Shown here: one piece after another, positions 1 to 64,000 of the stretch | How the letters are laid out: each line of letters begins with the position of its first letter | Numbering within the stretch: position 1 is the stretch's first letter | Source: Marsupella aquatica | Lineage: Eukaryota; Plantae; Marchantiophyta | DNA length: 64,000 nucleotides | Assembly (NCBI GenBank): GCA_973895155.1 | Contig: OZ316891.1 | Location: 32,472,423-32,536,422 of the forward strand | Direction of reading: 5' to 3' | Notes under the pieces: model-generated | Database searches by the model: none | Told to the model about the DNA's origin: nothing | What the model saw: only the letters and a program-made list of their open reading frames with translations | Translations under genes and position numbers: made by a program

Positions 1-4
1 GTAT

Positions 5-1015
5 TTAATTCCTTGCCAATGATCGATGGCGTTGTGGACCCCGTCGGCTCTGCCACAACGCCTGCAGAAAATCCACTGTCCCTGCTACTGCTCCCCACTT
101 AGCCGTCTCATCCAATTGGTCTACATCCTTAACTTCCTCCGGAATTGCAGCTAAAAAGGTGGATTCTATTGTAAAGCAGTCCTCGACCTCTTCGTCTTCT
201 TCTTCCAAGTCACCTTCCATTGGTTCTTGCCATAATCCGCTGGGGGGTACCTCTGGTCCAAAGACACCTTCTTCGGTTAGGTTAGTGAAGCATTCTAACC
301 AACGTACTTCATCGGCTGACTCCAGTCCACTATCGTACCCATCTACTTCCCTTATGCTTTTCCTACGGTCATCCTTAGTGTCCCAGGATACCGTGATAGA
401 GGGGGTCCCGAAAGTGAACTGCTTTTTACCCCAATCTTCTATTACCTCGGCTAGGTACAGCCATGGCCTACCAATCAATAGCCGGAATGACGTAGGATTT
501 ACCGGCTTCATTACTACATAGTTAATGCTAAAGAAGATACCTCCTATTTCTGTCTTGATGCCGGTTAACACTCCCGTCGGAATGACCTGATATCCATTGG
601 CCATGTTCAACACTCTTCCAGTCATCTCCGGTGTTAGACCCCACCCTTTTGTTGTTGAATCAATCATAATACATACCCCTGATCCTCCATCGATGGGTAC
701 CCGTAGTAATAATTCTCCTTGAATCATTAATGGTAATGCTGGGGCTCCTTGATCTTCTTCTATCATTAGTACGTCGGATCTGGTTGCTACCTTGGGTAAT
801 CTCGGCTTGCCGAGAATAGCCTTCCTTAATTGCTTCTGGAAGTACGGGCTATTTTTCAATAGTTGACCTACTGTTGCCGAGACTCTAGATTCTAGTACAT
901 CTTTAGCCAGGTCATAGGGAACAATCGGCTTCTCTTCTGGTGGTGTTTCCGTCTTGGATTCGGCCAGTTTTGCCACGCTAGTCTCCACAGCTGTTGGGTC
1001 TTCCGAAGCAAACAA
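5..1015 (-). pseudogene. Ty3/Gypsy pol N-terminus: retroviral-type aspartic protease (continues off the window's left edge; probable frameshift near position 65)
   Basis: Motifs VPIDGGSGVCIM and LLIGRPWL. In frame with the upstream gag across a single TAA at 1067-1069. Confidence 0.85.
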
Positions 1016-1066
1016 TGCTTTTGCTCGTTTTACATCCTTGGCAATGGCTTCGGTATTCTCCAGGGT

Positions 1067-2998
1067 TTATAATTCTCTTAGTTGTTCCTTAACACTAGCC
1101 GTAACAGAGGGGTAGAACAACTTAGGATGATCTCGATTGAAGTCGCTATCTTGTGAAGGATTGGTTTCACTGGTGGGCTCATGGCTTACCTGTATTGCCG
1201 GAGCCCTCCCTTCTCCTTCTGTTGATGTTGACGAAGAGTCGATTCTTTCCTCCGTAACCTTCCCTTTATTTTTGGCCAGCCCATCCCACCTTTCCTTCCT
1301 TCTGGTAGATCGAGTAGAGACCCGGTAGCAATCATGATCTAAATCCTCCTCTGAGAAGGTTGATAGGGCTTCGGCCTCATCATCAGATGGTACAAACTCT
1401 GCCTCCGCATCCTCTTGCCATCCTAGTTCGATGTGGTTGATTTGAACTCCTCCGGGGGTAGTACCTGGCGGTAAGATCTTGATCGGCAAAAGCTTATGAT
1501 TTGCGGCCAGGCCTGCCAACCAAGTAGGACATTGCCCTAGCATATGACCTTCCTGTCGGCATCCCATACATAGCTGAGCTGGTTGTCCATCACCCTGTTT
1601 GCGTGCATTCGGGCATTCTCTAGCAAAATGGCCAGGTTGACCACAATTATAGCACGCCGCAAATCTTTGCACATTCGGCCTAGGAGGTACTGACGGGTTC
1701 TGAATAATCCGAGGATACATCTCTCCTGGATTGTTCCTTAACCCTGACCACAGAGATGCAGGTCTGTTGGATAGGTCTCGTGCTCCAGTCTCACTGATGC
1801 CGAAAACACTATCAGCGGCATCTCCCAAAAAGTACTCTACTTCTCCCTGACATGGTCTGATCTCGGCCACATGCCGAACATGATTAGTATTAAGCTTAGG
1901 ACAAGCATCTTTATGGTGTCCGGTTTTATAACATAAGGCACACCATACAGAGCTATCCTCCTGTACTACCTTCTTCTTTGGTTTTACCTCTGCAATGATA
2001 GCCTTAAGTTGCTCGGTAAGGGCTACGATGTTATCTGGTGGCTTAGCCTCCATCTTGACTTTCGTCTTCCCTCTCCTTCCGCCCTTCCTTTTCCTAGTTT
2101 TTTCTTCTTCAGAACTAGAAGATGACTCACTCTTGCTACTCCCACTATCCGAGCTTGACTTATCACTTCTAGACTTCTTGGAATGTTTCTTCTTCTTATC
2201 TTTTTTCTTATGGGGTGATCCCTCCTCTGATGAGGAACTCTCAGACTTAAGCTGTTTCTTCCGGCTTGTGATATCTGCATTAATGTATAATTGAATATCC
2301 TTAATTGCTTCGGCTAAAGTCTCCGGGTTCTCCTTCCTAATTGCAAAACTCATCTTCTGTGGCAAAGCATTCACCAACCATTGAAGTTGCATACCTTCAG
2401 ATGCATTGGTCTTTGTACGTCTTACCAGTTTCTGAAAGCATTGCAAGAACTTCCTGAAGGATTTGTTCTCCTTGAACCGAAGTTGTCCCAACTTCAGCAC
2501 TGCTAGTTCTGAAGTTCCAATGGGTCGAAACTCCTTAACAAAGAGTGTTTTGAAGATATCCCAGATGGCTTGATCTTCCACATCTAATGCTCTGTACCAA
2601 GGCCTAGCCTCACCCTTGAACAGGCCGGGAAGAATCTGCATCTTGATGGCCGATTCTCCATTTGCTGCAGCGGTTCCCTCGAAATCATCCAACCATTCGT
2701 CCGGATCCTCATCTCCTCTCCCATGAAATGCCTTGTAATGTATGCGCGACCGCTGGCTCAATCTGGTCCCTGGCCTCTCGTCTGGCCGTGCCTCTGGTTC
2801 CCCCATGTCGGTTGGAGACTCACTTCTCCTTACCGACTCTTCTTCTGGTATGTCTTCTTCGACGCCACTTCCAGTTTCGGAGCTACCAGCTCTTTCTGCC
2901 CCTCTCAGTTGCTGTGTATCATGCCACCCGGCGAGCTGCTGCAGTCGAGCTCTCTCCCGTTGAATCACTCTTTCTTCCCTCGGTGTAAGGTCAGTCAT
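1067..2998 (-). CDS. Ty3/Gypsy Gag (retrotransposon gag capsid + three CCHC zinc knuckles)
   Basis: FHGRGDEDPDEWL..., A..WY..L...W..FK..F gag pattern. Knuckles CALCYKTGHHKDAC, CYNCGQPGHFAREC and CMGCRQEGHMLGQC. Confidence 0.9.
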   Translation of the reverse strand: MTDLTPREERVIQRERARLQQLAGWHDTQQLRGAERAGSSETGSGVEEDIPEEESVRRSESPTDMGEPEARPDERPGTRLSQRSRIHYKAFHGRGDEDPDEWLDDFEGTAAANGESAIKMQILPGLFKGEARPWYRALDVEDQAIWDIFKTLFVKEFRPIGTSELAVLKLGQLRFKENKSFRKFLQCFQKLVRRTKTNASEGMQLQWLVNALPQKMSFAIRKENPETLAEAIKDIQLYINADITSRKKQLKSESSSSEEGSPHKKKDKKKKHSKKSRSDKSSSDSGSSKSESSSSSEEEKTRKRKGGRRGKTKVKMEAKPPDNIVALTEQLKAIIAEVKPKKKVVQEDSSVWCALCYKTGHHKDACPKLNTNHVRHVAEIRPCQGEVEYFLGDAADSVFGISETGARDLSNRPASLWSGLRNNPGEMYPRIIQNPSVPPRPNVQRFAACYNCGQPGHFARECPNARKQGDGQPAQLCMGCRQEGHMLGQCPTWLAGLAANHKLLPIKILPPGTTPGGVQINHIELGWQEDAEAEFVPSDDEAEALSTFSEEDLDHDCYRVSTRSTRRKERWDGLAKNKGKVTEERIDSSSTSTEGEGRAPAIQVSHEPTSETNPSQDSDFNRDHPKLFYPSVTASVKEQLREL

Positions 2999-3044
2999 TA
3001 CCTACGCTTCCGTTCTAACTTCATATCTCACGGCTTAAGAAATG

Positions 3045-3063
3045 CCCCCTCCATCTAGCGCCA
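3045..3063 (-). promoter_or_regulatory. Putative primer-binding site (PBS)
   Basis: Minus-strand TGGCGCTAGATGGAGGGGG begins 4 nt after the LTR's terminal CA and just upstream of gag. TGG start is typical of a PBS; the tRNA was not identified. Confidence 0.7.
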
Positions 3064-3067
3064 AAAA

Positions 3068-6000
3068 TGTGGTGCGTCCCATGGCTCCCTAAACCCAAGA
3101 AACCCCCCAGCTCAAGCCGATTCCCGCAGGTTTCGTGCTTGGCGAGGCCGTTTCCGCGGCTTAGCGGCATGGGACGCTGCTAACCTTCTACTACTACTAT
3201 TAACATTTTACACACATATACTGGACAGATCCTTCATCGGGTCATGAGATACGTAGCCGGCCTAATATAGGCCTTCCCCTGTCTTCCCCTGTCTTCCCCT
3301 CCGTCTTGTTAGGTATGTTTGGATTCCGCCGCCGGAATGATCCCCAATAGGCTTGGTTAAGCCACTAAGACCTCTCTCAGCTCGACACATCCAACTCTCA
3401 CTCCCCTGCTTACTTTCCTTCCTTCTGTTGATGTGGGCACTCTTCACACAAGTTAATGCGACACACAAATAGCAAAATGACTCATTCTGACTGAGTCATA
3501 CCATGCACTTGCCATACAAACAGTACATCTCATACACAAGTTCTGCGAACTAAGCCGTGAGGCCAACTCTATTCAGCTCTTAGGCATGAGGAAACATGAA
3601 TATACACAAGGGTCACTGTATGACTAACCGAGAGCTTCTCGTACTACTTGATCCCAGCCCGGCTGGTGCAAACTAAAAACTTGCTAAAGAAGAGGCCCTG
3701 AGCTCCCCGCTGCCCAGGTACTTATCCTGGTAGTGGATCCGCCATTCTTTGCATCGTAAGCCTAATCTACTTAACAGTAATCTACTTGCCCGAATCTACC
3801 TATGTACAGCAAGGCAGGAGCACAAGTGTTGCTCCTACCAGTGGGACCGCAATCCCACTAAGCTAAGTGTCAGGGCCGCTCCTGGTTCTGATCCTAATCC
3901 TAAACGTGGAGATCCGTGCCCGCCCTGCCCACTCACGCCTCCTCCCTCCACGTCCGCCCTCCCTAAAAGGAACGGCGCCCTTGCATCGTCACGACACCGG
4001 TGGTGGATCCTCAATGGACGCCCCCAACACTTCCTCCTCAGCCACTGCCGTTGGCCCGCCTACTGACAGATTACCTGCCTTTGACCGAGTCAACTCTCCA
4101 TCGGCCTGACTGGGTCCACCTTCGGCTTCAGCCTCGACAACTCCCACGGCTTCGGCTTCAGCCACCCCCACGGCTTCGGCCTCAGCCACCCCCACGGCTT
4201 CGGCCTCCCCTTCCCCTAGGGTAGTTGGATCCTTAGCCGTGACCCTGTCTGGGGTCGGTGCTGGGTCTACCTCCTTGATCACCACGGCCTGTGAAGTCGT
4301 ATTACTCCTTGACCCTGAAGGTTTCCGCTTCTTCTTCGTTGGTGGCTCGGTAGCTGGTCCCTTCCCCTTCCCATTTACTTCCGGCACTGGTGCAGGTGGC
4401 GCGGCTTGTCCTTCGGCAATTACCACCCCTGGTAACTGGTTCGCCCCAACGGGAGATGGACCTGCTGCAGCTAAGCATTTAAATACTGCGGCTTGTTTCT
4501 TCAGCCGCTCTGTTTGGTTGTCGGCCCGCCGCTGTAGGTTCTCCATCTTCCTCGTGATTTCCTCCAACTCCTCTTGGGTTTCATCCAGGTCCTTACGTGC
4601 CTCCTCCAGCTTGTTTTTAGCCTCCTCCTGCTCCCTGTGGGCTTTCTCCAATTCCTTCTTCAAGGTAGCCCTCTCCTCCCCGGTTGATCTTAGCTCCTTG
4701 TCGAGCTCTGCAATGATGACAGACTCCATCTGGTTCATCTTGGCATAAGTCTGATCGAGCATATCGTCCTTCTCCGTTAGGTTGGCTTTGAAGGTGGCCG
4801 TTAGGGACGCAAGCTCCTGCTGCAGCGCAATAATCCCTTGATAGGATTTCCCTAACTCGGCCTCCTTCTGCTCAAGGGCTCCGCGGCTTTTCTGGAGCTC
4901 CCCTTTCAACGCCCGTTCCTTTCTTTGGGTCTCCGCCATGGCCCGATTGTTAGCTGTTATGTGGGCCTCCTCTGCATTCCTCAGCTCTTGCTTCCACTTC
5001 TCCCTCTCTTTGATCGCATCGGCCAACTCTCCTTGGGTCCGCGTCAGTAGATTCTCGATCATCCGGTTTTCAGATTGTGCGGTATCCAACTGGCCCTGCA
5101 TGATATTTAGCTCATGCCGCTTAATCCGCAGCTCATCTTGGGCTTTCTTGGCCGCCCTCAGGTCCTTGATTTCGGCTTCCCTTTCCCTAAGCCGACGGAT
5201 GACCTCGTCCTTCTTGCTTCTTTCCAAGGCCACCGCTTCTTCCAATTGGCGCTTCTCCAACTGCTCCCTATGGAAAAAGGGTCCTACCTCCAATTCCTCC
5301 CCAAAGATGCCGAGCGCAAGTTCCCCACACATCTCACCATACTCCCTGGCTCTATTCTTAGCGTAGGTGGAGTAAGTAGAAGTGATCGGCATCGCCCATC
5401 GCGGCCTCTGCTCCCAAGCCGTCTTGCGGGTCTCTTCAATCGTGGCTAGAGGTTTGCTTCCTTTTTCGGCTAGCCGCCTCATGTCCTCCGGCCAATCTCC
5501 TCCTGGTAAATGCTTTTCCCTAGCCAGGGCTGCTTCCTCTTCCTGCCTGATTCGCTCCTGAAATTCCAGCGCCGTCTGTTTTATGCCGTCAAAGCTCGGG
5601 GGAGCAACATCTGGTGGAGGAGACTCAGGGCTACTCTGCTGGTTGGGGTCTTCTCGTACTACCCTTGGAAGTGTGGGGATAAACCGGCCACAGGTCCTTA
5701 CTCCTGGAACGTGATGGTCCGACCCATAGCCGGAGTTATCATGGCCGCAGTCCTCCACTGCCTCCTCTACTTCTTCTACTTCCGGCTTCTCCCTCTCTTC
5801 TTCGTTGGTAGGAGCTTCCGGCAATTTTGCCTCAGATTCAGAGCTTGAGACTCCGGTAGAGGGGTCTTCCCTTCTAAGTCTGCTTAAGTTGACCTCTGGG
5901 GCAGTGTCCTGCATTGTTGCCGCTGCCGTTGTCATTGCCGATGCCGATCTCTTTTCTTTCTCCAGCAGCTTCAGCAGACTCTGCATGCCTGGTTGCTACA

Positions 6001-7402
6001 TCGGCAAGTCTTCCTTCCTTGGCTTAAACACCTGCTCAATTGTAGGGCTAACAGGTGGTTGAGGCTTTTCTGCTACCGGCCTCGGTGCTAGAGCTTCCTC
6101 GGGTGTCCTTACCTTCAGGGGAAGTACTGGGGCAAAGGTCTGACCTCTGGCATACCGGCACAACAACGGCATGTGATAGCCAAGCCGCGACACGCTCCCC
6201 ATGCCGATTACCTGTTGCTCCTCCTTTAATATCTTCTTCAATTGGTTGAGGAGGTAGCCGTTGTAGTCCCGGCTTGGGTCTGGCCTTTCTGCCAGATAGA
6301 CTTGTGCCTTGCCGATCTCCGCTCTCGGCAAGTTACAATGCATGGTTACCCGCAAGAAGTCGATCATCTCTCCTATGTGCGGGTTGGTGCATGTGTTTCG
6401 GAAGAAGCCATTCTTCGTTGATGGTCCGGGAAACGACCGGAACTCCTTGTCAGGCAAGGTTTTCCTGGTATCAACCTTGGTCTTATTGCCTATCGATAAG
6501 CCAAACACTTCGGCAATTACCTTGGGAGTAAGATAGAAATCCTTCCCATATATTCTCGTGCAATTGGTCTCGGGTTCCCATGACCCCATGAATTCTAATA
6601 GGTCTGAATCCGGCACCTCCGGCTTCAGCCATGGTAATCTTACAAAGGCTTCCAAGCCGGATCCGGCCATGAAGCCTTGGTACTTCTTGGTCTGCATGGC
6701 CGTAAAGCATGCATCCTCCTCCTGTGCAAAATGTAGTTGCACCTCCATTGGTAGAGTTGCCGCCCAGCCCTTCCAGGTGTCATCCCTGGTTGGAATGGCG
6801 TTGATGGGGTCGCTTTCCTCCTCCTCGGCTTCGCTCTGCCTCCTGCTCTGCTGTTCGGCTGGTTTCTTTGGTGCCGCCGACCTCGTTCTTTTTGCCGGGG
6901 TGGCTTCATCGTTGACGACTCCCTTGCTCTTCATCTCAGCTACAGTGGAGGTTTCTCCTAGCACTATTGCTTGGGTCCACCTTTCTGTGCTACCCTTTAA
7001 TTCCCAGTGTATGTCGTTGCAATTCTTGATGGCCTCTCGGATGCCGATGATGCTGTCTTTGCAAAACAGAAGATCGTCAAGCTGATTGGAAGTAGGAGTC
7101 CACAAGAACTCGGCCTTGATGAGTTCGCCTCCTAAGAAAGCCGTTTTCTGCAGCTCCCACAATCTAGCGAGCTCCTGTCGTTCTCGAGCTGCTCTTTCTG
7201 ATTCTTCATCCTCGTAAGTCTTGATGTACTCAGTTGCCCGTTCGAACAAGCATCCCCAGAAATGTGCCGCTTGATTGACGTTGCTCATACCCTCCTTAGG
7301 TCGATCATTGGTATAGGGTTTTGTCCCTATACTAAGGTGTTTCCAGGGTGCATCCTGCTTTACCCCCTTAACTGGCCGAGTGATTCCTGGCTAGGCATCA
7401 CA
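3068..7402 (-). mobile_element. 5' LTR (4,335 bp) of Gypsy family A; contains a long ORF
   Basis: TGTGGTGC...GCATCACA terminal inverted repeat. Adjacent PBS and gag. Colinear end to end with the TSD-flanked copy at 26217-30793. Confidence 0.92.
3989..7288 (-). pseudogene. LTR-encoded ~1,100-aa protein (helical transposon-accessory domain + Pro/acidic linker + long coiled coil); one premature stop
   Basis: ORFs 5996..7288 and 3989..5986 are in frame. The TAG at 5996-5998 is CAG in copy 2. Confidence 0.85.
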
Positions 7403-7560
7403 GGTAATAAGACCAAGGTTGATACCAGGAAGACCTTACTTGACAAGGAGTTCCGGTCGTTCCCAAGACCATCAACAAAGAATGGCTTCTTTCGGAACAC
7501 CTTCACCAACTCGCACATTGGAGAGATGATCAATTTCTTGCGGGTGACCATGAACTGTAC
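7403..7560 (+). mobile_element. Diverged inverted fragment of the family A LTR ORF abutting the LTR
   Basis: Translates GNKTKVDTRKTLLDKEFRSFPRPSTKNGFFRNTFTNSHIGEMINFLRVTM, nearly identical to the ~6340-6495 segment but on the opposite strand. Confidence 0.85.
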
Positions 7561-8204
7561 TTGGCGCTATGATGTTTCATGGTTGTTTTTCATTACGGTA
7601 TTCAGTTTTGGGTAGCGCCTGGCGCTATGATGTTTTCACGTATGAGTTGATCGCTATGTTTGGGACCCTGGATGATTGAAAGTGAACATTGCATTGGATT
7701 TAGAGAGTTTTTACCCATTGACTAGCCGGGTTATTAATGGAATATTCTCTTTGCACATGAAATTTTGGGATATATTGTTGACGTTTTGGTTGAAATATTT
7801 TCCTGTTTCCTTTTTGCTGTTTCCTATTTGGATTTTTCTGTTTCCTAGCACGGTGGTGATACCCAAAAAATAAGGACGGAGTTCCGATTTGGTTGAGGAT
7901 ATGTTTGAGTGGTTGTCTGCACTCTGTTAATTCTTCTTGTAATTATTGTCGTGATGCCCAAAACAAATATCATTGATTGGCATATTTGTGTTGTCGAATT
8001 TGGAACGAAGATCCTTGGGTTAACTTATCGCGTTGAATCTTCTTGATTAGTGTTTAGGTGAACGTTCTTGGGTCAAAAATTTTGTGAATATATTTTTCTT
8101 TTGATCAAAGAAATAAAATCAGTTTTTCCATCACTATTTTGTAGGTTGCTGAGAAAGACCTCACCATCTCATTTATTACTCCAGGTATCCACTCTTATTT
8201 TGGA

Positions 8205-8744
8205 ATGGCCGTCATTGAGAACCCTGTCTTTACAAGGTTAGCGATGTCATTCGACAAAGAGAAGAAACAAATTCAGCAGAAAAGTGGCCAAAAGGAATCC
8301 GGATTGCTTTTGGATGGACTTCCTGATGAGATTGTTGAAATGTTCATTTGGCCCATTTTGAAAGTTTGTTGTATAGAGGATGCATTTGATTCCTCCAAGA
8401 ACCAAGCTGATGAAAGATTGATGCAATTAAAAATAATGGTGTGGCTTGGATGCACCTCCAAGAAATGGAACCAGCTCGTAATTTGTACACGAGTCTTGGG
8501 TATTCTTAGACTAGCAAGAAGCCAGTTTGAGGAAGTAAATAAAATGCTGACAAGCATTCTCGATGGAAAACCCCTTCAGAATGTTCATATTGAAGCTTTT
8601 GTTAGGATGGAAACACCGAATCTTCCTCCAATCGATAATATAGGTTTATTTTCAAGGTCTGACCTAAATCGATTTCAAGAAGACTGGCACAATCTTGAGA
8701 AAGATGAGCAAGCAAGGCTCTTGGAAATGTATGGGGAAGCTTAG
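8205..8744 (+). CDS. F-box-like protein (179 aa)
   Basis: LLDGLPDEIVEMFIWPIL ... LGCTSKKWNQLV resembles an F-box (LPDEI...I...L ... CK.W..L) with an insertion. Confidence 0.55.
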   Translation: MAVIENPVFTRLAMSFDKEKKQIQQKSGQKESGLLLDGLPDEIVEMFIWPILKVCCIEDAFDSSKNQADERLMQLKIMVWLGCTSKKWNQLVICTRVLGILRLARSQFEEVNKMLTSILDGKPLQNVHIEAFVRMETPNLPPIDNIGLFSRSDLNRFQEDWHNLEKDEQARLLEMYGEA

Positions 8745-9269
8745 AGTCCGGTTTAGAGTCCTTCCATTCATGTTTTGGACTGCTCATCTTGAATGGGCTC
8801 TTTGTTAGAATGGACTCTTTTTAAGAATATCAACTTAGTTTCGAATGAATAAAGAGTTTTGTGATTCGACCCTTGCATCAACCACATTTGCCACGCGTAA
8901 AATCTATTTGGTTTAATACAAGGACGTGGGGATATGCCTTATCTACATCTAGTCAGAAACAAAGTCCTATCAAGCGAAAAAAGTATAAATAGACCTCCGG
9001 ACTCCAACCCTCCGCTTTTGGATACACCTTATCGCCTGTGGATACGAAGGTGATAAAGTATAAATAGGAGAGCCTGATCAGAAAGTTTACGCTCATTTCT
9101 TATCCTTCTCAACTTCACTTGCCTCCATGTTTTTCTTGGGCTGCAACATCTTTATAGCTTTTTGTATTTGCTCCAATCAAAATAAAAAAGCAAGTAAAAA
9201 CTCAAGAAACTCTCCCCTCCTTGTCGCACTTCATTGTTGAATCCTGAGTGCAAAGAACATAACATTTCA

Positions 9270-9820
9270 AGGTTGAATACGAGATGGGATACCGCGTATC
9301 CCATCTCGCATCCAACACCCTCTTTTTTAGTATTCCATCGGAACCTCCTAGCTGTTTGTTGACTCTAAATACAAAATGGGATACCACGTATCCCATTTCG
9401 GATTCAACTTTGTCTTTCAGTGCAGATTACTAGAAATTCCTGATGTTTAGGGTTTAGGGTCATTGGGGAGGATCGTTGCAAGAAGAGCCGCATTGGATGA
9501 TGTTGGATACGAACCGGGATACCCCGTATCCCATTTTGCATTCAACTCCCTATTTTTCATTCTTTGAATCAGACTCCAAGCAACTGTTGATGTTGGATGC
9601 GAAGTGGGATACCGCGTATCCCATTTCGCATTCAACTCCCTATTTTTTGTTCTTTGCAACAAACTCTAGGCAATTGTTGATGTTGGATGCAAAGTGGGAT
9701 ACCGCGTATCCCATTTTGCATTCATTTCCCTATTTTATGTTCTTTGCATCAGACTCTAGGCAATTGTTGATGTTGGATGCAAAGCGGGATACCGCGTATC
9801 CGATCTCGCATTCAACTACT
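9270..9820. repeat. ~90-bp tandem repeat with palindromic core GGGATAC-N3-GTATCCC (about 6 cores)
   Basis: TGATGTTGGAT recurs at 9498, 9588, 9678 and 9768. GAGATGGGATACCGCGTATCCCATCTC at 9281 is a palindrome with a 3-nt spacer. Confidence 0.92.
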
Positions 9821-9869
9821 TTTGAATGTTTACGCTCTTGTTCTTAGTGTGTCAATCTTTTACAGGAAC

Positions 9870-12800
9870 ATGTCAAACAAATCAAAGTCGTCTGGTTTGA
9901 CCGAGTCCTCACGGACATCCATCATCGATGAGATTTGGAAGAAGGACCTTTACACCGAGGAGAAACTTGTGAGAAATAGGTGGTACTTCAAGGATGCCCG
10001 AGCGATGGATATTCACAGAGCCTATAAAGGTCCAGCTATGTGGTTGGTTATAGTTAAGGGAAAAGACCATTGCCATTATGGATTAGTCGTGGACAGTGCG
10101 GAGGCAGATATCACCAACGCAAAAACAAAACAGCTGAAGAAGATTCCAATGTACCTTTGCATTCTTCCGAACAATGTCTTCATTGTAGTTGTCCTCAACT
10201 ACGAGAAACTTGATCGGGTCTCGATGAACACATTTCCTGATGACCCGATCTACAAGCTAATTTTGCAAGTTCCGAAGATTGAGGACTTTTCTTATTGGTG
10301 TTTGAAATTTGTCTTCAAGTCTTGGAGGGTTGTTGAGGATTTCACCAATGTTGCATATTGGTCCGTCGTTGGAGCTGACTTTGGCGTCAAAGAGCGTCCT
10401 CTGAAGTTGAAAGTGACAAAGCCTATCGATCTGGCTTCGAAGTCAGGGGAGATGTCTGGAACACCCTCGACAAAGGAGAAATCTGCCACAGTTTCTTTTA
10501 AGGAACCGGCAAAGAGGAAGCTTGCATATCAACTCTCCGGGGAAGGTTCTAAAGCAGCGGTGTCAGGAGAAGTTGCTGGCAAGAAGAAACTGGATCGATG
10601 TGACATCCAGAAGCGCGCACCATCTGCACTTGGAAGTGTTGTCTCATCTTTGGTCTTATCAATTTTACAGACACAGTCTCAGATTCCTTCAACTTTGTCA
10701 GGTGGGCCTTCTCTATCATCTAGGGGTGCGGTGAAAGAAAAGAAAAAAGATTCAACAGATACCACCACAGCTTTGCAGCGGGAAGAGACACTTGTGGTTT
10801 GTGAAGAAGTGTCTCGGTTGATGGAGATCAAGAGAGTTCAGAAGACAACAGTTATTCTGAAAATGACTAACCTACTTCTTGTTGACAATATTGACGATGA
10901 GAACTCAACATTGGTTTGAATAGTCGATCGGTTGCATGTGGAGAACATCAAGACTTTGATGAAAATGAATCCAACAAATTTCACCACGCCATTTGTCTAA
11001 TTTGTGATCCCCGAAGACTGCCCGACAGTGACAGACTGGGACCCAGAAAAGGCAAGGAGCTGGAGATATCGAGTGATTGGAGGTAATCACGGTGCTTGGG
11101 CTAAGAGAGAATTGTATCAGGCTTATGGGAGAGAGATCTTCAATGAACTCCAAGCTTGGGTGTATGCTGGTCTCACAAGGGAGGACATTCAGAAATTTAG
11201 CATCCAACATAATATTGATCAGGAGTACAGGAAAAAAATAAACAACATTGATCAAATCCAAACAATGCATAAGATTTTCCTTGCCAGAGGTATGGCAAAA
11301 ACCAAGGAGACTAGAGAAGCGTGTGCCATGGAGGTTTGCCACGACGGGTTTTTTCCAGGGGATGCCACAAGCCTGAAAAAGCATGAACCTCTCTTCCAAA
11401 TTGCGTTTAGGTCGGGTAAGGTCTGGGAACTCCAAGACCAGATCTTTGAGATGTGGAACAAGTTGGAGATCAAAGGGCAAAATAAGCAGAAGTCACCAAT
11501 CAAGAAACTGAAGAAAAAAGGAAAAGCACAGTCAATTCCAAAAGCTTTGAATAAGCTTGTAGGGGGCCTTACCCTGACACCTTGGAGAGCAATCCAGGGA
11601 ATTGAACACGACCAATTTTTGGAGTCCCTTCTTCTCCGAGTGAAGGACCGGATGATCTCTTTGGAGCAGATGGCAAAAGAAGCCGAGAGTTACAAGAAAC
11701 TTGTGAAAATCAGCAAGCTTTTTGTTCAGTTGTCAGGGCAGCCAGACTGGGCGACTTGCAAACAAATGTTTCCGAAAGAAATAGAATCTGCCAAGCTCGA
11801 AAGATGGAGTGGAAAGTTGTCCGATGTGGTATGTTCTCCCCTTCCATTGATTGGACTTTTCTATTTGTTTCTCATATGGTCGACTAATCTTATATGGTTT
11901 TAAGAATTTGGGTGGTTTCCTTCCTGGAATTCTTGTTTGAATGCGTACTAGTTGGATACGGGGTATCCCATCTCGGATTCACTTGTGGTTATTTGACGTT
12001 GGTGATGTTTCAATTTGGTTTTTGCTTGGTGGAATGCAAAGTGGGATACGGGGTATCCCATCTTGGATTCACTTGTGGTTTTTTTACTTTGGTGATGTTT
12101 CAATGTGCTTTTTGCTTGGTGGAATGCGAAGTGGGATACGGGGTATCCCATCTCGGATTCACTTGTGGTTATTTGACGTTGGTGATGTTTCAATGGGGTT
12201 TTTGCTTGGTTGAATGCAAAGTGGGATACGGGGTATCCCATGTTGCATTCGTTGTCCAGATTTGATTGTTTGAATACCTAAATGGTTGTCTCCCCATTGT
12301 CTTTTCTTTGGATTCTTTTAACAAGTTTGCGTTTGCAGTTGAAAGCTTTTTCAAAGAAGAAGAACAAGGATGCAATTGGTGCCAATTTGGTTGAGAAGCC
12401 TTCAGAGGAGCTGACTTCAAGTGTTATTCCCCCGGGGTTTAAGAATTATGTTCAAGAAGCGATTGAGAACTACAACCATCGTCGTGGGATTGAAACGGTT
12501 GAAGCAGAGTCGAGTGACCATCGATGGAAAAATGCTGATGGAAATTTCATCAGATATACATTGCATTGTGGAGATGTCAGGGCGCTGGATAAGTTTGAAG
12601 AGAAAAGGAATTACACACTTGCAATTGCAGACATTCCTTATGGATTCAATGCGCCTGGCTCTGAAAATGATGAGGTCTCATTTTCAGAGAGTGACATTGT
12701 GGTTGTGGTGAAGTGTTTTGCCAAGGTGACAAGTTCAAAGATGTGGAGGTTTGTTGTGATTCACTCTTTGCAGCAAACTTGGTCTGTGATGAATGCCCTG

Positions 12801-13448
12801 GGAAAAACTTGTAACGTAGGTGTCAAGGCTGGAATTTGGGAGAAGCCAAATGTACATGCTCATCCTTCCGGGAATCGATTGGCTTGGGCTTTTGAAAACT
12901 GGTCAATCGGATATTATCACGAGAGTGGTATTAGGACCAGAGACATGTACAATTTTGAACATGATGAGAAAAGGGTAAACATCATAAAAGTTCCTTGTGT
13001 TACAAAGAAATGTGTAACACCATTGTGGGAAATACTGAACCCTTACTAGAAGCCGATAGCTCTAGCAGATTGGTTCATTCAACATTTTAGTGAAGTAGGG
13101 GATTGGGTTGCTGATTTATGTGCGGGGAGTGGTTCGACCTCATGCGCTGCCTTGTTAGGGAAACGTCCGATGACAGCCGTGGAGCTCAGTTCAAGCCAGG
13201 TGGATTGTATCCGGACCCGACTTGTCACGCTTGATGAATTGTGGGACTTGAATGATGAAGCAACCAATGAGGGTACAGGACCTATGAGCTTCGAGGTTCA
13301 ACCACCTATTGGTGGTACTACGAGCACCCTCACCACTGGAACTTGCATCATTACAATGGCGGAGGAGAACGACAATGATGAGGATGAAGAGGATGAAGTG
13401 GAACATGAAGCTCCAACACTTGATCTTGGCTCATTCCTTGAGGTGTAG
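9870..13448 (+). pseudogene. ParB/Srx-like domain + beta-class amino (N6-adenine/N4-cytosine) DNA methyltransferase fusion; exons 9870-11828 and 12339-13448 (~1,020 codons; in-frame stops at 10917, 10998, 13047)
   Basis: ParB-like YRVIGGNHGAWA...AWVYAGL...QHN (~11070-11215). MTase LHCGDVR...LAIADIPYG (motif IV, ~12630), then NPY*KPIAL (QKP) and VADLCAGSGSTS...AVELS (motifs I/II, ~13110-13185), which is beta-class order. The phase-0 GTATGT...TTGCAG intron joins the frames exactly. Confidence 0.85.
11945..12250. repeat. 90-bp tandem repeat (4 cores, GGGATACGGGGTATCCC) inside the ParB-MTase intron
   Basis: Cores at about 11951, 12041, 12131 and 12221. Same palindrome and same 90-bp period as the 9270-9820 array. 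Confidence 0.92.
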
Positions 13449-13563
13449 ACTTTAGTTTGATTAGTTCTCTCATGTTGTATCTATTGATCCAAACTTGTGA
13501 AATATTGAGGAAGATTATGATTGTCCGACTATGTTCTTATTTCACAAAGTAATGTCTTTGCAG

Positions 13564-13983
13564 GAACCAAAGGTGGATTTTGTATTGAAACATGTTCTAC
13601 ATAGATTCTCACACAATACTTCTAGTGGGTTTCTTTTGGATAATAAAATATTGAGCCAACTTGAACCCGGTCAATATTTGGGTGATGAAATAATGGAATT
13701 TTACCCACAATTAATAACCAAGGAACATGGAGATCTGGCTCCCTCAGTAAACACATTATCCTTTTTTTTTTTACCCTTGGCTTGTTTCAAGGATTGAAAT
13801 AGAACCAGCTGAGACCTTATTGGAATCAATTCAAAAGATGCAAAATTATTACAAGCCACTATTTTCCCAAATTGAGATCATTCTCATGCCAATTCACATG
13901 AGCATGCACTGGAGTCTGGTTGTAATATGTTTGGATCGGATCGAATCTTTGATCAAAATGTATCATCTAGACTCTCTTGCCGG
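13564..13983 (+). pseudogene. Ulp1/SENP-like C48 cysteine protease fragment, frameshifted and truncated by an LTR insertion
   Basis: LEPGQYLGDEIMEFY ... ILMPIHMSMHWSLVVIC ... MYHLDSL gives the catalytic His and Asp. The Gln/Cys segment is lost at the LTR junction. Confidence 0.8.
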
Positions 13984-15552
13984 TGTCCGGGTGACCGTGT
14001 TTTCTGGTAAGAGCATGTTGGCTCTTATAAAGTTAACCTTGCATGCCCATAAGTTCTACACTAAAACCAAAATGATAACTTTTGTCAGAAGGGTGGTGGG
14101 TATTAAGAAAGGTTCAGGTGAAACTAATATACTATTAAATCCTACTTCACCATACTTGCGGATCAACACATCTCGGAAACTAATTTTTCTACGACATACA
14201 ATCCTAATATCTCAAAAAGAAAATGAAATAGGAATGTCATCTGGACTCCTATTTAGATCCATGACTTCAATAAAAGACAAAGATAATGCACTCCCACTCC
14301 TCTCGGTAAGACACTATTGGGTATACTATTGGTTCATTAGAACTCATAACAACAGCTGCAAATTGAGCTCCAAAGTGATAAGTTAAATGTTGCCTCATGG
14401 ATGGCTTGTCTAAAAAATGGACTCTAACCAAAAATGGGTTACGAAGGGGAAGATTAGGAATATCTCTCCCTCCTAGATTCATAATGACTCTCTTATTCCT
14501 TTGCTATCCGGGCCAAAGAATGCCCCACCCCTAAGTTCCCAAAGAGACCTTGTTCCCTAAGATCCCATCTATAAGTCTACCATTCATTCCTTTGCTATTT
14601 GGGCCAAAGGATGCCCCACTACTATATACATAAGGCAAAGAATAGAAGAGAAAGATGAGAGAAGAAAAGAGGATCGCTTCGACATGGAAATTATCAAAAT
14701 GTGAGAATGAAGAGAGAGTGTCTCTCACCACTTTATTTATATTGAATCCAAGAGGGCATGGATTACGCCCAAATGCTTGGATGAAAGCCAAATGGCACAC
14801 ATCCAACATAGGAATGTGTGCTAGTACTATTGCAATCAAAACAAATAATGCATGCAAGTAAAATAACTAATGCATGCACCTAAAATAATTTGTGCATGCA
14901 TGCATCTTGTGGCTTGCACATTTGCTCACCTTGCATGCGCATAAAACAACTAATGCATGCAAATAAAATAATTTGCATGCATCTAAAATAATTTGTGCAT
15001 GCATCTTATGGCTTGCACATTTTTTCACCTTGCATGTACATAAAACAACTAATGCATGCAAATAAAACAATTTGCATGCATCTAAAACAATTTGTGCATG
15101 CATCTTGTGGCTTGCACATTTGCTCACCTTGCATGCACATAAAACAACTAATGCATGCAAATAAAACAATTTGCATACATCTAAAACAATTTGTGCATGC
15201 ATCTTGTGGCTTGCACATTTGCTCACCTTGCATGCACATAAAGCAACTAATGCATGCAAATAAAACAATTTGCATGTATTTAAAACAATTTGTGCATGCA
15301 CCTTATGGCTTGCACATTTTCTCACCTTGCATGCACATAAAACAACTATTGCATGCTAATAAAACAATTTACACATGCATCCAAATAATTTGTGCATGCA
15401 TCTTGTGATTTGCATAGTTGCTTACCTTGCATGCACATACGTAATAGTCAAATTATTTAGTTACCCCGTAACAAAATATAAATCTAACCTATATACTTAC
15501 TAATATACTTAGTGGTAATGATTTCATCATGAATAATTGAATTATCACGACA
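13984..15552 (-). mobile_element. Putative 3' LTR of Gypsy family B
   Basis: TGTC...GACA ends. Begins where Ulp1 homology stops. A purine-rich tract (GGTAGGAGTGATA, minus strand) lies between the integrase stop and the TG. No partner LTR found in the window. Confidence 0.6.
14845..15440. repeat. 99-bp tandem repeat (~6 copies, ATGCATGC-rich) within LTR B
   Basis: AAAACAACTAATGCATGC-like unit at 14943, 15042, 15141, 15240 and ~15338. Confidence 0.92.
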
Positions 15553-15595
15553 TATCACTCCTACCAAACCTGTGCAACCTCCGAATGCACCACAC

Positions 15596-18500
15596 CTATA
15601 GATCGCGATAATTTTCATTCTCATCCAAAGCTTCAAAGTCATCTAGTTCAAACTCTTCCTCTTCTGCCATAAAGTGAGTTCGCCGCTTGAACAATTTCAC
15701 TTGCTTTCCTGCATAGGGAGTGCGATGAATTGCTCCATCCAGTTCTCTAACCAAGTAGGTTGCATTAGGATTGACTTTTTCAACAACAAACGGTCCTCTC
15801 CAACGACGTGCAAACTTCTTTAAGGTAGAATGTTGTTGCTCAAGGCCTCCTTCATAGATCAACACCCAATCTCCACTCTGGATTGGAATTGGCCTCAAAC
15901 GATAAGTCTTATCAAATCGCTCCTTATTCTTCTCATGAGCCTCCTTTAGCCTTAGCAAAGCCTCCTCAATTTTCTCCTTGGTCTGGCTAAAGTGCTCAAT
16001 CCTTCGTTCCAATAATTTCTCTCGAGTGATGTCATCTTCCCAATCAATTGTTCTCCTGCTTTGAACATTCTCTTCAATCTGCATCAAAGGTAAATGTTCA
16101 CAGACCAATTCGGCAGGTGCAAATCCTGTTGTTGAAGTGCATGTCATCCGATCTGCTAAAAGAGCAAACGGTAGAAGGTTTGGCCACATTTATGCTTTTC
16201 TTTGGCAAGACTTTACCAAGGCATTTACAATCGGTGGGTGTCCTCGCTCAATCTTCCCATTGCCTTCCGGGTTGTAGGCAGTAGTAAGTTTGAGCTTGAT
16301 GTTGAATTGATCAAAGAAATCTACAGCCTCATCCGAATTGAGTTCTCCTCTATCTGCTCTCATTTGCACAAAATAACCATGACGTGCAATGATATCTTCA
16401 AGTACAAACCTGCATACTGCTTCAGTAGTATTAGAGGTCAAAGCCCTTCCTTCCACATAAGAAGATAAATCTTCTCTTGCAAGGACAAGGTACTTTGCTC
16501 CTCTAACTTCCAATGGCATGTGCACCACATCTATTGCCCACTGAAAATGTAATGATAAAGGACTAGTAGGATTAAGCCCATCCCTAAATCAAACTTTAGA
16601 GTAATATTGGCAAGTCTTACAAGACCCAACATATGATTTTACATCCACATACATGTCTGACCACCAATACCATCTCTGAATCCGCTCATAAGTAGCTCTA
16701 ACTCCTCGATGTCCTACTTCAATTGCATCATGAGAGTCCCACAAGACCTTTTTCTTCTCCTCTTCAGTATCAAGGACTCTACATGAAACATGTCCTTTCT
16801 TCAAAGATCTTCTCCATAAGACACCATCCTTCAGCATGAACTTGTAAGCCTTCTTCCGTAATCGCTGAAACTCATCATCTATCAATTCAAAAGACCTTTG
16901 AAAAGTACTAAGGTACCTTCCAATCAAAAGCAACTGTCCAAAATATAGCTCCTCCTGAAACTGTAAAACCTCAAATTCTCTACTCATAACTTGAACTGCT
17001 TCTATCTCAGTATGATCATATCGAGCTCTTGACAGCATATTAGCTACAGGGTTATCTTTTCCAGCAATGTGCCGAAGCTTAGGATTGATCATTCTGATAA
17101 AAGCTATCCAACATAGCATAGCAATATCTGGAGTATCACAATTAGCAATCATCCCTAAAAGTGGTAAACAATCTGTCTCAAAAATTACTTGTGCTCCAAT
17201 CAAGGAGACCTTTTCTTGACACAAAGTTGTTCTTGCACCCCATAATTCTTGTTTGATTTGAGGATAATGTCTTTATCTTGCTGAAAAGACCTTAGCCCCA
17301 AACCTTGATGCAAATCTCCTTCCCTCCTTGTCATCTTGCCCTACTGCCCATCCAACAACATCAAGGCTTGAATCAATAGTAACAATGATTGGCCTTCCAT
17401 CATAGCATAAGGGACGTAGAACAAGGGGGCTAAGTAATGCCTCCTTTAATCTTTGCATAGCCTCCTTGTGTGCCTCAGTCCAAACAAATTGCACATTCTT
17501 CCTTAGTAATCCATACAAGGGATCAGCAATATGTGCAAAGTGTGGAATCCAAACCCTATAAAACAAACAAGCACCAAGAAATCTTTGCACCTCTGAAGAT
17601 GTTCTGCAATCTTTCATCTGATTGATGGCATCCACCTTTCCTTCATTTGACCTCCTCCCTTCAACTCCACAAATCTGTCCCACAATCAGGACTTCACGGA
17701 GCCCAAATGAAATTTTTTCTCCATAAAGAGTGAGCCCAACCTCAATCAGTCTCTTCAAGATGGCCTTCACATCCTGAATGTGCTCCCATACAAACTGTTG
17801 CAATCCATCTTCTCGTACAGTCTCATCCTTCTTTGCTTCCAAACACCCCTTGATTGGCATATCATCAAGGAATGGTTGAGTCTTCTCTGGAATAAAACAA
17901 TGTAGTACCTTATTCATGGCATTCTGCATGTGTGCCACTGAATTGGTTGCTCCTTGAGGCAAAGTACACATGCGAAGTAGCCCCAAAAGTGTCCTCATTG
18001 TAGTGATATCCCTGCTACTTTGAGCCAACTGAAACTGATCATAGCCTAAATAGAGGTCACCATATGAATAGATGGCTCTACCGGCAAACTCTTCTGCAAA
18101 CTCATCAACTATAGGTCCTATTCCAGAGTTGCAAATAGTAACCTTGTTGGGGGGTTGCATATCCTGAATAAATCTAAGTTTACAATTTTTCTTGTGAATG
18201 GTAAACCAACGATTAGAATAAGATGCATCTGCTCTTTCCAAGATCCTAGTGGAAAGCTTCTCCTTCAATAGATCAATAAGTTTATGCAACAAAGCCTTTG
18301 GCACCGGAATAGGTTTCAAATCCCAAGGAATATGAGGGACAGTGAAAATTACCATAGGAGTAACAACACTAGGATCCATACATCCCATCTCTTCAGGATA
18401 AAAGGCAAAAGCCTTACCATGTTCACCAATCATTCGTCAAAACTTCTCTCTTTCTGTTCTTGTCAACAACCCATCATCGCCAATCCTTAGTTGATTAAGG

Positions 18501-18789
18501 GTCTCCTTTGTGAATTTATGGCCAATCTTAGTTCGATCTCTAAGACTGGTCTCCTTCCTTGCCTTCTCCAGAACCTCCTTAGCATTCAAAAGCAAAGGAA
18601 GTGTCGCTGGTCTCACTTTCTTGTCCACCATTTTGTACTTGGTGTTGAGCTCAAGAAATTGAGATAATTCACCATACAACTCATGACTGATTTCCATAAA
18701 AGTTTTACCCTCTGAAAGACCTTCAATTACTTCTTCCAAAGAGACTACCACTCCTTCTTCATCTAGAAGGCCTTCAATCTCCTCACATT
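15596..18789 (-). pseudogene. Gypsy family B pol: RT, RNase H, integrase (several in-frame stops)
   Basis: RT LPQGATNS/PFLDD. RNase H IVTIDSS...ETDCLPL...HIAGKDNPVANMLSR. Integrase HHCC (H..GH...CKTC), RADRGE, YNPEGNGKIER, GPF. Confidence 0.92.
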
Positions 18790-19721
18790 CACTACAACAT
18801 ATTTGACACTTTTGCAAAGGTATTTTTGTCAACGCTCTTGTATTTCCGATGGGCGGCGCTTTGCATATTTTGCGAATCAACCCGTATCGCAAATATAATA
18901 GCTAAAGCGCATTATATCGCTAATTGCAAAGTACGTGGTTTTGCAAATTTTACCAAAACGCGTCGAATGGAAAGGCGCCTTTCAAAGATGGAAAAATCGC
19001 TCGCCGACTCCGAAACTAACTCATGTAAATATTTGCAAAGAAGATTGGATTGAAAATGTTTTGCGATAGTAGTTGTTTGACAAGTTTAAGAATGTCGGAG
19101 GATGGAAGATTTGCAAAACGGTGAAAATATGAAATTTGTGATTGATTTTGCATCACAAGTTTGCGAAGAGTGTAGTATAAAAATATTGAGAAACGAGAAG
19201 ATTCATAGAAATTGCGAGTCCGGTGAGAGTTTGTGAGCTTCGCAAATTATTCACAAACTAAAAATTAAGATTATTGTGAGGTGAGACAATGAAGAGGGTG
19301 GATGGTCCAATATATGGATGGGGCAGGAGGGAAGAGGAAGGGAGGATAGAGGGAGGTACAATGAAGGATGGAAAAGGGAGGGAGTACAATGGAAGAGGAA
19401 GGAGGGAGGAGAAAGAGGAAGGGAGGAGGAGGGACAGACGTACCACGGAGGAGGGAAACACGAGAGTGAGAATGAAAATTATGGAATAAGTAGGAAATAA
19501 AGTTATATTGAGCAACAGAGGTTAGATAGAAAGTTGCATGTAAAATTCACAAGTGATCACAATAAAACAATACAATACATATGTCATGAGTATGACTCAT
19601 TCAAAAGTGAATGGCAAATATAAATATAGACAATCCTTTTTTTATATCACCAAACATGAACAAATCAAATATAACATGAACAAATGTCTAGGCTGGACCC
19701 AAGTGCATATAAATATGTCCC

Positions 19722-22700
19722 TCACACTTGGTCCTCATCGGCCTCAAGGTCATCTAGGTCTGATACAATAACATCTGGCTTCTCAAAAACAATGGAACGA
19801 GAACGTGGCACATAGGTGATGACAATTGACCACTCGGTGTCTAAGGGGTATGGAATGTAGAAACATTGCTCCAAGTGTGATGGGAAAGCAAATGGTTCTG
19901 ACGTTTGCCAATGAGATGCTTGAACACTAGTGGCACTTGTCTTCAACCGTGTAAACCCACTCTCATCTTGAAGTACAGTGCAATTTTGACCAACAAGGTT
20001 CACTTTGAACCACTTGCACTTGAAGACATATTCCTCAAACTTTGAATGGTTGTCATATGATACCACCAAGATCTCCTCTATCTTCCCATAGTGTGGCACA
20101 ACATCTCTAACAATGTTCCTGTCATGGCGGCTGCTTCTGGAGTCTTGAGAAAATTCCCCTTGAACTCCACAATCAAAAGTACGACCCCTCTTCTCATAAG
20201 GGAAGAAACCCTGAAATGAACAAAACCCACAAATTTTTATTACACTGTAAAAGATACCATTAATGTAATAATCATCAAAATATGACACCTATCCCTAAAT
20301 AGCCAAAACCCACATGGCCTATGGCATAATTATAGAAGCCAACATTACAGTTATGGATGTCATTAATGATAATAGAAAGTTTTTAAACAATAGAAATAAC
20401 TAATCAAAATAAGGTCTACATGAATTAATAGAGGAAGAAAGGTTAGGTACTAGTGGACCTGAAGTGTCTCCCTTGTGTCCACATAGCCGTCTTGGATGTC
20501 ACCACTCTCAAAGGGCCATGAACAATGGTCCGAACGTCATCTGTGATGGTAGGAAAGTGGGACACATCTCCTCCTTGTGTCACCATGTCATCCAACTCAA
20601 GCAACTTTTGCTTCATATACTCATGCATCTTAGGAAAAATTCTTGCTCTTTGACTTGTTCTCTTGGCATTCTCATAAAACTCTCTCCATTTCTCCATGAT
20701 ATTACTATTACTCAACATAAATGTTGTCAACTGTGACCACTCTGTTGATGTCAACATGCGTGTTTTTGTGGCACCTGTTAAACGGTCCTCCTCCTCTTCT
20801 CTTTCCTCCATCCAAGTACGTGGACAAGTAGGATCAATGGTGGCCAAGATGTTACTACAATAAATCATACTCTTTGCTGCCAAGTATCATGTAGCTATGC
20901 TTCCCTCCACCAGTGCACGGTTACGTACATAAGCCTTCAACACCGCCATGTAACGCTCAAGCCAATACATCCATCTACAATGCACTGGACCTGCAATGGC
21001 AACCTCCCGCACAAGATGCACAAGTAAATGAACCTGACAATCAAAGAAGGAAGGAGGAAGGGCTTTCTCCAACTTGCATACCACCTCAGCTGCCAATACC
21101 TCCATCCCAGGGATCTCTTCTACATATATCTCCTTTGAGCATATCCATCTCAACAAACGACCCAATGACCAGATGGCATCTTGCACTTCTTCACTCCCTA
21201 TACCTATAATTGCCACTGGCAATATATGCTGCAATAGGCGATGATAGTCATGTGTCTTCAGATATCGTGGCCACTTGTGATTGTCCTCCATCCCAAAAGC
21301 TTTTCGAAGGTTGGCACCATAGCCTGTAGGAAACCGCATCTCTCCTATACGGTTCCAAAATTCACGTCTTTGGCCAACACTCAACACCCAAGGAGCAGAA
21401 GGACGATTCTCCACACCTGTGATAGGATCAATTGTCACCCAAACATCTGGATGCATTTTCATCTCCTCGCATGCCTCCCTAAAATTAGTGTCCTTCTCCC
21501 CATAAAAATGCTTTATCAAAGCCTTCCCCCCACATTTCCCTCTATGTGCATGGGGTCTAAAAGATGGCGGATCTTCAACTCAGACCAATAGGGCAAAGTG
21601 GCTAGTATACTCCACCTGGTCAAACCTGTCCTATCAAAGGTGAAGGAATCATTTGGGTCTGCCACCCTATCAGCTAGTGACTTCCAATGTGCAAAACTTG
21701 TTGCATCAGGAATTTCACGCTCATCACCAAATGGCATGTCAAAGGAGGAGAATAGAAGTGGGTCAAACCTCATCTCATGCCCCATGGGAAGAAACTTTGT
21801 ATGCCCAATATAAACAATCTTTCTAATCCATGAACAATATGTGGCCATGTCCTCTAAGCTTGGGCCACAAGTAGAGTAAGCTTTGTACCCCTGAGTTTGC
21901 AATCCAGAGACAAAACCAAACCCTGCTTACATAGAAGAAATCAAACCATGCAAACTTTATGTTAGAGTTGTCACATGAGAAACATCAATAGGAACTACAC
22001 ATTATTGAAGGGTTGCAAATGGCATGGAAGTCATCTTACCAGGATAGTCACGCATTGTCCAACAAATGATCCCTCTCAATTGAAAGACACGTGGAAAACC
22101 TCCTGTAATTTTCCTGCCATCATATGCCCACACTCCATTCCATAATTTTTGAAGTTCTCCAACCAATAGTGCCAAGTAAGTGTCAAAGTTCTTCACCTTT
22201 TTTGGACCTGGGATAATCAAAGACAATAAAAGGAACCCCTTCTTCATGGATAGCCATGGTGGGAGGTTATAATTCATGACAACCACAGGCCAAACTGATG
22301 TAGGTTGCCCCTTTCCTCCAAGTGAATGAGGGCTAACTCCATCAGATGCCAATCCTAGCCTCACATGGCGAGGATCATGTGCAAAGTCTGGCCATGTTGC
22401 CTCAATATGTTTGTGAGCAGGGGAGTCAACTGGCAACCGCATGACACCAGACTCTGATCGATGAGTCTTATGCCATACCATCAACTCTGCCAAGTCAGAA
22501 CACCGATACATGTGCAACAACCGAGGAATGATGGGAAACCAACGAACAACCTTCCTTGGCACCTTCTTTGTTAGCATGTTGGGGTCATAGCGAGGCTCAT
22601 CACATGTTGTACATTGTGTCATGTTTGCATTGGCCCCATGAAATAACATGCAATCATTCACACATGCATGAACAATATGATATTCCATGCCAATAGATGA

Positions 22701-24541
22701 GAGAACACTCTTTGCCTCCTTCCAAGTTGCTGGCAACACATTCTCAGTGGGCAACATAAGGTCATGGCAAAGTGCAAACATATCAGATAACAAGACATTG
22801 CTTGCCTTGTGTTTGGCCTGTAGGTTCATCAACCCCAAGATGGCTGAAAGACGACTCAAACGAGCACCCTCATAGATAGGTGTTTGGGCATGTTCCTCTG
22901 CTTCTTCCCATTGGCGTTGTCCCTCAGGGGTATGTCTTGGGCGTGGATCATTGGGGGGCACCTGCCCTTCATTGGGAAGGTCATCACCAAGGTTGTCGGC
23001 ACCAAACCAATCAACCATAAAGTCATCCATGGCTCTATCCTGGTCATCAGTTACTTGTTCATCCGTCCAAGGTACCTCTTCATCAGGGTTACTGCTTCCA
23101 CTAGCACTTGATGAGGAGTGTGACTCTAATCCATGTCCTTCTTCTGGCATACCCATTTCTCGATATGTTGCTCTCAATCTCCGTGGTAACATATTTGGAG
23201 AGGGTCGCACATTCTAAAAACAAAGCAAACAATTGAAAGTTATATTGCAAAGAGAACACACACAAAAATGGGCTAGGGGTGTGCAAAAATGAAATAATAT
23301 TGGTTGTGGTGCAAATACAAAATGTGGCCAAAGGCATATGTAGTGTCCTTTGATATACAACATACCACCTATGACCCTTAACTTAACCCTAATCCCACTC
23401 ATAGTGAGTAAATAACTCATCCCCTGAGTTAATGGTCCTTGTTGCTACAACTAGGCAATGGTCATGATGATATGTCTGGCCATAAGGTGCTGGCGGAGGA
23501 CCCTCAATGAAAACCCACTCACAATTTTGCCTACGTTTAGGGCGAGTCCCCACGGTACTGTTTATGAAACCAACAATATTCCCAGTCCGTATGGGGTCCC
23601 CATCTATGACACGCTGCTCACTATACCTTCTAGTGTTTCCATCAAAAGTATCCATGTCCAATGCATAAGTCTTCCACTCAGGGTGTTGTGCAAGGATCAT
23701 GTTCCAATATCTTCTGTTGTAGATGGGTCCACCATAAGGAAACAAAGTAGGCCCCTCTCGGCCGCGTCCACCTCTACCACTCTCGGCGTCCACAATGATG
23801 TCCTCACAGGCAAAAACTCCATAGCCATGTCTATCCCCAAGTGTGGAAGGTTTGATAACCCAACGTCTACCCCAAACCTCTACCTCCGCACCGTAGGAAA
23901 GCTGTTGTGGCAAACCAAAAGTCTCAGGATCCCAGTCCTTGATGACAGGGACACATCTGCCAGTGAACTCACAATCACCCCACCGACCCGTAACCACTGC
24001 CTTGTACAAATCAGTATCCCCTCGGGCCTGCCTCTTGGAACGCTTTCTCCCTCTTGGGACAATAGCCTCAACCCCAACTTCCCTAGGACTGGTGGGCCTT
24101 GCCGCTAGACCCAAGGCTTTTGAGAATGCATTGCCTATAGCATCTAGAACACCTTGTGATGGGACATAGGGTGCTTGTGCCGCAGGTCTAGGCCTATTGG
24201 ATACCTATTCCACCGAAACCAAAACAAACAAAAGTAGGTGTGAAATTGCAAACCTTCAACCATTGAGTAATGGGAATAGGGTAGGAAAACTAAGGCATAA
24301 CACTTACCATATGAGATGAAGAAGCCCCTGCCGTATGACGTCCACAACGCCCATATCTCTCAATATGTTGGGCACATATGTAAGATTTTTGGGAAACCTG
24401 ACCCACACATCTGGAACATTCACAAAGTTGACGGGGTGGACTGCGAGGAGGAGGTGCGGTCGTGTGATGTTGAGGTGGAGGTGGTGTATCTTCATCAGAG
24501 GAGGACGAGTCTGTGGTGGAGATTTCAAAAGATGAAGACAT
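19722..24541 (-). pseudogene. CACTA transposase (TnpD-like): transposase-associated Cys/His exon 24541-24308, then Transposase_21 (from 23213), DUF4218-like and DUF4216-like exons; a few stops
   Basis: HACVNDCMLF..CTTCDEPRY, RLGLASDG, SVWPV..YNLPPW, DYPG, LDPMHIEGNV, KTHDYH, HLLVHL..GPVH.RWMY..ER, FKCKWF, EPF..P. Confidence 0.92.
23389..24541 (-). CDS. SET-domain protein (~349 aa): exon 24541-24308 + exon 24204-23389
   Basis: IKPSTLGDRHGYGVFACEDI, GNIVGFINS, QNCEWV and VATRTINSGDELFTHY are SET signature segments. The phase-0 GTAAGT donor and AATAG acceptor keep the frame, with no stops. Confidence 0.8.
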
Positions 24542-26216
24542 ATCCCTTGTAACAAGATATAATTAAAATGGGCATGTTATGACCAAAACATACCACAAAA
24601 TGATATAAATCAAAGTTCCCAAATAATGATGACAAGAAACCCAAACCAAAATGACCATAGCAATAAAAAAGGTACCTTTATGAGACCCGGGCTCAGCAGT
24701 GCCAATAGGTCTTGTGGCTCTAAGATAATTAATGAACCCAATCTGAAAGTATGAGGGAAAAGCTGCAACCATTCCATGTATATGTAAGCACAATAATCTG
24801 GACCAGACAAGAACAAAAAACCCTATATACATGTCCCCTTTATACATAGTGGCAACCAAAAGTGTTAAGTACATGAAAGGAACACTTTAGCCGATCATGC
24901 AATGTTTACCTTTCAGATGCTCGGGCTCTCACAATGCATATGCATTAGTATCAAATCATCAAAAAGTGCCGCACCCTGCAAGCTATCATATATTCCTCTC
25001 CTTTGTTAGCAAAACCCACGCCAATCCCCTTTTGATTCATAAACCCAATGAACCTCTCTTAAACCCAAAAGGCTGCAATATAAATCTCATGAAACCTTGC
25101 TTTGTCTTATCCAAACCTTCAACCCCAAACCGCATCCTACCTATTAAACCTAAATCTGACTTACACACAAACCCAAACCTTTCTTCAACCCTAGAGACCT
25201 TTCTATTTAAAAACCCCAAACCCTAAAACCCTAAACCCAAACCTTACTTATTTCTTGTAAACCAAATCCCACACCTTTATTATTTCTTCTAAACTAATGT
25301 AAACCCAAACCTTAGCCTAAACCAACACCATACATAACCCATTAACCTGAAATCTGCCTAACCCTGCAAACCCGCCTTCAACTATTATCTAACACCCAAA
25401 ACATGGCCAAAAAGCATTCCAAATATGAGTATAGAGGGGTCCACTTCACCTTTGAAAAAAACCCTTTCAAATGAAGCCAACATTCCCCCAGGACGAGTTG
25501 CCAATGTCTTGCGAAGCCGCTTCCTTCGCAAATACCATCACAAATTAGAATTGAGGTTTGCGAAGCTGCTGCTTTCGCACGACCTTCAGAAAAACAGAGC
25601 CCGAGAGCATTTCTACGAGAGAGCGAAGGTGTTGCAAAGCCTTTCACGTCGCAATGGTTTCGCAAAATTGAGAAACTATATGCGAAACAAGAAGAATCGC
25701 AAATTGCAAAACGGGTTGCTTTGCAAGTCTTTCCCGCTTGTACTTTTGCACTCGGCCGCGGCGTACTCAGCGGCATTTGACAAATTTCAAGCGTAGGGAG
25801 GGAGAAGGGAGCTCGCGCGCGCTCGGGGGGTGGCTTGGCTATGGATTCCAGTGGAGCAAATGGAGGTGATGGGGCAGGGGTGAGTGACAGTGGCAATGGG
25901 AATGAAGGCAATGGGGAGCAGGAGAGGAATCGATGGACCGATTTGATGGCTGAGCACCTCAATGCAGCACAGTTGAGCCACTTAGATTTGACTACACCAG
26001 CAAGGATTGCTTCTTTGAGTGCAATCCTTGGGCAAGCCTTGCAAACGGGAGTAGATGTAGGGAACATTGCAAGGGAGGAGGAGCAAAGGAGTGCAGCTCA
26101 ACAGAAGGCAAGAGAGAAGAAGCGTAAGAAGGAGGAGAGGGCCAAGGTAGGAGTAGTCTCACCTGCTGCCCTAGAAAAGAAGAGGAGGAGAGAGGAACGA
26201 GATGAGATAAGAGCAC

Positions 26217-29200
26217 TGTGGTGCGTCCCATGGCTCCCTAAACCCAAGAAACCCCCCCAGCACAAGCCGATTCCCACAGGTTTTGCGCTTGGCGGGGCCG
26301 TTTCCGTGGCTTAGCGGCATGGGACGCTGCTAACTTCTTCCTCTACATCTATTAACATTTTACACACATATACTGGACAGATCCTTCATCGGGTCATGAG
26401 ATATGAAGCCGGCCTACTCTAGGCCTTCCCTTATCTTTCTCTCCTTCTGGTTAGGTATATTTGGATTTCGCCGCCGGAATGATCCCCAATAGGCTTGGTT
26501 AAGCCGCTAAGACCTCTCTCAGCTCGACACATCCAACTCTCACTCCCTTGCTTACCTTCCTTTCCCTATTAGTTGATGTGGGCACTCTTCACACAAGTTA
26601 ATGCGACACACAAATAGTAAAATGACTCCTTCTGACTGAGTCATACCATGCACTTGCCATACAAACAGTACATCTCATACACAAGCTCTGCGAACTAAGC
26701 CGTGAGGCCAACTCTATTCAGCTCTTAGGCATGAGGAAACATGAATATACACAAGGTCACGGTATGACTAACCGAGAGCTTCTCTTACTACTTGATCCCA
26801 GCCCGGCTGGTGCAAACTAAAAACTTGCTAAAGAAGAGGCCCTGAGCTCCCCGCAGCCTAGGTATTTATCCTGGTAGCGGATCCGCCTAATTCTTTGCAG
26901 CGTAAGCCTAATCTACCTAACAGTAATCTACCTGTCCGGAGCTACCTATGTACAGCAAGGCAAGGGCACAAGTGTTGCTCCTACCAGTGGAACCGCAATC
27001 CCACTAAGCTAAGTGTCAGGGCCACTCCTGGTCCTGATCCTAATCTTAAACCTGGAGATCAGCGCCCGGCCCACTCACGCCTCCTACCTCCACGTCCGCC
27101 CTTCCTAAAAGGAACGGCGCCCTTGCACCGTCACGATACCGGTGGTGGATCCTCAATGGACGCCCCCAATGCTTCCTCCTCAGCCACTGCCGTTGGCCCG
27201 CCTACTGACAGATTACCTGCCCTTGACCGAGTCAACTCTCCCTCGGCCTGACTGGGTCCATCTTCGGCTTCGGCCTCGACACCGGCCTCGGCAATACCCA
27301 CGGCTTCGGCTTCAGCCACTCCCACGGCTTCGGCTTCACCTTCTTCTAGGGTAGTTGGATCCTTAGCCGTGACCCTGTCTGGGGTCGGTGCTGGGTCTAC
27401 CTCCTTGGTCACCACGGCCTGTGGAGTCGTATTACTCCTTGACCCAGAAGGTTTCCGCTTCTTCTTCATTGCCGGCTCGGCAGCTGGTCCCTTCCCCTTC
27501 CCACTTACTTTCAGCACTGGTGCAGGTGGCGCGGTTTGTTCTTCGGCCAGTACCACTCCTGGTAACTGGTTCGCCCCAACGGGAGATGGACTTGCTGCAG
27601 CTAAGCATTTAAATACTGCGGCTTGTTTCTTTAGCCGCTCTGTTTGGTTGTCGGCCCGCCGCTGTAGGTTCTCCATCTTCCTCGTGATTTCCTCCAACTC
27701 CTCTTGGGTCTCATCCAGGTCCTTACGTGCCCCCTCCAGCTCTCTGTGGGCTTCCTCCTGCTCTTTGTGGGCTTCTTCCAATTCCTTCTTCAAGGTAGCC
27801 CTCTCCTCCTGGGTTGCTCTTAGCTCTTTGTCGAGCTCTGTCACGATTTCAGACTCCATTTTATCCATCTTGGCATAAGTCTGACCGAGCATATCGTCCT
27901 TCTCCTTTAGGTCGGCTTTGAAGCTGGCCGTTAGGGATGCAAGCTCTTGCTGCAGCGCAATAATCCCTTGATAGGATTTCCCTAACTCGGCCTCCTTCTG
28001 CTGAAGGGCTCCGCGGCTTTTCTCGAGCTCCCCCTTCAACGCCCATTCCTTTCTTTGGGTCTCCGCCATGACCCGGTTGTTGACTGCTATATGGGCCTCC
28101 TCTGCGTTTCTCAGCTCCTTCTTCCATTTCTCCCTGTCCTTGATTGCATCGGCCAATTCTCCCTGGGCCTGAGTCAGTTTATCCTTGATAATCTGACTAT
28201 CCGCCTGCGCTATGTCCAACTGCCCCTGCATGATATTTAGCTCATGCCGTTTAATCCGTAGCTCATCTTGGGCTTTCTTGGCTGTCCTTAGATCTTCAAT
28301 CTCGGCTTCCATCCTCCTAAGCCGCCGGATGACCTCGTCCTTCTTGCTTCTCTCTAAAGCCACCGCTTCTTCTAATTGGTGCTTCTCCAACTGCTCCCTA
28401 TGGAAAAAGGGTCCTACCTCCAACTCCTCCCCAAAGATGCCGAGCGCAAGTTCCCCACACATCTCACCATACTCCATGGCTCTATTCTTAGCGTAGGTGG
28501 AGTAAGTAGAAGTGATCGGCATCACCCAACGCGGCCTCTGCTCCCAAGCCGTCTTGCGGATCTCTTCAATCGTGGCTAGAGGTTTGCTTCCTTTTTTGGC
28601 TAGCCGCCTGATGTCCTCCGGCCAATCTCCTCCTGGTAAATCCTTTTCCCTAGCCAGGGCTGCCTCCTCTCCCTGCCTGATTCGCTCCTGAAATTCCTGC
28701 ACTGTCTGTTTTATGCCGTCAAAGCTCGGGGGAGCAACATCTGGTGGAGGAGACTCAGGGCTACTCTGCTGGTTGGGGTCCCCTCGTACTACCCTTGGAA
28801 GTGTGGGGATAAACCAGCCACAGGTCCTTACTCCTGGAACGTGATGGTCCGACCCATAGCCGGAGTTATCATGGCCGCAGTCCTCCACTGCCTCCTCTAC
28901 TTCTTCTACTTCCGGCTTCTCCCTCTCTTCTTCGTTGGTAGGAGCTTCCAGCAATTCTGCCTCAGATTCAGAGCTTGAGACTCCGGTAGAGGGGTTTTCC
29001 CTTCTAAGTCTGCTTAAGTTGACCTCTGGGGCAGTGTCCTGCATTGTTGCCGTTGTCGTTGTCGTTGTCGTTGCCGATCTCCTTTCTTTCTCCAGTAGTT
29101 TCAGCAGATTCTGCATGCCTGGTTGCTGCATCGGCAAGTTTTCCTTCCTTGGCTTAAACACCTGCTCAATCGTAGGGCTAACAGGTGGTTGAGGCTTTTC

Positions 29201-30793
29201 TGCTACCAGCCTCGGTGCTGGAGCTTCCTCGGGTGCCCTTACCTGCAGGGGAAGTACTGGGGCAAAGGTCTGACCTCTGGCATACCGGCACAACAGCGGC
29301 ATGTGATAGCCAAGCCGCGACACGCTCCCCATGCCGATTACCTGCTGCTCCTCCTTTAGGATCTTCTTCAATTGGTTGAGGAGGTAGCCGTTGTAGTCCC
29401 GGCTTGGGTCTGGCCTTTCTGCCAGATAGACTTGTGCCTTGCCGATCTCCGCTCTCGGCAAGTTATAATGCATGGTTACCCGCAAGAAGTCGATCATCTC
29501 TCCTATGTGCGGGTTGGTGCAGGTGTTTCTGAAGAAGCCATTCTTCGTTGATGGTCCGGGAAACGACCGGAACTCCTTGTCAGGCAAGGTCTTCCTGGTA
29601 TCAACCTTGGTCTTATTGCCTATCGGCAAGCCAAACACTTCGGCAATTACCTTGGGAGTAAGATAGAAATCCTTCCCATATATTCTCGTGCAATTGGTCT
29701 CGGGTTCCCATGACCCCACGAATTCTAATAGGTCTGAATCCGGTACCTCCGGCTTCAGCCATGGTAATCTTACAAAGGCCTCTAAGCCAGATCCGGCCAT
29801 GAAGCCTTGGTACATCTTGGTCTGCATGGCCGTAAAGCATGCATCCTCCTCCCTTGCAAAATGTAGTTGCACCTCCACCGGTAGAGTTGCCGCCCAGCCC
29901 TTCCAGGTGTCATCCCTGGTTGGAATGGCTTTAATGGGATCGACCTCCTCTACTTCGGCTTCTCCTTGCCTCCTGCTCTGCTGTTCGGCTGGCTTCGTTG
30001 GTGCCGCCGACCTCGTTCTTTTGGCCGGGGTGGTTTCATCGTTGACGGCTCCCTTCCTCTTCATCTCGGCTGCCGTGGAGGTTTCTCCTAACACCGTTGC
30101 CCGGTTCCACCTTTCTGTGCTACCCTTCAATTCCCAGTGTATGTCGTTGCAGTTCTTGATGGCCTCTCGAATGCCGATGATTTTGTCTTTGCAAAACAGA
30201 AGATCGTCGAGCTGATTGGAAGTAGGCGTCCACAAGAACTCGGCCTTGATAAGTTCGCCTCCTAAGAAAGCCGTTTTCTGCAGCTCCCACAATCGAGCGA
30301 GCTCCTATCATTCTCGAGCTGCCCTTTCTGATTCTTCGTCCTTGTAAGTCTTGATGTACTCAGTTGCCCGTTCGAACAGGCATCCCCAGAAATGTGCCGC
30401 TTGATTGACGTTGCTCATACGCTCCTTAGGTCGATCGTCGGTATCTACTCTCTCCCCGAGTGCTTGCCTAAATAGCTGACAGTAGTTGGCCTCCCGTAGT
30501 CGTCTGCCTAGTTCGTGCTCGCAAATGAGCCACAATCTTCTGCGAGCGCTCCTTACCCCTCTCCTCTTCCGGCCCTTCCTCCCGTTGATCCTTCCCAGCC
30601 GCCGATGCTTAGCGCGCCCTAACCCTAATCGAGTTTTCACCCCCAGTGTTTTTACCTCCGGCCTCGGCCCGGGTTCCATAGTTGCCCCTAATTATTTATA
30701 TTTTCTTGTTTTGTCCCTATGCTAAGGTGTTTCCAGGGTGTATTCTTGCTTTACCTACTTAACTGGCCGAGTGATTCCTGGCTAGGCATCACA
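26217..30793 (-). mobile_element. Solo LTR of Gypsy family A (4,577 bp)
   Basis: TGTGGTGC...GCATCACA ends. Perfect 5-bp TSD AGCAC at 26212-26216 and 30794-30798. No gag/pol or PBS adjacent. Confidence 0.96.
27131..30679 (-). pseudogene. LTR-encoded protein, copy 2 (1,053-aa open frame plus an in-frame N-terminal part behind TGA-TAG)
   Basis: ORFs 30308..30679 and 27131..30292 are in frame. The stops correspond to CGA CAG in copy 1. Confidence 0.87.
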
Positions 30794-33074
30794 AGCACAG
30801 CGGGAGGAGCAGCGAAAGAAGGAGGAAGAGAGGAAGAAGCTGCCTATGATTGCCTTGATCGAAGGCATTCCTACTGAACTGGCCTACACCGGGGCAAAGA
30901 GCACTATCAGGCTTATGGTGCGCTCCAATTTTGCACGAGGAAGTGGGGGAAACTCAGCAAGGCAGACCAGAAGAAAGGAATGAGTCAAATCAAAGATTCA
31001 TTTCGAAACGGAGCAAAGATTGATGAACAGTGGCTTGCAGATAGAATTTCCAATTCAATGTCTCAAGCACGGTACCATGATAGGAAGAAGGTAAGGGTCT
31101 ACCTGGCAAACTTGGAGGAGTACAGAAACATGAGGAGGCCACTGCAATTCACTGAGGACATGTGGAATGCCTTTTACAAAGTGGAGGTGCAGATGAGAGC
31201 TGCCAGGAACCTTCTCTTCTGGAAGGAGATGGAAACCAAGGCACAGAAGGCCGGGAAGTCCGACCGAGAGCTCAAGGCAATGGCTGAGAAAGTGTCTCAC
31301 ATGCAGCACATTGTGGATGAAGTGGGTGCACCACCCCAAAAATTCATCCTTGCAGCTGAGCGAGTCAGCAAACGGCCCAAGACCACGCACAAGATGGGCC
31401 AAGGTGGACTTCCCGGCCTCAAAGCACACTTTGTGAGTGGGCCCTCTCCTCTCCTCCCCTGCTTCTGTTTCCTTGCTTTCAATTGCTATCCAAACCTGCA
31501 ATGCCCCCCTGCATACCTCTTGTTTCTTTCTTACGGCTTGCCTTGTACTTTAGGTCACCCTGACACATTGCGTGCCTTAGAGATTTCTCGGAATTTTTTA
31601 AAAACAGAGTTTGCAAAGCTTTTGCGATGCGGGTTGCTTTGCAAATGTTTCGCAAAGTCTATCATGGCATTTTTTAAAGTTGTAAATGCGAAGCTATTGC
31701 GAAATAATTCGCTTCGCAAACTACTTCGCAAACAGCCAATTTATTTGAATTTGCGAAGTGGGGAGTTTTGCAAGTGTGTATTATGTTTAAAAAAAACCGC
31801 TAAGGGTTATTGAGCCCAGTTTTGTGTTAGGGGGCACCCTATTAGCACCTCCATGCATTTTTCTTGGGTTTATAGCATATTAACCTCGATTGATTTTGGT
31901 TTTGGAATGTTTGGTTGTGGTAGTATAAGAGGTACCGCAGGAAGATAACAGCAAAAGAGATGGAGATAGGATCTGCGCATGGAGCCAAACATCTCTTTGA
32001 CTTGGTTGACGCAGAGTTGGCGACTATAAGTGCATGTATCCCCTTCAGTTTTTCCCACCCAATCCACTTATCTTTTCATTCCGTAAACCTAAACCAATTT
32101 GGCGTTGTGCTGTGCAAACAGGATGATGAGGATGCCAGTGATACCAGCAGCACCGATGAGAACAATGAGGGGACCACGACAAAGGGGCCCAAGGTAGGAG
32201 GGAGTAGTGGATCTGGACCAGTAGGAGGAGTTTCCCAGCAGGAGGGGGAGGAAGAGGATGAGGACGAGGACAAGGAGGAACCAGATGTGGAGGAGCAGCC
32301 AGCACCACCTCCTGTGCCACGTCCGGATCGTCGCAAGAGGGACAAGGGGAAGAGGCCGGCGACAAGGAGTAGGAGGACCCCATTCTAGAGCTTGGTGGTG
32401 TAGTGCCTATGGGATGCCCATTTACTTAGTGTAGTATATAGTTTTGATATGGGTAGTCTTATAGGGACCTAGCTTGTCATATGACACCCATCTAGGGTTT
32501 AGGGTTTAGGAAACCCTAATTTTTGTGTACCTATCAATTTTCTATAAAGCAATTTTGATTCAGACCTCATTCTCCGTGTTGGACAACAAGACCCCAACCA
32601 TAATTCAAAACTCTAAATCTAAACCCTAGCCTCAAGACATCTTGCGAAACCTATGCGAACAACCCAATTCGCATATTTACCATATTGAAGGTATCGCAAA
32701 CATTATGCAAACCACATACGTTCACAAAAATGTGAAGCCATGTTCATGGCATAACTACCATTAACTTAATATCGCAAGCCGATTACCAAACTTCTGGGAT
32801 TGCAAATATTTAACTGCTTGATTATTATCGCAAGCCTCTCGCGACGCCCACGGAGTTGCTTAAATGTGAGTCCTTTGCGATTCTATTAGTGTCGCAAGTT
32901 GCGAAGGCGTTGCGAAGGTCTTGCAAAAGACCGGATGCGAACCTTTGGGCTTCGCAGTTTGCGATTCTATTGCAATGCGCGATACTTCGCAAAGGCGAGT
33001 TTTGTTTTTTGATTTCCTTTGTTGTTTGCGATGCTTTCAAGTTCGCAAAAGGTGTAGGTAGTGTTGTAGTGATT

Positions 33075-35914
33075 CCTCTAGCAATCCATGCATTTGCATA
33101 GTATCCTCAATCCTCGCAATTTTCTTTTTGAATTTTCTAGTAGTTTCACACACTCTCACATAAGAAATTCGACAATGCAAGCTTTTACCTTCAAATGAGC
33201 TTGCCAACAAACTATTCACATTCCAAGCCATCAGCGGGTCATCAGAGACGGCATCCCGCCATCCCGCATTGTTTAATGGGATGCCTTTCGGAAATCCTCA
33301 TTTTCTTCCTTGGATTCAGGGCCTCTCAACTCCTTTCGATTCCTCCAATGTCCAGGTTTCACCACAAGAAACTGGATAATCCGCAAATCATCTCGACTCC
33401 TCACCTTTGCCATATGAGTACCATCTAGCAAAACCTTGTATTCCAATCGAGCTTGAGTAATGTAGGGCTGCCCTAAAATCAAGTCATAGGGCAAGCTATC
33501 ATGCACAAAGATGTTAGTTGGCTCAATCACATTGCCAACCTTCACTGGAACTCCTGGACATCCTCCCCAAAGTGTATTCTTTGAAAGATTGATTGAGTTT
33601 ACCGACCACTGGGTATCACAATCAACCATCCATTGCCCAAGATCATAGATGCTTCTTGACATTAGATTTACCTCTATCCTGTATCAATCAATGCTCGGGC
33701 TTTGCCCTCCATCCCCACAAGCTCCACTTCCACCACTGAGCAAGTTCTTGCCCAAAATGGTTCCAAGATGGACTCCTTGCCATCTCCCAATTCAAGATTC
33801 TTCATGGTAGAGGCACACATGACCCACACACTTTGTGAAGCCTTGAGTACCTCCTCTTGACTGATTTTTGCCACTTCTTGTGACTTGTCAAACTTTTCTC
33901 CCATCAATGGTTTCCATCTTCCCAAGTTCAATAGCTTAGCTTCTGACATCTTCGGTTCAGAAACTACCTCCTTTGAAGACTCTAGCATCTGTGGTCCAGA
34001 AACTTCATCATTTGAAAACCCTAGCATCTGTGGTCTAGGAATCTTCTACTTTGAAGACCTTGGCATCTGTGGTCCAGGGATCTTCTCAACATTCACTTGA
34101 TACACTTGACACTCTGTATTAGCTCTTGAAAATGAACCTTCTCCATCCTCTTCAACTTCAGAATTAAACTCTGCTCCCAATGCATGAGGTCCTTCTTTAT
34201 AAAATCTTTTTTGCTTCACCTTTGCAAGTAAAGCATCTTGAGCTTTGGAGTTCATGCAAGCAAAAAACTCCTCATTGGTGACTCCACTCACTGTGGCTTT
34301 CCAAAACTTGTCAGCAACCTGGTCATACTCTATGTGTTGCTCCACATCCCTTCCAAGTATCCAACCAGGTCCTTTCTTTTCTGCCTTCTCCTTTTTTACT
34401 ACTTCCAACTCCTTTGAAGGGGTTGAAGTAGACTCTTTTTGTGTGCTTACTCTATCCTCAAATCAAACACTCCTTCTCATTGGCACATCAGGTGATGGCC
34501 TAGGAGTAGAAGGTCCGAAAACCACTTTCTATTTTCCTTTAGCACGTTCTTCCAAAGGCTCCACAGACTTTCTTTTCTCCTCCACCATAGAATCCCATAG
34601 AGACCCTACTTCTGCAGTAAAAGCATAGATCAAAACAGGATCATTCCATTCTGATTTCCTTCTTACAAACTCTGCTAGCCTTTTCTTCTCTGTCTCTGAG
34701 GATCCTACTGACGAAGGATCCCCAAACACAGTGTAGACATCTGCTTCATGCTCACCCTTGTCCCCATAAGCTGCAGCAATAGCTGAGTTATGATGTTTGG
34801 CCATTCTCTTCTCCACTAGTACCTTCATGCCACCTTTGTTGGCATTGACTAGAATAAGTTCACCTAAATCATGGTAGGCAAGCTTTCTTATGTCATCATG
34901 CTCAACAAACTTAACCATTCTCTCTTTTAGAGCAGCAGACAGCTCAACACACTCTCTTCTAGAGTGCTCTTTGCTATCACACCAGATACAATTCCAGCTT
35001 CTTGGTCCTCCAATAGAACTTCCTGCTCCTCCACTACCTCTTGATGGTGGTCTCGATGTGTTGCCTTCAATTTGTCCCAAAGCTTGGGTGGCAAGAATGG
35101 TAAGATTCTTCATGAGTTAAGACAACTCATCCATCTTGTCCACACTCTTCTCACCCCTACCGGTTGTTGATTCCATCTTCTCCACTCTTCTCATAGAAGT
35201 CACAGGTGCTACTGTGTCCAGAACACCTTCATGATTGATTTTCTTCCTTTTGTGCTTTTGACTGACTCTTAGCACAGCAGTCTCAACCTCCTCCCAAGTT
35301 GGCTGATTAGCCCCACAACTTGGGTTCATTAGTTCTAGAGCAAGCTCTAACTCATCCTGAAGCTTCTCATCAGCAGCTCGGATGAGTAGAGTAGCCTTCT
35401 GGACCTTCATAACTTTAGAGCCTATCTCAGGAAGTTGATTGAACTTCTTGACAAACTCCCTCATCAACTCTTGAGGTCCCAACTTCTTACTTCTGTCAGT
35501 CACCCAATCAAGGAAAGATGCTTGGGTGACCCTATCTGGATCTTTCAGCTGAAATTCTTCTTTCATTCTCAGCTCAAAAATATTCCATGCCTTTTCTCCA
35601 TTAGCTCCCTCTATCAAGGAAACAACAATTTCCTTGAGTTCAGGTTCCACCAAAGACACAAGCTCCTTGAGTGCTACCTCAGCATCAATCTTGTGAATTG
35701 TAGCCTATGTCCAGTATCCCTTGAGATACCTTGTCACATTTTTCCCATCAAATTCTCCTTGCTTAGTAAGGACCGAGTGCAAGTACTTGGTGGTCCTTCC
35801 AAGCAACTCCTTCTTCTTCTTCTCTTCCATCTCCTTCTCCTTCATTCCACGTAAGTATGCAGCAACCAAAGATGAAAACCTCTCCATGTCAGTTGGATTA
35901 ATCTCAGTTCCCAT
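33075..35914 (-). pseudogene. Gypsy family B gag + aspartic protease (decayed)
   Basis: FDGKNVTRYL gag motif, CIWCDSKEHSRREC knuckle, ALIDTG and YDLILGQPY protease motifs. Confidence 0.88.
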
Positions 35915-36799
35915 GATTGCAATTCTTCCCTCTTGACTAATGATATACTCACAATTGAAGGACTTATAGTTCCAAAATCATATCTCTCTCTATCAACCAA
36001 AACTTAGACATGCACAAGTTAGCTCCAAAATCCACGGATCCCACTTGGTATTCGACCCACCAAATTTGGCTCCAAGGCTGCCCCTCCCTGCAATTCTGGC
36101 ACATTTGGACTCCTCATTGAACACTGGACACAGCTATCTTCACTCCCGGAGAACAAGACATTGGAAAAACCAACGGAGATCTTCGGGCGGGCCTACATGG
36201 TAACGTTGTTCTTGGCATTAAAAACCGGGGCCTTCATCTTTGAAGATCTGTCGGGGTTCGCGGAGAACCAGGTGTCTCTGTCGACATAGGAACTACATTA
36301 GGCTTCTTTACAAGTAGAGGTTGTTTAAGAGGTTTACTTGGAGAGACATAGTATGAAATCGAAGCACCCACAACACTCCTACAAGACTCTGATTTCTCAG
36401 ATTCTGAGGAAAATGAAATCTCTGGCACTACTCTCTGTGAGCTGGTAATTCATTCATCACATGAGATGGAATAAATTTTTGAACAACATCTGGCAAAGAT
36501 GCATCTGAACTGTAAATTGACTCATCACTTGAAGACGCCATAGAGAATCAAACAAGGGTTGTATAGGAGTACGTATTCCTATCCAACAGAGATAATTCAG
36601 ATTACAGTATTCTATGAAAACAACTACTCAATACTGAACGAACCTCAAAGTAATCGCGAGAAATGAAGATGAAAAACAGATGCGAGCTCTTCCTTTTATA
36701 GTTTTTGGGGGCATTGTACACGTGGCATTCCCTGATTGGTCCGTACGAGGGTTTTTTCAAGTGAGAGTCTGTCTTTTCAAGGAATGCTGAAATTTAAAT

Positions 36800-37095
36800 T
36801 GTAGATTTTTGAGGAAATCGTTGTGGATCCCAATTGGTCTTCAAACTGAAATATCAAGGTATGCGATGCAAAAACTTCAAAATGTAGAGGTTGAATACTA
36901 GATGGGATCCATGGATCCCATCTGGTATTCATCCTCCTATTTTCCCAATGAGTTTTTGGACTTGCAAAAAAAATAGGATCCATGGATCTCAGTTGGTATT
37001 CATGTCGAAAGATCTCCAGATGCAAAGTTGCAGGTGGAAAACATTGAGGTTGAATACGATAGTGGATACTTAGATCCCGTCTCGTATTCATCATG
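36800..37095. repeat. Cluster of palindromes (GAATAC.AGATGGGATCC-ATGGATCCCATCT.GTATTC) related to the 9.3-kb array
   Basis: TTGAATACTAGATGGGATCCATGGATCCCATCTGGTATTC at ~36891 versus TTGAATACGAGATGGGATACCGCGTATCCCATCTC at ~9273. Confidence 0.7.
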
Positions 37096-37137
37096 CGTTA
37101 TGGGCTAAAAAGTTTTCGGACATGTCGTCGGGTTAAC

Positions 37138-38740
37138 TTAACTAACTAACTGTGTGGTTTTGGTCAATCTTGCCACCTTGCTTGGCAAGTCTTTGAACAT
37201 ATGATCTTTGTCGGTGTGGAGCGTCCTCAACACAGTCAACTCATCTGAAATTGATCTTGACTGGGAGTTCAACATCTCAATTGTGGCCTCATGTTGCTTC
37301 AGATCAGTCTGAAGGTGTGTCAAGTAATCGTTGGGGGTCTGTCACAAAGAATAAAAAACAGAGTGTCATTCATCAACTCACAAATCATATTAGCTGCAAG
37401 CTACTAATCTCAGATTTCCAACGTTAGTGAAGAGAATAAATAGAAAGTGCGATAAAAACTAATGTGGAAATTGATCAGAGTGAAACCTCATCGTCTTCAC
37501 ATTGGTTGCCTTCTTCCAACTCAATGGCATTCGTGGTTTCTTCATGCTTCTCTTCTTCATTTGATATTGAATCCTTTACAAGCTTCAACTCCTCCTCTAG
37601 TTTGCAAATTTGATGATGAATCCGCTGCAGTGCACTTCGCCGGTCGCACTCTGAAGATTTCAAATTTTCCAGGCTTCAAAGAAGTTTCTGAACATCTTCG
37701 CGGGCCTCTCTTACTTGGTTCTTACTCCATGACATTTCTGATTGAAGCATGGATAGTAACAAGGCACGAGGGGGGGTACTTGGCGACTGCGCAAGAGTGG
37801 AAGGACTTGGCCGCACCCACGGAATAGGGGAGGCAGATGCAGTACCAAGTAGCTCAACATGCAGGAACTTTTTTGAGGGAAAGAACATCCCATCCGCTCT
37901 CGGGGAAAGAGAGGCTTGAAGGAACTTGGGGAGGAACTGTCTCATGAATTGCATCCTCAATAACTTGTGCATCTGCACGCTTATAGACACAACCAGTCTT
38001 CCTTACACAAGGGGGCCCATTAGGCTTACCTTTGCCTTCTTTATGCCATTGAACAATCTGGCTTTTCAACTTAGATGCAGCATATGCGGCCCAATTAACT
38101 GTCCTCCCCAACACTCGTTCAACATACACTCCCTTAACAAATGTATGTGCCAACACTCCATTGACCGGCTTCTCATATCCATTGACAACTTGGGATAAAT
38201 GTAAGACATCCTCTTGTGGCAAGCCTGTGCAACTACCTAGTTTGTAACCGCTCCATCCCTTATCTCCAAAGCACGTGACTAGCATTTCCTCACTGATGTC
38301 AATGATTCTATGGAGATTTTTGCCTTCATTCGGAAGGCCAAACTGGGTAGCAAAGAAGTAAGCGTCCTTGTAAAAATTGGCTGGATCCCATTCGTTGTCT
38401 GTTGCCTCTGAAGCTGGCTTGACTCTACCTTTAGATTTCTCAATAGATGCTACCGCTTGAGCAACACAATCATCTGAACTGGGTTTTCCTTTAGAGAGTT
38501 TGACTAACACAGACCCGGCTGGATCCCATTCGTTGTCTGTTGCCTTTGAAGGTGGCTTGAACTACCTTTAGATTTCTCAATAGATGCTACCGCTCGAGCA
38601 CCACAATCATCTGAACTGGGTTTTCCTTTATAGAGTTTGTTGACTAACACAGACCCGGTTGAGCGTTCTTGAGGAGAGTTTTCTAATGACCCTACATCCT
38701 CACCTCCATCAACGGGCAATGGAAGTGGGGTATCCATCAA
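37138..38740 (-). pseudogene. Decayed transposon-accessory gene (helical domain FGLP..G...VNWA, then coiled-coil exons)
   Basis: ORF 37854..38510 (FGLPNEGK...GYKL...VNWAAYA) plus coiled-coil fragments at 37475-37663 and 37138-37323. Family not identified. Confidence 0.45.
38380..38660. repeat. ~140-bp tandem duplication
   Basis: GGATCCCATTCGTTGTCTGTTGCCT...GACTAACACAGACCCGG occurs twice. Confidence 0.9.
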
Positions 38741-40219
38741 AACAACTACGACAAATATCGATGAAATCTGATGAGAGTTCTGGTAAATCTAAAGTAAGAG
38801 AAGGCTACGACAAATATTGATGAAAGTAGAATAGGTGGTGCATTAGGTATCAAAGTTACAAGCGTACCCTCAGTCTGGCCTGCGGAGTATGTCACGCTCA
38901 TGAAGTAGCACTTCCACCCAAACCTGTGCAAAATCTCCATGCCCACAATATGTCAAAGACCGTGTATGCAACATTTGCACCATTGCTGATTTGAAAGTTC
39001 TTGAGTTTACAAGCACCTATCGCCGAATGCGTTGCGACTGTCAGGAATATGAAGGTTTGTCTAGAATTGGTTGAAACTGCAACAAAGCAACATTTGCTTA
39101 CCCGAGCTCTAAACCAAAGTCACCAAACCGCACCACCTTAGAAAAGATTTGAAAGAATAGAGAGTCCACACTATGTTTCCTTCAAGCACTAAAATTGAAA
39201 CATTCGGTGGAACTCCTCAACGTTCATTGTCGACATTTATTGCCGACATCCACTACTTTGCGACGTTCAGTCTCGTTCAGTCTCACCACCACTGTTGTTG
39301 ACAATCCCCTAAGCCTCCCAAACAAACTACTTTGCAACACTACTCGACATTCACTCCCCCCGCCACTGTTGTTGAGTATCCCCGAAGCCTCCCAAACATC
39401 TGGAAATTTAAGGCATAGCAAGCCCCAACGACCAAATTCCTCACCGTTGATGGACACCCGCGGATGGCGCGGAAGCCGCGCGGCTATTTCAAACTTGGCG
39501 GCGATTTCAAACTGCGGGAATGACAGAACTGGTCCCCTCCTTCTCCGTGGAAGGATCTTAGTGGCTAGAAATGATGCGATGTCCTTTTGTGTGGATACGC
39601 GTCATTAATTCCTTCACAGGGTTGAAGTCCTTGGTGGCCCCAATATCCTTCAATCTTGATCGTTGATCTTCTTATCACCACAAGGACTACCTCTCCATTT
39701 TGGTGATCCTTTTTGTGTCCTTTTTCCCCCCTCAAGCTTGCAATTGACCATTATTAAGGTCTGTGTACTGATTGTCTACACTATGACAATATTCCTAGTA
39801 TGCTTCACTCTCTAGATCTTGGTATCACCCTTGATCATAGCAGGCCAATCACAGCAGCCTGATACAAAATTGCCCCCTGATCAAGACTATGCTTGATGGA
39901 AGCAAGGAGCGCAAACAAAGAGAGGAGCTCAATTGAAGCTTCACGATTGGAGGAAGCAGCTTGATGGGCAGCTCAATTGAAGCTGGGAGGAGCTCGAGAA
40001 GAAGGGAAGAGCTCAAACCAAGGCTCAAACAAAAGGAGGAAACTCAGTTCATACTCAGCAATTGGAGAGAGCAGAAATCATTTGACTGCGAGAAAAGTCT
40101 ATAGAAGAAGAATAGCAGGGAGAAACTGAGCAAAATAGAATGGGCCGACAACATTTTGGCTCCAAGATTTCAAATACCTCTTGAGTTGGAATCGCAAACT
40201 AAGACAATCTGTGCTTCTG

Positions 40220-40580
40220 CCCTTTGCCCCAGCCTTCAAGCACGCCCTTTGCCCCAGCCTTCAAGCATGCCCTTTGCCCCAACCTTCAATCTTGCCCTTC
40301 ACCTTCAAGCAGCTCGCCCTTCAAGCTGCTCGCGCTTAGCCCTTCCAGCTCGCGATTTGCCCTTGAAGCTTGCCCCAGCCTTCAATCTCGCCCTTCACCT
40401 TGAAGCAGCTCGCCCTTCGCCTTCAAGCTTGCCCTTCAAGCTGCTTGCGCTTAGCCCTTCCAGCTTGCGCTTAGCCCTTGAAGCTCGCCCCAGCCGTTGT
40501 GCTCACCTTCAAGCTTGCGCTTAGCCCTTCTAGCTTGCCCTAGCCTTCAAGCTTGCACTTTGCTTTGAAGATCGCCCACA
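40220..40580. repeat. Degenerate short-unit repeat (GCCCTTCAAGC / CTTGCCC)
   Basis: More than 15 recognisable CTTCAAGC/GCCC units. Confidence 0.75.
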
Positions 40581-43500
40581 GTACGTTCCCTAAAAGCTCT
40601 CAGCAATGTTGCGGCCCTGATTGAAATTGTATGTCAATCCCACCAGCAGCCACAACTCACACCCGCAGCGCCGACAGTCTCGCCCATAGTGTCACTTGCT
40701 CGATCACTTTCAATCCCGATCGACTTCAGCCGGGACTTCAGCTGCACCTCACTCACACTTGCAGTTGCCACCTTCGATCAATAGAGCCATAGCGCCCAGC
40801 CTATGTGTAAGCATTCCTTCAAAAAAGGTTGGTCGGGAAGCAAATGAATGTCTAGACCCTGACCCAAGCTCACATCGATCATGGCCGTAGCACCCAGCAC
40901 CCAGCCCAAACACGACCGCAACACCTAGATTGCTTGAACACAACCTTCAGACAAACAAAATACAGCCGCAGCACCCCTGAGATTGCTAAAAAATTGCCGC
41001 ATCACCCTTCAGCTCACATAGGGAACATCTAGCTACAGCTCAAACATTGCAAAGGCACTTTGCGCATGCATTTCCTTACGAAAAAAACGAGGCAGCACCA
41101 TCCCAAGCTTCGCATAGCTTGATTTCCTTTGAAAAAAATGAGACAGCACCCAACGCATACGTACGCGCATGCAGTTCCTTAAAAACCACGAGGCAGCGAG
41201 CATGTGACGGGGTCCCCGTCACTCAAAATCATGAATAATGGGTCGTAGAGTGGTGTGCAATGTAAATAGCCATTGTAAAAAAGCCATTTTTTGTTTTGAA
41301 TGTTTATGCCGCTCATTATAGGTGGCTCTGCCCCGGAGGTTTCTACTTGTTTTATATCCCAATAGTTCTAATGTTTACCGCCTCGTTTCTCTTGGGTCCT
41401 TGCTTTTCATGCACTACGGATTGGATGTTAGTATCGGCGAAGGCACCGTTGATACCGTAGTGGGCTAGGGTTTTTCACAGCGTGTGTGTGCCGCACACTT
41501 TAGGTTAGTTTATTTCTTAGATGTTTTTGGTGGCGCCGCTAGGGTTGCCGCCGTAGTTGCCACTCCGTGAGGGGTGCTTTGGTGTTTTTTCAGTATTTAG
41601 GGGGGAGCCCCGTAGTGAGCAAAGGGGGGGAACTCAATCTAGTGTGGGTTTTAGGGAAGTTAGCTCATAGCCAAAAGGGGAAATCGAGCCAGAGTAGTGA
41701 GGTAGAGGTGTAGCGCTTGCCCCTGTGAGGCAGGAGTTGGGCAGACGGCAGGAGGCCGGGTTGTCCTTGCAATGTGTTACCACTTTTTGCCAAAAGATAT
41801 GGATTTGGTTTGATTCCTCAAGTTTTGGTGTGGGGTTATCTTTTCTGGTTCATGATATATTGTGTTCTTTCCCAAGAAGTGTCTAAGGAATCCTTGCACG
41901 GATTGGTCAACCATGTGAGTAGGGGGGGGTGGTGACACCACTCCACCAGCGACCAACAGGAGTGTGTGTGTGGCGTAGTCCATGGGACTTGATCAAAAGC
42001 AGAGAGGCTAGTCAGTAGACTTGATCAAAAATTACATTTCCGGGAGCGGAAATACACATACTCATCCTACATGCAATAGAATCCTAATAGCGTCCCTCCA
42101 CGTTCTCGTCATATGATAACAAACGATTTTAGTAGGAGTAAATATGTATTTTTCGTGTAAATTGTTTGATAAGCAGGTGACAGAGCACAAAGCGCCTACT
42201 TCGCGGCTCCCTTGTGCACTCCCCTTTGCAAAACGGGAGTCTTTCGTCCAATGGTCCAAGTCACATTTGCCCTAAAACTGGCCAGGCAATGTAAACCATT
42301 AGATCCCCAAAAATGGACGGATGGATGGAATCGCGATCAATCCAATATCAGGCCTTTAAACCAACGTCTATGTGGGAGAATGGGTTCGACACTTTGCACC
42401 CTAACCCTTCCCCTTTCCCCCCTCTCGGATCATCCACCTCCTGCCCAGATAATTCAAATATGTCCCTCAATGCCACCATGAAACCCTATAACACTAAGTA
42501 CCCTCTTACATATGGATGTGCCATGTGGACAAGTTATTAATGGACACATGTCCCCCATATATGTCCAGGCCAAAAATGCCCTATCTTAAACTAACAACTT
42601 ACATTGAAGAAGTGGGGTTTTTTGCACCCCTATTAGACTTCTAAGTTGCAATATGTATTTCGCAACCCCTAAAGTTCTTCTACAAAAATTCTTAAGTATT
42701 CTGCAGAATTGAATTAAAAAATCCTATACTTATTCCTTATTTGTGCTATACTTATTCCTTATTCATGCGTGATGGGTCAGAAGTTAATAAATGAGGACCC
42801 CGGGAATAATTGCCCCTCTCGTTTCAGCGCAATGTACCCCAAAAGTATTAATTGTGTCCATTTATATCTCCAAATTGCAATCGAATATTCTTGGTCCAGC
42901 TAGTGCTTCCATGTGGTCGGAGAAGAAATTTGCCCACTCCTACTGCAATTATTTTAACCGCAAAGAAGTTTGCTGCAGCCTTGGAGTTGTACAGTATGTT
43001 TGTAACAACGTAGATTATGATAGGGCAATCGGAAATTACTCCACACAACTTCCATCCTAAACAGCTGGACTACCCCGTACATCTGCATGTCTTGGGTTGA
43101 TAGGTCAAGGAAGGTGCACTGCTCTCATGAAGAGTTTCGAAGCTCCTTGCATGTTGCCGATTCTATGTGCATGACTCATGAAGAGTTTCGACGCTCCTTG
43201 CATGTTGCCGATTCTATATGACACAGCTAGTACTCGAACGCACAACTAAGACTGTCTTCATTCCTAGGCTAAAAGAGATCATCTATCGGGAGTTGATCAA
43301 TAACTGGTGCCGAAACACATGAAAGAAATCATGAAGGTCAGGTGACACCAATTGCACTCGCATTTACTCGATCACTCGATCTTTGGATGCGCGATTCTGA
43401 AAAACAGGTCTTCGTCCAAACGTCAACAATTCATTCATGGCACAGGTCCCTCGGTCGTCGGTCACATGCAAGACACTCCAATAATCACAGTCGCGTCGGT

Positions 43501-44188
43501 GGTTGCGTCGGTAGCTTCCACACCGCCAGGCCGTCGAGTCGGTGCCCAGGCCGGGACGAGAGGTCGAGTCGGTGCCTAGCACTTTCTCGCTCCCTTGTTG
43601 GGGTTCTGAGAAATGCGGCCCTTAGGGCTGTCTTGCATGTACTGGAAGGTCCTGCGCACCTACTTCCATGGCAAGTCCAACAACGATCGTAAGGCGGGAA
43701 CCAAGGGAAGGGATTGTTGCATTTCCTTGGGTATATAGTAGCAAACGCATGAGCTAACATCGCACTTGGAGCGGTCACGCAAATCAACGACGAACTGACA
43801 GTGCAGGGTTCATGAAGTACTGAAGGCAGACACAGTGCAAGGTACTCAAGGCTTTTGCCCGATGTGAGTGCAAGGCTAAGTCGCGGCACTAGATCACAAT
43901 GACGGAGACCAGAATAAGTATTCAAGCTGATCGAGAATCAGACTGGAGGTCCTCTTTTCCGATCTCACTCTCTGGGGTGTCGGGGCCCATCACAACAACT
44001 GCCAACAATCACAGAGACGAGAATTAGTAAGCTGGCTGGACCTCTTCTTTTCCAATCTCAGCAGACTATTTGAACTCTTCTCTGATACTGCGGTCTGACA
44101 GTTCTCATCACTGAGAGTTTCTCGAGCCACCTGCTGTATAATTATTATTCTCAATTGCATCCCAGGGACGACGATCAGGAAGCTGATC

Positions 44189-46731
44189 ATGGGAAGGGAG
44201 TCGCCCCCTCCACTTCTGTTCACTAATGTAGTCCTCACCACCGTCGAGCCGCTCGAGAAGACGCCTCATGTGGAGAAAATCGACGCAACGGATGTAGATA
44301 ATTTTGTAGGGGACACGTATGTACCCGTAGCGTTTGCCTACAGACTGGCGGACAACTCCGACGCTTTGTATATGGACACGGTCAATCGGATTCGACAAGG
44401 TCTGCGGAAGGTGCTGGTTCCGTTCTTCCCATGGGCCGGCCGATGGATTGCAATCCCTGGAGGTACGGGCCGCCAGCTGCAGTGCACCAATAAGGGCATT
44501 CCGTTTATAGAAGCGTATGTGGACAAGGATCTGGACTCAGTTGTGGGCTTCTCTGCGGAATTCCGACCTGTCCCGGAGCTACAAGGCTACAGCGTTCTTG
44601 GCATGCAGGGGAGGAGCTGCGCGCAATCAATGCTGCCAGATGGACTCCCTTGTGCATTCGTCCAGGTAAGTTCACGGGGATCTTCCTCCGTAGCTAGCAT
44701 ACTGTCGCTGATTTTGCACTTTTGGCCTAAATTTCGGTCTGAAATGGAACTGGAGAGCGATCTTTTCTAACCCATCTGGAATCGAAACGCACATTTACGG
44801 ACTTCTGACTGAACATTGAAAATCTCTAACTGGCTGGAGCTATGAATGTAGAAACTTAGGACGGATGAGTGTTTTGTTTTTGAAAGAGATCCTTGAATTC
44901 CACGACATGCATTGATATTACAAATTTCAGTACAGAAAATCCATATCTAATTGCTACATCTATCCCATACAGCAGTACATTCGTACTAGTTAGTCTTCCC
45001 AGAATACGACATCTATCCGTTCCAGCGCCTGAGCCTCCCCCTCCTTTGATATGCAATTCATTGTTTGTTTTACAAGCGCAAAAGCAAAAATGGCAGGCCC
45101 GAAGGAAACTGGCACTTCGCCGAATTGAGGTTCAAATTATGACATTGTCACTTTTACACTTATCATTGTCTGTGGGCAGTAAATGAGTGCGAATTCTCTT
45201 TTTGTACTCATAGCAAACCCAGAAACTTTCCATGTGGTCATATCTCGTGATTTATTTCTTGTTGTTCTGTTATGTGCCCTTCAGAATCTGGTCATGAGTG
45301 TGAGATAGACAGGCTCTACGGGAATTGGCACACTCCCTGCCAACCCATGCGTTGTGTGGCAAAGCCTCCTTTTATTAAGTTTTGCATAACCCTTTGACAG
45401 TCACTATATTTTTCATCTTATAGAGATCTCATGATATGACACTGGAAAGAGTGAATAGTGTATATATTGTCCTCCATAGAGAGAGTAGATACCTCTTACA
45501 TCTAACTTAATGACGATGGATTAGTTTTGACTTATTTAATGGTCTTGCCTTTCAAACAGATCACACGCTTCAAATGTGGGGGCCTGGTCCTTGGTGTCAC
45601 CTTCAATCACATGCACGCGGATGGTAGGAGTTTTATGCATTTCATGACAGCTTGGTCCGACCTCTCTCGAACTGACAAAACCAACATGATTCTGGACCAC
45701 AATCGAGCAGCGATACAGAAATCAACCCCAGGGCCTGGATCCCGCCGATCTGCCCCTCCGCCTGGTGTACCATGGAATTCAAAATGTTACGAGGTAAAAA
45801 CCCGCGTAAACAGCGTTGCTGTCTTCATCTGTCCATGTTTTGGGTGAGCGTATGGTAGGTACCAAAGATAAGCCTTGTTTCGTACTTGGGTGCAATTCAT
45901 TCATGTGCCTCAACATAATGTTGCATCGGTTGTAAGATTTGTCGTGTAATTTTCTATCTTAGGTCAATGCATCAGTCATCGAATCTCTCAAACAGGAAGT
46001 TAAAAGGAGTGCGGATGGAGCATACGTGAGCACAACGGATTGCATATACGCTCACATGTGGAAAACAGTATCAAGTCTGCCTTTCTCGATCATAGGTGGA
46101 AAAGAAATTGGAATGCTGAGTGCTGTTGACGGGAGAATCAGGTTCTATGATCCTCCAGTGCCAAATTTGTTAGGAAATATCGTTACAATGATGACGCCGC
46201 CGACGATTTCAAGTGCTGAACTTTTGCATATGCCCTTGTCTATCATTGCAAGCAAGATCCGTGACAAGATCAATACAACCAGTCGCAAAACATGGTAATG
46301 ATGTCAGTCCATGGTGTTATCTTATTTTATTACTTGTTCACAGATGATGGATTGTCCATGCATCTAGCAAATATTGACATTGATATCAATTATGTCTGTG
46401 ATGCTGCAGGCTAGGAGTTGAAATAGATGCCATGGTGAATGATAATACACTGGTGAATGATAATACACTGATATGGGGACAAACTTGCTGGAGTTCCTTT
46501 CCACTGTATAATATAGATTTTGGGTTTGGCAGCCCATTTTTTGCACCAGTGGTGAACGGAACACATTGTATGGGAACGTTGGGCATGACCTACGTCAGCC
46601 CTCCAACCCCCGGTGTTTCTTCGGCTGCATTTATGCACATTGTATCTACTCCACAGGTTCTGGAAGCTCTTGAACATCATCCAGATTTTCTGTCCTTTTT
46701 CCTCCCTCGAAAAAGTGCAAAACATTCATGA
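44189..46731 (+). CDS. BAHD-family acyltransferase, 4 exons (44189-44665, 45560-45793, 45963-46294, 46410-46731), 454 aa
   Basis: FFPWAGR, VQ|ITRFKCGG, HxxxD (HMHADG), DFGFG. All three introns are GT-AG and the spliced length of 1,365 nt is open. Confidence 0.93.
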
Positions 46732-49700
46732 AGAGGTAACCAAGGATCTGCCAATTGGTTCATATAAACTCTCAAGAATGAGCCATTCCAACAGCCCTAT
46801 TTGTAAGATAGTGCAGGTTGCTCATGTCTTGGAGAATGGATTGTATCAATAGGTTGCTCATGTCTTGGAGAATGGATTGTATCAATGGGGGAGTGACTTT
46901 CTGGGGTTTTCACTTCTTTTCTTCCAACCCATCAAGCTCGAATAAGTATAGTGTTGTTTTAATTGAGTTTAGTGAAATACTTTTAAATTTTTGTTGAAGA
47001 ATATTAGGTTATTTTAATTCAATTTTGAAAATTATAAAAATCATATTGTTTTTTAAAATCAAGTTTAGAAATATTCCAAAAATATTTCATTCAGTTAGGG
47101 GAAAAAATTTACTAAAACAAACTTTAAGTTTTAGGGTGTTTATTCTTCCAAAAGTTCTCGCGTGATATGGGAAACCCCTTGGATTGAGGCCCTCGAGGTG
47201 ACTTTCCCTAGTTGTCCAAGTTGTGACGATTCAGAATAAAAAACAGGCTACCTATTCTTCTTGCATGTGGCCGTGTGAAGCGCCAGTGGGTATAATTGCT
47301 GAAGTATCTCACCTGGATGACCATTGAGGACATATCCTTTGGCAACAACCTCTCATGCAGCACGACCAACTATGGTCACTTAGCTTCATCATTATTATCA
47401 GTAGGCTATTCCAGTACTAGTAAGAAAGTAAGATCGAGTTTAGCAGTTACCTCAGCATTTGGGTACCGTGCCATTGATGAATTTCATAGTCTCTCTTGTG
47501 GGCAAGTTGATGTAAGCTTGGCAGAATCTGGCCACCAACAGAGGTAGTGTCTGAATGGAATGAGAATTTACACAAGTTGAATGGGCAACAAGCTAGTACT
47601 CCTTGCTACCTTACATTTTAGCTTCATGGATGCCTTTCACTGGCTGCAACAAGCACTGAGGCTTTTTTGTAGTTTAAAATGCGATATGGCTAGATTTATT
47701 ATCCTCCCACAACCACACCGCCGACTAAACATAGCCTGACAATAGGTTTAGCACAACGTCAACTCAACCGGGAACTCAATGCAAAGTTGCAAAACAAGTT
47801 GACGCAAAGTCGCAACACAACATCAATGTGGCCAAGTTAAGTATGTCATCCAATGAGAAGTACTCAACGACCTCTAGTAGTGCATAAAGACTTAGTTAGT
47901 ACCTTACAAGGAACTTGGTTCCTTACTTTACGACATCCTACACGTCGTAAAAATGTTTTAAGGAATATGTATGTGGAGGCTCAACATACGACGTTGGAGA
48001 CATCGTTTTGGCCCGTGTTTTGGGGATCAAAGAGTCATATGTAGGACTTCATAATGGAAAGACCCGCGGATGACAAACCTATAAATTAAACATCTTGCAA
48101 GAGGGGGTGAAGAAAGGAGCCAAGGACAAAGTTAAGTACATACAATAATTATGTCAAAGTGGGATTGTTATTTACTACAAGCCCTATGCCCGTGCCTTGC
48201 ATGGTGCAAGGAGGGCAGGCTCATAGGGAGTCGGGCCGGGGTATTTATGGGGCAGCACATATGTGCCAGGGCGCACATTTATTCCATCAATGGTCAAGGA
48301 AAATAGTTAATTGAATCCAACTGCTGTGAATCTTTCCCGTCCAGGAGCTTTTTTGCCCAAGTATGCAACTCCCCTTTTTATAAGGCAAGATTCTAATTCC
48401 TTATAATGAATTTATATCCAATTCACCATATGAAATTTCATTAAATTAGTCTACTAAAATCTACTCAAGGAATATTTTTAATACATGGGTCTACAGCCAA
48501 ACTAGCCAGCTTTGGGGGATTATTTTTAAAAATTTTAAAAATATATTAATAAAAAATACAACAAGTTTAGGAATATTTTTTAATTTTATGTGGAAAGATA
48601 AGAAAACCAAACCTTTTATATGACTTCAAACTTTTTAAAAGTGGAAAACCCAAGTTTTTTGAGATTTTCATTTTTCTTATAGCCAACTTTTTACTCCATA
48701 TAAAAATCCAGACCCCTGCTTATTATACAAGAGTTGCATACCCGGGCTTTTTTGTATTGGTTCCCCATATGGGTTGAAGACCAAAGAAATTTAAGAAATA
48801 CGGAAAAGTCACAAGTTGTAAAATACTTGTTCGTAAATTTGTGGGTTTCCCCTCCGGCAGCCCTTTAAGTACCAGATGTTCCTCAAAGATTTTCCTGCTG
48901 CCATTGCGAGAGCGCAACCCCACATTGTGAAGGTAGATTCTCATGTCACTGGAAAGTCCCATGTCGCTTCCTGTGTGCTGCGGGTATCACCTACTGTAAT
49001 CAATTCCCTTCTCGACATCAGATTCATCACCCCGCTCGTCCATTTCCTTCCAAGGATCGAAAAGCGCCATTGACATTTAGCCAGAAGCTCCGGGAAGGGA
49101 CGCAGGCAGGACTAAAACCTTGAGTCCGTGTGCATGAAGGATCGGACAGGAAACGAGTCACCAGCCAATGTACTATAAATGGACCTCTAAACCTAAACCT
49201 CACTTCCTTCTCCCATCGCAAAATCGATCAGGCTATCTGTCTTCATTTGTCCCCTCCTTGGCTTTGGAAATGGCAGCAAAGTGTTTGAAGATGGGATCAC
49301 TCCGCTCAGCCTTGTTACTCGACGTGAGTAGATAGACCCAGAAAATGAAGATTCAATCGGTAGACTTGCACTAACCTCGATCTCTGTCTGGAACTGTGGT
49401 GTACCCTCCAGGAGAGCTTGGGGCGCTTGAAGGTTGCATTGTGGAGCGTCCAAGTATGAGAGGGTACAATCTCTACACTCACGCCTGTAACAAAACTACC
49501 GTACACTGACAGAGTGTACATATCCCACCTTTAAAACATGACCAGCGGAGTGTGGTCCATGCATGCCACGTGAAGAAGTACGACAGGTATAGTAGTGGAG
49601 GTGACCCACCATGCAATCCAACCATGGACAAGTGGTCAATACTGGTTGGACCCCTGGGCCCTCACTCCGAGTAAAAGAAGTGAACTCCCTGCGATCGGGA

Positions 49701-49939
49701 CTCCTTCCCTCTTACCCCTTGTTATTTCCATTTTTCTATAAAATGTTCCCTTGTTACCTGTAATAATCATAATTATTAGTTTCAAATGAATAAAATCCAC
49801 CCTTTTGAGGGTTCACACGTCCTCCCATATTACTTAACACTGAGGGCTTGATCAGGGGGTTGGACAGGCCTGGTAAGAGAAAATTCTGGATGACTGTTGT
49901 GATCATTCGCTCCCTTCCATTGAGAAGCGCAAATAGGAA

Positions 49940-51373
49940 CCATCAGGAGTGATCAGTACATTTACAGTAGTAGCGCACCACAAGGAAGGAAGAATTTGGA
50001 AGACTTTAATAAGGCCTCGCGGACATTGACAGCAATGCCAGTGAATCTTCCAGGAACGACGTTTAGCACAGGCATGAAGGTACGAAAACTGTCGGATGCT
50101 TGGCCAGCAGTTTGGACTTGGAATTGAATCCTGCCGGAGGCCAAGTTTGGACTTGAAGTTGAGATCTTGCCCGAGGCTCTTGAACACTGCTCGGCCAACT
50201 GAAGGCTAAGTCAGATACAGGTAGATAGATTTCAACAACGAAGACTTTGTCAAATCTGAAATCATTCCCGGAGTATTCGAAAGCGAGGTCGAGAATGATA
50301 ATTTTGGACGGGAACAAATCTGTGCATTTGTGTTCCTCAACACCTCATTTGATTGATTGGTTGTTGTCTTCATCAGGCACGGGCAAATTTGGTAGCATAC
50401 TTCCAAACTCTGATTGAGTCGACGAAGGGCCAGAAGACTTTCGAGGGCGTTTTCTTCGGAGCTCTACTGGCAGCTCGGGATGACCCTGAAGGGCTAGAAG
50501 AGCTGAAGCATCTCGATGATTTCACGCTTGCCGAGAACATGTTTTTTTTGATAAACTTCGCTGCTTCTGACACTACCACGACGACTCTTGTATGGATCCT
50601 TAAGTATCTGATTGACTATCCGGAGGTCTTTCGCCGTTGCCAGGTACGGAGCATGCTTTGCTTCTCTCGGTTTGAATCTGGCATGGCCGTTCGGATATCT
50701 AGAGGTCTGGAGCTTGAAATGGCAGTAGAATATTTGAACGTCATAAATGGTATTTTGTTGAAATATTATAGCACAATGTCGTTCTCAGCTTTTATCTCTT
50801 CTATTCTTCTCAGATCTTCTACAATATTCACTTGCCTGCTTACTCTAGGGGGGCATGGCCTGTGAACCCTTGTGGACTATAGCTAGCCCTCAAAGAAATG
50901 AGGAACCTAACTCAGGATACTCTTTACCAATGAGACCGCACAACATGTCTGTCTTAGTTTTGAATGACGAGCCTGAATGCTCATTCTTTGAATGGCAATA
51001 GAATGATAACAAAAATCAACTTGCATGATCCATTTTGATGTACCATACATTCGATTCTCAATTCTGCTCTCCATATGCATACATTTGGTGGGGCCCTAGA
51101 GTTAGGGTCTAGAGGTTTCACTCTAGAAGCCTAGACCCAACTCTAGCTTGACTTCTGTTTGCTAATTAGTAGTAATATGTGAAAAACCCTTGCAACTTAC
51201 CACCCAAGTATAAATTCCACGGTTTCAATTTTGACATTATTAAGTGTTCTTGGCTTGATTTCTTGTGCAGGCATGAGAGAGCCGAACCTGATAAGGGTAT
51301 AATGTATGAAACCCTTACCCCCAAGGTAAAAGGAGGATACCCAATCAAATTGAGTCCTAGGACACAGGTGTGA
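49940..51373 (+). pseudogene. Cytochrome P450 (CYP85-clan-like) remnant: exons ~49940-50079, 50377-50643, 51271-51373
   Basis: AMPVNLPGTTFSTGMK|ARANL junction, I-helix FAASDTTTTTLVWILKYL..PEV, terminal exon ...PKVKGGYPIKL. No ExxR, PERF or heme-Cys exons and no N-terminal exons seen. Confidence 0.8.
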
Positions 51374-52591
51374 TAGCGCAGAAGCCTGTTTTAGTTATGC
51401 ACACAGTTGGTATATTACCACATTTTGATGTGTGATTACCGACACGGAACTAAATGTACCCATGTTGAAGGCAAGTGTTACAAGCTAGACTTCCATATTA
51501 GTACATATTAAAATGATGATGTGATCAACTTGAGCTTTCAATGAAATAATTTGAGTTGCAGTTTATTACAATACATTTACCTTTTTTATGATGATGTCTT
51601 GGAGCCCGTCTTGGAGAAAGTGAAAAGTAAATGAACATCCATGTTGGACACAATGCTCTTGTGGACCACATGTTGATTGTCCATGGGAGTTTTGGGCTTA
51701 TAACTTGATGATTATAAGTCCTTAAATTGTTTTTAGTTTTGCACCTCCAAGGCAACTAGAGAAGGAGGAGCCCTGAAAAAACACAAGCTCACATACTTCA
51801 TACTAACACAATGAAAATTAGTTCTACTAGAATTTACCTCTCATCATTCCATGATGGATAACTCATTCAACCAAAATGGCCAAATTCAAACATTTTTTAG
51901 TTTTGAGGATGCGCTGGAGGAGTAGGTAAGCCACATTTCCATAAAAGTGACAGTGAATTTTATGAGCATCAAGTTATTACAATTAAACTCAATTTTTGGG
52001 AAATGTGGTCCATGGGGGTTTCAAAAGACCATCGTTGTGGTCCATGAGAGCATCATTTTCTGTCTTGGAATATTGTACTAATACTTATACTGGAGATTGG
52101 AATAACTGATATTGATCTACTTTGGAAGCTATTGAACTTCCACATGAAATTTTTTTGTCTCCAGCTTTACTAAGCATAGACAATGTCAATCTTTATCCAC
52201 ATCAGTATAGAAAAGTGAAAGGTTAGTGGATTACCAGAAAGTACCAACAGAATCACCTTGGACTTTTTATATAATTATTAAATTTGCAAAGACCCTACAG
52301 TCGGGGGGAACTCATAGCACCAGAATCGTAAAGAACAACAAAGGAAACTCCACCCTGCCAGGAGGGCAGAAGCAAAACAAGCCCAATTTCTAGGCAAGGG
52401 AAGGGGAAAACCAGCCCACTGAACCCCCCACCAACCTAACAAAGAACCAAAACTTACCACAAAAGAATGGTGCCAACGGCATAATTGTCGTCACCATGGC
52501 AGAACAAAACTCCAACACAGCACGACAACCCCTACAGCTTGTGTATAAAAGATAGAGGGAAAGGACATCCCACCAGGCCCGACAGAACCAC

Positions 52592-55500
52592 TGCCGCGCC
52601 CCTAACCCGGGCCTTAAATCCAGTTTAGTTCCATGGGGCACCTAATGGTACATTAAATAAAATGTGCATTCATGATTGAATCTCTTCGCAAAAGATTTTT
52701 TTATAACAAGTGAAGGGTGTTTTAAATCCCCAAATCTATTTGATTACAATAACATAGGTAAGTTTTATATAGGACTGAAAATTCTTTTTAGAACGAACAA
52801 GATACATTTTAATGTTCTTCCAAAATATAACAAGGGGTACCTGGGGGCCTTCAGTCACAGGTATGTCTCATTACATTTCCCTTAGTGAGGGCCCAGGGCC
52901 ACCAGTAGGGGTGAGGGTTCGGGCAAGGAGGTGTGTAGTGGCCTCGATTAGCCCTAAGTCAGGCTAAGGCAATATACTTACTGGTATAACACTTACGCAA
53001 CTCGTACTAATCATAGGTATATTTGTTTTCCACCGCTGGAATTCCCACAGTTAGTGACTTGGACTAACTCCCGGCTTGGGGCTTTCAAGCCATCGACGCG
53101 ACAGAACCTTGTGACATGCAATGGGTGGCAATCCCTACTATTAGTCGGCACCCGGTACGTCCCTTGAAATGGCGCCTTTGCGCAGACAAAGCATACACAC
53201 AACACCAGTTACTCGCGGAAACATTAGAGGGAAAGACTATATTTACTCAGCGAAGAATCGGTTTACATAGTTGACTCAACTTCTAAGGGGGTCAGCAGGC
53301 CCAACGGCAGTCGATGCCCAGTCTCTACGAGGCCCCGCCCCGCACTTTCCCAACAAGCTTGACTCTGGCTCTCACTCCTTAGTGCACTCTGACCCTGCTC
53401 AGGCCGGGACTCCCTGTGCCTCGCATTTTCTTATGCTGAAATAAGTAACTAAGCCTTCTCCCCCCTCCCATTGCGGAAGGGGAAGCCTAAATACTACGGT
53501 TGCGGAAAGGAACTAGAAGATACTACCTTCCGGGGTAATGTCTACTGACTAACTACCTTCTGACTAGCCGGCCGCACTCCTCTGACCGGTTGACCGTTGG
53601 CGGCAAGGGCGCTGACCGGGGTGGCAGCAGCTAAGTCTACTGACCACAATCTAGTCCGTTGATGGACTCTATCCTACGTCGACTGATCCTAACTGATCCT
53701 GTCCTATTTCTTCCTGTTGTGCCGCTAATCGGCGCCTAATGACAGCTATTTTGTTGTTAAGCCTAATCAAAAAGATGTTGCTGACTCAACTGCCCGGCGC
53801 GGTGCCTGCTCACACCCTCCGCTAACCACCCCTTATGTGCATGCTGTGGTCGGATCAGGGTTTGTCCCCCTGTTGGGGCGAGACCTCGAGCCGCCTTGAT
53901 CAGGGGTGGGCCCTGGTCTTCCCCATTGGAGGACGAGCAGGGTAACGTGGTCCTGCAAGGCCTTGTTGTCCCGCACCGCCTCCTCCGCCTTGTTTGCAGC
54001 TTCATCGGCCTCTGTCTGGAGCCGTGCTACCTCTAGGTTGAGCTGGTCGATGGAGTCACGATGGGTCTGGTCCTGCGCCAGCAATTTATCTCATTCGGTA
54101 GAGAGACTAGCCACCTGCTGAGCTGCTTGTAGGAATTGGTTGTTGAGGTCGGTCAGGCTGGTAACCCGAGCCGAGGATTCCGAGCACAACTGAAGCACGG
54201 TGTCATCCAGCTTCTTGAGATCCACTTGCGCCCCGCTCAACTCCTGGGTTAGTCCATCCCATTGTTTGACGGTGCAGACTAACTCCTCACGGCGGGTAGT
54301 GGCCTCCTCCTCGAGGTGTTCTACCAGCATTTGGAGGCGCCCGATCTCATTCCCCTTTGCCATGAGTTCTTCTTCCAAGCGGCTTACGATCCGTGGTTGG
54401 TGCTCTAACATGAAGAAGGCTGGTTGAAAGTACGCTGAGACTTGTTGTCCAATGTACGTCGCTAGCTCCCCTGATAGAGTCTGACTAAACTTCTAGACCA
54501 AGGCGTAGGCCATGCTCCCCAGGGCTACTTGGTAGTCCTCCATCCTCTCGGGCACCGGTGGTTCCTCAGGCGGGGTGGTGAGCTCCTCCGTAGTCTGCAC
54601 TAGGGAGGGGAAGGTTTCTTCAGGTGGTGGAGGGATAGGGGGTGGTTGTATTGCAGGTAGCGAAGGCTCAACAGAAGGGGGTGGCGGAATTTCACCAAGA
54701 GGGGGTGACGGAGTATTAGTTGGGGCCTCCGGCTTGGGGTTTGCCTGAGGCACGGTAGTCCGCTCGCTCGGGGATGCCTCCTGTGGAGTGGGGGTGACAT
54801 TAGTCGGGGCTGAGGTGGCCATATTCTTTCCTCTGGCCTCCCGCCGTGCCTTGTACCAAGCGAGGATGATGGCGATATAACTTCCCAAGTAAGTCTTTCC
54901 CCCAATAGCCATTCCTCCCTGAGCCCGCTTAAGCTCTCCCGAGAACCTACGGTAAAAGAATTGGGCCCAGTTCTGCCGTTTGTATTGTTCCACCTGTACG
55001 ATCGTGCAGAGGGAGATCTCGGATTGTGGCTCAATCATGTGTAGGGTAGTCCGTATGAAGTTAAGCCGTATGCGTATCTTCTTTTGTAAGCGGCTTTCTT
55101 GGGACAAGAGTACCAGTAAGTCTTGGAGAACTTAGCACCTACCTTGCCAAACAAGGTCCAGAATCCCAAGGCTGTAAGGGTCATACTAACCTTTGTAGTC
55201 TGGTTCGCCGAGTCCGCATTCCCGCCCGGCCGGTCCGCTTACTGGTGGAGGCCTTACTTGCCCTGACTAAATCTTGCCACAATCCGCTCTTATCCCTCGA
55301 TGATCTCCTCGTAAAGGTCAGCTTGATTTGAGCAAAAAGGCGAGAGAATGGTAGCGTCTGCAAATTTTGAAAGGTAGAAATGAGCAAATGGCCCGTAGCT
55401 CCATCAACTTTGCTCTTATGGAGGTGCCAGGGTGAGCTTGAGCGTGAGAGGGAAAGGCCATTCTCGAGGCTGTTTTGGTTGTTGATAATGAGCTGAAGTC

Positions 55501-55747
55501 GGTGTCTCGGTCCAAGCGTGATTCTCCTAACGGAGTTTTACTCCACCGCTGCCACCATACCGCAATCGAGCGTAATAATCCTCTACCTTAATTCGTAATC
55601 ATTTGATCAACTAACCTACCCCTAATCTATTCATAATGGCAAAGATGGCTATTCGTGCTATTCTACACTACGGCTACGGTCCTAATGACCATATAAGTCC
55701 TAATCTAGGACCTGCATTCGGTTAAGTGATACGTTGCCCGTGTCACA
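52592..55747 (-). mobile_element. Solo LTR, Gypsy family C (3,156 bp), carrying a decayed ORF
   Basis: TG...GTGTCACA ends flanked by the 5-bp direct repeat ACCAC (52587-52591, 55748-55752). The flanks share composition and read as one sequence once the insert is removed. Confidence 0.72.
53763..55515 (-). pseudogene. LTR-encoded ORF remnant (helical domain with NWAQFF, Pro-rich linker, coiled coil)
   Basis: ORF pieces 54493..55107, 54091..54411 and 53833..54084 are in the same frame and follow the family A LTR protein's domain order. Confidence 0.65.
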
Positions 55748-56389
55748 ACCACCAGGGCCCAGGCCAATCAGAATCTCCGGGAAAGAGAGCATTTATGCTA
55801 AGTAATCTAATCCTTAACCTGATCAATCCCTCACCTGAAAAGAGCCAAAAGCCAAGCCAAAAGCCATCAAACCAGGGAGACTCTGCCCAAACCGAGCAAC
55901 ACACCAACCCAAAAAGAATCCCAAAACCGATGAGCCCATAAACTCCAAGTTCCATGCGACAAAATTTTGGGAAATCCACCGACTTGATGGCCTTTGGACT
56001 CCTGCTCTAAAAGGCACTTTCGATACAGGTATCGGTGTTCACTTTGCTTCCAACGTTTGTGACTCTCTAGCGATTGATATCTGATGTGAAGAGCGATACC
56101 TGTATTGCAGTTGGCGCTCAATAAAATAAACACGAGTAGGTGTGTCGTGGGAATTGTAAGAAGTTTAATGCGGAGTTGTATGGGAGTAAAGGATTATTTA
56201 AGGAATAAAGGCTTGAGATTAAGGAGGGGGTCTGATAGAAAATTTATGCGGAACCTTGTGGATGATATGGCCAAGAGCAAATTTTTAGACATCAAGGCAC
56301 AATCTACCGACAGGTCCGAATCCAGTGAATCGGAGTGCTCAGATTAACTTGGATCTCTGTTGTTAATTTGGGTGTATTTTTTAGTGCAA

Positions 56390-58065
56390 CTATGCTAGCG
56401 CCGGGCGCTACCCAAATGTATGCCAGAAATACTGCACAATAAAAATATTATATGTCAGTTGTAACCATGGAGTGTCCGCTCGAAGTACACTTTCTATTAT
56501 AGTAGCGCCCTACTATAATTGTATAACGGTCATGATGCTGGTACATTGGTACTCCCGTACCTTTTGGATGACGTCAGTCAAATTTCCCGTTAATATTTTG
56601 TCTGGTCTGCCGCGATGGTCATGTGTGGTGAAAACGCCCGTTTCATGTTGAATCGGCCGTTTCCTTTTTAGACCATAACGGGAGTTTGAGGGTGCTACCA
56701 CCGTTTCCGGATGGAGCGGGCGGTTCAGGTCGCCACAAGGTTACACCCTAATCCCTATAAACTTTGAGTGATTATGTCCTGAATGCCCTGTATTGCATCA
56801 GTTCTCAGTGTGATCCGCCATTATCATCTTATAGTGCTTTCCACTTTTGATTGTGTTCGAGATCTTTTGCTGACCTGCCATGGATAATCCCCAGAGAATC
56901 TCTGCAGCCTACTTTCAAAGACACACTACGATCATTTTGGAAGAGAGTTGGTTTCCCGTGACTGAACAGCCCGAATGGTTGGAAACAAGTGCCTTCCGCA
57001 ACCGCTTCAACCTTCCGCAAGACAAAGCGATTAGTCCTGGTGAAACGCTGATCCCGTGGCTGAGAATTTCTTTGCCAAGGAGGTTTGCGAAAAGGTTTTC
57101 TGTTCACTGGCCACCTCCTCCCCATAGTCCAACTCGGGAGGATGAAATGAGGAAACAGGAAGAATTTGGCCGTGTAGATTTCCAGAACACCACCGTTCCT
57201 GGCGTGTTTCCCCGAAGCGGTGATGAGCAAAGTCCATCTGCCTCTTACATCAGGACCCGAGAGCATGGTTTCGTTCCTGATTCAGTCCAATCTATAGCTG
57301 GAATCGACGACGATTGTGGCTCATCTACGAATGAGTGGACTAGCGCCCGGCGCTAGTATGGTCACCTTCACAATGGACATTGCGTAGTTTGCAAAATGTG
57401 TTGATGAGTTCAGTTTAGGGTGTGTCTTGCATATGGCTACAGCTTATTTGATCTATCTCTTACAGATTATTTGATATATGTCTTAGCCATTTTTGTCATC
57501 GCTTGTCTGTAGATCTAACAAGTGACGCTAGTTTACCGTCTCGATAGTATCAAGCAATAGGCATAGGATGCGCGTTGCTTTTTGAATTTTGCGATCCTTT
57601 GGTTTACGGGGTGGACACCTCGGATCATTTTGAACTTTTGTAAGCGCCTGGCACTACCATATTAGTAAATTAATTTTCTATCACAAGACTTCGTGTATTG
57701 TGGATTGGCGTCGGATGTGCAAATTGGTTGGATTTGGTTTGTCGTTACCCGCCTCTGCCAAAGAGGTGTGAGGAGAATGCCATCCTTGGCATTGATGGTG
57801 AGAACGGTTTTACTCCCAACACAACCACATCTAAGGCTGGCATCGAGGACGACAACGGTTCTTCCACAACCGAAAGGACTAGCGCCTGCGCCAGGCGCTA
57901 GCGTGATCACTTGCCCGACCGAGACGCTGCACATTCTTCGATATCTTCTTGTACATGAGTTTTTGTTCTTTGGGACGGATTTGCTATTCGCTAACGGATA
58001 GCGGTCAAAATGGTTTTAAATGTACAGTTCCCATAAGCTTTTTAAACGAGCGCCTGGCGCTATTC
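56390..58065. repeat. Dispersed TAGCGCC-N-GGCGCTA palindromes (also at ~7613)
   Basis: Instances at ~56396, 57341, 57641 (degenerate), 57880 and 58048. Confidence 0.7.
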
Positions 58066-58255
58066 TTGACCATTTTTTGTGCATTTGACTCAAATCTTCT
58101 AAACGTCCTGTTTTGAATGTCAAGTTCTTTGTTCACACCTAAATAATTTTGGGCATTCTTTGCTGAAGTTTTCTATATTTGGTTTCCTGTTTCCTGTCAT
58201 CGTTTCCTGTTTTGGGTTTCTTATTTTCCTGTTTCCTGTCTTATGTAAATACCCC

Positions 58256-58506
58256 AACTCTAGGGTCAATCTTGAAATTAGGACATGTATCAGTATTTAT
58301 AAGAACATACCGTCATTATGGACTTCTCTCATAAATGACTAACTCCAGAGTCAATACTAAAACTAGGATATATCAGTGTTTACAACAACATACTGTCATT
58401 ATGGACTTGTTGCATAAATGACTAAATATAGGGTCAATCTAAAAATCACGATATATCAATGTTTACAATAACATATCGTCATTATGGACTTATTGCATAA
58501 ATGACT
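58256..58506. repeat. ~83-bp tandem repeat, 3 copies
   Basis: GTCATTATGGACTT...CATAAATGACT units start at 58256, 58341 and 58424. Confidence 0.88.
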
Positions 58507-58604
58507 ACTTATAGAGTCATTAAAGAACCCAAGAGATATGAAGATTAAAATACTCAATAGTTATTCTAGACACCGGTCATAATTGTAGAGTCATTGATAT
58601 AGTT

Positions 58605-60508
58605 GATAACCCTTCCACTAAATGCGGGACACAATACTCATCATTGTCCTCCCACTGGTTGCGGCATTAGCAATTTGAACACATGTCTTGCATTTACTTA
58701 AGGCATGATGCACCTAGCTTTGGGGAAATCACTCTCAAGTCATACACCTTTGGAGTGATTTGCCAGAAGTGTTACCATATATAGATGCATACTATCGTAT
58801 CCAAAGGCAAATGAAGCCTTTTTGTCTCTCCAAGAAGTAGGGCAATACCAATGGAAGGTTATCATCCTTTGTTGTAATTGTGTCATGTTTGTGCTGGTGT
58901 TTGGATGGGGAATATTTTAATTTGCAAATGAATAGTGATGGGGCATTCAAGGAGCTAGTGTAATCTTTATTGGGTCATTTCTAAAAAACTTTGCATCACA
59001 AATACCAATGACTACAAGTAGGGTCATTAAATTTGTCATATGGACTGTCATATAAGTCAAGTGACTGGACTTGTGGTCATTTGTGTGGTCCCTCATGCAG
59101 TCATTAAACACAAGCACTAATGACCAGTTTGGGGCTAGGGGCTGGAGGTGGGCCCTAGAGTGCAATGGGGCCCCACATAGAGGTGAGAACCCCTCCACTA
59201 GGTGCGGGACACTATACTCATCATTGTCCAACCACTATTTGCGACATAAGCACTTTGGACACATGTTTTTGCGTTTACTTAAGGCATGATGCACCTTTGG
59301 GGAAATCACTCCCAAGTCGTATGACTTTGGAGTGATTTGTCAAAAGTGTCACCATGCATGCATACCATCACATCCAAAGGCAAATAAAAGTCATTTTTTG
59401 GTTCTCCAAGAGGTAGTGCTGCACCAATGGAATGGGCAGGGGAGTTGTGCTTCTCAGTATGGTGTGGGTGCGGGTTTAGGGAAGAGGAATATTCCAACCT
59501 TGCAAGGAATCTAAAGTTGGCTCTCTTTGGAGATACTAGGGCCTTTATTGGGTCATATGTGAGCAATGGCCCGTCATAAATACCAATGACTAAAAGTAGG
59601 GTCATTAAAACTGTCATATGGAGAGTCATATCAGTCTAATGACTGGATTTGTGGTCATTTGAGGGTCCCTCATGCAGTCTTTATGGAAAAGCACAAATGA
59701 CCAGTTTGGGGCTAGGGGCTTGAGGTGGGCCCTAGAGTGCCATGGGGCCCCACTTTGAGGTGAGAACCCCTCCACTAGGTGCGGGACACTGTACTCATCA
59801 TTGTCCAACCATTAGTTGCGACATAAACACTTTGGACACATGTTTTTGCATTTACTTAAGGCATGATGCACCTTTGGGGAAATCACTCCCAAGTCGTACG
59901 ACTCTGGAGTGATTTGCCAAAAGTGTGTCCATGCATGCACACCATCACATCCAAAGGCAAATAAAAGTTGTTTTTTGGTTCTCCAAGAGGTAGTGTTGCA
60001 CCAATGGAATGGGGAGGGAAGTTGTGCTTCTCAGTATGGTGCGGGTGCGGGTTTAGGGAAGAGGAATATTCCAACCTTGCAAGGAATCTAAAGTTGGCTC
60101 TCTTTGGAGGTACTAGGGCCTTTATTGGGTCATATGTGAGCAATGGCCCGTCATAAATACCAATGACTAAAAGTAGGTTCATTAAAACTGTCAATGGAGA
60201 GTCATATCAGTCTAATGATTGGATTTGTGGTCATTTTATGGGTCCCTCATACAGTCTTTAAGGAAAAGCACAAATGACCAGTTTGGGGATAGGGGCTTGA
60301 GGTGGGCCCTAGAGTGCCATGGGGCCCCACATAGAGGTGAGAACCCCTCCAATGGGTGCGGGACACTATACTCATCATTGTCCAACCACTAGCTGCGACA
60401 TAAACACTTTGGACACATGTTTTTGCGTTTACTTAAAGCATGATGCACCTTTGGGGAAATCACTCTCAAGTCGTACAACTTTGGAGTGATTTGCCAAATT
60501 AAAGTGTG
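58605..60508. repeat. ~577-bp subtelomeric tandem satellite, ~3.3 copies
   Basis: AACCC.TCCA...TGCGGGACAC..TACTCATCATTGTCC at ~58608, 59188, 59765 and 60342. Confidence 0.93.
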
Positions 60509-61793
60509 TGTGACGCCACCGGTACGGCGGTTAATGAGTGATTTGGTCTAACTGCGCTTAGCATGCATGTTAGGAGTGTCTTAGGCCGCTATTATTAGCA
60601 TAACGACAGTATTTAGGTAATCATTATGGGTAGGACATCATTAGGCAATAAGGGGGAATTCAGGTTTGGACTGGCGGCGGGTCGCTATTCGCACACCCGG
60701 GTTACGAGCGTGGAGGGGCCCCTCCCTCGGGTCCGTATAACGAACTTAAGGAAGCGACCACTGACACGCGCTGACTCAGACCGGCGGAGTGGCCGGTACA
60801 CCACAAGCGTGAGCGGTTCAGCCTATGGGCATCGAGGAGACGTCGGGGGATCGACAAGCCCTCAAGGTATAAAAGGGGAGCCAACCCTTTGTAGTGCACC
60901 AGTCCATCAGTCCACGCGCCAGCTTTGACCCCAGCTCTCTAGTTTGCTCTAAGTCGCCACTACTATCTCCTCTAAATATCGCACATGATCCTCTCCAGCT
61001 CGGCCATTCGATTCTGGACGCAGTTCCTATCTACCGGAAGGCACTTGGCCGACTCATTGAAACACGCCAACCCGCGCCGATACGAAATTGAACGCGAGTA
61101 CGAGAGAGCCATCCGCCTAGCAGGACGACACCACTACATCCTTAACTTTGACTACTCGTCTCAGAGCGAGCTTTACTGACCAGCAGAGGTATCTGGGTAC
61201 TTCTTCAATGGAGACAAATATATCGGTTTTTGGGAAGCATTGCTTTGGCTTCCGGACGAGGTCTTCAATATCCCGAGGACGATCGACTTGCAACGACATC
61301 ACTTCGACCACATCCCTGCTCAGGTTCGGGCTATCATCAACAGCGAGTCCAGTACTAACCGTTCGACAAGGTCGTCCGCACTTGCTTCGGAGAACTTCTA
61401 CCAGCACCTGCAGAGCTTCATGGGAACTCGGCCATCAACCAACATGACCAACTCAGTCGAACCCGTACCCGTACCCGTACCCATGCAACCTCAGGCTCAA
61501 CCTCAGGCTCAGCTTCAGCTTCAGCCTCAGCCGCAGCCTAGCCAAACCCCACCACCGATCGCCCAGCCAGCACAAGTACGCTCCGTCATCAACGCTGTGG
61601 ATCTTAGCAATGACGACGAGGCTACCCCACCCTTGACCAGGCGGCCCAGAGGAACAAGCGCTCAGGGGGCCGACACTATATCGTCCCCACCGCCTGCTCT
61701 GACCCCAGGAGCGGCCCCGGCAGACAACATGGTGACCGTGGCCGCCCCGGGCCCGTTACTAACGGCAGTGGCACTACCCTGGCCCGATCGGGA
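60509..61793 (+). mobile_element. Truncated LTR, Gypsy family D, inserted into the satellite and cut by the telomere
   Basis: Begins TGTGACGC (compare TGTGATGC in family A and TGTGACAC in family C) where the satellite unit breaks. TATAAAA at ~60868 precedes an ORF. Confidence 0.65.
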
Positions 61794-61800
61794 GGTTTAG
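60985..61800 (+). pseudogene. N-terminus of an LTR-encoded protein, truncated by telomere addition
   Basis: ORFs 60985..61179 and 61240..61800 are in frame across one TGA. AIRFW...YFFNGDKYIGFWEAL resembles family A AAHFW...LLFCKDKIIGIREAI. Confidence 0.6.
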
Positions 61801-64000
61801 GGTTTAGGGTTTAGGGTTTAGGGTTTAGGGTTTAGGGTTTAGGGTTTAGGGTTTAGGGTTTAGGGTTTAGGGTTTAGGGTTTAGGGTTTAGGGTTTAGGG
61901 TTTTTAGGGTTTAGGGTTTAGGGTTTAGGGTTTAGGGTTTAGGGTTTAGGGTTTAGGGTTTAGGGTTTAGGGTTTAGGGTTTAGGGTTTAGGGTTTAGGG
62001 TTTAGGGTTTAGGGTTTAGGGTTTAGGGTTTAGGGTTTAGGGTTTAGGGTTTAGGGTTTAGGGTTTAGGGTTTAGGGTTTAGGGTTTAGGGTTTAGGGTT
62101 TAGGGTTTAGGGTTTAGGGTTTAGGGTTTAGGGTTTAGGGTTTAGGGTTTAGGGTTTAGGGTTTAGGGTTTAGGGTTTAGGGTTTAGGGTTTAGGGTTTA
62201 GGGTTTAGGGTTTAGGGTTTAGGGTTTAGGGTTTAGGGTTTAGGGTTTAGGGTTTAGGGTTTAGGGTTTAGGGTTTAGGGTTTAGGGTTTAGGGTTTAGG
62301 GTTTAGGGTTTAGGGTTTAGGGTTTAGGGTTTAGGGTTTAGGGTTTAGGGTTTAGGGTTTAGGGTTTAGGGTTTAGGGTTTAGGGTTTAGGGTTTAGGGT
62401 TTAGGGTTTAGGGTTTAGGGTTTAGGGTTTAGGGTTTAGGGTTTAGGGTTTAGGGTTTAGGGTTTAGGGTTTAGGGTTTAGGGTTTAGGGTTTAGGGTTT
62501 AGGGTTTAGGGTTTAGGGTTTAGGGTTTAGGGTTTAGGGTTTAGGGTTTAGGGTTTAGGGTTTAGGGTTTAGGGTTTAGGGTTTAGGGTTTAGGGTTTAG
62601 GGTTTAGGGTTTAGGGTTTAGGGTTTAGGGTTTAGGGTTTAGGGTTTAGGGTTTAGGGTTTAGGGTTTAGGGTTTAGGGTTTAGGGTTTAGGGTTTAGGG
62701 TTTAGGGTTTAGGGTTTAGGGTTTAGGGTTTAGGGTTTAGGGTTTAGGGTTTAGGGTTTAGGGTTTAGGGTTTAGGGTTTAGGGTTTAGGGTTTAGGGTT
62801 TAGGGTTTAGGGTTTAGGGTTTAGGGTTTAGGGTTTAGGGTTTAGGGTTTAGGGTTTAGGGTTTAGGGTTTAGGGTTTAGGGTTTAGGGTTTAGGGTTTA
62901 GGGTTTAGGGTTTAGGGTTTAGGGTTTAGGGTTTAGGGTTTAGGGTTTAGGGTTTAGGGTTTAGGGTTTAGGGTTTAGGGTTTAGGGTTTAGGGTTTAGG
63001 GTTTAGGGTTTAGGGTTTAGGGTTTAGGGTTTAGGGTTTAGGGTTTAGGGTTTAGGGTTTAGGGTTTAGGGTTTAGGGTTTAGGGTTTAGGGTTTAGGGT
63101 TTAGGGTTTAGGGTTTAGGGTTTAGGGTTTAGGGTTTAGGGTTTAGGGTTTAGGGTTTAGGGTTTAGGGTTTAGGGTTTAGGGTTTAGGGTTTAGGGTTT
63201 AGGGTTTAGGGTTTAGGGTTTAGGGTTTAGGGTTTAGGGTTTAGGGTTTAGGGTTTAGGGTTTAGGGTTTAGGGTTTAGGGTTTAGGGTTTAGGGTTTAG
63301 GGTTTAGGGTTTAGGGTTTAGGGTTTAGGGTTTAGGGTTTAGGGTTTAGGGTTTAGGGTTTAGGGTTTAGGGTTTAGGGTTTAGGGTTTAGGGTTTAGGG
63401 TTTAGGGTTTAGGGTTTAGGGTTTAGGGTTTAGGGTTTAGGGTTTAGGGTTTAGGGTTTAGGGTTTAGGGTTTAGGGTTTAGGGTTTAGGGTTTAGGGTT
63501 TAGGGTTTAGGGTTTAGGGTTTAGGGTTTAGGGTTTAGGGTTTAGGGTTTAGGGTTTAGGGTTTAGGGTTTAGGGTTTAGGGTTTAGGGTTTAGGGTTTA
63601 GGGTTTAGGGTTTAGGGTTTAGGGTTAGGGTTTAGGGTTTAGGGTTTAGGGTTTAGGGTTTAGGGTTTAGGGTTTAGGGTTTAGGGTTTAGGGTTTAGGG
63701 TTTAGGGTTTAGGGTTTAGGGTTTAGGGTTTAGGGTTTAGGGTTTAGGGTTTAGGGTTTAGGGTTTAGGGTTTAGGGTTTAGGGTTTAGGGTTTAGGGTT
63801 TAGGGTTTAGGGTTTAGGGGTTTAGGGTTTAGGGTTTAGGGTTTAGGGTTTAGGGTTTAGGGTTTAGGGTTAGGGTTTAGGGTTTAGGTTTAGGGTTTAG
63901 GGTTTAGGGTTTAGGGTTTAGGGTTTAGGGTTTAGGGGTTTAGGGTTTAGGGTTTAGGGTTTAGGGTTTAGGGTTTAGGGTTTAGGGTTTAGGGTTAGGG
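61794..64000 (+). repeat. Telomere, Arabidopsis-type (TTTAGGG)n
   Basis: About 2.2 kb of near-perfect TTTAGGG to the window end, with the G-rich strand running 5'->3' toward the end. Confidence 0.99.

Follow-up and report, generated by a model that had tools for sequence, protein, structure and literature searches.

Why does a liverwort genome carry a gene that joins a ParB-like domain to a DNA methyltransferase of bacterial type, and is it a gene of the plant or of something that moves within it? The gene in question occupies positions 9870-13448 on the + strand of a 64,000-nucleotide stretch of the Marsupella aquatica genome (contig OZ316891.1; hereafter the window), and consists of an exon, a GT-AG intron and a last exon. 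The first coding segment (9870-11828) comprises 653 codons, with a TGA at 10917 (codon 350) and a TAA at 10998 (codon 377); the intron (11829-12338, + strand, phase 0) begins with GT and ends with AG; and the last exon (12339-13448) comprises 369 codons, with an in-frame TAG at 13047. A preliminary description of this DNA had joined several reading-frame fragments into one gene by splicing this intron and reading through three point stops, two of them as CGA>TGA and CAG>TAG changes. Both proposals hold, given that the reading frames agree with the junctions of relatives and that R, L and Q stand in relatives where the window copy has its stops. Moreover, other copies present TTG at the site of the TAA at 10998 in 4/4 runs. 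The junction was followed in 16 close exon-1 relatives, 13 of which extend as far as it: 12 read on into Val, that is, through an unspliced GT donor, and end soon after, and one (P0179) proceeds in spliced form, aligning with the start of exon 2. The GT falls at the identical codon in four of the five nearest loci (L004 gave no call in a crude test), and the sequence and length of the intron differ among other copies. The exon count may exceed two, since a possible acceptor AG directly precedes the ATG at 9870 and an additional intron separates the N-terminal from the ParB part in L001 and L002. Besides the stops, the window copy has changed at other conserved sites (e.g., R410W). The family to which it belongs is multi-copy, and this copy is dead.

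What would the intact protein do? Its C-terminal part, the last exon on the + strand (core at about 12546-13238, with an acidic tail), scores 28.8 bits against PF01555 (N6_N4_Mtase; cut-off, 26.7) and carries motif IV (DIPY, 12630-12641) ahead of motif I (DLCAGSGS, 13113-13136), with NPY*KP around 13047. The family profile finds N6-adenine enzymes best (5hek, E 5e-18; MboIIA, 2.6e-16; CcrM, 1.8e-15), which, as the preliminary description had proposed, makes this part by its sequence a beta-class amino DNA methyltransferase of bacterial type, with predicted activity. The known beta-class N6A enzymes (5hek 'DpnA', M.MboIIA, CcrM and M.RsrI, with profile E values from 5e-18 to 2e-14) share with it the order of motifs IV and I, the QKP segment and PF01555; unlike them, the plant copies mostly read DIPY, bear a long N-terminal fusion of ParB and helical regions, contain introns and show no restriction partner beside them. 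DIPY is found here and in 43 loci and DPPY/DPPF in 8 loci and in deeper branches, motifs IV and I being kept across the whole family.

The mark that such an enzyme would leave is probably 6mA rather than 4mC. The same targeting could instead deposit N4-methylcytosine that occupies CG sites and blocks or mimics host 5mC, a reading that we regard as unlikely: the N6_N4 domain has, according to the parts of the literature available, switched repeatedly between 6mA and 4mC, the characterised eukaryotic captures cited there (N4CMT and DN4MT1) write 4mC, and CG is present within the palindromes of many relatives (see below), but motif IV is led by Asp, unlike TSPPY, and the profile reaches only E 5e-5 for N4CMT (8s9m) and 1e-4 for PvuII, against 5e-18 for the best N6A enzyme. 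The same values rule out a close kinship to N4CMT, and a DN4MT1-like type was discarded for the absence of TSPPY, with Asp and not Ser leading motif IV. Bdelloid N4CMT (PMC8885841) and Marchantia DN4MT1 (bioRxiv 2021.02.12.428880) are likewise beta-class, PF01555-type enzymes in eukaryotes; in the accessible text of these reports, however, they appear as 4mC writers encoded by the host, with one or two gene copies, DN4MT1 with TSPPY and without extra domains, and N4CMT with a chromodomain.

The middle of the protein is predicted to adopt a ParB/Srx nucleotide-binding fold (10824-11234, + strand; GGNH at 11079-11090), broken in the window copy by the TGA at 10917 and the TAA at 10998. Exon 1 has no Pfam match, even at E 10, so that the ParB assignment rests on the predicted fold: the structure model of this part (pLDDT 80.8) retrieves ParB/Noc in 8/8 Foldseek matches at E<=1e-3, and a VIA comparison aligns 97 residues with PadC (Z 9.6, rmsd 2.9). 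The ParB/Srx-like domain of the preliminary description thus stands as a predicted fold and lacks a profile match. The region that follows (11235-11828, + strand) is helical and predicted to bind DNA, being weakly similar to the DNA-binding domains of KorB/ParB/SopB, with VIA Z values (5.0 for 1r71, 4.2 for 6s6h and 3.8 for 3mkw) in a range shared with unrelated helical proteins. The arginine patch of the ParB CTPase clamp is GxxRxxA (GERR). At this site relatives have GGNHGARA or GGSHSAEA and the window copy GGNHGAWA, none of which is the ParB arginine patch, and the box-I Arg is conserved in relatives at codon 350. With GGNH/GGSH in place of that patch, and DIPY rather than DPPY in motif IV, both CTP use and catalysis stay putative. 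Modelled as a homodimer, the ParB part of P0174 gave no interpretable result (score 0.10). Upstream of this domain lies an N-terminal region of unknown fold (9870-10480, + strand), which matches L002 and L001 in phmmer (E 5e-8 and 1.6e-7) and has no Pfam match; a word-index search found no longer forms, which is weak evidence. An Atlas search with residues 1-200 gave Transposase_28 as its top score (0.87) with a low count of shared features, a lead only.

Is this a plant gene at all? Exon 2 has 391 relatives at E<=1e-3, and a look-up of 30 clusters yielded the names Chara braunii, Adiantum nelumboides and Ginkgo biloba, others being labelled 'hypothetical' or 'DNA modification methylase'; in many relatives a single protein contains both the ParB-like and the methyltransferase parts. 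That the gene is contamination from a bacterium or virus, or the product of a mis-join, is hardly credible and was already largely refuted: the domains are of prokaryotic type and the best phage matches reach 21-29% identity, in the methyltransferase part only, but the gene has a spliceosomal intron, a plant telomere and plant transposons lie in the same window, every bin is covered in 4/4 runs, and none of the pattern matches in viral_contigs (13) or prokaryotic genome_contigs (12) was confirmed as a relative. The plant host assumed from the start is therefore upheld.

Within plants, the family is a multi-copy one, with 1109-3596 contigs aligning across 6 kb (4 runs, 2 organisms). An alignment-based scan yielded 97 loci, of which 80 were kept (a scan with the window's own exon gave none). 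Eighteen of 95 pairs were unsaturated, and dN/dS in the usable pairs was 0.02-0.11; in 10 pairs, pN was 0.11-0.29 against a pS of 0.76-0.89. These estimates show, at the level of sequence, a ParB-methyltransferase family under purifying selection. Coverage and 95% filters left 115 of 255 rows, without L085 and without N4CMT and DN4MT1, for a FastTree phylogeny with SH-like supports. In it, L003 and L004 fall in the clade of the window gene and the topology is broadly congruent with plant phylogeny; its deep nodes have weak support, the node that unites the family carries no support value, and no donor emerges. No description of a ParB-methyltransferase family was found in the literature covered; subscription papers, Repbase and some supplements lay beyond it and could mention one.

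The conserved introns, the purifying selection and the broad congruence with plant phylogeny might speak for a methyltransferase that the host has domesticated, comparable to Marchantia DN4MT1, with the window gene as a pseudogene copy. We consider this very improbable in view of the very many divergent copies, several named ones appearing degraded in alignment, the terminal repeats with varied flanks and the linkage to a DUF7869 gene. Domestication, as originally suggested, has consequently to be abandoned: the family is multi-copy, the window copy has three stops and R410W, and relatives sit in inverted-repeat elements. It is instead very likely that the ParB-methyltransferase family is transposon-borne.

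Which transposon carries it? The window itself gives a partial answer. On its left, the multi-copy unit has its boundary somewhere in 7403-9270. To the right, a broken Ulp1-like protease gene (13564-13984, + strand; PF02902, E 2e-7) is cut at 13984 by the end of a high-copy Ty3 element, with a depth step and loose contig ends at 13981-13984. In another copy the Ulp1-like gene is joined to the methyltransferase end, as one contig spans 13233-13984; an Ulp1-like neighbour was found at none of the 80 related loci. A CACTA element with ends at 18790 and 33071 and an ATT duplication was rejected as the carrier, being a separate insertion within a Ty3 pol gene that leaves the methyltransferase gene outside its ends, and the SET genes were rejected along with it. 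The transposon setting first proposed is upheld; a link to the CACTA element of the window is not.

In relatives, the gene adjoins DUF7869 in nine of the 80 loci, among them L003, L004 and L068. L030 is a whole element, in which 37-nt terminal inverted repeats (97% complementary) enclose just the methyltransferase gene and DUF7869; its terminal end recurs in 12/80 loci with differing flanks. The DUF7869 motifs (the D360 region, HND413, LDNTARENKN and GHTHDHID) have a Sola2-like spacing in an alignment of relatives judged by eye, and the protein is likely a Sola-like transposase. Its structure model is poor (pLDDT 44.7): Foldseek gave nothing at E<=1e-3 (the best rows being DNMT1 BAH at 0.018), VIA gave no match at Z>=8, and the RNase H-like matches are weak (SIV integrase, Z 6.3, rmsd 3.5, 84 aligned). 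According to partly available sources (PMC10741241, PMC3627910), Sola elements resemble these in the DDD pattern as judged by eye, a protein of 870-900 aa, terminal inverted repeats and a size of 2-9 kb, and are known with accessory genes, such as Fanzor in Sola2; they differ in their 4-bp target duplication and in that the accessory gene here is a ParB-methyltransferase. L030 alone retains both ends; it showed no such duplication, and its contig may merge copies. Furthermore, 22 of the 29 loci with roomy flanks are without DUF7869 (among them loci that look prokaryotic or are truncated on the side that matters), and neither a DUF7869 gene nor a terminal repeat matching that of L030 was found in the window. 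Our literature search retrieved no paper on DUF7869. In five elements, the identities of DUF7869 and methyltransferase rank alike. This co-divergence, together with the purifying selection, argues against the passive 'cargo' of the preliminary description and makes the gene look like a core accessory gene. The window copy, in turn, quite probably derives from a DUF7869 element, which would have lost that gene when the Ty3 insertion cut the unit at 13984.

How might such a gene serve its element? One feature absent from the preliminary description is a set of 17-bp palindrome clusters upstream of the gene and in its introns. Six copies of GGGATAC-N3-GTATCCC in units of about 90 bp lie 5' of the ATG (9272-9828, strand not assigned), perhaps in a first intron, as candidate binding sites, and four more lie inside the intron (11955-12225); the window has 10 exact GATAC-N3-GTATC sites, every one of them at this gene. 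Arrays occupy the same position in relatives: three or more same-arm palindromes occur in 9/80 loci (0/200 resampled sequences), and the 16 kb that precede the ParB motif contain 52 sites, compared with 12 in 154 kb elsewhere. The palindromes are unlike the terminal repeat and vary from family to family; the searched pattern is absent from 6 of 15 loci with an upstream zone, L001 and L002 carrying other repeats. It seems rather likely that this protein reads them. ParB/Noc/KorB clamps are similar in predicted fold, in the helical domain that follows and in the clustered short palindromes nearby, as parS; they differ from the plant family in having the arginine patch instead of GGNH/GGSH, no methyltransferase fusion, a ParA and a prokaryotic setting. 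Whether the arms read GATAC or GATGC is not mirrored in the putative recognition helix, and both kinds occur in L026.

A different use of the same sites would be the regulation of transposition, with this protein or DUF7869 binding the palindromes to repress divergent promoters or to organise a transpososome and methylation merely gating the ends, much as Dam gates the access of transposase to the ends of bacterial insertion sequences. The palindromes of L007, L027 and L030 do occupy the first intron, between the divergently oriented pair of genes, the repressor KorB, of ParB fold, ranks high among the structural matches (Z 8.1, although with an rmsd of 15), and DUF7869 has a possible winged-helix region. 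Nonetheless, internal introns and downstream DNA hold palindromes as well, more than would be required of a promoter operator; none lies in the terminal repeat, and the whole family conserves motifs IV and I. We give this reading a minor share of our confidence.

The arrays lend help to the idea, raised in the preliminary description, that the element may mark its own DNA. The reading that we prefer, at about even confidence, is that the window gene is a dead copy of what in intact form would be the accessory gene of a Sola-like transposon, loading on its own palindromes and adding N6-methyladenine nearby. DUF7869 would supply the transposase, a dimer of the protein would recognise the 17-bp palindromes like ParB on parS and spread from them along the element, and the fused methyltransferase would methylate element DNA, shielding it from host silencing or timing transposition, like VANC for VANDAL. 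A bolder version, which we hold only tentatively, is that an ancient line of streptophyte cut-and-paste transposons rebuilt a bacterial, centromere-like means of self-recognition, in which a ParB clamp on element-specific parS-like palindromes slides along the element and writes 6mA/4mC on self only. The CpG content of the gene (0.55) equals the window mean (0.57), which gives no hint that it evades 5mC decay and counts against the preferred reading.

Related strategies have been described, here taken from the accessible portions of each source. VANC of Arabidopsis is likewise an element-encoded accessory protein, which binds tandem short motifs in introns and intergenic DNA of its own element, these motifs differing between related VANDAL elements (PMC5735166); it strips DNA of 5mC, and the 9-base motifs that it binds are not palindromic, in contrast to the predicted prokaryotic-type writer and the other transposon type seen here. 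DIRS and LTR retrotransposons carry a Dam adenine methyltransferase thought to mark their own copies (bioRxiv 10.64898/2026.05.21.726589), theirs being a Dam-type NPP enzyme in retroelements; Dam-LTRs are reported absent from streptophytes, and neither 'ParB' nor 'PF01555' occurs in the text available. The same source speaks against our preferred model, stating that streptophytes are without abundant 6mA and that its transposon Dam enzymes showed no activity in E. coli. A chlorophyte-type Dam with a ParB-type HTH, described along with phage ParB-terminase loci (PMC4738411), is similar as a ParB-linked adenine methyltransferase in eukaryotes, but it is a Group-2 (DpnM-like) enzyme with the HTH only, in chlorophytes and chytrids, and a permuted clade from Chara, ferns or Ginkgo is not mentioned in the portion seen.

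Both the reality of 6mA/4mC in plants and the enzymes that write it are contested, and a multi-copy family evolving under purifying selection, with members in Chara, a fern, Ginkgo and other plants, gives named places to look, namely young copies and their palindromes, besides suggesting a possible function for DUF7869. If the preferred reading is true, transposon-borne methyltransferases would extend from retroelements to cut-and-paste elements, and sequence-specific self-protection of the VANDAL type would have been reached by a second, independent route. On the bolder version, eukaryotes would possess a ParB/parS-guided epigenetic writer, a natural programmable spreading methylase through which plant genomes would locally acquire methylation other than 5mC.

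On re-translation of the window, the gene kept the anatomy first proposed for it, i.e., a first part of 653 codons (9870-11828, + strand) with stops at 10917 and 10998, a phase-0 GT-AG intron (11829-12338, +) and, after it, a last part of 369 codons (+) with a third in-frame stop at 13047. At the three stop positions the relatives carry Arg, Leu and Gln, and the TAA position reads TTG in other copies in 4/4 runs. There are changes beyond these stops (R410W and others), and the window copy is, to judge from its sequence, dead. The intron claimed in the preliminary description is also borne out by comparison with relatives: 13 of 16 close exon-1 relatives extend to the junction (12 proceed with Val and end shortly), the related protein P0179 crosses it as the spliced product would, aligned with exon 2, and the GT lies at the same codon in 4 of the 5 nearest loci. 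Since another intron lies upstream in the related loci L001 and L002, the exon count is a minimum.

Exon 2 matched PF01555 with 28.8 bits (cut-off 26.7), which upholds the assignment to the amino-methyltransferases. With a family profile built from 16 sequences, E values were 5e-18 to 2e-14 for N6A enzymes of the beta class and, for N4C enzymes, 5e-5 to 1e-4, next to which a 4mC writer appears rather improbable; RNA methyltransferases, a best match to which had been named as contrary to this assignment, stayed at E 8e-3 or worse. As motif IV, 43 loci have DIPY and 8 have DPPY/DPPF. The ParB-like domain stands on its predicted fold and not on Pfam, where exon 1 had no match: with a structure model of codons 311-653 (pLDDT 80.8), all eight Foldseek matches at E<=1e-3 were ParB/Noc, and PadC superposed with Z 9.6 (rmsd 2.9, 97 residues), while the modelled helices that follow weakly resemble KorB/ParB DNA-binding domains (Z 3.8-5.0). 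GGNH/GGSH stands where ParB has its arginine patch and, therefore, the model describes a ParB-fold protein rather than a demonstrated CTPase.

A profile-library search gave 391 relatives, with Chara braunii, Adiantum nelumboides and Ginkgo biloba as the named organisms among 30 clusters looked up. The fusion is not an accident of the window copy, since in many relatives a single chain comprises both parts. A tree of 115 rows, built with FastTree, places the window gene with loci L001-L005 and proteins P0003-P0005 (SH 1.0), nested in a clade that also contains Adiantum and Ginkgo (0.96) and has Chara as sister (0.87); phage and plasmid enzymes fall outside. The closest phage sequences share 21-29% identity, in the methyltransferase region only, and no relative was confirmed when viral and prokaryotic contigs were scanned by pattern. 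These groupings, identities and scans suggest an ancient capture, carried along since in streptophytes. Deep-branching members with DPPY/DLPY (P0096, P0117, P0056, P0055, L018 and L077), several of them with both parts in a single open frame, have perhaps algae or protists as hosts. The window gene is multi-copy: 1109 to 3596 contigs per run were placed on 6 kb at this site. The dN/dS was 0.02-0.11 in the 18 of 95 pairs that were unsaturated, and pN was far below pS in all ten pairs involving the nearest loci; beside the copy numbers given above, a domesticated gene seems very improbable.

Plant transposons fill the window, which ends in some 315 TTTAGGG units (61794-64000) and is subtelomeric; that the gene is a contaminant is hardly credible. 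Its unit continues into a broken Ulp1 gene before the end of a high-copy Ty3 element cuts it at 13984. A whole CACTA element (18790-33071; ends CACTACAACA, ATT duplication), nested in the Ty3 pol gene, was rejected as the carrier, as it sits within the Ty3 that cuts the unit; inside it are Tnp2, an ORF with a SET domain (23392-24204) and, at 26217-30793, a nested LTR-like copy (4.5 kb) of 3068-7402. Other features are a 99-bp tandem array inside the Ty3 end (14838-15439), fragments of a BAHD-type transferase and a cytochrome P450 gene (44099-44767 and 50353-50862) and subtelomeric arrays of 83-bp and 577-bp units (58256-60509). Directly upstream of the palindromes described below, a 199-codon ORF (8145-8744, +), with an LPDEIV stretch that is F-box-like by eye and no match in a Pfam search, is possibly further cargo of the gene's unit.

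As to the carrier, a gene for DUF7869, a likely Sola-like transposase, adjoins the methyltransferase gene in 9 of 80 related loci, divergent and upstream in L007, L027, L030 and L037, downstream in L003, L004, L068 and L023; it is missing from 22 of the 29 loci that have ample flanking sequence. In L030 37-nt inverted repeats enclose both genes, and this terminal repeat recurs in 12/80 loci with differing flanks; no target duplication was seen at L030, and the window holds neither a DUF7869 gene nor an L030-type repeat. DUF7869 has three acidic motifs spaced, by eye, as in the published Sola2 alignment, its RNase H-like matches are weak and its structure model is poor; across five elements, its divergence parallels that of the methyltransferase. 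The model (L030:2660-3200 region) also has a winged-helix-like part ahead of the acidic motifs (residues about 208-290) and a beta-rich C-terminal end, weakly DNMT1 BAH-like (about 730-830; E 0.018), and a chromatin reader is possible.

Absent from the preliminary description were arrays of GATAC-N3-GTATC palindromes: all ten exact sites in the window lie at the gene, six upstream and four in the intron. At least three same-arm palindromes occur in 9/80 loci, against 0/200 resampled controls, and the 16 kb that precede the ParB motif contain 52, versus 12 within 154 kb elsewhere; 9 of the 15 loci covering the upstream zone have them, and in L007, L027 and L030 they occupy an apparent first intron. 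The arms differ from family to family (GGGATAC in the window; others have TCGATAC, TCGATGC or CCGATGC; the L002 arm is GCGAGAC, and L001 has a 16-bp form). Palindromes and terminal repeat are dissimilar; regulation of promoters or element ends by the protein is an alternative we hold unlikely. At 36870-37080 and about 36000-36560 (- strand), three related 16-bp palindromes of the GGGATCCATGGATCCC type, with flanks resembling those of the array, lie upstream of a broken minus-strand ORF immediately past the Ty3 gag; this may be the far end of the same element or of a related one.

Transposon-borne methyltransferases are known, such as Dam in DIRS and LTR elements (available text of bioRxiv 10.64898/2026.05.21.726589) and those of viral Mariner elements, and a ParB-HTH-fused Dam occurs in chlorophytes (PMC4738411, in part). 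In the literature searched, no description was found of a beta-class enzyme joined to a full, predicted ParB fold in streptophyte inverted-repeat elements with family-specific palindrome arrays; relative to that literature the combination appears new, and further sources may mention it. ParB loads onto palindromic parS and then spreads (PMC10547168, in part), and the family is similar in having palindromes beside a ParB-fold gene; it also resembles VANDAL, whose VANC binds motifs arrayed in tandem within introns and between genes of its own element (PMC5735166, in part). Against a mechanism of this kind count the non-canonical motifs of the family, the lack of tracking between putative recognition-helix and palindrome-arm sequences across loci, a CpG content test without signal at the window gene, and the reports, in the same bioRxiv text, that abundant 6mA is lacking in streptophytes and that Dam enzymes of transposons were inactive in E. 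coli. A clamp-guided self-marking is less likely than not. By analogy with ParB/parS and VANC, we give about even chances to a reading in which the intact protein would bind the palindromes of its own family, spread along the element and methylate adenines within it, a mark that may help the element to escape silencing or may time its transposition.

What the first reader, a model, noticed from the sequence alone, without database searches (positions are those of the whole stretch)
23213..24541. CACTA transposon with a SET-domain exon as an alternative to the transposase
Seen: exon 1 (24541-24308, CECSRC...HIERYG transposase-associated motif) ends at a phase-0 GTAAGT donor. Two phase-0 acceptors follow: 24204 gives an uninterrupted SET-domain protein ending at 23389, and 23213 gives the Transposase_21 frame. 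Established: En/Spm elements use alternative splicing, and SET domains are protein-lysine (often histone) methyltransferases. Inference: one promoter yields either transposase or a SET protein with the same N-terminal targeting module, a possible self-directed chromatin or anti-silencing effector. The SET frame is intact while the transposase has stops. FINS replaces the usual FINH, so activity is uncertain.
Basis: partly seen in the sequence, partly recalled or inferred. Interest (0 to 1): 0.8.

Follow-up and report, generated by a model that had tools for sequence, protein, structure and literature searches.

The report
Bryophyte transposon carrying a methyltransferase exon
A cut-and-paste transposon family of mosses and liverworts carries a conserved exon for a SET-fold protein between the first coding exon and the body of its transposase gene; it is predicted to splice the shared first exon onto either one, likely giving the element its own lysine methyltransferase, which may mark chromatin in the element's favour.

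Summary
Observation confirmed. A CACTA element (18790-33071, TIRs, 3-bp TSD) has a zinc-finger-like coding exon, a phase-0 SET exon (PF00856 above cut-off; confident SET-fold model) and a phase-0 transposase exon. The layout and all three splice sites recur in Sphagnum-type metagenome copies. Gene models from Calypogeia and five Sphagnum species join exon 1 to SET, and Riccia models place SET before Transposase_21. The SET exon is under purifying selection like the transposase (dN/dS about 0.2). Ser in place of the usual His is family-wide (0 of 83 have His), and the active Legionella SET LegAS4 also lacks that His, so it is not decay. 'SET intact, transposase broken' is chance-level. Not shown: any RNA junction (no RNA run; no gene model joins exon 1 directly to the transposase), catalysis (no post-SET region), substrate, or targeting by exon 1. 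SET-carrying transposons are known (HarbingerS and MuDR in oomycetes, red-algal Plavaka); a land-plant CACTA sharing its transposase exon with SET was not found in ten literature searches. This scan noted the same layout earlier in peat-moss DNA. New variant of a known kind; interest 0.55.

The parts
33062..33071 (-). 5' terminal inverted repeat CACTACAACA; 3-bp TSD (AAT on the - strand) just outside
   Evidence: the same terminus starts 11 Sphagnum-type loci printed
18790..18799 (+). 3' terminal inverted repeat CACTACAACA with the matching TSD
32600..33071 (.). 5' subterminal cluster of TTCGCAA/TCGCAA-type motifs
   Evidence: 18 motif hits in 32501-33000 vs about 0.1-0.3 per 500 nt in the rest of the window
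18800..19300 (.). 3' subterminal motif cluster
   Evidence: 9 hits in 18501-19500
25450..25850 (.). internal motif cluster in the likely divergent promoter between the transposase/SET unit and ORF2
   Evidence: 12 hits; 4 hits at the matching place of L028
24546..24675 (-). predicted 5'-UTR intron upstream of the first coding exon
   Evidence: GT and AG at similar places in Sphagnum-type loci; no RNA evidence
24308..24541 (-). first coding exon, 78 aa, CxCxxC...H...G zinc-finger-like motif resembling the N-terminal transposase-associated domain; phase-0 donor GTAAGT
24205..24307 (-). intron to the SET exon (103 nt)
   Evidence: gene models
23389..24204 (-). SET exon: basic linker plus divergent SET domain (271 aa and stop)
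23214..23388 (-). U-rich spacer: predicted SET 3' UTR/poly(A) region and the 3' splice site of the transposase exon
   Evidence: poly(A) site not located
22040..23213 (-). first transposase body exon (PF02992), phase-0 acceptor
19722..21922 (-). rest of the transposase (PF02992, PF13960, PF13952) with a frameshift near 21526, a stop at 20886-20884 and a further intron near 20459-20211
25841..26216 (+). 5' part of ORF2, a second, divergently oriented gene of the element (no family assigned)
26217..30793 (-). solo LTR (TG...CA, 5-bp TSD AGCAC) inserted in ORF2; not part of the CACTA family
   Evidence: absent from L003 and L028
30794..32388 (+). 3' part of ORF2, with an intron that holds a further motif cluster (about 31550-31820)
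   Evidence: dN/dS 0.35; no Atlas hit

Best explanation
This is a bryophyte CACTA lineage that carries a conserved, purifying-selected SET exon inside its transposase gene; the shared zinc-finger exon is predicted to splice either to the near acceptor (349-aa zinc finger-SET protein) or to the far acceptor (about 1,120-aa transposase), and the SET protein likely acts as a SAM-dependent lysine methyltransferase that would mark chromatin to keep the element expressed. Shown: the layout, its conservation, selection on the exon, the SET fold, and conserved SAM/lysine-channel residues. Inferred: alternative 3' splice-site choice, with a poly(A) site in the 175-nt spacer for the SET message (about 0.75); catalytic activity (about 0.65); histone substrate (about 0.55 if active); anti-silencing direction and self-targeting through exon 1 or through ORF2 and the TTCGCAA clusters (whole chain about 0.3). 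The window's own copy is dead.
For: Layout TIR-ORF2-exon 1-SET-transposase in metagenome loci: SET follows exon 1 in 20 of 21 loci with enough sequence, and transposase follows the SET end in 24 of 24. Donor GTAA in 44 of 44, SET acceptor in phase in 24 of 28, transposase acceptor TAG at the same place in 22 of 24 (one more shifted by a codon), although the intron sequence has diverged. No phase-0 donor-like site is shared inside the SET exon between the window and L001. 97 of 120 listed CACTA transposases carry the N-terminal PF13963 domain; exon 1 matches a profile of that region better than shuffles (5, 0 and 0 of 1000 shuffles reach the scores of the window, Calypogeia and Sphagnum exons), so the transposase needs exon 1 to have it. 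Gene models from Calypogeia and Sphagnum jensenii, troendelagicum, balticum, compactum and fallax join exon 1 to SET at the predicted point. dN/dS 0.18-0.24 for SET vs 0.12-0.20 for the transposase. Model pLDDT 91.7, with SET methyltransferases as top folds. Counterparts of five of six LegAS4 active-site residues are kept.
Against: No RNA run was listed and no contig among the joints shown cleanly skips either intron. All 8 clusters of 222-707-aa proteins that hold exon 1 continue into the SET exon; none goes straight to the transposase. A Met at codon 8 of the transposase exon is kept in 24 of 24 loci and could be a separate start. The protein ends three residues after the last Tyr, with no post-SET/cSET segment and no counterpart of LegAS4 Tyr231. 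No SET subfamily is close (15-23% identity, TM 0.43-0.48), so the substrate cannot be read off. The metagenome loci are near-identical copies of one family (pS about 0.06), so they add one independent lineage, not dozens.
Confidence: 0.5

Rival explanations
1. Two genes in tandem, no alternative use of exon 1: exon 1 always goes to SET, and the transposase starts at its own Met (codon 8 of its exon) from a transcript that reaches the 23213 acceptor from the upstream UTR exon or from its own promoter.
For: Met8 is kept in the window, in 24 of 24 loci and in Riccia model P0118. A likely UTR donor exists at 24675. No gene model joins exon 1 to the transposase. Split-gene layouts occur among Arabidopsis EN/SPM families (PMC13547354, passages).
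Against: The seven codons before Met8 stay in frame with N-[IV]-R-P-S kept through third-position changes. Riccia model P0281 has Gln at the Met position and P0257/P0282 have no Met there. The transposase would lack the N-terminal domain that 97 of 120 relatives carry. Missing transposase models are expected if repeats were masked before annotation (inference).
Confidence: 0.2
2. The SET protein is active but its substrate is not a histone: it methylates the element's own transposase or ORF2 product, or a host silencing protein, to tune transposition.
For: No histone-specific subfamily is close; a shared N-terminus could bring SET and transposase together (inference); SET enzymes with non-histone substrates are well known (recalled).
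Against: The nearest solved relatives by profile, LegAS4/RomA (E 4e-8), methylate H3K14 (10.64898/2026.05.29.728679, passages). The linker carries a basic NLS-like patch (RGRKRSKR).
Confidence: 0.15
3. A pseudo-methyltransferase: the SET fold binds histone tails or SAM as a decoy or reader, shielding the element from host writers without catalysis.
For: No post-SET/cSET segment; His replaced by Ser in 79 of 83 family members and by Asn in 4.
Against: The residues conserved across 84 divergent members are the catalytic-type ones: GxG Gly 77 of 77, Tyr258 75 of 84, Asn293 76 of 83, Tyr346 69 of 72. LegAS4 lacks the His and is active.
Confidence: 0.12
4. A passively captured host gene fragment that drifts neutrally (Pack-CACTA-like cargo).
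For: Among recent copies pN/pS is 0.80 for SET; this copy is dead.
Against: dN/dS about 0.2 between lineages, as for the transposase; the same position is held down to about 39% identity in Riccia; no host SET family is close; near-neutral tips are expected of dead copies and hold for exon 1 too (0.86).
Confidence: 0.03

Closest known systems
Maize En/Spm and Arabidopsis EN/SPM3 (TnpA/TnpD by alternative splicing; PMC13547354 and bioRxiv 10.64898/2026.08.24.746577, passages read)
   Same: CACTA termini, 3-bp TSD, Transposase_21 core, subterminal motif clusters, and a second protein predicted from the transposase transcription unit; TnpA has sequence-specific anti-silencing activity.
   Different: TnpA is a DNA-binding accessory factor, not an enzyme; here the alternative product has a SET fold and sits between the first coding exon and the transposase body; 'SET domain' occurs 0 times in the main text of both papers. 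A separate divergent ORF2 is also present.
Red-algal Plavaka elements with PAG2 (bioRxiv 10.1101/2025.02.11.637652, passages read)
   Same: An EnSpm-related DNA transposon carrying a PF00856 SET accessory gene proposed to modulate chromatin; activity untested in the passages seen.
   Different: PAG2 is a separate gene with a fused N6-adenine methylase domain in a three-gene cassette; here SET has no methylase partner, shares an exon with the transposase, and lies in a land-plant CACTA proper.
HarbingerS and MuDR elements of oomycetes with SET genes (PMC12730594, Introduction read; Repbase Reports originals not seen)
   Same: DNA transposon that has incorporated a SET methyltransferase gene.
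   Different: Other superfamilies and host kingdom; no shared-exon arrangement is mentioned in what I read.
VANDAL/VANC anti-silencing of Arabidopsis (via passages)
   Same: Element-encoded accessory protein with cis motifs in non-coding parts of the element, if the anti-silencing reading is right.
   Different: VANC is a separate MuDR gene acting on DNA methylation; demonstrated, whereas this is inferred.
Legionella LegAS4/RomA SET domain (PDB 5czy, 8sr6, 8swi)
   Same: Best profile match among solved structures (E 4e-8); also lacks the His after the SAM-binding Asn; minimal SET without cysteine-rich pre/post-SET.
   Different: 23% identity; it has an ankyrin domain and a cSET helix, both absent here; no evidence of direct descent.

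Membership tests
CACTA (En/Spm) DNA transposon | CACTA terminal inverted repeats | tested here: met
   CACTACAACA at 33071 (-) and 18790 (+)
CACTA (En/Spm) DNA transposon | 3-bp target-site duplication | tested here: met
   AAT on both sides
CACTA (En/Spm) DNA transposon | Transposase_21 with DUF4218 and DUF4216 | tested here: met
CACTA (En/Spm) DNA transposon | N-terminal transposase-associated domain (PF13963) | tested here: inconclusive
   no Pfam hit for exon 1; my own profile from 49 angiosperm transposases gives 7-12 bits, above nearly all shuffles, but segments were chosen by the CxCxxC motif
CACTA (En/Spm) DNA transposon | TnpA-type second protein | tested here: inconclusive
   ORF2 is conserved but has no Pfam or Atlas assignment
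SET-domain protein | PF00856 above gathering cut-off | tested here: met
   25.7 vs 22.4 bits for the exon; full-length Calypogeia model 21.7, Sphagnum 22.9
SET-domain protein | SET fold | tested here: met
   pLDDT 91.7, pTM 0.87; Foldseek top hits SETD8, LegAS4, MLL1, EZH2, G9a
Active SET lysine methyltransferase | GxG, SAM-binding Asn, active-site Tyr residues | tested here: met
   mapped to LegAS4 Tyr135, Ser158, Tyr159, Asn181, Tyr220 through the alignment and the residue list
Active SET lysine methyltransferase | His of the NH(S) motif (motif recalled) | tested here: not met
   0 of 83; also absent from active LegAS4, so not a strict requirement
Active SET lysine methyltransferase | post-SET/cSET segment closing the SAM pocket | tested here: not met
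   protein ends YEWD; no counterpart of LegAS4 Tyr231
Active SET lysine methyltransferase | methyl transfer to a lysine | not testable with these tools
   needs an assay
Spm-type alternative splicing of one transcription unit | both junctions seen in RNA | tested here: inconclusive
   no RNA run listed; gene models support only exon 1-SET
Plavaka PAG cassette | PAG2 = N6-adenine methylase fused to SET | tested here: not met
   only PF00856 in the SET protein

The most novel reading that the evidence does not exclude
An old lineage of land-plant CACTA transposons writes its own histone mark: a splice switch decides whether the shared zinc-finger exon becomes the head of the transposase or of a minimal, His-less, post-SET-less methyltransferase that is guided to the element and puts down an activating or non-canonical lysine methylation against host silencing. 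It would be an enzymatic anti-silencing system of a plant transposon, wired into the transposase gene itself.
Probability: 0.3. Interest if true: 0.8.

Novelty: new variant of a known kind. Interest (0 to 1): 0.55.

Why it matters
The plant transposon anti-silencing factors in the papers I read (VANC, TnpA) are sequence-specific regulators; transposon-borne SET genes are reported from oomycetes and red algae, with no activity test in the passages seen. This family gives a small, well-folded, multi-copy candidate in bryophytes, where model plants can be transformed, so the question 'do transposons write histone marks for themselves?' becomes testable. It also means that many 'SET domain-containing proteins' annotated in Sphagnum (one 90% cluster has 360 members) are transposon cargo and not host chromatin genes.

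Full report
Observation. On the minus strand, 24541-24308 encodes 78 residues with a CECSRC...H...G motif and ends at ATG|GTAAGT. An acceptor at 24204 continues the frame through 271 codons to a stop at 23391-23389; an acceptor at 23213 continues it into the transposase. The SET exon passes the Pfam SET cut-off (25.7 vs 22.4 bits); downstream pieces hit Transposase_21, DUF4218 and DUF4216; exon 1 has no Pfam hit. The element runs from 33071 to 18790, with CACTACAACA termini and an AAT duplication, and sits inside a Gypsy element. It has a second, divergent gene (ORF2) broken by a 4,577-bp solo LTR, and four clusters of TTCGCAA-type motifs: both ends, the likely shared promoter and the ORF2 intron. 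The transposase has a frameshift near 21526, where contigs of related copies in the laid runs lack two bases, and a stop at 20886-20884. This copy is dead.

It is a family trait. The SET exon found 42 relatives among 1,636 candidates; all 10 with an organism name are bryophytes: Calypogeia fissa (72%), Sphagnum (55-81% over the aligned parts) and Riccia sorocarpa (39%). A profile found 130 representatives at 50% clustering. Of 20 looked up, 8 carry an organism name: Riccia (5), Calypogeia (1 cluster) and one distant Ginkgo protein among them, besides one further Riccia entry. In 80 metagenome loci fetched with a Sphagnum exon 1-SET protein, the order TIR, ORF2, exon 1, SET, transposase recurs: SET follows exon 1 in 20 of 21 loci with at least 400 nt downstream, and transposase follows the SET end in 24 of 24. 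These loci were selected by exon 1 or SET, so they cannot reveal copies lacking both, and they are close copies of one family. Riccia gene models also place SET residues directly before Transposase_21 (P0118, P0281, P0305, P0312), which carries the linkage down to about 39% identity.

Selection. Pairwise NG86 between the window and the loci gives median dN/dS 0.18 (SET residues 104-271, 23 loci) and 0.24 (70-271, 22 loci), 0.20 for exon 1 (45 loci), 0.12-0.20 for three transposase pieces (11, 7, 5 loci) and 0.35 for ORF2, at dS 0.74-1.29. Among the loci pN/pS is 0.80 for SET, 0.86 for exon 1 and 0.61 for the transposase, as expected of dead recent copies. So the exon was maintained in active elements.

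Splicing. The donor begins GTAA in 44 of 44 loci where exon 1's end was read; the SET acceptor is in phase in 24 of 28; the transposase acceptor is TAG at the same position in 22 of 24, 21 nt before a Met, although the intron letters differ from the window's. The codons between acceptor and Met keep N-[IV]-R-P-S with third-position changes. No phase-0 donor-like site is shared within the SET exon or spacer between the window and L001, so exon 1 has the nearest donor that fits. 97 of 120 listed CACTA transposases carry PF13963, and exon 1 resembles that region: against a profile from 49 such proteins it scores 7.0 bits (5 of 1000 shuffles reach it), and the Calypogeia and Sphagnum exons 12.0 and 11.0 (0 of 1000 each) (segments were picked by their CxCxxC motif, which favours the match). 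Gene models of 343-351 aa from Calypogeia and five Sphagnum species join exon 1 to SET at the predicted point; how far RNA supported them I could not see. Against: all 8 clusters of 222-707-aa proteins holding exon 1 go on into SET, none straight into the transposase; no RNA run was listed; the conserved Met8 and a likely upstream UTR intron allow a separate start, though Riccia paralogs lack that Met. I put alternative use of exon 1 at about 0.75.

The enzyme. With 84 sequences the core folds confidently (pLDDT 91.7, pTM 0.87) and matches SETD8, LegAS4, MLL1, EZH2, ATXR5 and G9a about equally (E 1e-7 to 5e-6, TM 0.43-0.48, 15-23% identity); the Atlas agrees (0.97 to a streptophyte SET cluster that may be this family itself). 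The His of the usual NH motif is absent from all 83 members covering the column (Ser 79, Asn 4). The best solved match by profile, LegAS4/RomA (E 4e-8), reads YINFS, also without His, and methylates H3K14 (10.64898/2026.05.29.728679, passages). Of the six residues that paper mutates to inactivate LegAS4, five have counterparts by my reading of the alignment: Tyr135 to Tyr235 (Tyr or Phe in 81 of 81), Ser158 to Thr257, Tyr159 to Tyr258 (75 of 84), Asn181 to Asn293 (76 of 83), Tyr220 to Tyr346 (69 of 72). The sixth, Tyr231 in the cSET helix, has none: the protein ends at residue 349. That missing lid is the real doubt about activity; Trp348 (Trp or Phe in 47 of 72) might replace it (inference). 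A small residue two places before the last Tyr would leave room for multiple methylation (recalled Phe/Tyr-switch rule). The substrate cannot be inferred.

Mechanism. Most likely one transcription unit makes either a zinc finger-SET protein (near acceptor, polyadenylation in the spacer) or the transposase (far acceptor, skipping SET). Selection on an enzyme carried by a selfish element implies a benefit to the element; countering silencing is the simplest, by analogy with TnpA and VANC. Whether exon 1 targets anything is untested; ORF2 and the motif clusters are an equally good route.

Prior art. SET genes in HarbingerS and MuDR elements of Phytophthora (PMC12730594: passages and Introduction; the Repbase Reports it cites were not seen); SET in Helitrons, and PAG2 (DNA methylase plus SET) in red-algal Plavaka (10.1101/2025.02.11.637652: passages; supplements closed), which PMC12730594 places near EnSpm. 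Alternative splicing of Spm TnpA/TnpD (PMC13547354 and 10.64898/2026.08.24.746577: passages; Masson 1989 seen only as a reference). Ten full-text searches (seven of them aimed at SET or anti-silencing in CACTA or bryophyte transposons) returned no description of a land-plant CACTA with a SET exon; the library lacks most subscription papers and Repbase. Two earlier notes of this scan describe the same layout in peat-moss DNA; they are not independent evidence.

Verdict. A real, conserved, selected feature: a new variant of the known 'DNA transposon with a SET accessory gene', distinguished by host lineage, superfamily and the shared-exon wiring. Splicing and activity remain predictions. Interest 0.55; 0.8 if the self-directed histone-writing switch is confirmed (probability about 0.3).

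Noticed in passing
window 9272-14400: A second repeat-bounded gene cluster with 90-bp palindromic tandem repeats (9272-9828, 11950-12265), a DNA methylase fragment (PF01555 N6_N4_Mtase, 25.9 bits vs cut-off 26.7, at 13050-13445, preceded by a 255-codon frame) and a Ulp1 protease (PF02902, 13751-14383); likely another transposon carrying a prokaryote-type DNA methylase, recalling PAG2 of Plavaka. Ends not found.
   Followed up: partly
window 26217-30793 and 3068-7402: A 4.3-4.6-kb LTR (TG...CA; solo copy with 5-bp TSD, other copy next to a primer-binding-like site and gag) that itself holds a 1,057-codon coiled-coil frame (27131-30304, -) with no Pfam family above cut-off; an LTR with a long internal ORF is unusual.
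   Followed up: partly
P0001, P0003, P0042; window vs loci L001-L080: The moss (Sphagnum) and leafy-liverwort (Calypogeia) proteins are 62% identical and nest together in the tree, while liverwort Riccia proteins are far off; dS between the window and Sphagnum-type copies is only about 0.75-1.3. This may mean horizontal transfer between bryophytes or unevenly sampled old paralogs.
   Followed up: partly
P0355 (Ginkgo Gb_21150), P0295 (Calypogeia, 503 aa): Distant members of this SET family with other N-termini; may be domesticated copies or other elements, and suggest a range beyond bryophytes.
   Followed up: no
window 25841-26216 and 30794-32388 (+): ORF2, a conserved divergent gene of the element with no Pfam or Atlas match; candidate TnpA-like binder of the TTCGCAA clusters.
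   Followed up: partly
window 61800-64000: Telomeric TTTAGGG-type array: the window ends at a chromosome tip.
   Followed up: no
window 44099-44767 and 50353-50862 (+): Host-gene fragments: BAHD-type transferase (PF02458) and cytochrome P450 (PF00067).
   Followed up: no
window 14798-15439 and 58285-60540: Tandem arrays of 99 bp, 83 bp and 577 bp.
   Followed up: no

What the first reader, a model, noticed from the sequence alone, without database searches (positions are those of the whole stretch)
26217..30793. Protein-coding LTR: a 4.6-kb solo LTR carries a complete ~1,100-1,180-codon gene
Seen: TG..CA termini, terminal inverted repeat and AGCAC TSD define a solo LTR, and its twin (3068-7402) sits directly against the PBS and gag. 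About 75% of the LTR is one ORF, in the same sense as gag. The two copies carry different C>T stops, so the consensus is fully open. Established: extra ORFs of Athila/Tat/Ogre elements normally lie in the internal region, and LTRs are mostly non-coding. Inference: each full element carries the gene twice, and solo-LTR recombination, the host's usual way of removing elements, leaves a complete gene with its promoter.
Basis: partly seen in the sequence, partly recalled or inferred. Interest (0 to 1): 0.82.

Follow-up and report, generated by a model that had tools for sequence, protein, structure and literature searches.

The report
Retrotransposon end carrying anti-silencing-like gene
A 4.6-kb terminal repeat of a plant jumping gene, a part that normally codes for nothing, is three-quarters filled by one long protein gene that shows purifying selection; its product is predicted to fold like a known DNA-binding anti-silencing protein, so the element likely carries a defence against host silencing in its own ends.

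Summary
Observation confirmed. Window 26217-30793 is a 4,577-bp solo LTR of a high-copy plant Ty3/gypsy-type element. It is TG..CA-bounded with AGCAC duplicated, and the empty site exists in 4 of 4 sequencing runs. Its 92.6%-identical twin abuts the PBS and gag. One sense ORF (30679-27131, 1,182 codons) fills 77.5% of it. dN/dS between the copies is 0.31 (neutral simulation 0.70, minimum 0.42 of 500), and frameshifting indels avoid the ORF. New here: the ORF's 230-residue domain has no Pfam hit, but its model and a 22%-identical homolog's model each match only VANC21-DNA among 48,161 PDB chains (Z 8.4, 6.9; moderate). VANC21 shares its fold with plant mobile domains (PMD). The protein is therefore likely a PMD/VANC-like plus coiled-coil accessory factor, as in Tat/Ogre extra ORFs, but it sits inside the LTR. 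Not shown: a full-length element with both LTRs, a PPT, any transcript, or the claim that solo LTRs keep the gene's promoter. Both window copies carry stops. No VANC-type motif array was found. The scan noted smaller genes inside LTRs on other genomes before, none with this fold. New variant of a known kind; interest 0.62.

The parts
26217..30793 (-). Solo LTR, 4,577 bp, TG..CA, 7-of-8 terminal inverted repeat
26212..26216 (.). Target-site duplication AGCAC, left copy
30794..30798 (.). Target-site duplication AGCAC, right copy
   Evidence: empty site in 4 of 4 runs
27131..30679 (-). LTR-borne ORF, 1,182 codons from the first ATG (1,095 from the ATG at 30418); two adjacent premature stops at 30305-30310
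30497..30634 (-). Very basic N-terminal patch (net +17 in residues 1-60); possible nuclear localisation signal (inferred)
29249..29938 (-). Conserved globular domain (residues 248-477); predicted VANC21/PMD-like fold
27620..28402 (-). Charged helical region (about residues 760-1020), likely coiled coil; only sub-threshold Pfam hits (ATG16, Laminin_II), and my periodicity test gave no clear peak
30695..30700 (-). The only TATAAA on the sense strand of the LTR (LTR position 94), 21 nt before the first ATG; role not shown
26217..27130 (-). Non-coding 3' part of the LTR, 914 bp; T-richer, with 6 of the LTR's 9 TGTA words; likely holds poly(A) signals and possibly the genomic promoter, R and U5 (inferred)
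3068..7402 (-). Twin LTR, the 5' LTR of an element that runs off the window; about 260 bp deleted near its 5' end
3989..7288 (-). ORF of the twin from the second ATG, 1,099 codons, one premature stop at 5996-5998
3055..3063 (-). Primer-binding-site-like TGGCGCTAG, 4 nt after the twin's end (the only copy of this word in the window)
8..2998 (-). gag (Retrotrans_gag, zinc knuckle) to a stop at 1067-1069, then an in-frame stretch with a protease-like motif (motif recalled, no Pfam hit); RT lies outside the window
7403..7566 (+). Inverted 165-bp fragment of the same ORF (87% identical) abutting the twin's 5' end; likely an older family copy that the element inserted into

Best explanation
The unit is the long terminal repeat of an abundant plant Ty3/gypsy-type retrotransposon, and it contains one long protein gene under purifying selection whose product is predicted to be a VANC/PMD-fold DNA-binding domain plus a likely coiled coil, which likely binds the element's own DNA to counter host silencing. 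Shown: LTR identity and boundaries, the ORF, selection on it, a conserved domain family with liverwort members. Predicted: the fold (moderate match to VANC21) and the coiled coil. Inferred: an extra ORF of the Tat/Ogre PMD-coiled-coil kind was engulfed when an LTR boundary moved. Most likely this was a new upstream polypurine tract, which makes the ORF part of U3, as nef and sag are in retroviruses (recalled). Reverse transcription would then copy the gene into both LTRs, and LTR-LTR recombination would leave it behind in solo LTRs such as this one. In this layout the working mRNA would come from the 3' LTR copy through an upstream promoter or a splice, and the genomic RNA would start in the 914-bp tail, so most solo copies would be passengers. 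My odds by step: coding LTR under selection 0.9; PMD/VANC fold group 0.7; sequence-specific chromatin binding that counters silencing 0.45; U3 rather than R/U5 0.55.
For: LTR: twin ends 4 nt before the PBS-like word and 70 nt before gag; empty site in 4 of 4 runs and diverse flanks at 30793; flanking frame restored; no internal short repeats. Both LTRs, indirectly: ORF-to-gag depth 3.24, 3.45, 4.63, 3.62. Selection: 1,095 codon pairs, dS 0.155, dN 0.048, ratio 0.31 (bootstrap 0.23-0.41); 500 neutral simulations with the same substitution spectrum gave mean 0.70 and minimum 0.42; shifted frames 0.97 and 1.24; 112 of 225 substitutions at third positions. Indels: 1 of 10 in the ORF (12 bp, in frame), 9 of 10 in the 914-bp tail (8 not multiples of three), P about 9e-6 if uniform. 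Family: 18 proteins at E up to 0.001 among 1.84 billion representatives; 3 named ones are from the liverwort Calypogeia fissa. Fold: model pLDDT 71.5; VANC21-DNA 9LNK is the only chain of 48,161 with Z of 2 or more (Z 8.4, rmsd 4.3, 207 of 230 aligned); Foldseek rank 1 is 9LNJ (TM 0.48). A homolog 22% identical (pLDDT 83) gives the same single match (Z 6.9, rmsd 4.8, 190 aligned; Foldseek probability 0.84, TM 0.57). Atlas leads Transposase_32 and ATHILA, both 0.87. VANC and MAIN/PMD are reported as structural homologs (PMC13547354; bioRxiv 2024.09.27.615353). Tat extra ORFs are PMD plus coiled coil (PMC4408406). For use of the first ATG: strong context, the 87 codons before the second ATG are open (417 of 20,000 shuffles), and two variant loose ends just after it keep the frame (2 of the 24 rows shown, read by eye).
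Against: No full-length element, 3' LTR or PPT was seen; loose ends at 30793-30794 agree only 0.46-0.52 and give no purine-tract consensus (24 of 92 rows shown). Depth is summed over contigs, is no copy number, and the best run may be the window's own source. The fold match is middling: the tool says Z under 8, or under 13 for helical proteins, may be only a common arrangement; both Foldseek E-values (1.5, 0.41) are not significant; identity is 7-10%; the two models share most alignment rows, so they are not independent. Pfam gives no PMD, Transposase_28, Transposase_32, ATHILA or DUF1985 hit for 18 of 18 alignment members at E 10. VANC targets are tandem motif arrays in non-coding parts (PMC5735166); none was found in the LTR tail (top word counts reached by 27-200 of 200 shuffles). 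One 200-codon stretch has dN/dS 0.91, and divergence varies from 1.6% to 17% along the LTR, which suggests mosaic copies. Three premature stops against 6.3 expected under neutrality is no strong signal by itself. The only TATAAA is at the LTR's 5' end, which favours the rival layout.
Confidence: 0.5

Rival explanations
1. Same gene and protein, other layout: transcription starts near the LTR's 5' end, the ORF lies in R or U5, and a poly(A) site in the 914-bp tail closes it, so every solo LTR is a whole gene. It could have arisen when the PBS moved downstream past an Ogre-type ORF that lay before gag. This rival concerns the layout, not the protein's function.
For: The only TATAAA of the sense strand is at LTR position 94; TGTA words and T-richness cluster at 3840-4450 after the stop. 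The order ORF, about 0.9-kb spacer, gag is that of Ogre (lineage IV) PMD-CC ORFs (PMC4408406). The leader from PBS to gag is only about 65 nt. The tail is less diverged (0.060) than the ORF's silent sites (0.155).
Against: The TATAAA is 21 nt before the first ATG, so a start at the usual 25-35 nt (recalled) would fall after it, yet the frame after that ATG seems to be kept. Gag would then lie 4.5 kb from the cap behind a long ORF and behind the poly(A) signals, and would need splicing or a second promoter.
Confidence: 0.3
2. The LTR gene is real, but its product does another job: tethering the integration complex to chromatin, nuclear import, or a structural role in the particle through coiled-coil oligomers.
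For: No VANC-type motif array in the LTR. A shared fold shows no function. Athila-domain and VANC proteins are predicted to form coiled-coil pentamers (PMC13547354). The function of Tat extra ORFs is stated to be unknown (PMC4408406). Insertion next to another family copy (7403-7566) would fit chromatin targeting (one case only).
Against: The two characterised groups with this fold, VANC and PMD-C, both act at DNA motifs against silencing. No transmembrane stretch (highest 19-residue hydropathy 0.98), so an env-like role is unlikely.
Confidence: 0.3
3. The 4.6-kb unit is not an LTR but a separate non-autonomous or nested element that happens to sit next to a PBS.
For: No 3' LTR or PPT was seen. 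In runs X3 and X4 the tail is 1.6 and 2.6 times deeper than the ORF, so relatives may share the tail without this ORF.
Against: No internal terminal repeats. The twin has no duplication of its own and ends 4 nt before the PBS-like word. The whole unit moved as one piece with a 5-bp duplication. The lowest ORF bin is still 1.55-2.78 times the gag mean.
Confidence: 0.07
4. The ORF is a dead passenger, captured once and decaying.
For: Both copies in the window carry premature stops, and the twin lost its first ATG.
Against: dN/dS 0.31 lies below all 500 neutral simulations; frameshifts avoid the ORF; homologs keep the domain at 20-46% identity.
Confidence: 0.03

Closest known systems
PMD-coiled-coil extra ORFs of Tat/Ogre Ty3/gypsy elements (lineages IV and V of Ustyantsev et al. 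2015, PMC4408406; sections 6 and 11 read)
   Same: Accessory ORF of a Ty3/gypsy-type element; globular domain of the predicted PMD/VANC fold followed by a likely coiled coil; sense orientation and position before gag as in lineage IV (Ogre).
   Different: Here the ORF is inside the LTR, upstream of the PBS, and also stands in solo LTRs. No Pfam PMD hit. The nearest named relatives are from a liverwort, whereas that paper found no extra ORFs in lineages I and II or in moss Tat-like elements.
VANC21 of VANDAL21, a Mutator-like DNA transposon of Arabidopsis (PDB 9LNK/9LNJ; Hosaka et al. 2017, PMC5735166, passages)
   Same: Only structural match in the PDB for two models; transposon-encoded accessory protein; a coiled coil is reported for VANC too (PMC13547354, passages).
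   Different: 7-10% identity; only part of the 362-residue chain is matched; encoded by a retrotransposon LTR; no tandem target-motif array found; function not tested.
MAIN/MAIL1/MAIL2 PMD-C proteins and retrotransposon PMD-A (Ikeda et al. 2017, PMC5418596, passages; Pelissier et al., bioRxiv 2024.09.27.615353, passages)
   Same: Same fold group by way of VANC (reported homology); PMD-A clades are encoded by Gypsy elements.
   Different: No direct sequence match was obtained; those surveys cover angiosperms; PMD-C genes are host genes.
Athila ORF1 (PF03078) and Transposase_32 (PF20167) extra ORFs
   Same: Language-model leads at 0.87; sense accessory ORF of non-chromovirus elements.
   Different: Scores under 0.9 are leads only; no HMM hit; described from the internal region.
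Retroviral genes in the LTR U3: MMTV sag, HIV nef (recalled; also named in scan notes)
   Same: Coding sequence inside an LTR, duplicated by reverse transcription.
   Different: Those are a few hundred codons and unrelated in sequence; this ORF is 1,182 codons; its place in U3 is inferred, not mapped.
Long-LTR plant elements: Retrosat2/RIRE3 with ORF0 (PMC3485330, passages); non-chromovirus LTRs up to about 5 kb (PMC6317226, passages)
   Same: LTRs over 3 kb, an extra ORF before gag-pol, many solo LTRs.
   Different: [quoted passage not shown]

Membership tests
Solo LTR of an LTR retrotransposon | TG..CA ends with short inverted repeat and a 4-6 bp target-site duplication | tested here: met
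   marks alone are at chance level, backed by the empty site in 4 of 4 runs and the restored flanking frame
Solo LTR of an LTR retrotransposon | A copy of the same unit stands directly before a PBS and gag | tested here: met
   twin 3068-7402, TGGCGCTAG after 4 nt, gag ATG at 2998; the matching tRNA was not identified
Solo LTR of an LTR retrotransposon | A copy stands directly after a polypurine tract as 3' LTR of a full-length element | tested here: inconclusive
   no PPT consensus among the 24 of 92 loose-end rows shown; no genome held
TRIM/LARD-type non-autonomous element with its own short LTRs | Direct repeats at the two ends of the unit | tested here: not met
   local score 23 (solo) and 19 (twin) against shuffle means 21.6 and 21.8; no such repeat
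Ty3/gypsy superfamily | Gag of Ty3 type | tested here: met
   Retrotrans_gag E 1e-08, Ty3_capsid E 0.0012 (below cut-off), zf-CCHC; Atlas
Ty3/gypsy superfamily | Domain order PR-RT-RH-INT | not testable with these tools
   pol of this element lies outside the window; no genome held
Tat/Ogre/Athila (OTA) lineage | RT phylogeny and, for Tat, an added archaeal-type RNase H | not testable with these tools
   RT not in the window; the PBS word resembles the Tat/Retand type only from recall
Plant mobile domain PF10536 / Transposase_28 / Transposase_32 / ATHILA | Match to the Pfam profile above its cut-off | tested here: not met
   0 hits for the ORF and its domain at E 10; 0 of 18 alignment members
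VANC/PMD fold group | Structural similarity over most of the domain | tested here: met
   sole chain with Z of 2 or more among 48,161 for two models: Z 8.4 and 6.9, 207 of 230 and 190 of 203 aligned; moderate strength, predicted models
VANC-type anti-silencing system | [quoted passage not shown] | tested here: inconclusive
   none in the LTR tail or gag region; the rest of the internal region is not in the window
VANC-type anti-silencing system | Sequence-specific DNA binding and loss of methylation in trans | not testable with these tools
   needs DAP-seq/ChIP and methylomes
U3-encoded accessory gene (nef/sag layout) | ORF upstream of the genomic transcription start, expressed from the 3' LTR | not testable with these tools
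   no RNA holder listed

The most novel reading that the evidence does not exclude
A lineage of non-seed-plant retrotransposons has moved a VANC-like, sequence-specific anti-silencing gene into its LTR together with its own promoter and terminator. Each solo LTR left by host recombination would then be a self-contained anti-silencing gene acting in trans on the family, so the host's main way of deleting these elements would multiply their counter-defence. It would also place retrotransposon-borne PMD/VANC-fold proteins far earlier than the gymnosperm origin proposed for Tat extra ORFs, hidden in LTRs.
Probability: 0.17. Interest if true: 0.88.

Novelty: new variant of a known kind. Interest (0 to 1): 0.62.

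Why it matters
LTRs are treated as non-coding control regions, and solo-LTR formation as harmless removal. Here three-quarters of an LTR is a selected gene, so it is likely doubled in each element and kept in solo LTRs. The role of plant retrotransposon extra ORFs is a long-standing open question (stated as unknown in PMC7264820 and PMC4408406). The structural link to VANC21 gives a direct test: bind the domain to family DNA and look for loss of silencing marks. If the host is a non-seed plant, as the liverwort homologs suggest, PMD/VANC-fold proteins on retrotransposons are older than published surveys imply, and LTRs are a place where they may have been overlooked (inference).

Tried and rejected
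Whole genome: none held, so no count of full-length elements, no RT tree. RNA: no RNA holder listed; this says nothing on expression. PPT: not resolved from loose ends. Word-index protein searches: 0 hits of 2,214 candidates for the long ORF; with the alignment 2 of 6,681 longer and 1 of 1,522 similar-length candidates. Pfam: nothing above cut-off for the ORF, its domain or 18 homologs. PDB by sequence: no significant hit. Viral structure library: 0 of 62 matches at E 0.001. Metagenome contigs: 38 and 408 pattern matches, none confirmed, so the genomic context of homologs, including the liverwort ones, was not seen. Rfam over 26000-31000: 0. Tandem target motifs: none. Coiled-coil periodicity test: no clear peak; the splice-donor list of that call was printed with a wrong offset and was not used. 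Terminal marks as proof on their own: rejected, chance level. A possible third homolog at 38049-38375: E 2.7, not counted. Lower CpG loss in this family (0.62-0.68 against 0.37-0.39 in three neighbouring repeat regions) as a sign of anti-silencing: rejected, since younger age explains it as well. Literature: ten searches showed no report of a long ORF inside a plant LTR. The phrase searches are narrow (searches returned 0). Steinbauerova et al. 2011 and Tanaka et al. 2026 were seen only as references, Sasaki et al. 2022 is not held, and no supplements were read; the extra-ORF tables of PMC6317226 could list such cases.
Full report
Setting. The window ends in a TTTAGGG array, so the host is a plant. 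No whole genome is held. The window is a nest of transposon remains: CACTA-type tnp2 and DUF4218, a SET domain, a Ulp1 protease, and an older RT-RNase H-integrase. The named relatives of the protein in question are from the liverwort Calypogeia fissa at about 25-32% identity, so a non-seed plant is likely. The species was not determined.

The unit is a solo LTR. 26217-30793 is bounded by TG..CA with 7 of 8 inverted match and AGCAC on both sides. I tested whether that is more than chance, and alone it is not: 2 such pairs in the window against 0-6 (mean 2.4) in 20 shuffles. The boundaries rest on other results. A second copy at 3068-7402 aligns to both ends (92.6% over 4,255 columns and 93.0% over 86). 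Removing the unit and one duplication leaves one frame of the flanking DNA open over the junction (145 and 61 codons, against 2/16 and 3/26 in the other two plus-strand frames). In 4 of 4 sequencing runs (two studies; one may be the window's source) contigs join the right flank to the left-flank sequence, and other contigs stop at 30793 (30794 in one run) and go on into unlike flanks (agreement 0.46-0.52). The twin has no duplication of its own. It ends 4 nt before TGGCGCTAG, the only such word in the window, and 70 nt before a gag ATG. The two ends of the unit share no repeat (score 23 and 19 against shuffle means of 21.6 and 21.8), so it is not a small element with short LTRs of its own. A 3' LTR with its polypurine tract was not seen: the window starts inside gag-pro, and the 24 of 92 loose-end rows shown gave no purine consensus. 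Summed contig depth over the ORF is 3.24, 3.45, 4.63 and 3.62 times that over gag, and over the non-coding tail 3.3-9.6 times. This fits two LTRs per element plus solo copies, but the tool warns that depth is no copy number.

The ORF is real. It runs from 30679 to 27131 on the gag strand, 1,182 codons, 77.5% of the LTR; an in-frame ATG at 30418 gives 1,095. The solo has two adjacent premature stops and the twin one; each copy is open where the other is broken. The twin also lacks about 260 bp that hold the first ATG; loose ends in 3 of 4 runs show that the family has this stretch. Over 1,095 codon pairs dS is 0.155 and dN 0.048, ratio 0.31 (bootstrap 0.23-0.41). 500 neutral simulations with the same substitution spectrum gave a mean of 0.70 and a minimum of 0.42, and the two shifted frames gave 0.97 and 1.24. 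Of 10 indels in the shared ORF and tail, 1 lies in the ORF and keeps the frame; 9 lie in the 914-bp tail (P about 9e-6). Against: one 200-codon stretch has a ratio of 0.91, divergence is uneven (1.6-17% per 250 bp), and only two copies were compared.

The protein. It has a basic N-terminus, a conserved 230-residue domain (residues 248-477), an acidic and proline-rich linker, a long charged helical region that is likely a coiled coil (only sub-threshold Pfam hits; my periodicity test was flat), and a low-complexity tail; there is no transmembrane stretch. A search of 1.84 billion representatives found 18 relatives. Pfam names none of the 18 alignment members at E 10 with a transposon family. 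The AlphaFold model (pLDDT 71.5) matches one chain of 48,161 at Z 2 or more: VANC21 bound to its target DNA (9LNK, Z 8.4, rmsd 4.3, 207 aligned, 7% identity). Foldseek ranks 9LNJ first (E 1.5, TM 0.48; Z 8.1 on a second look). A model of a homolog 22% identical to the query (pLDDT 83) gave the same single match (Z 6.9, rmsd 4.8, 190 aligned; Foldseek probability 0.84, TM 0.57, E 0.41). These scores are middling by the tool's own notes, and the two models share alignment rows, but the match stands alone and covers the whole domain. The Atlas gave Transposase_32 and ATHILA clusters at 0.87, leads only. VANC is reported as a structural homolog of MAIN and of the MAIL1 plant mobile domain (PMC13547354, passages; bioRxiv 2024.09.27.615353, passages). 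Tat elements carry PMD-plus-coiled-coil extra ORFs (PMC4408406, sections 6 and 11). The simplest reading is that this ORF is a distant member of that accessory group, though it fails the Pfam membership test.

How it most likely works. Shown: an LTR with a selected gene. Predicted: a VANC/PMD fold. Inferred: both characterised groups with this fold act at DNA motifs and oppose silencing (PMC5735166, passages), so the product likely binds family DNA and counters silencing (0.45). Against this, no tandem motif array was found in the LTR, and roles in targeting or particle structure stay open (0.3). On layout, the only TATAAA is at LTR position 94 and the TGTA-rich stretch follows the stop, which looks like a whole gene. 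But the first ATG is only 21 nt after the TATAAA and seems to be used: the 87 codons before the second ATG are open (417 of 20,000 shuffles), and two variant loose ends keep the frame (read by eye, weak). I therefore lean to a U3 gene fed from upstream in the 3' LTR, as for nef and sag (recalled), at 0.55, against 0.3 for a self-contained gene in R or U5. No RNA holder was listed, so neither is tested.

Comparison and novelty. Long LTRs up to about 5 kb and extra ORFs are known in non-chromovirus elements (PMC6317226, passages; PMC3485330, passages; PMC11963269, passages). The review of additional ORFs places them in the internal region (PMC7264820, parts 1-2 of 3). Ten searches showed no plant LTR with a long ORF inside. 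The searches are narrow, Steinbauerova et al. 2011 and Tanaka et al. 2026 were seen only as references, and no supplements were read. PMC4408406 found no extra ORFs in moss Tat-like elements and dates the first to gymnosperms; PMC5418596 (passages) surveys PMD in angiosperms. PMC3601003 (passages) notes that U3/R/U5 borders need RNA data. The scan's own notes list five smaller genes inside LTRs on other genomes (unchecked), none under VANC, and no look-alike of this stretch. A second, decayed homolog lies in this window at 54847-55086 (E 7e-14; 28% over 75 residues to P0025), in a unit of similar build whose ends I could not fix.

Verdict. Observation confirmed; interpretation partly supported. 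New variant of a known kind: a known class of accessory gene in an unusual place, with a structural lead to its function. Interest 0.62.

Noticed in passing
window 52592-55747 (-): A second GC-richer unit holds a decayed ORF with the same domain (54847-55086, E 7e-14 to my profile) followed by a proline-rich linker, a charged helical stretch and a non-coding tail. ACCAC flanks 52592 and 55747, but an exact 5-bp match is at chance level there and the inverted repeat is weak. It may be a solo LTR of a second family with the same layout; no nucleotide similarity to the first.
   Followed up: partly
window 7403-7566 (+): A 165-bp inverted fragment of the same ORF abuts the twin's 5' end, followed by a TGGCGCTA word; likely an older family copy used as insertion site.
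   Followed up: partly
window 25781-26216 and 30794-31813: The solo LTR interrupts a multi-copy repeat (empty site in 4 of 4 runs) that lies near CACTA-type tnp2 (22005-23213), DUF4218 (20890-21579) and a SET domain (23392-24204); whether all are one element was not tested.
   Followed up: partly
window 37854-38561 (-): An ORF about 2.7 kb upstream of a gag-like region (33.3-35.9 kb) looks by eye like a further distant member of the domain family, but scored only E 2.7.
   Followed up: partly
window 1-7402 and 26217-30793: CpG observed/expected is 0.62-0.68 in this family against 0.37-0.39 in three neighbouring repeat regions; younger age or less methylation.
   Followed up: no
window 15596-18901 (-): Broken pol (RT, RNase H, integrase zinc domain) of another, older Ty3/gypsy-type element, next to a 99-bp tandem array at 14838-15439.
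   Followed up: no
window about 61830-64000: Plant-type telomere array that joins GC-rich DNA directly; the LTR family copies lie 31-59 kb from the array.
   Followed up: no
window 58597-60509: Tandem array with a period of about 580 bp, 80-87% alike, just inside the telomere.
   Followed up: no
window 44099-44770 (+): ORF with a Transferase (PF02458) hit, E 3e-10; possibly a host gene fragment among the repeats.
   Followed up: no
window 13751-14386 (+): Ulp1-type protease (Peptidase_C48) fragment, typical cargo of plant DNA transposons (recalled).
   Followed up: no
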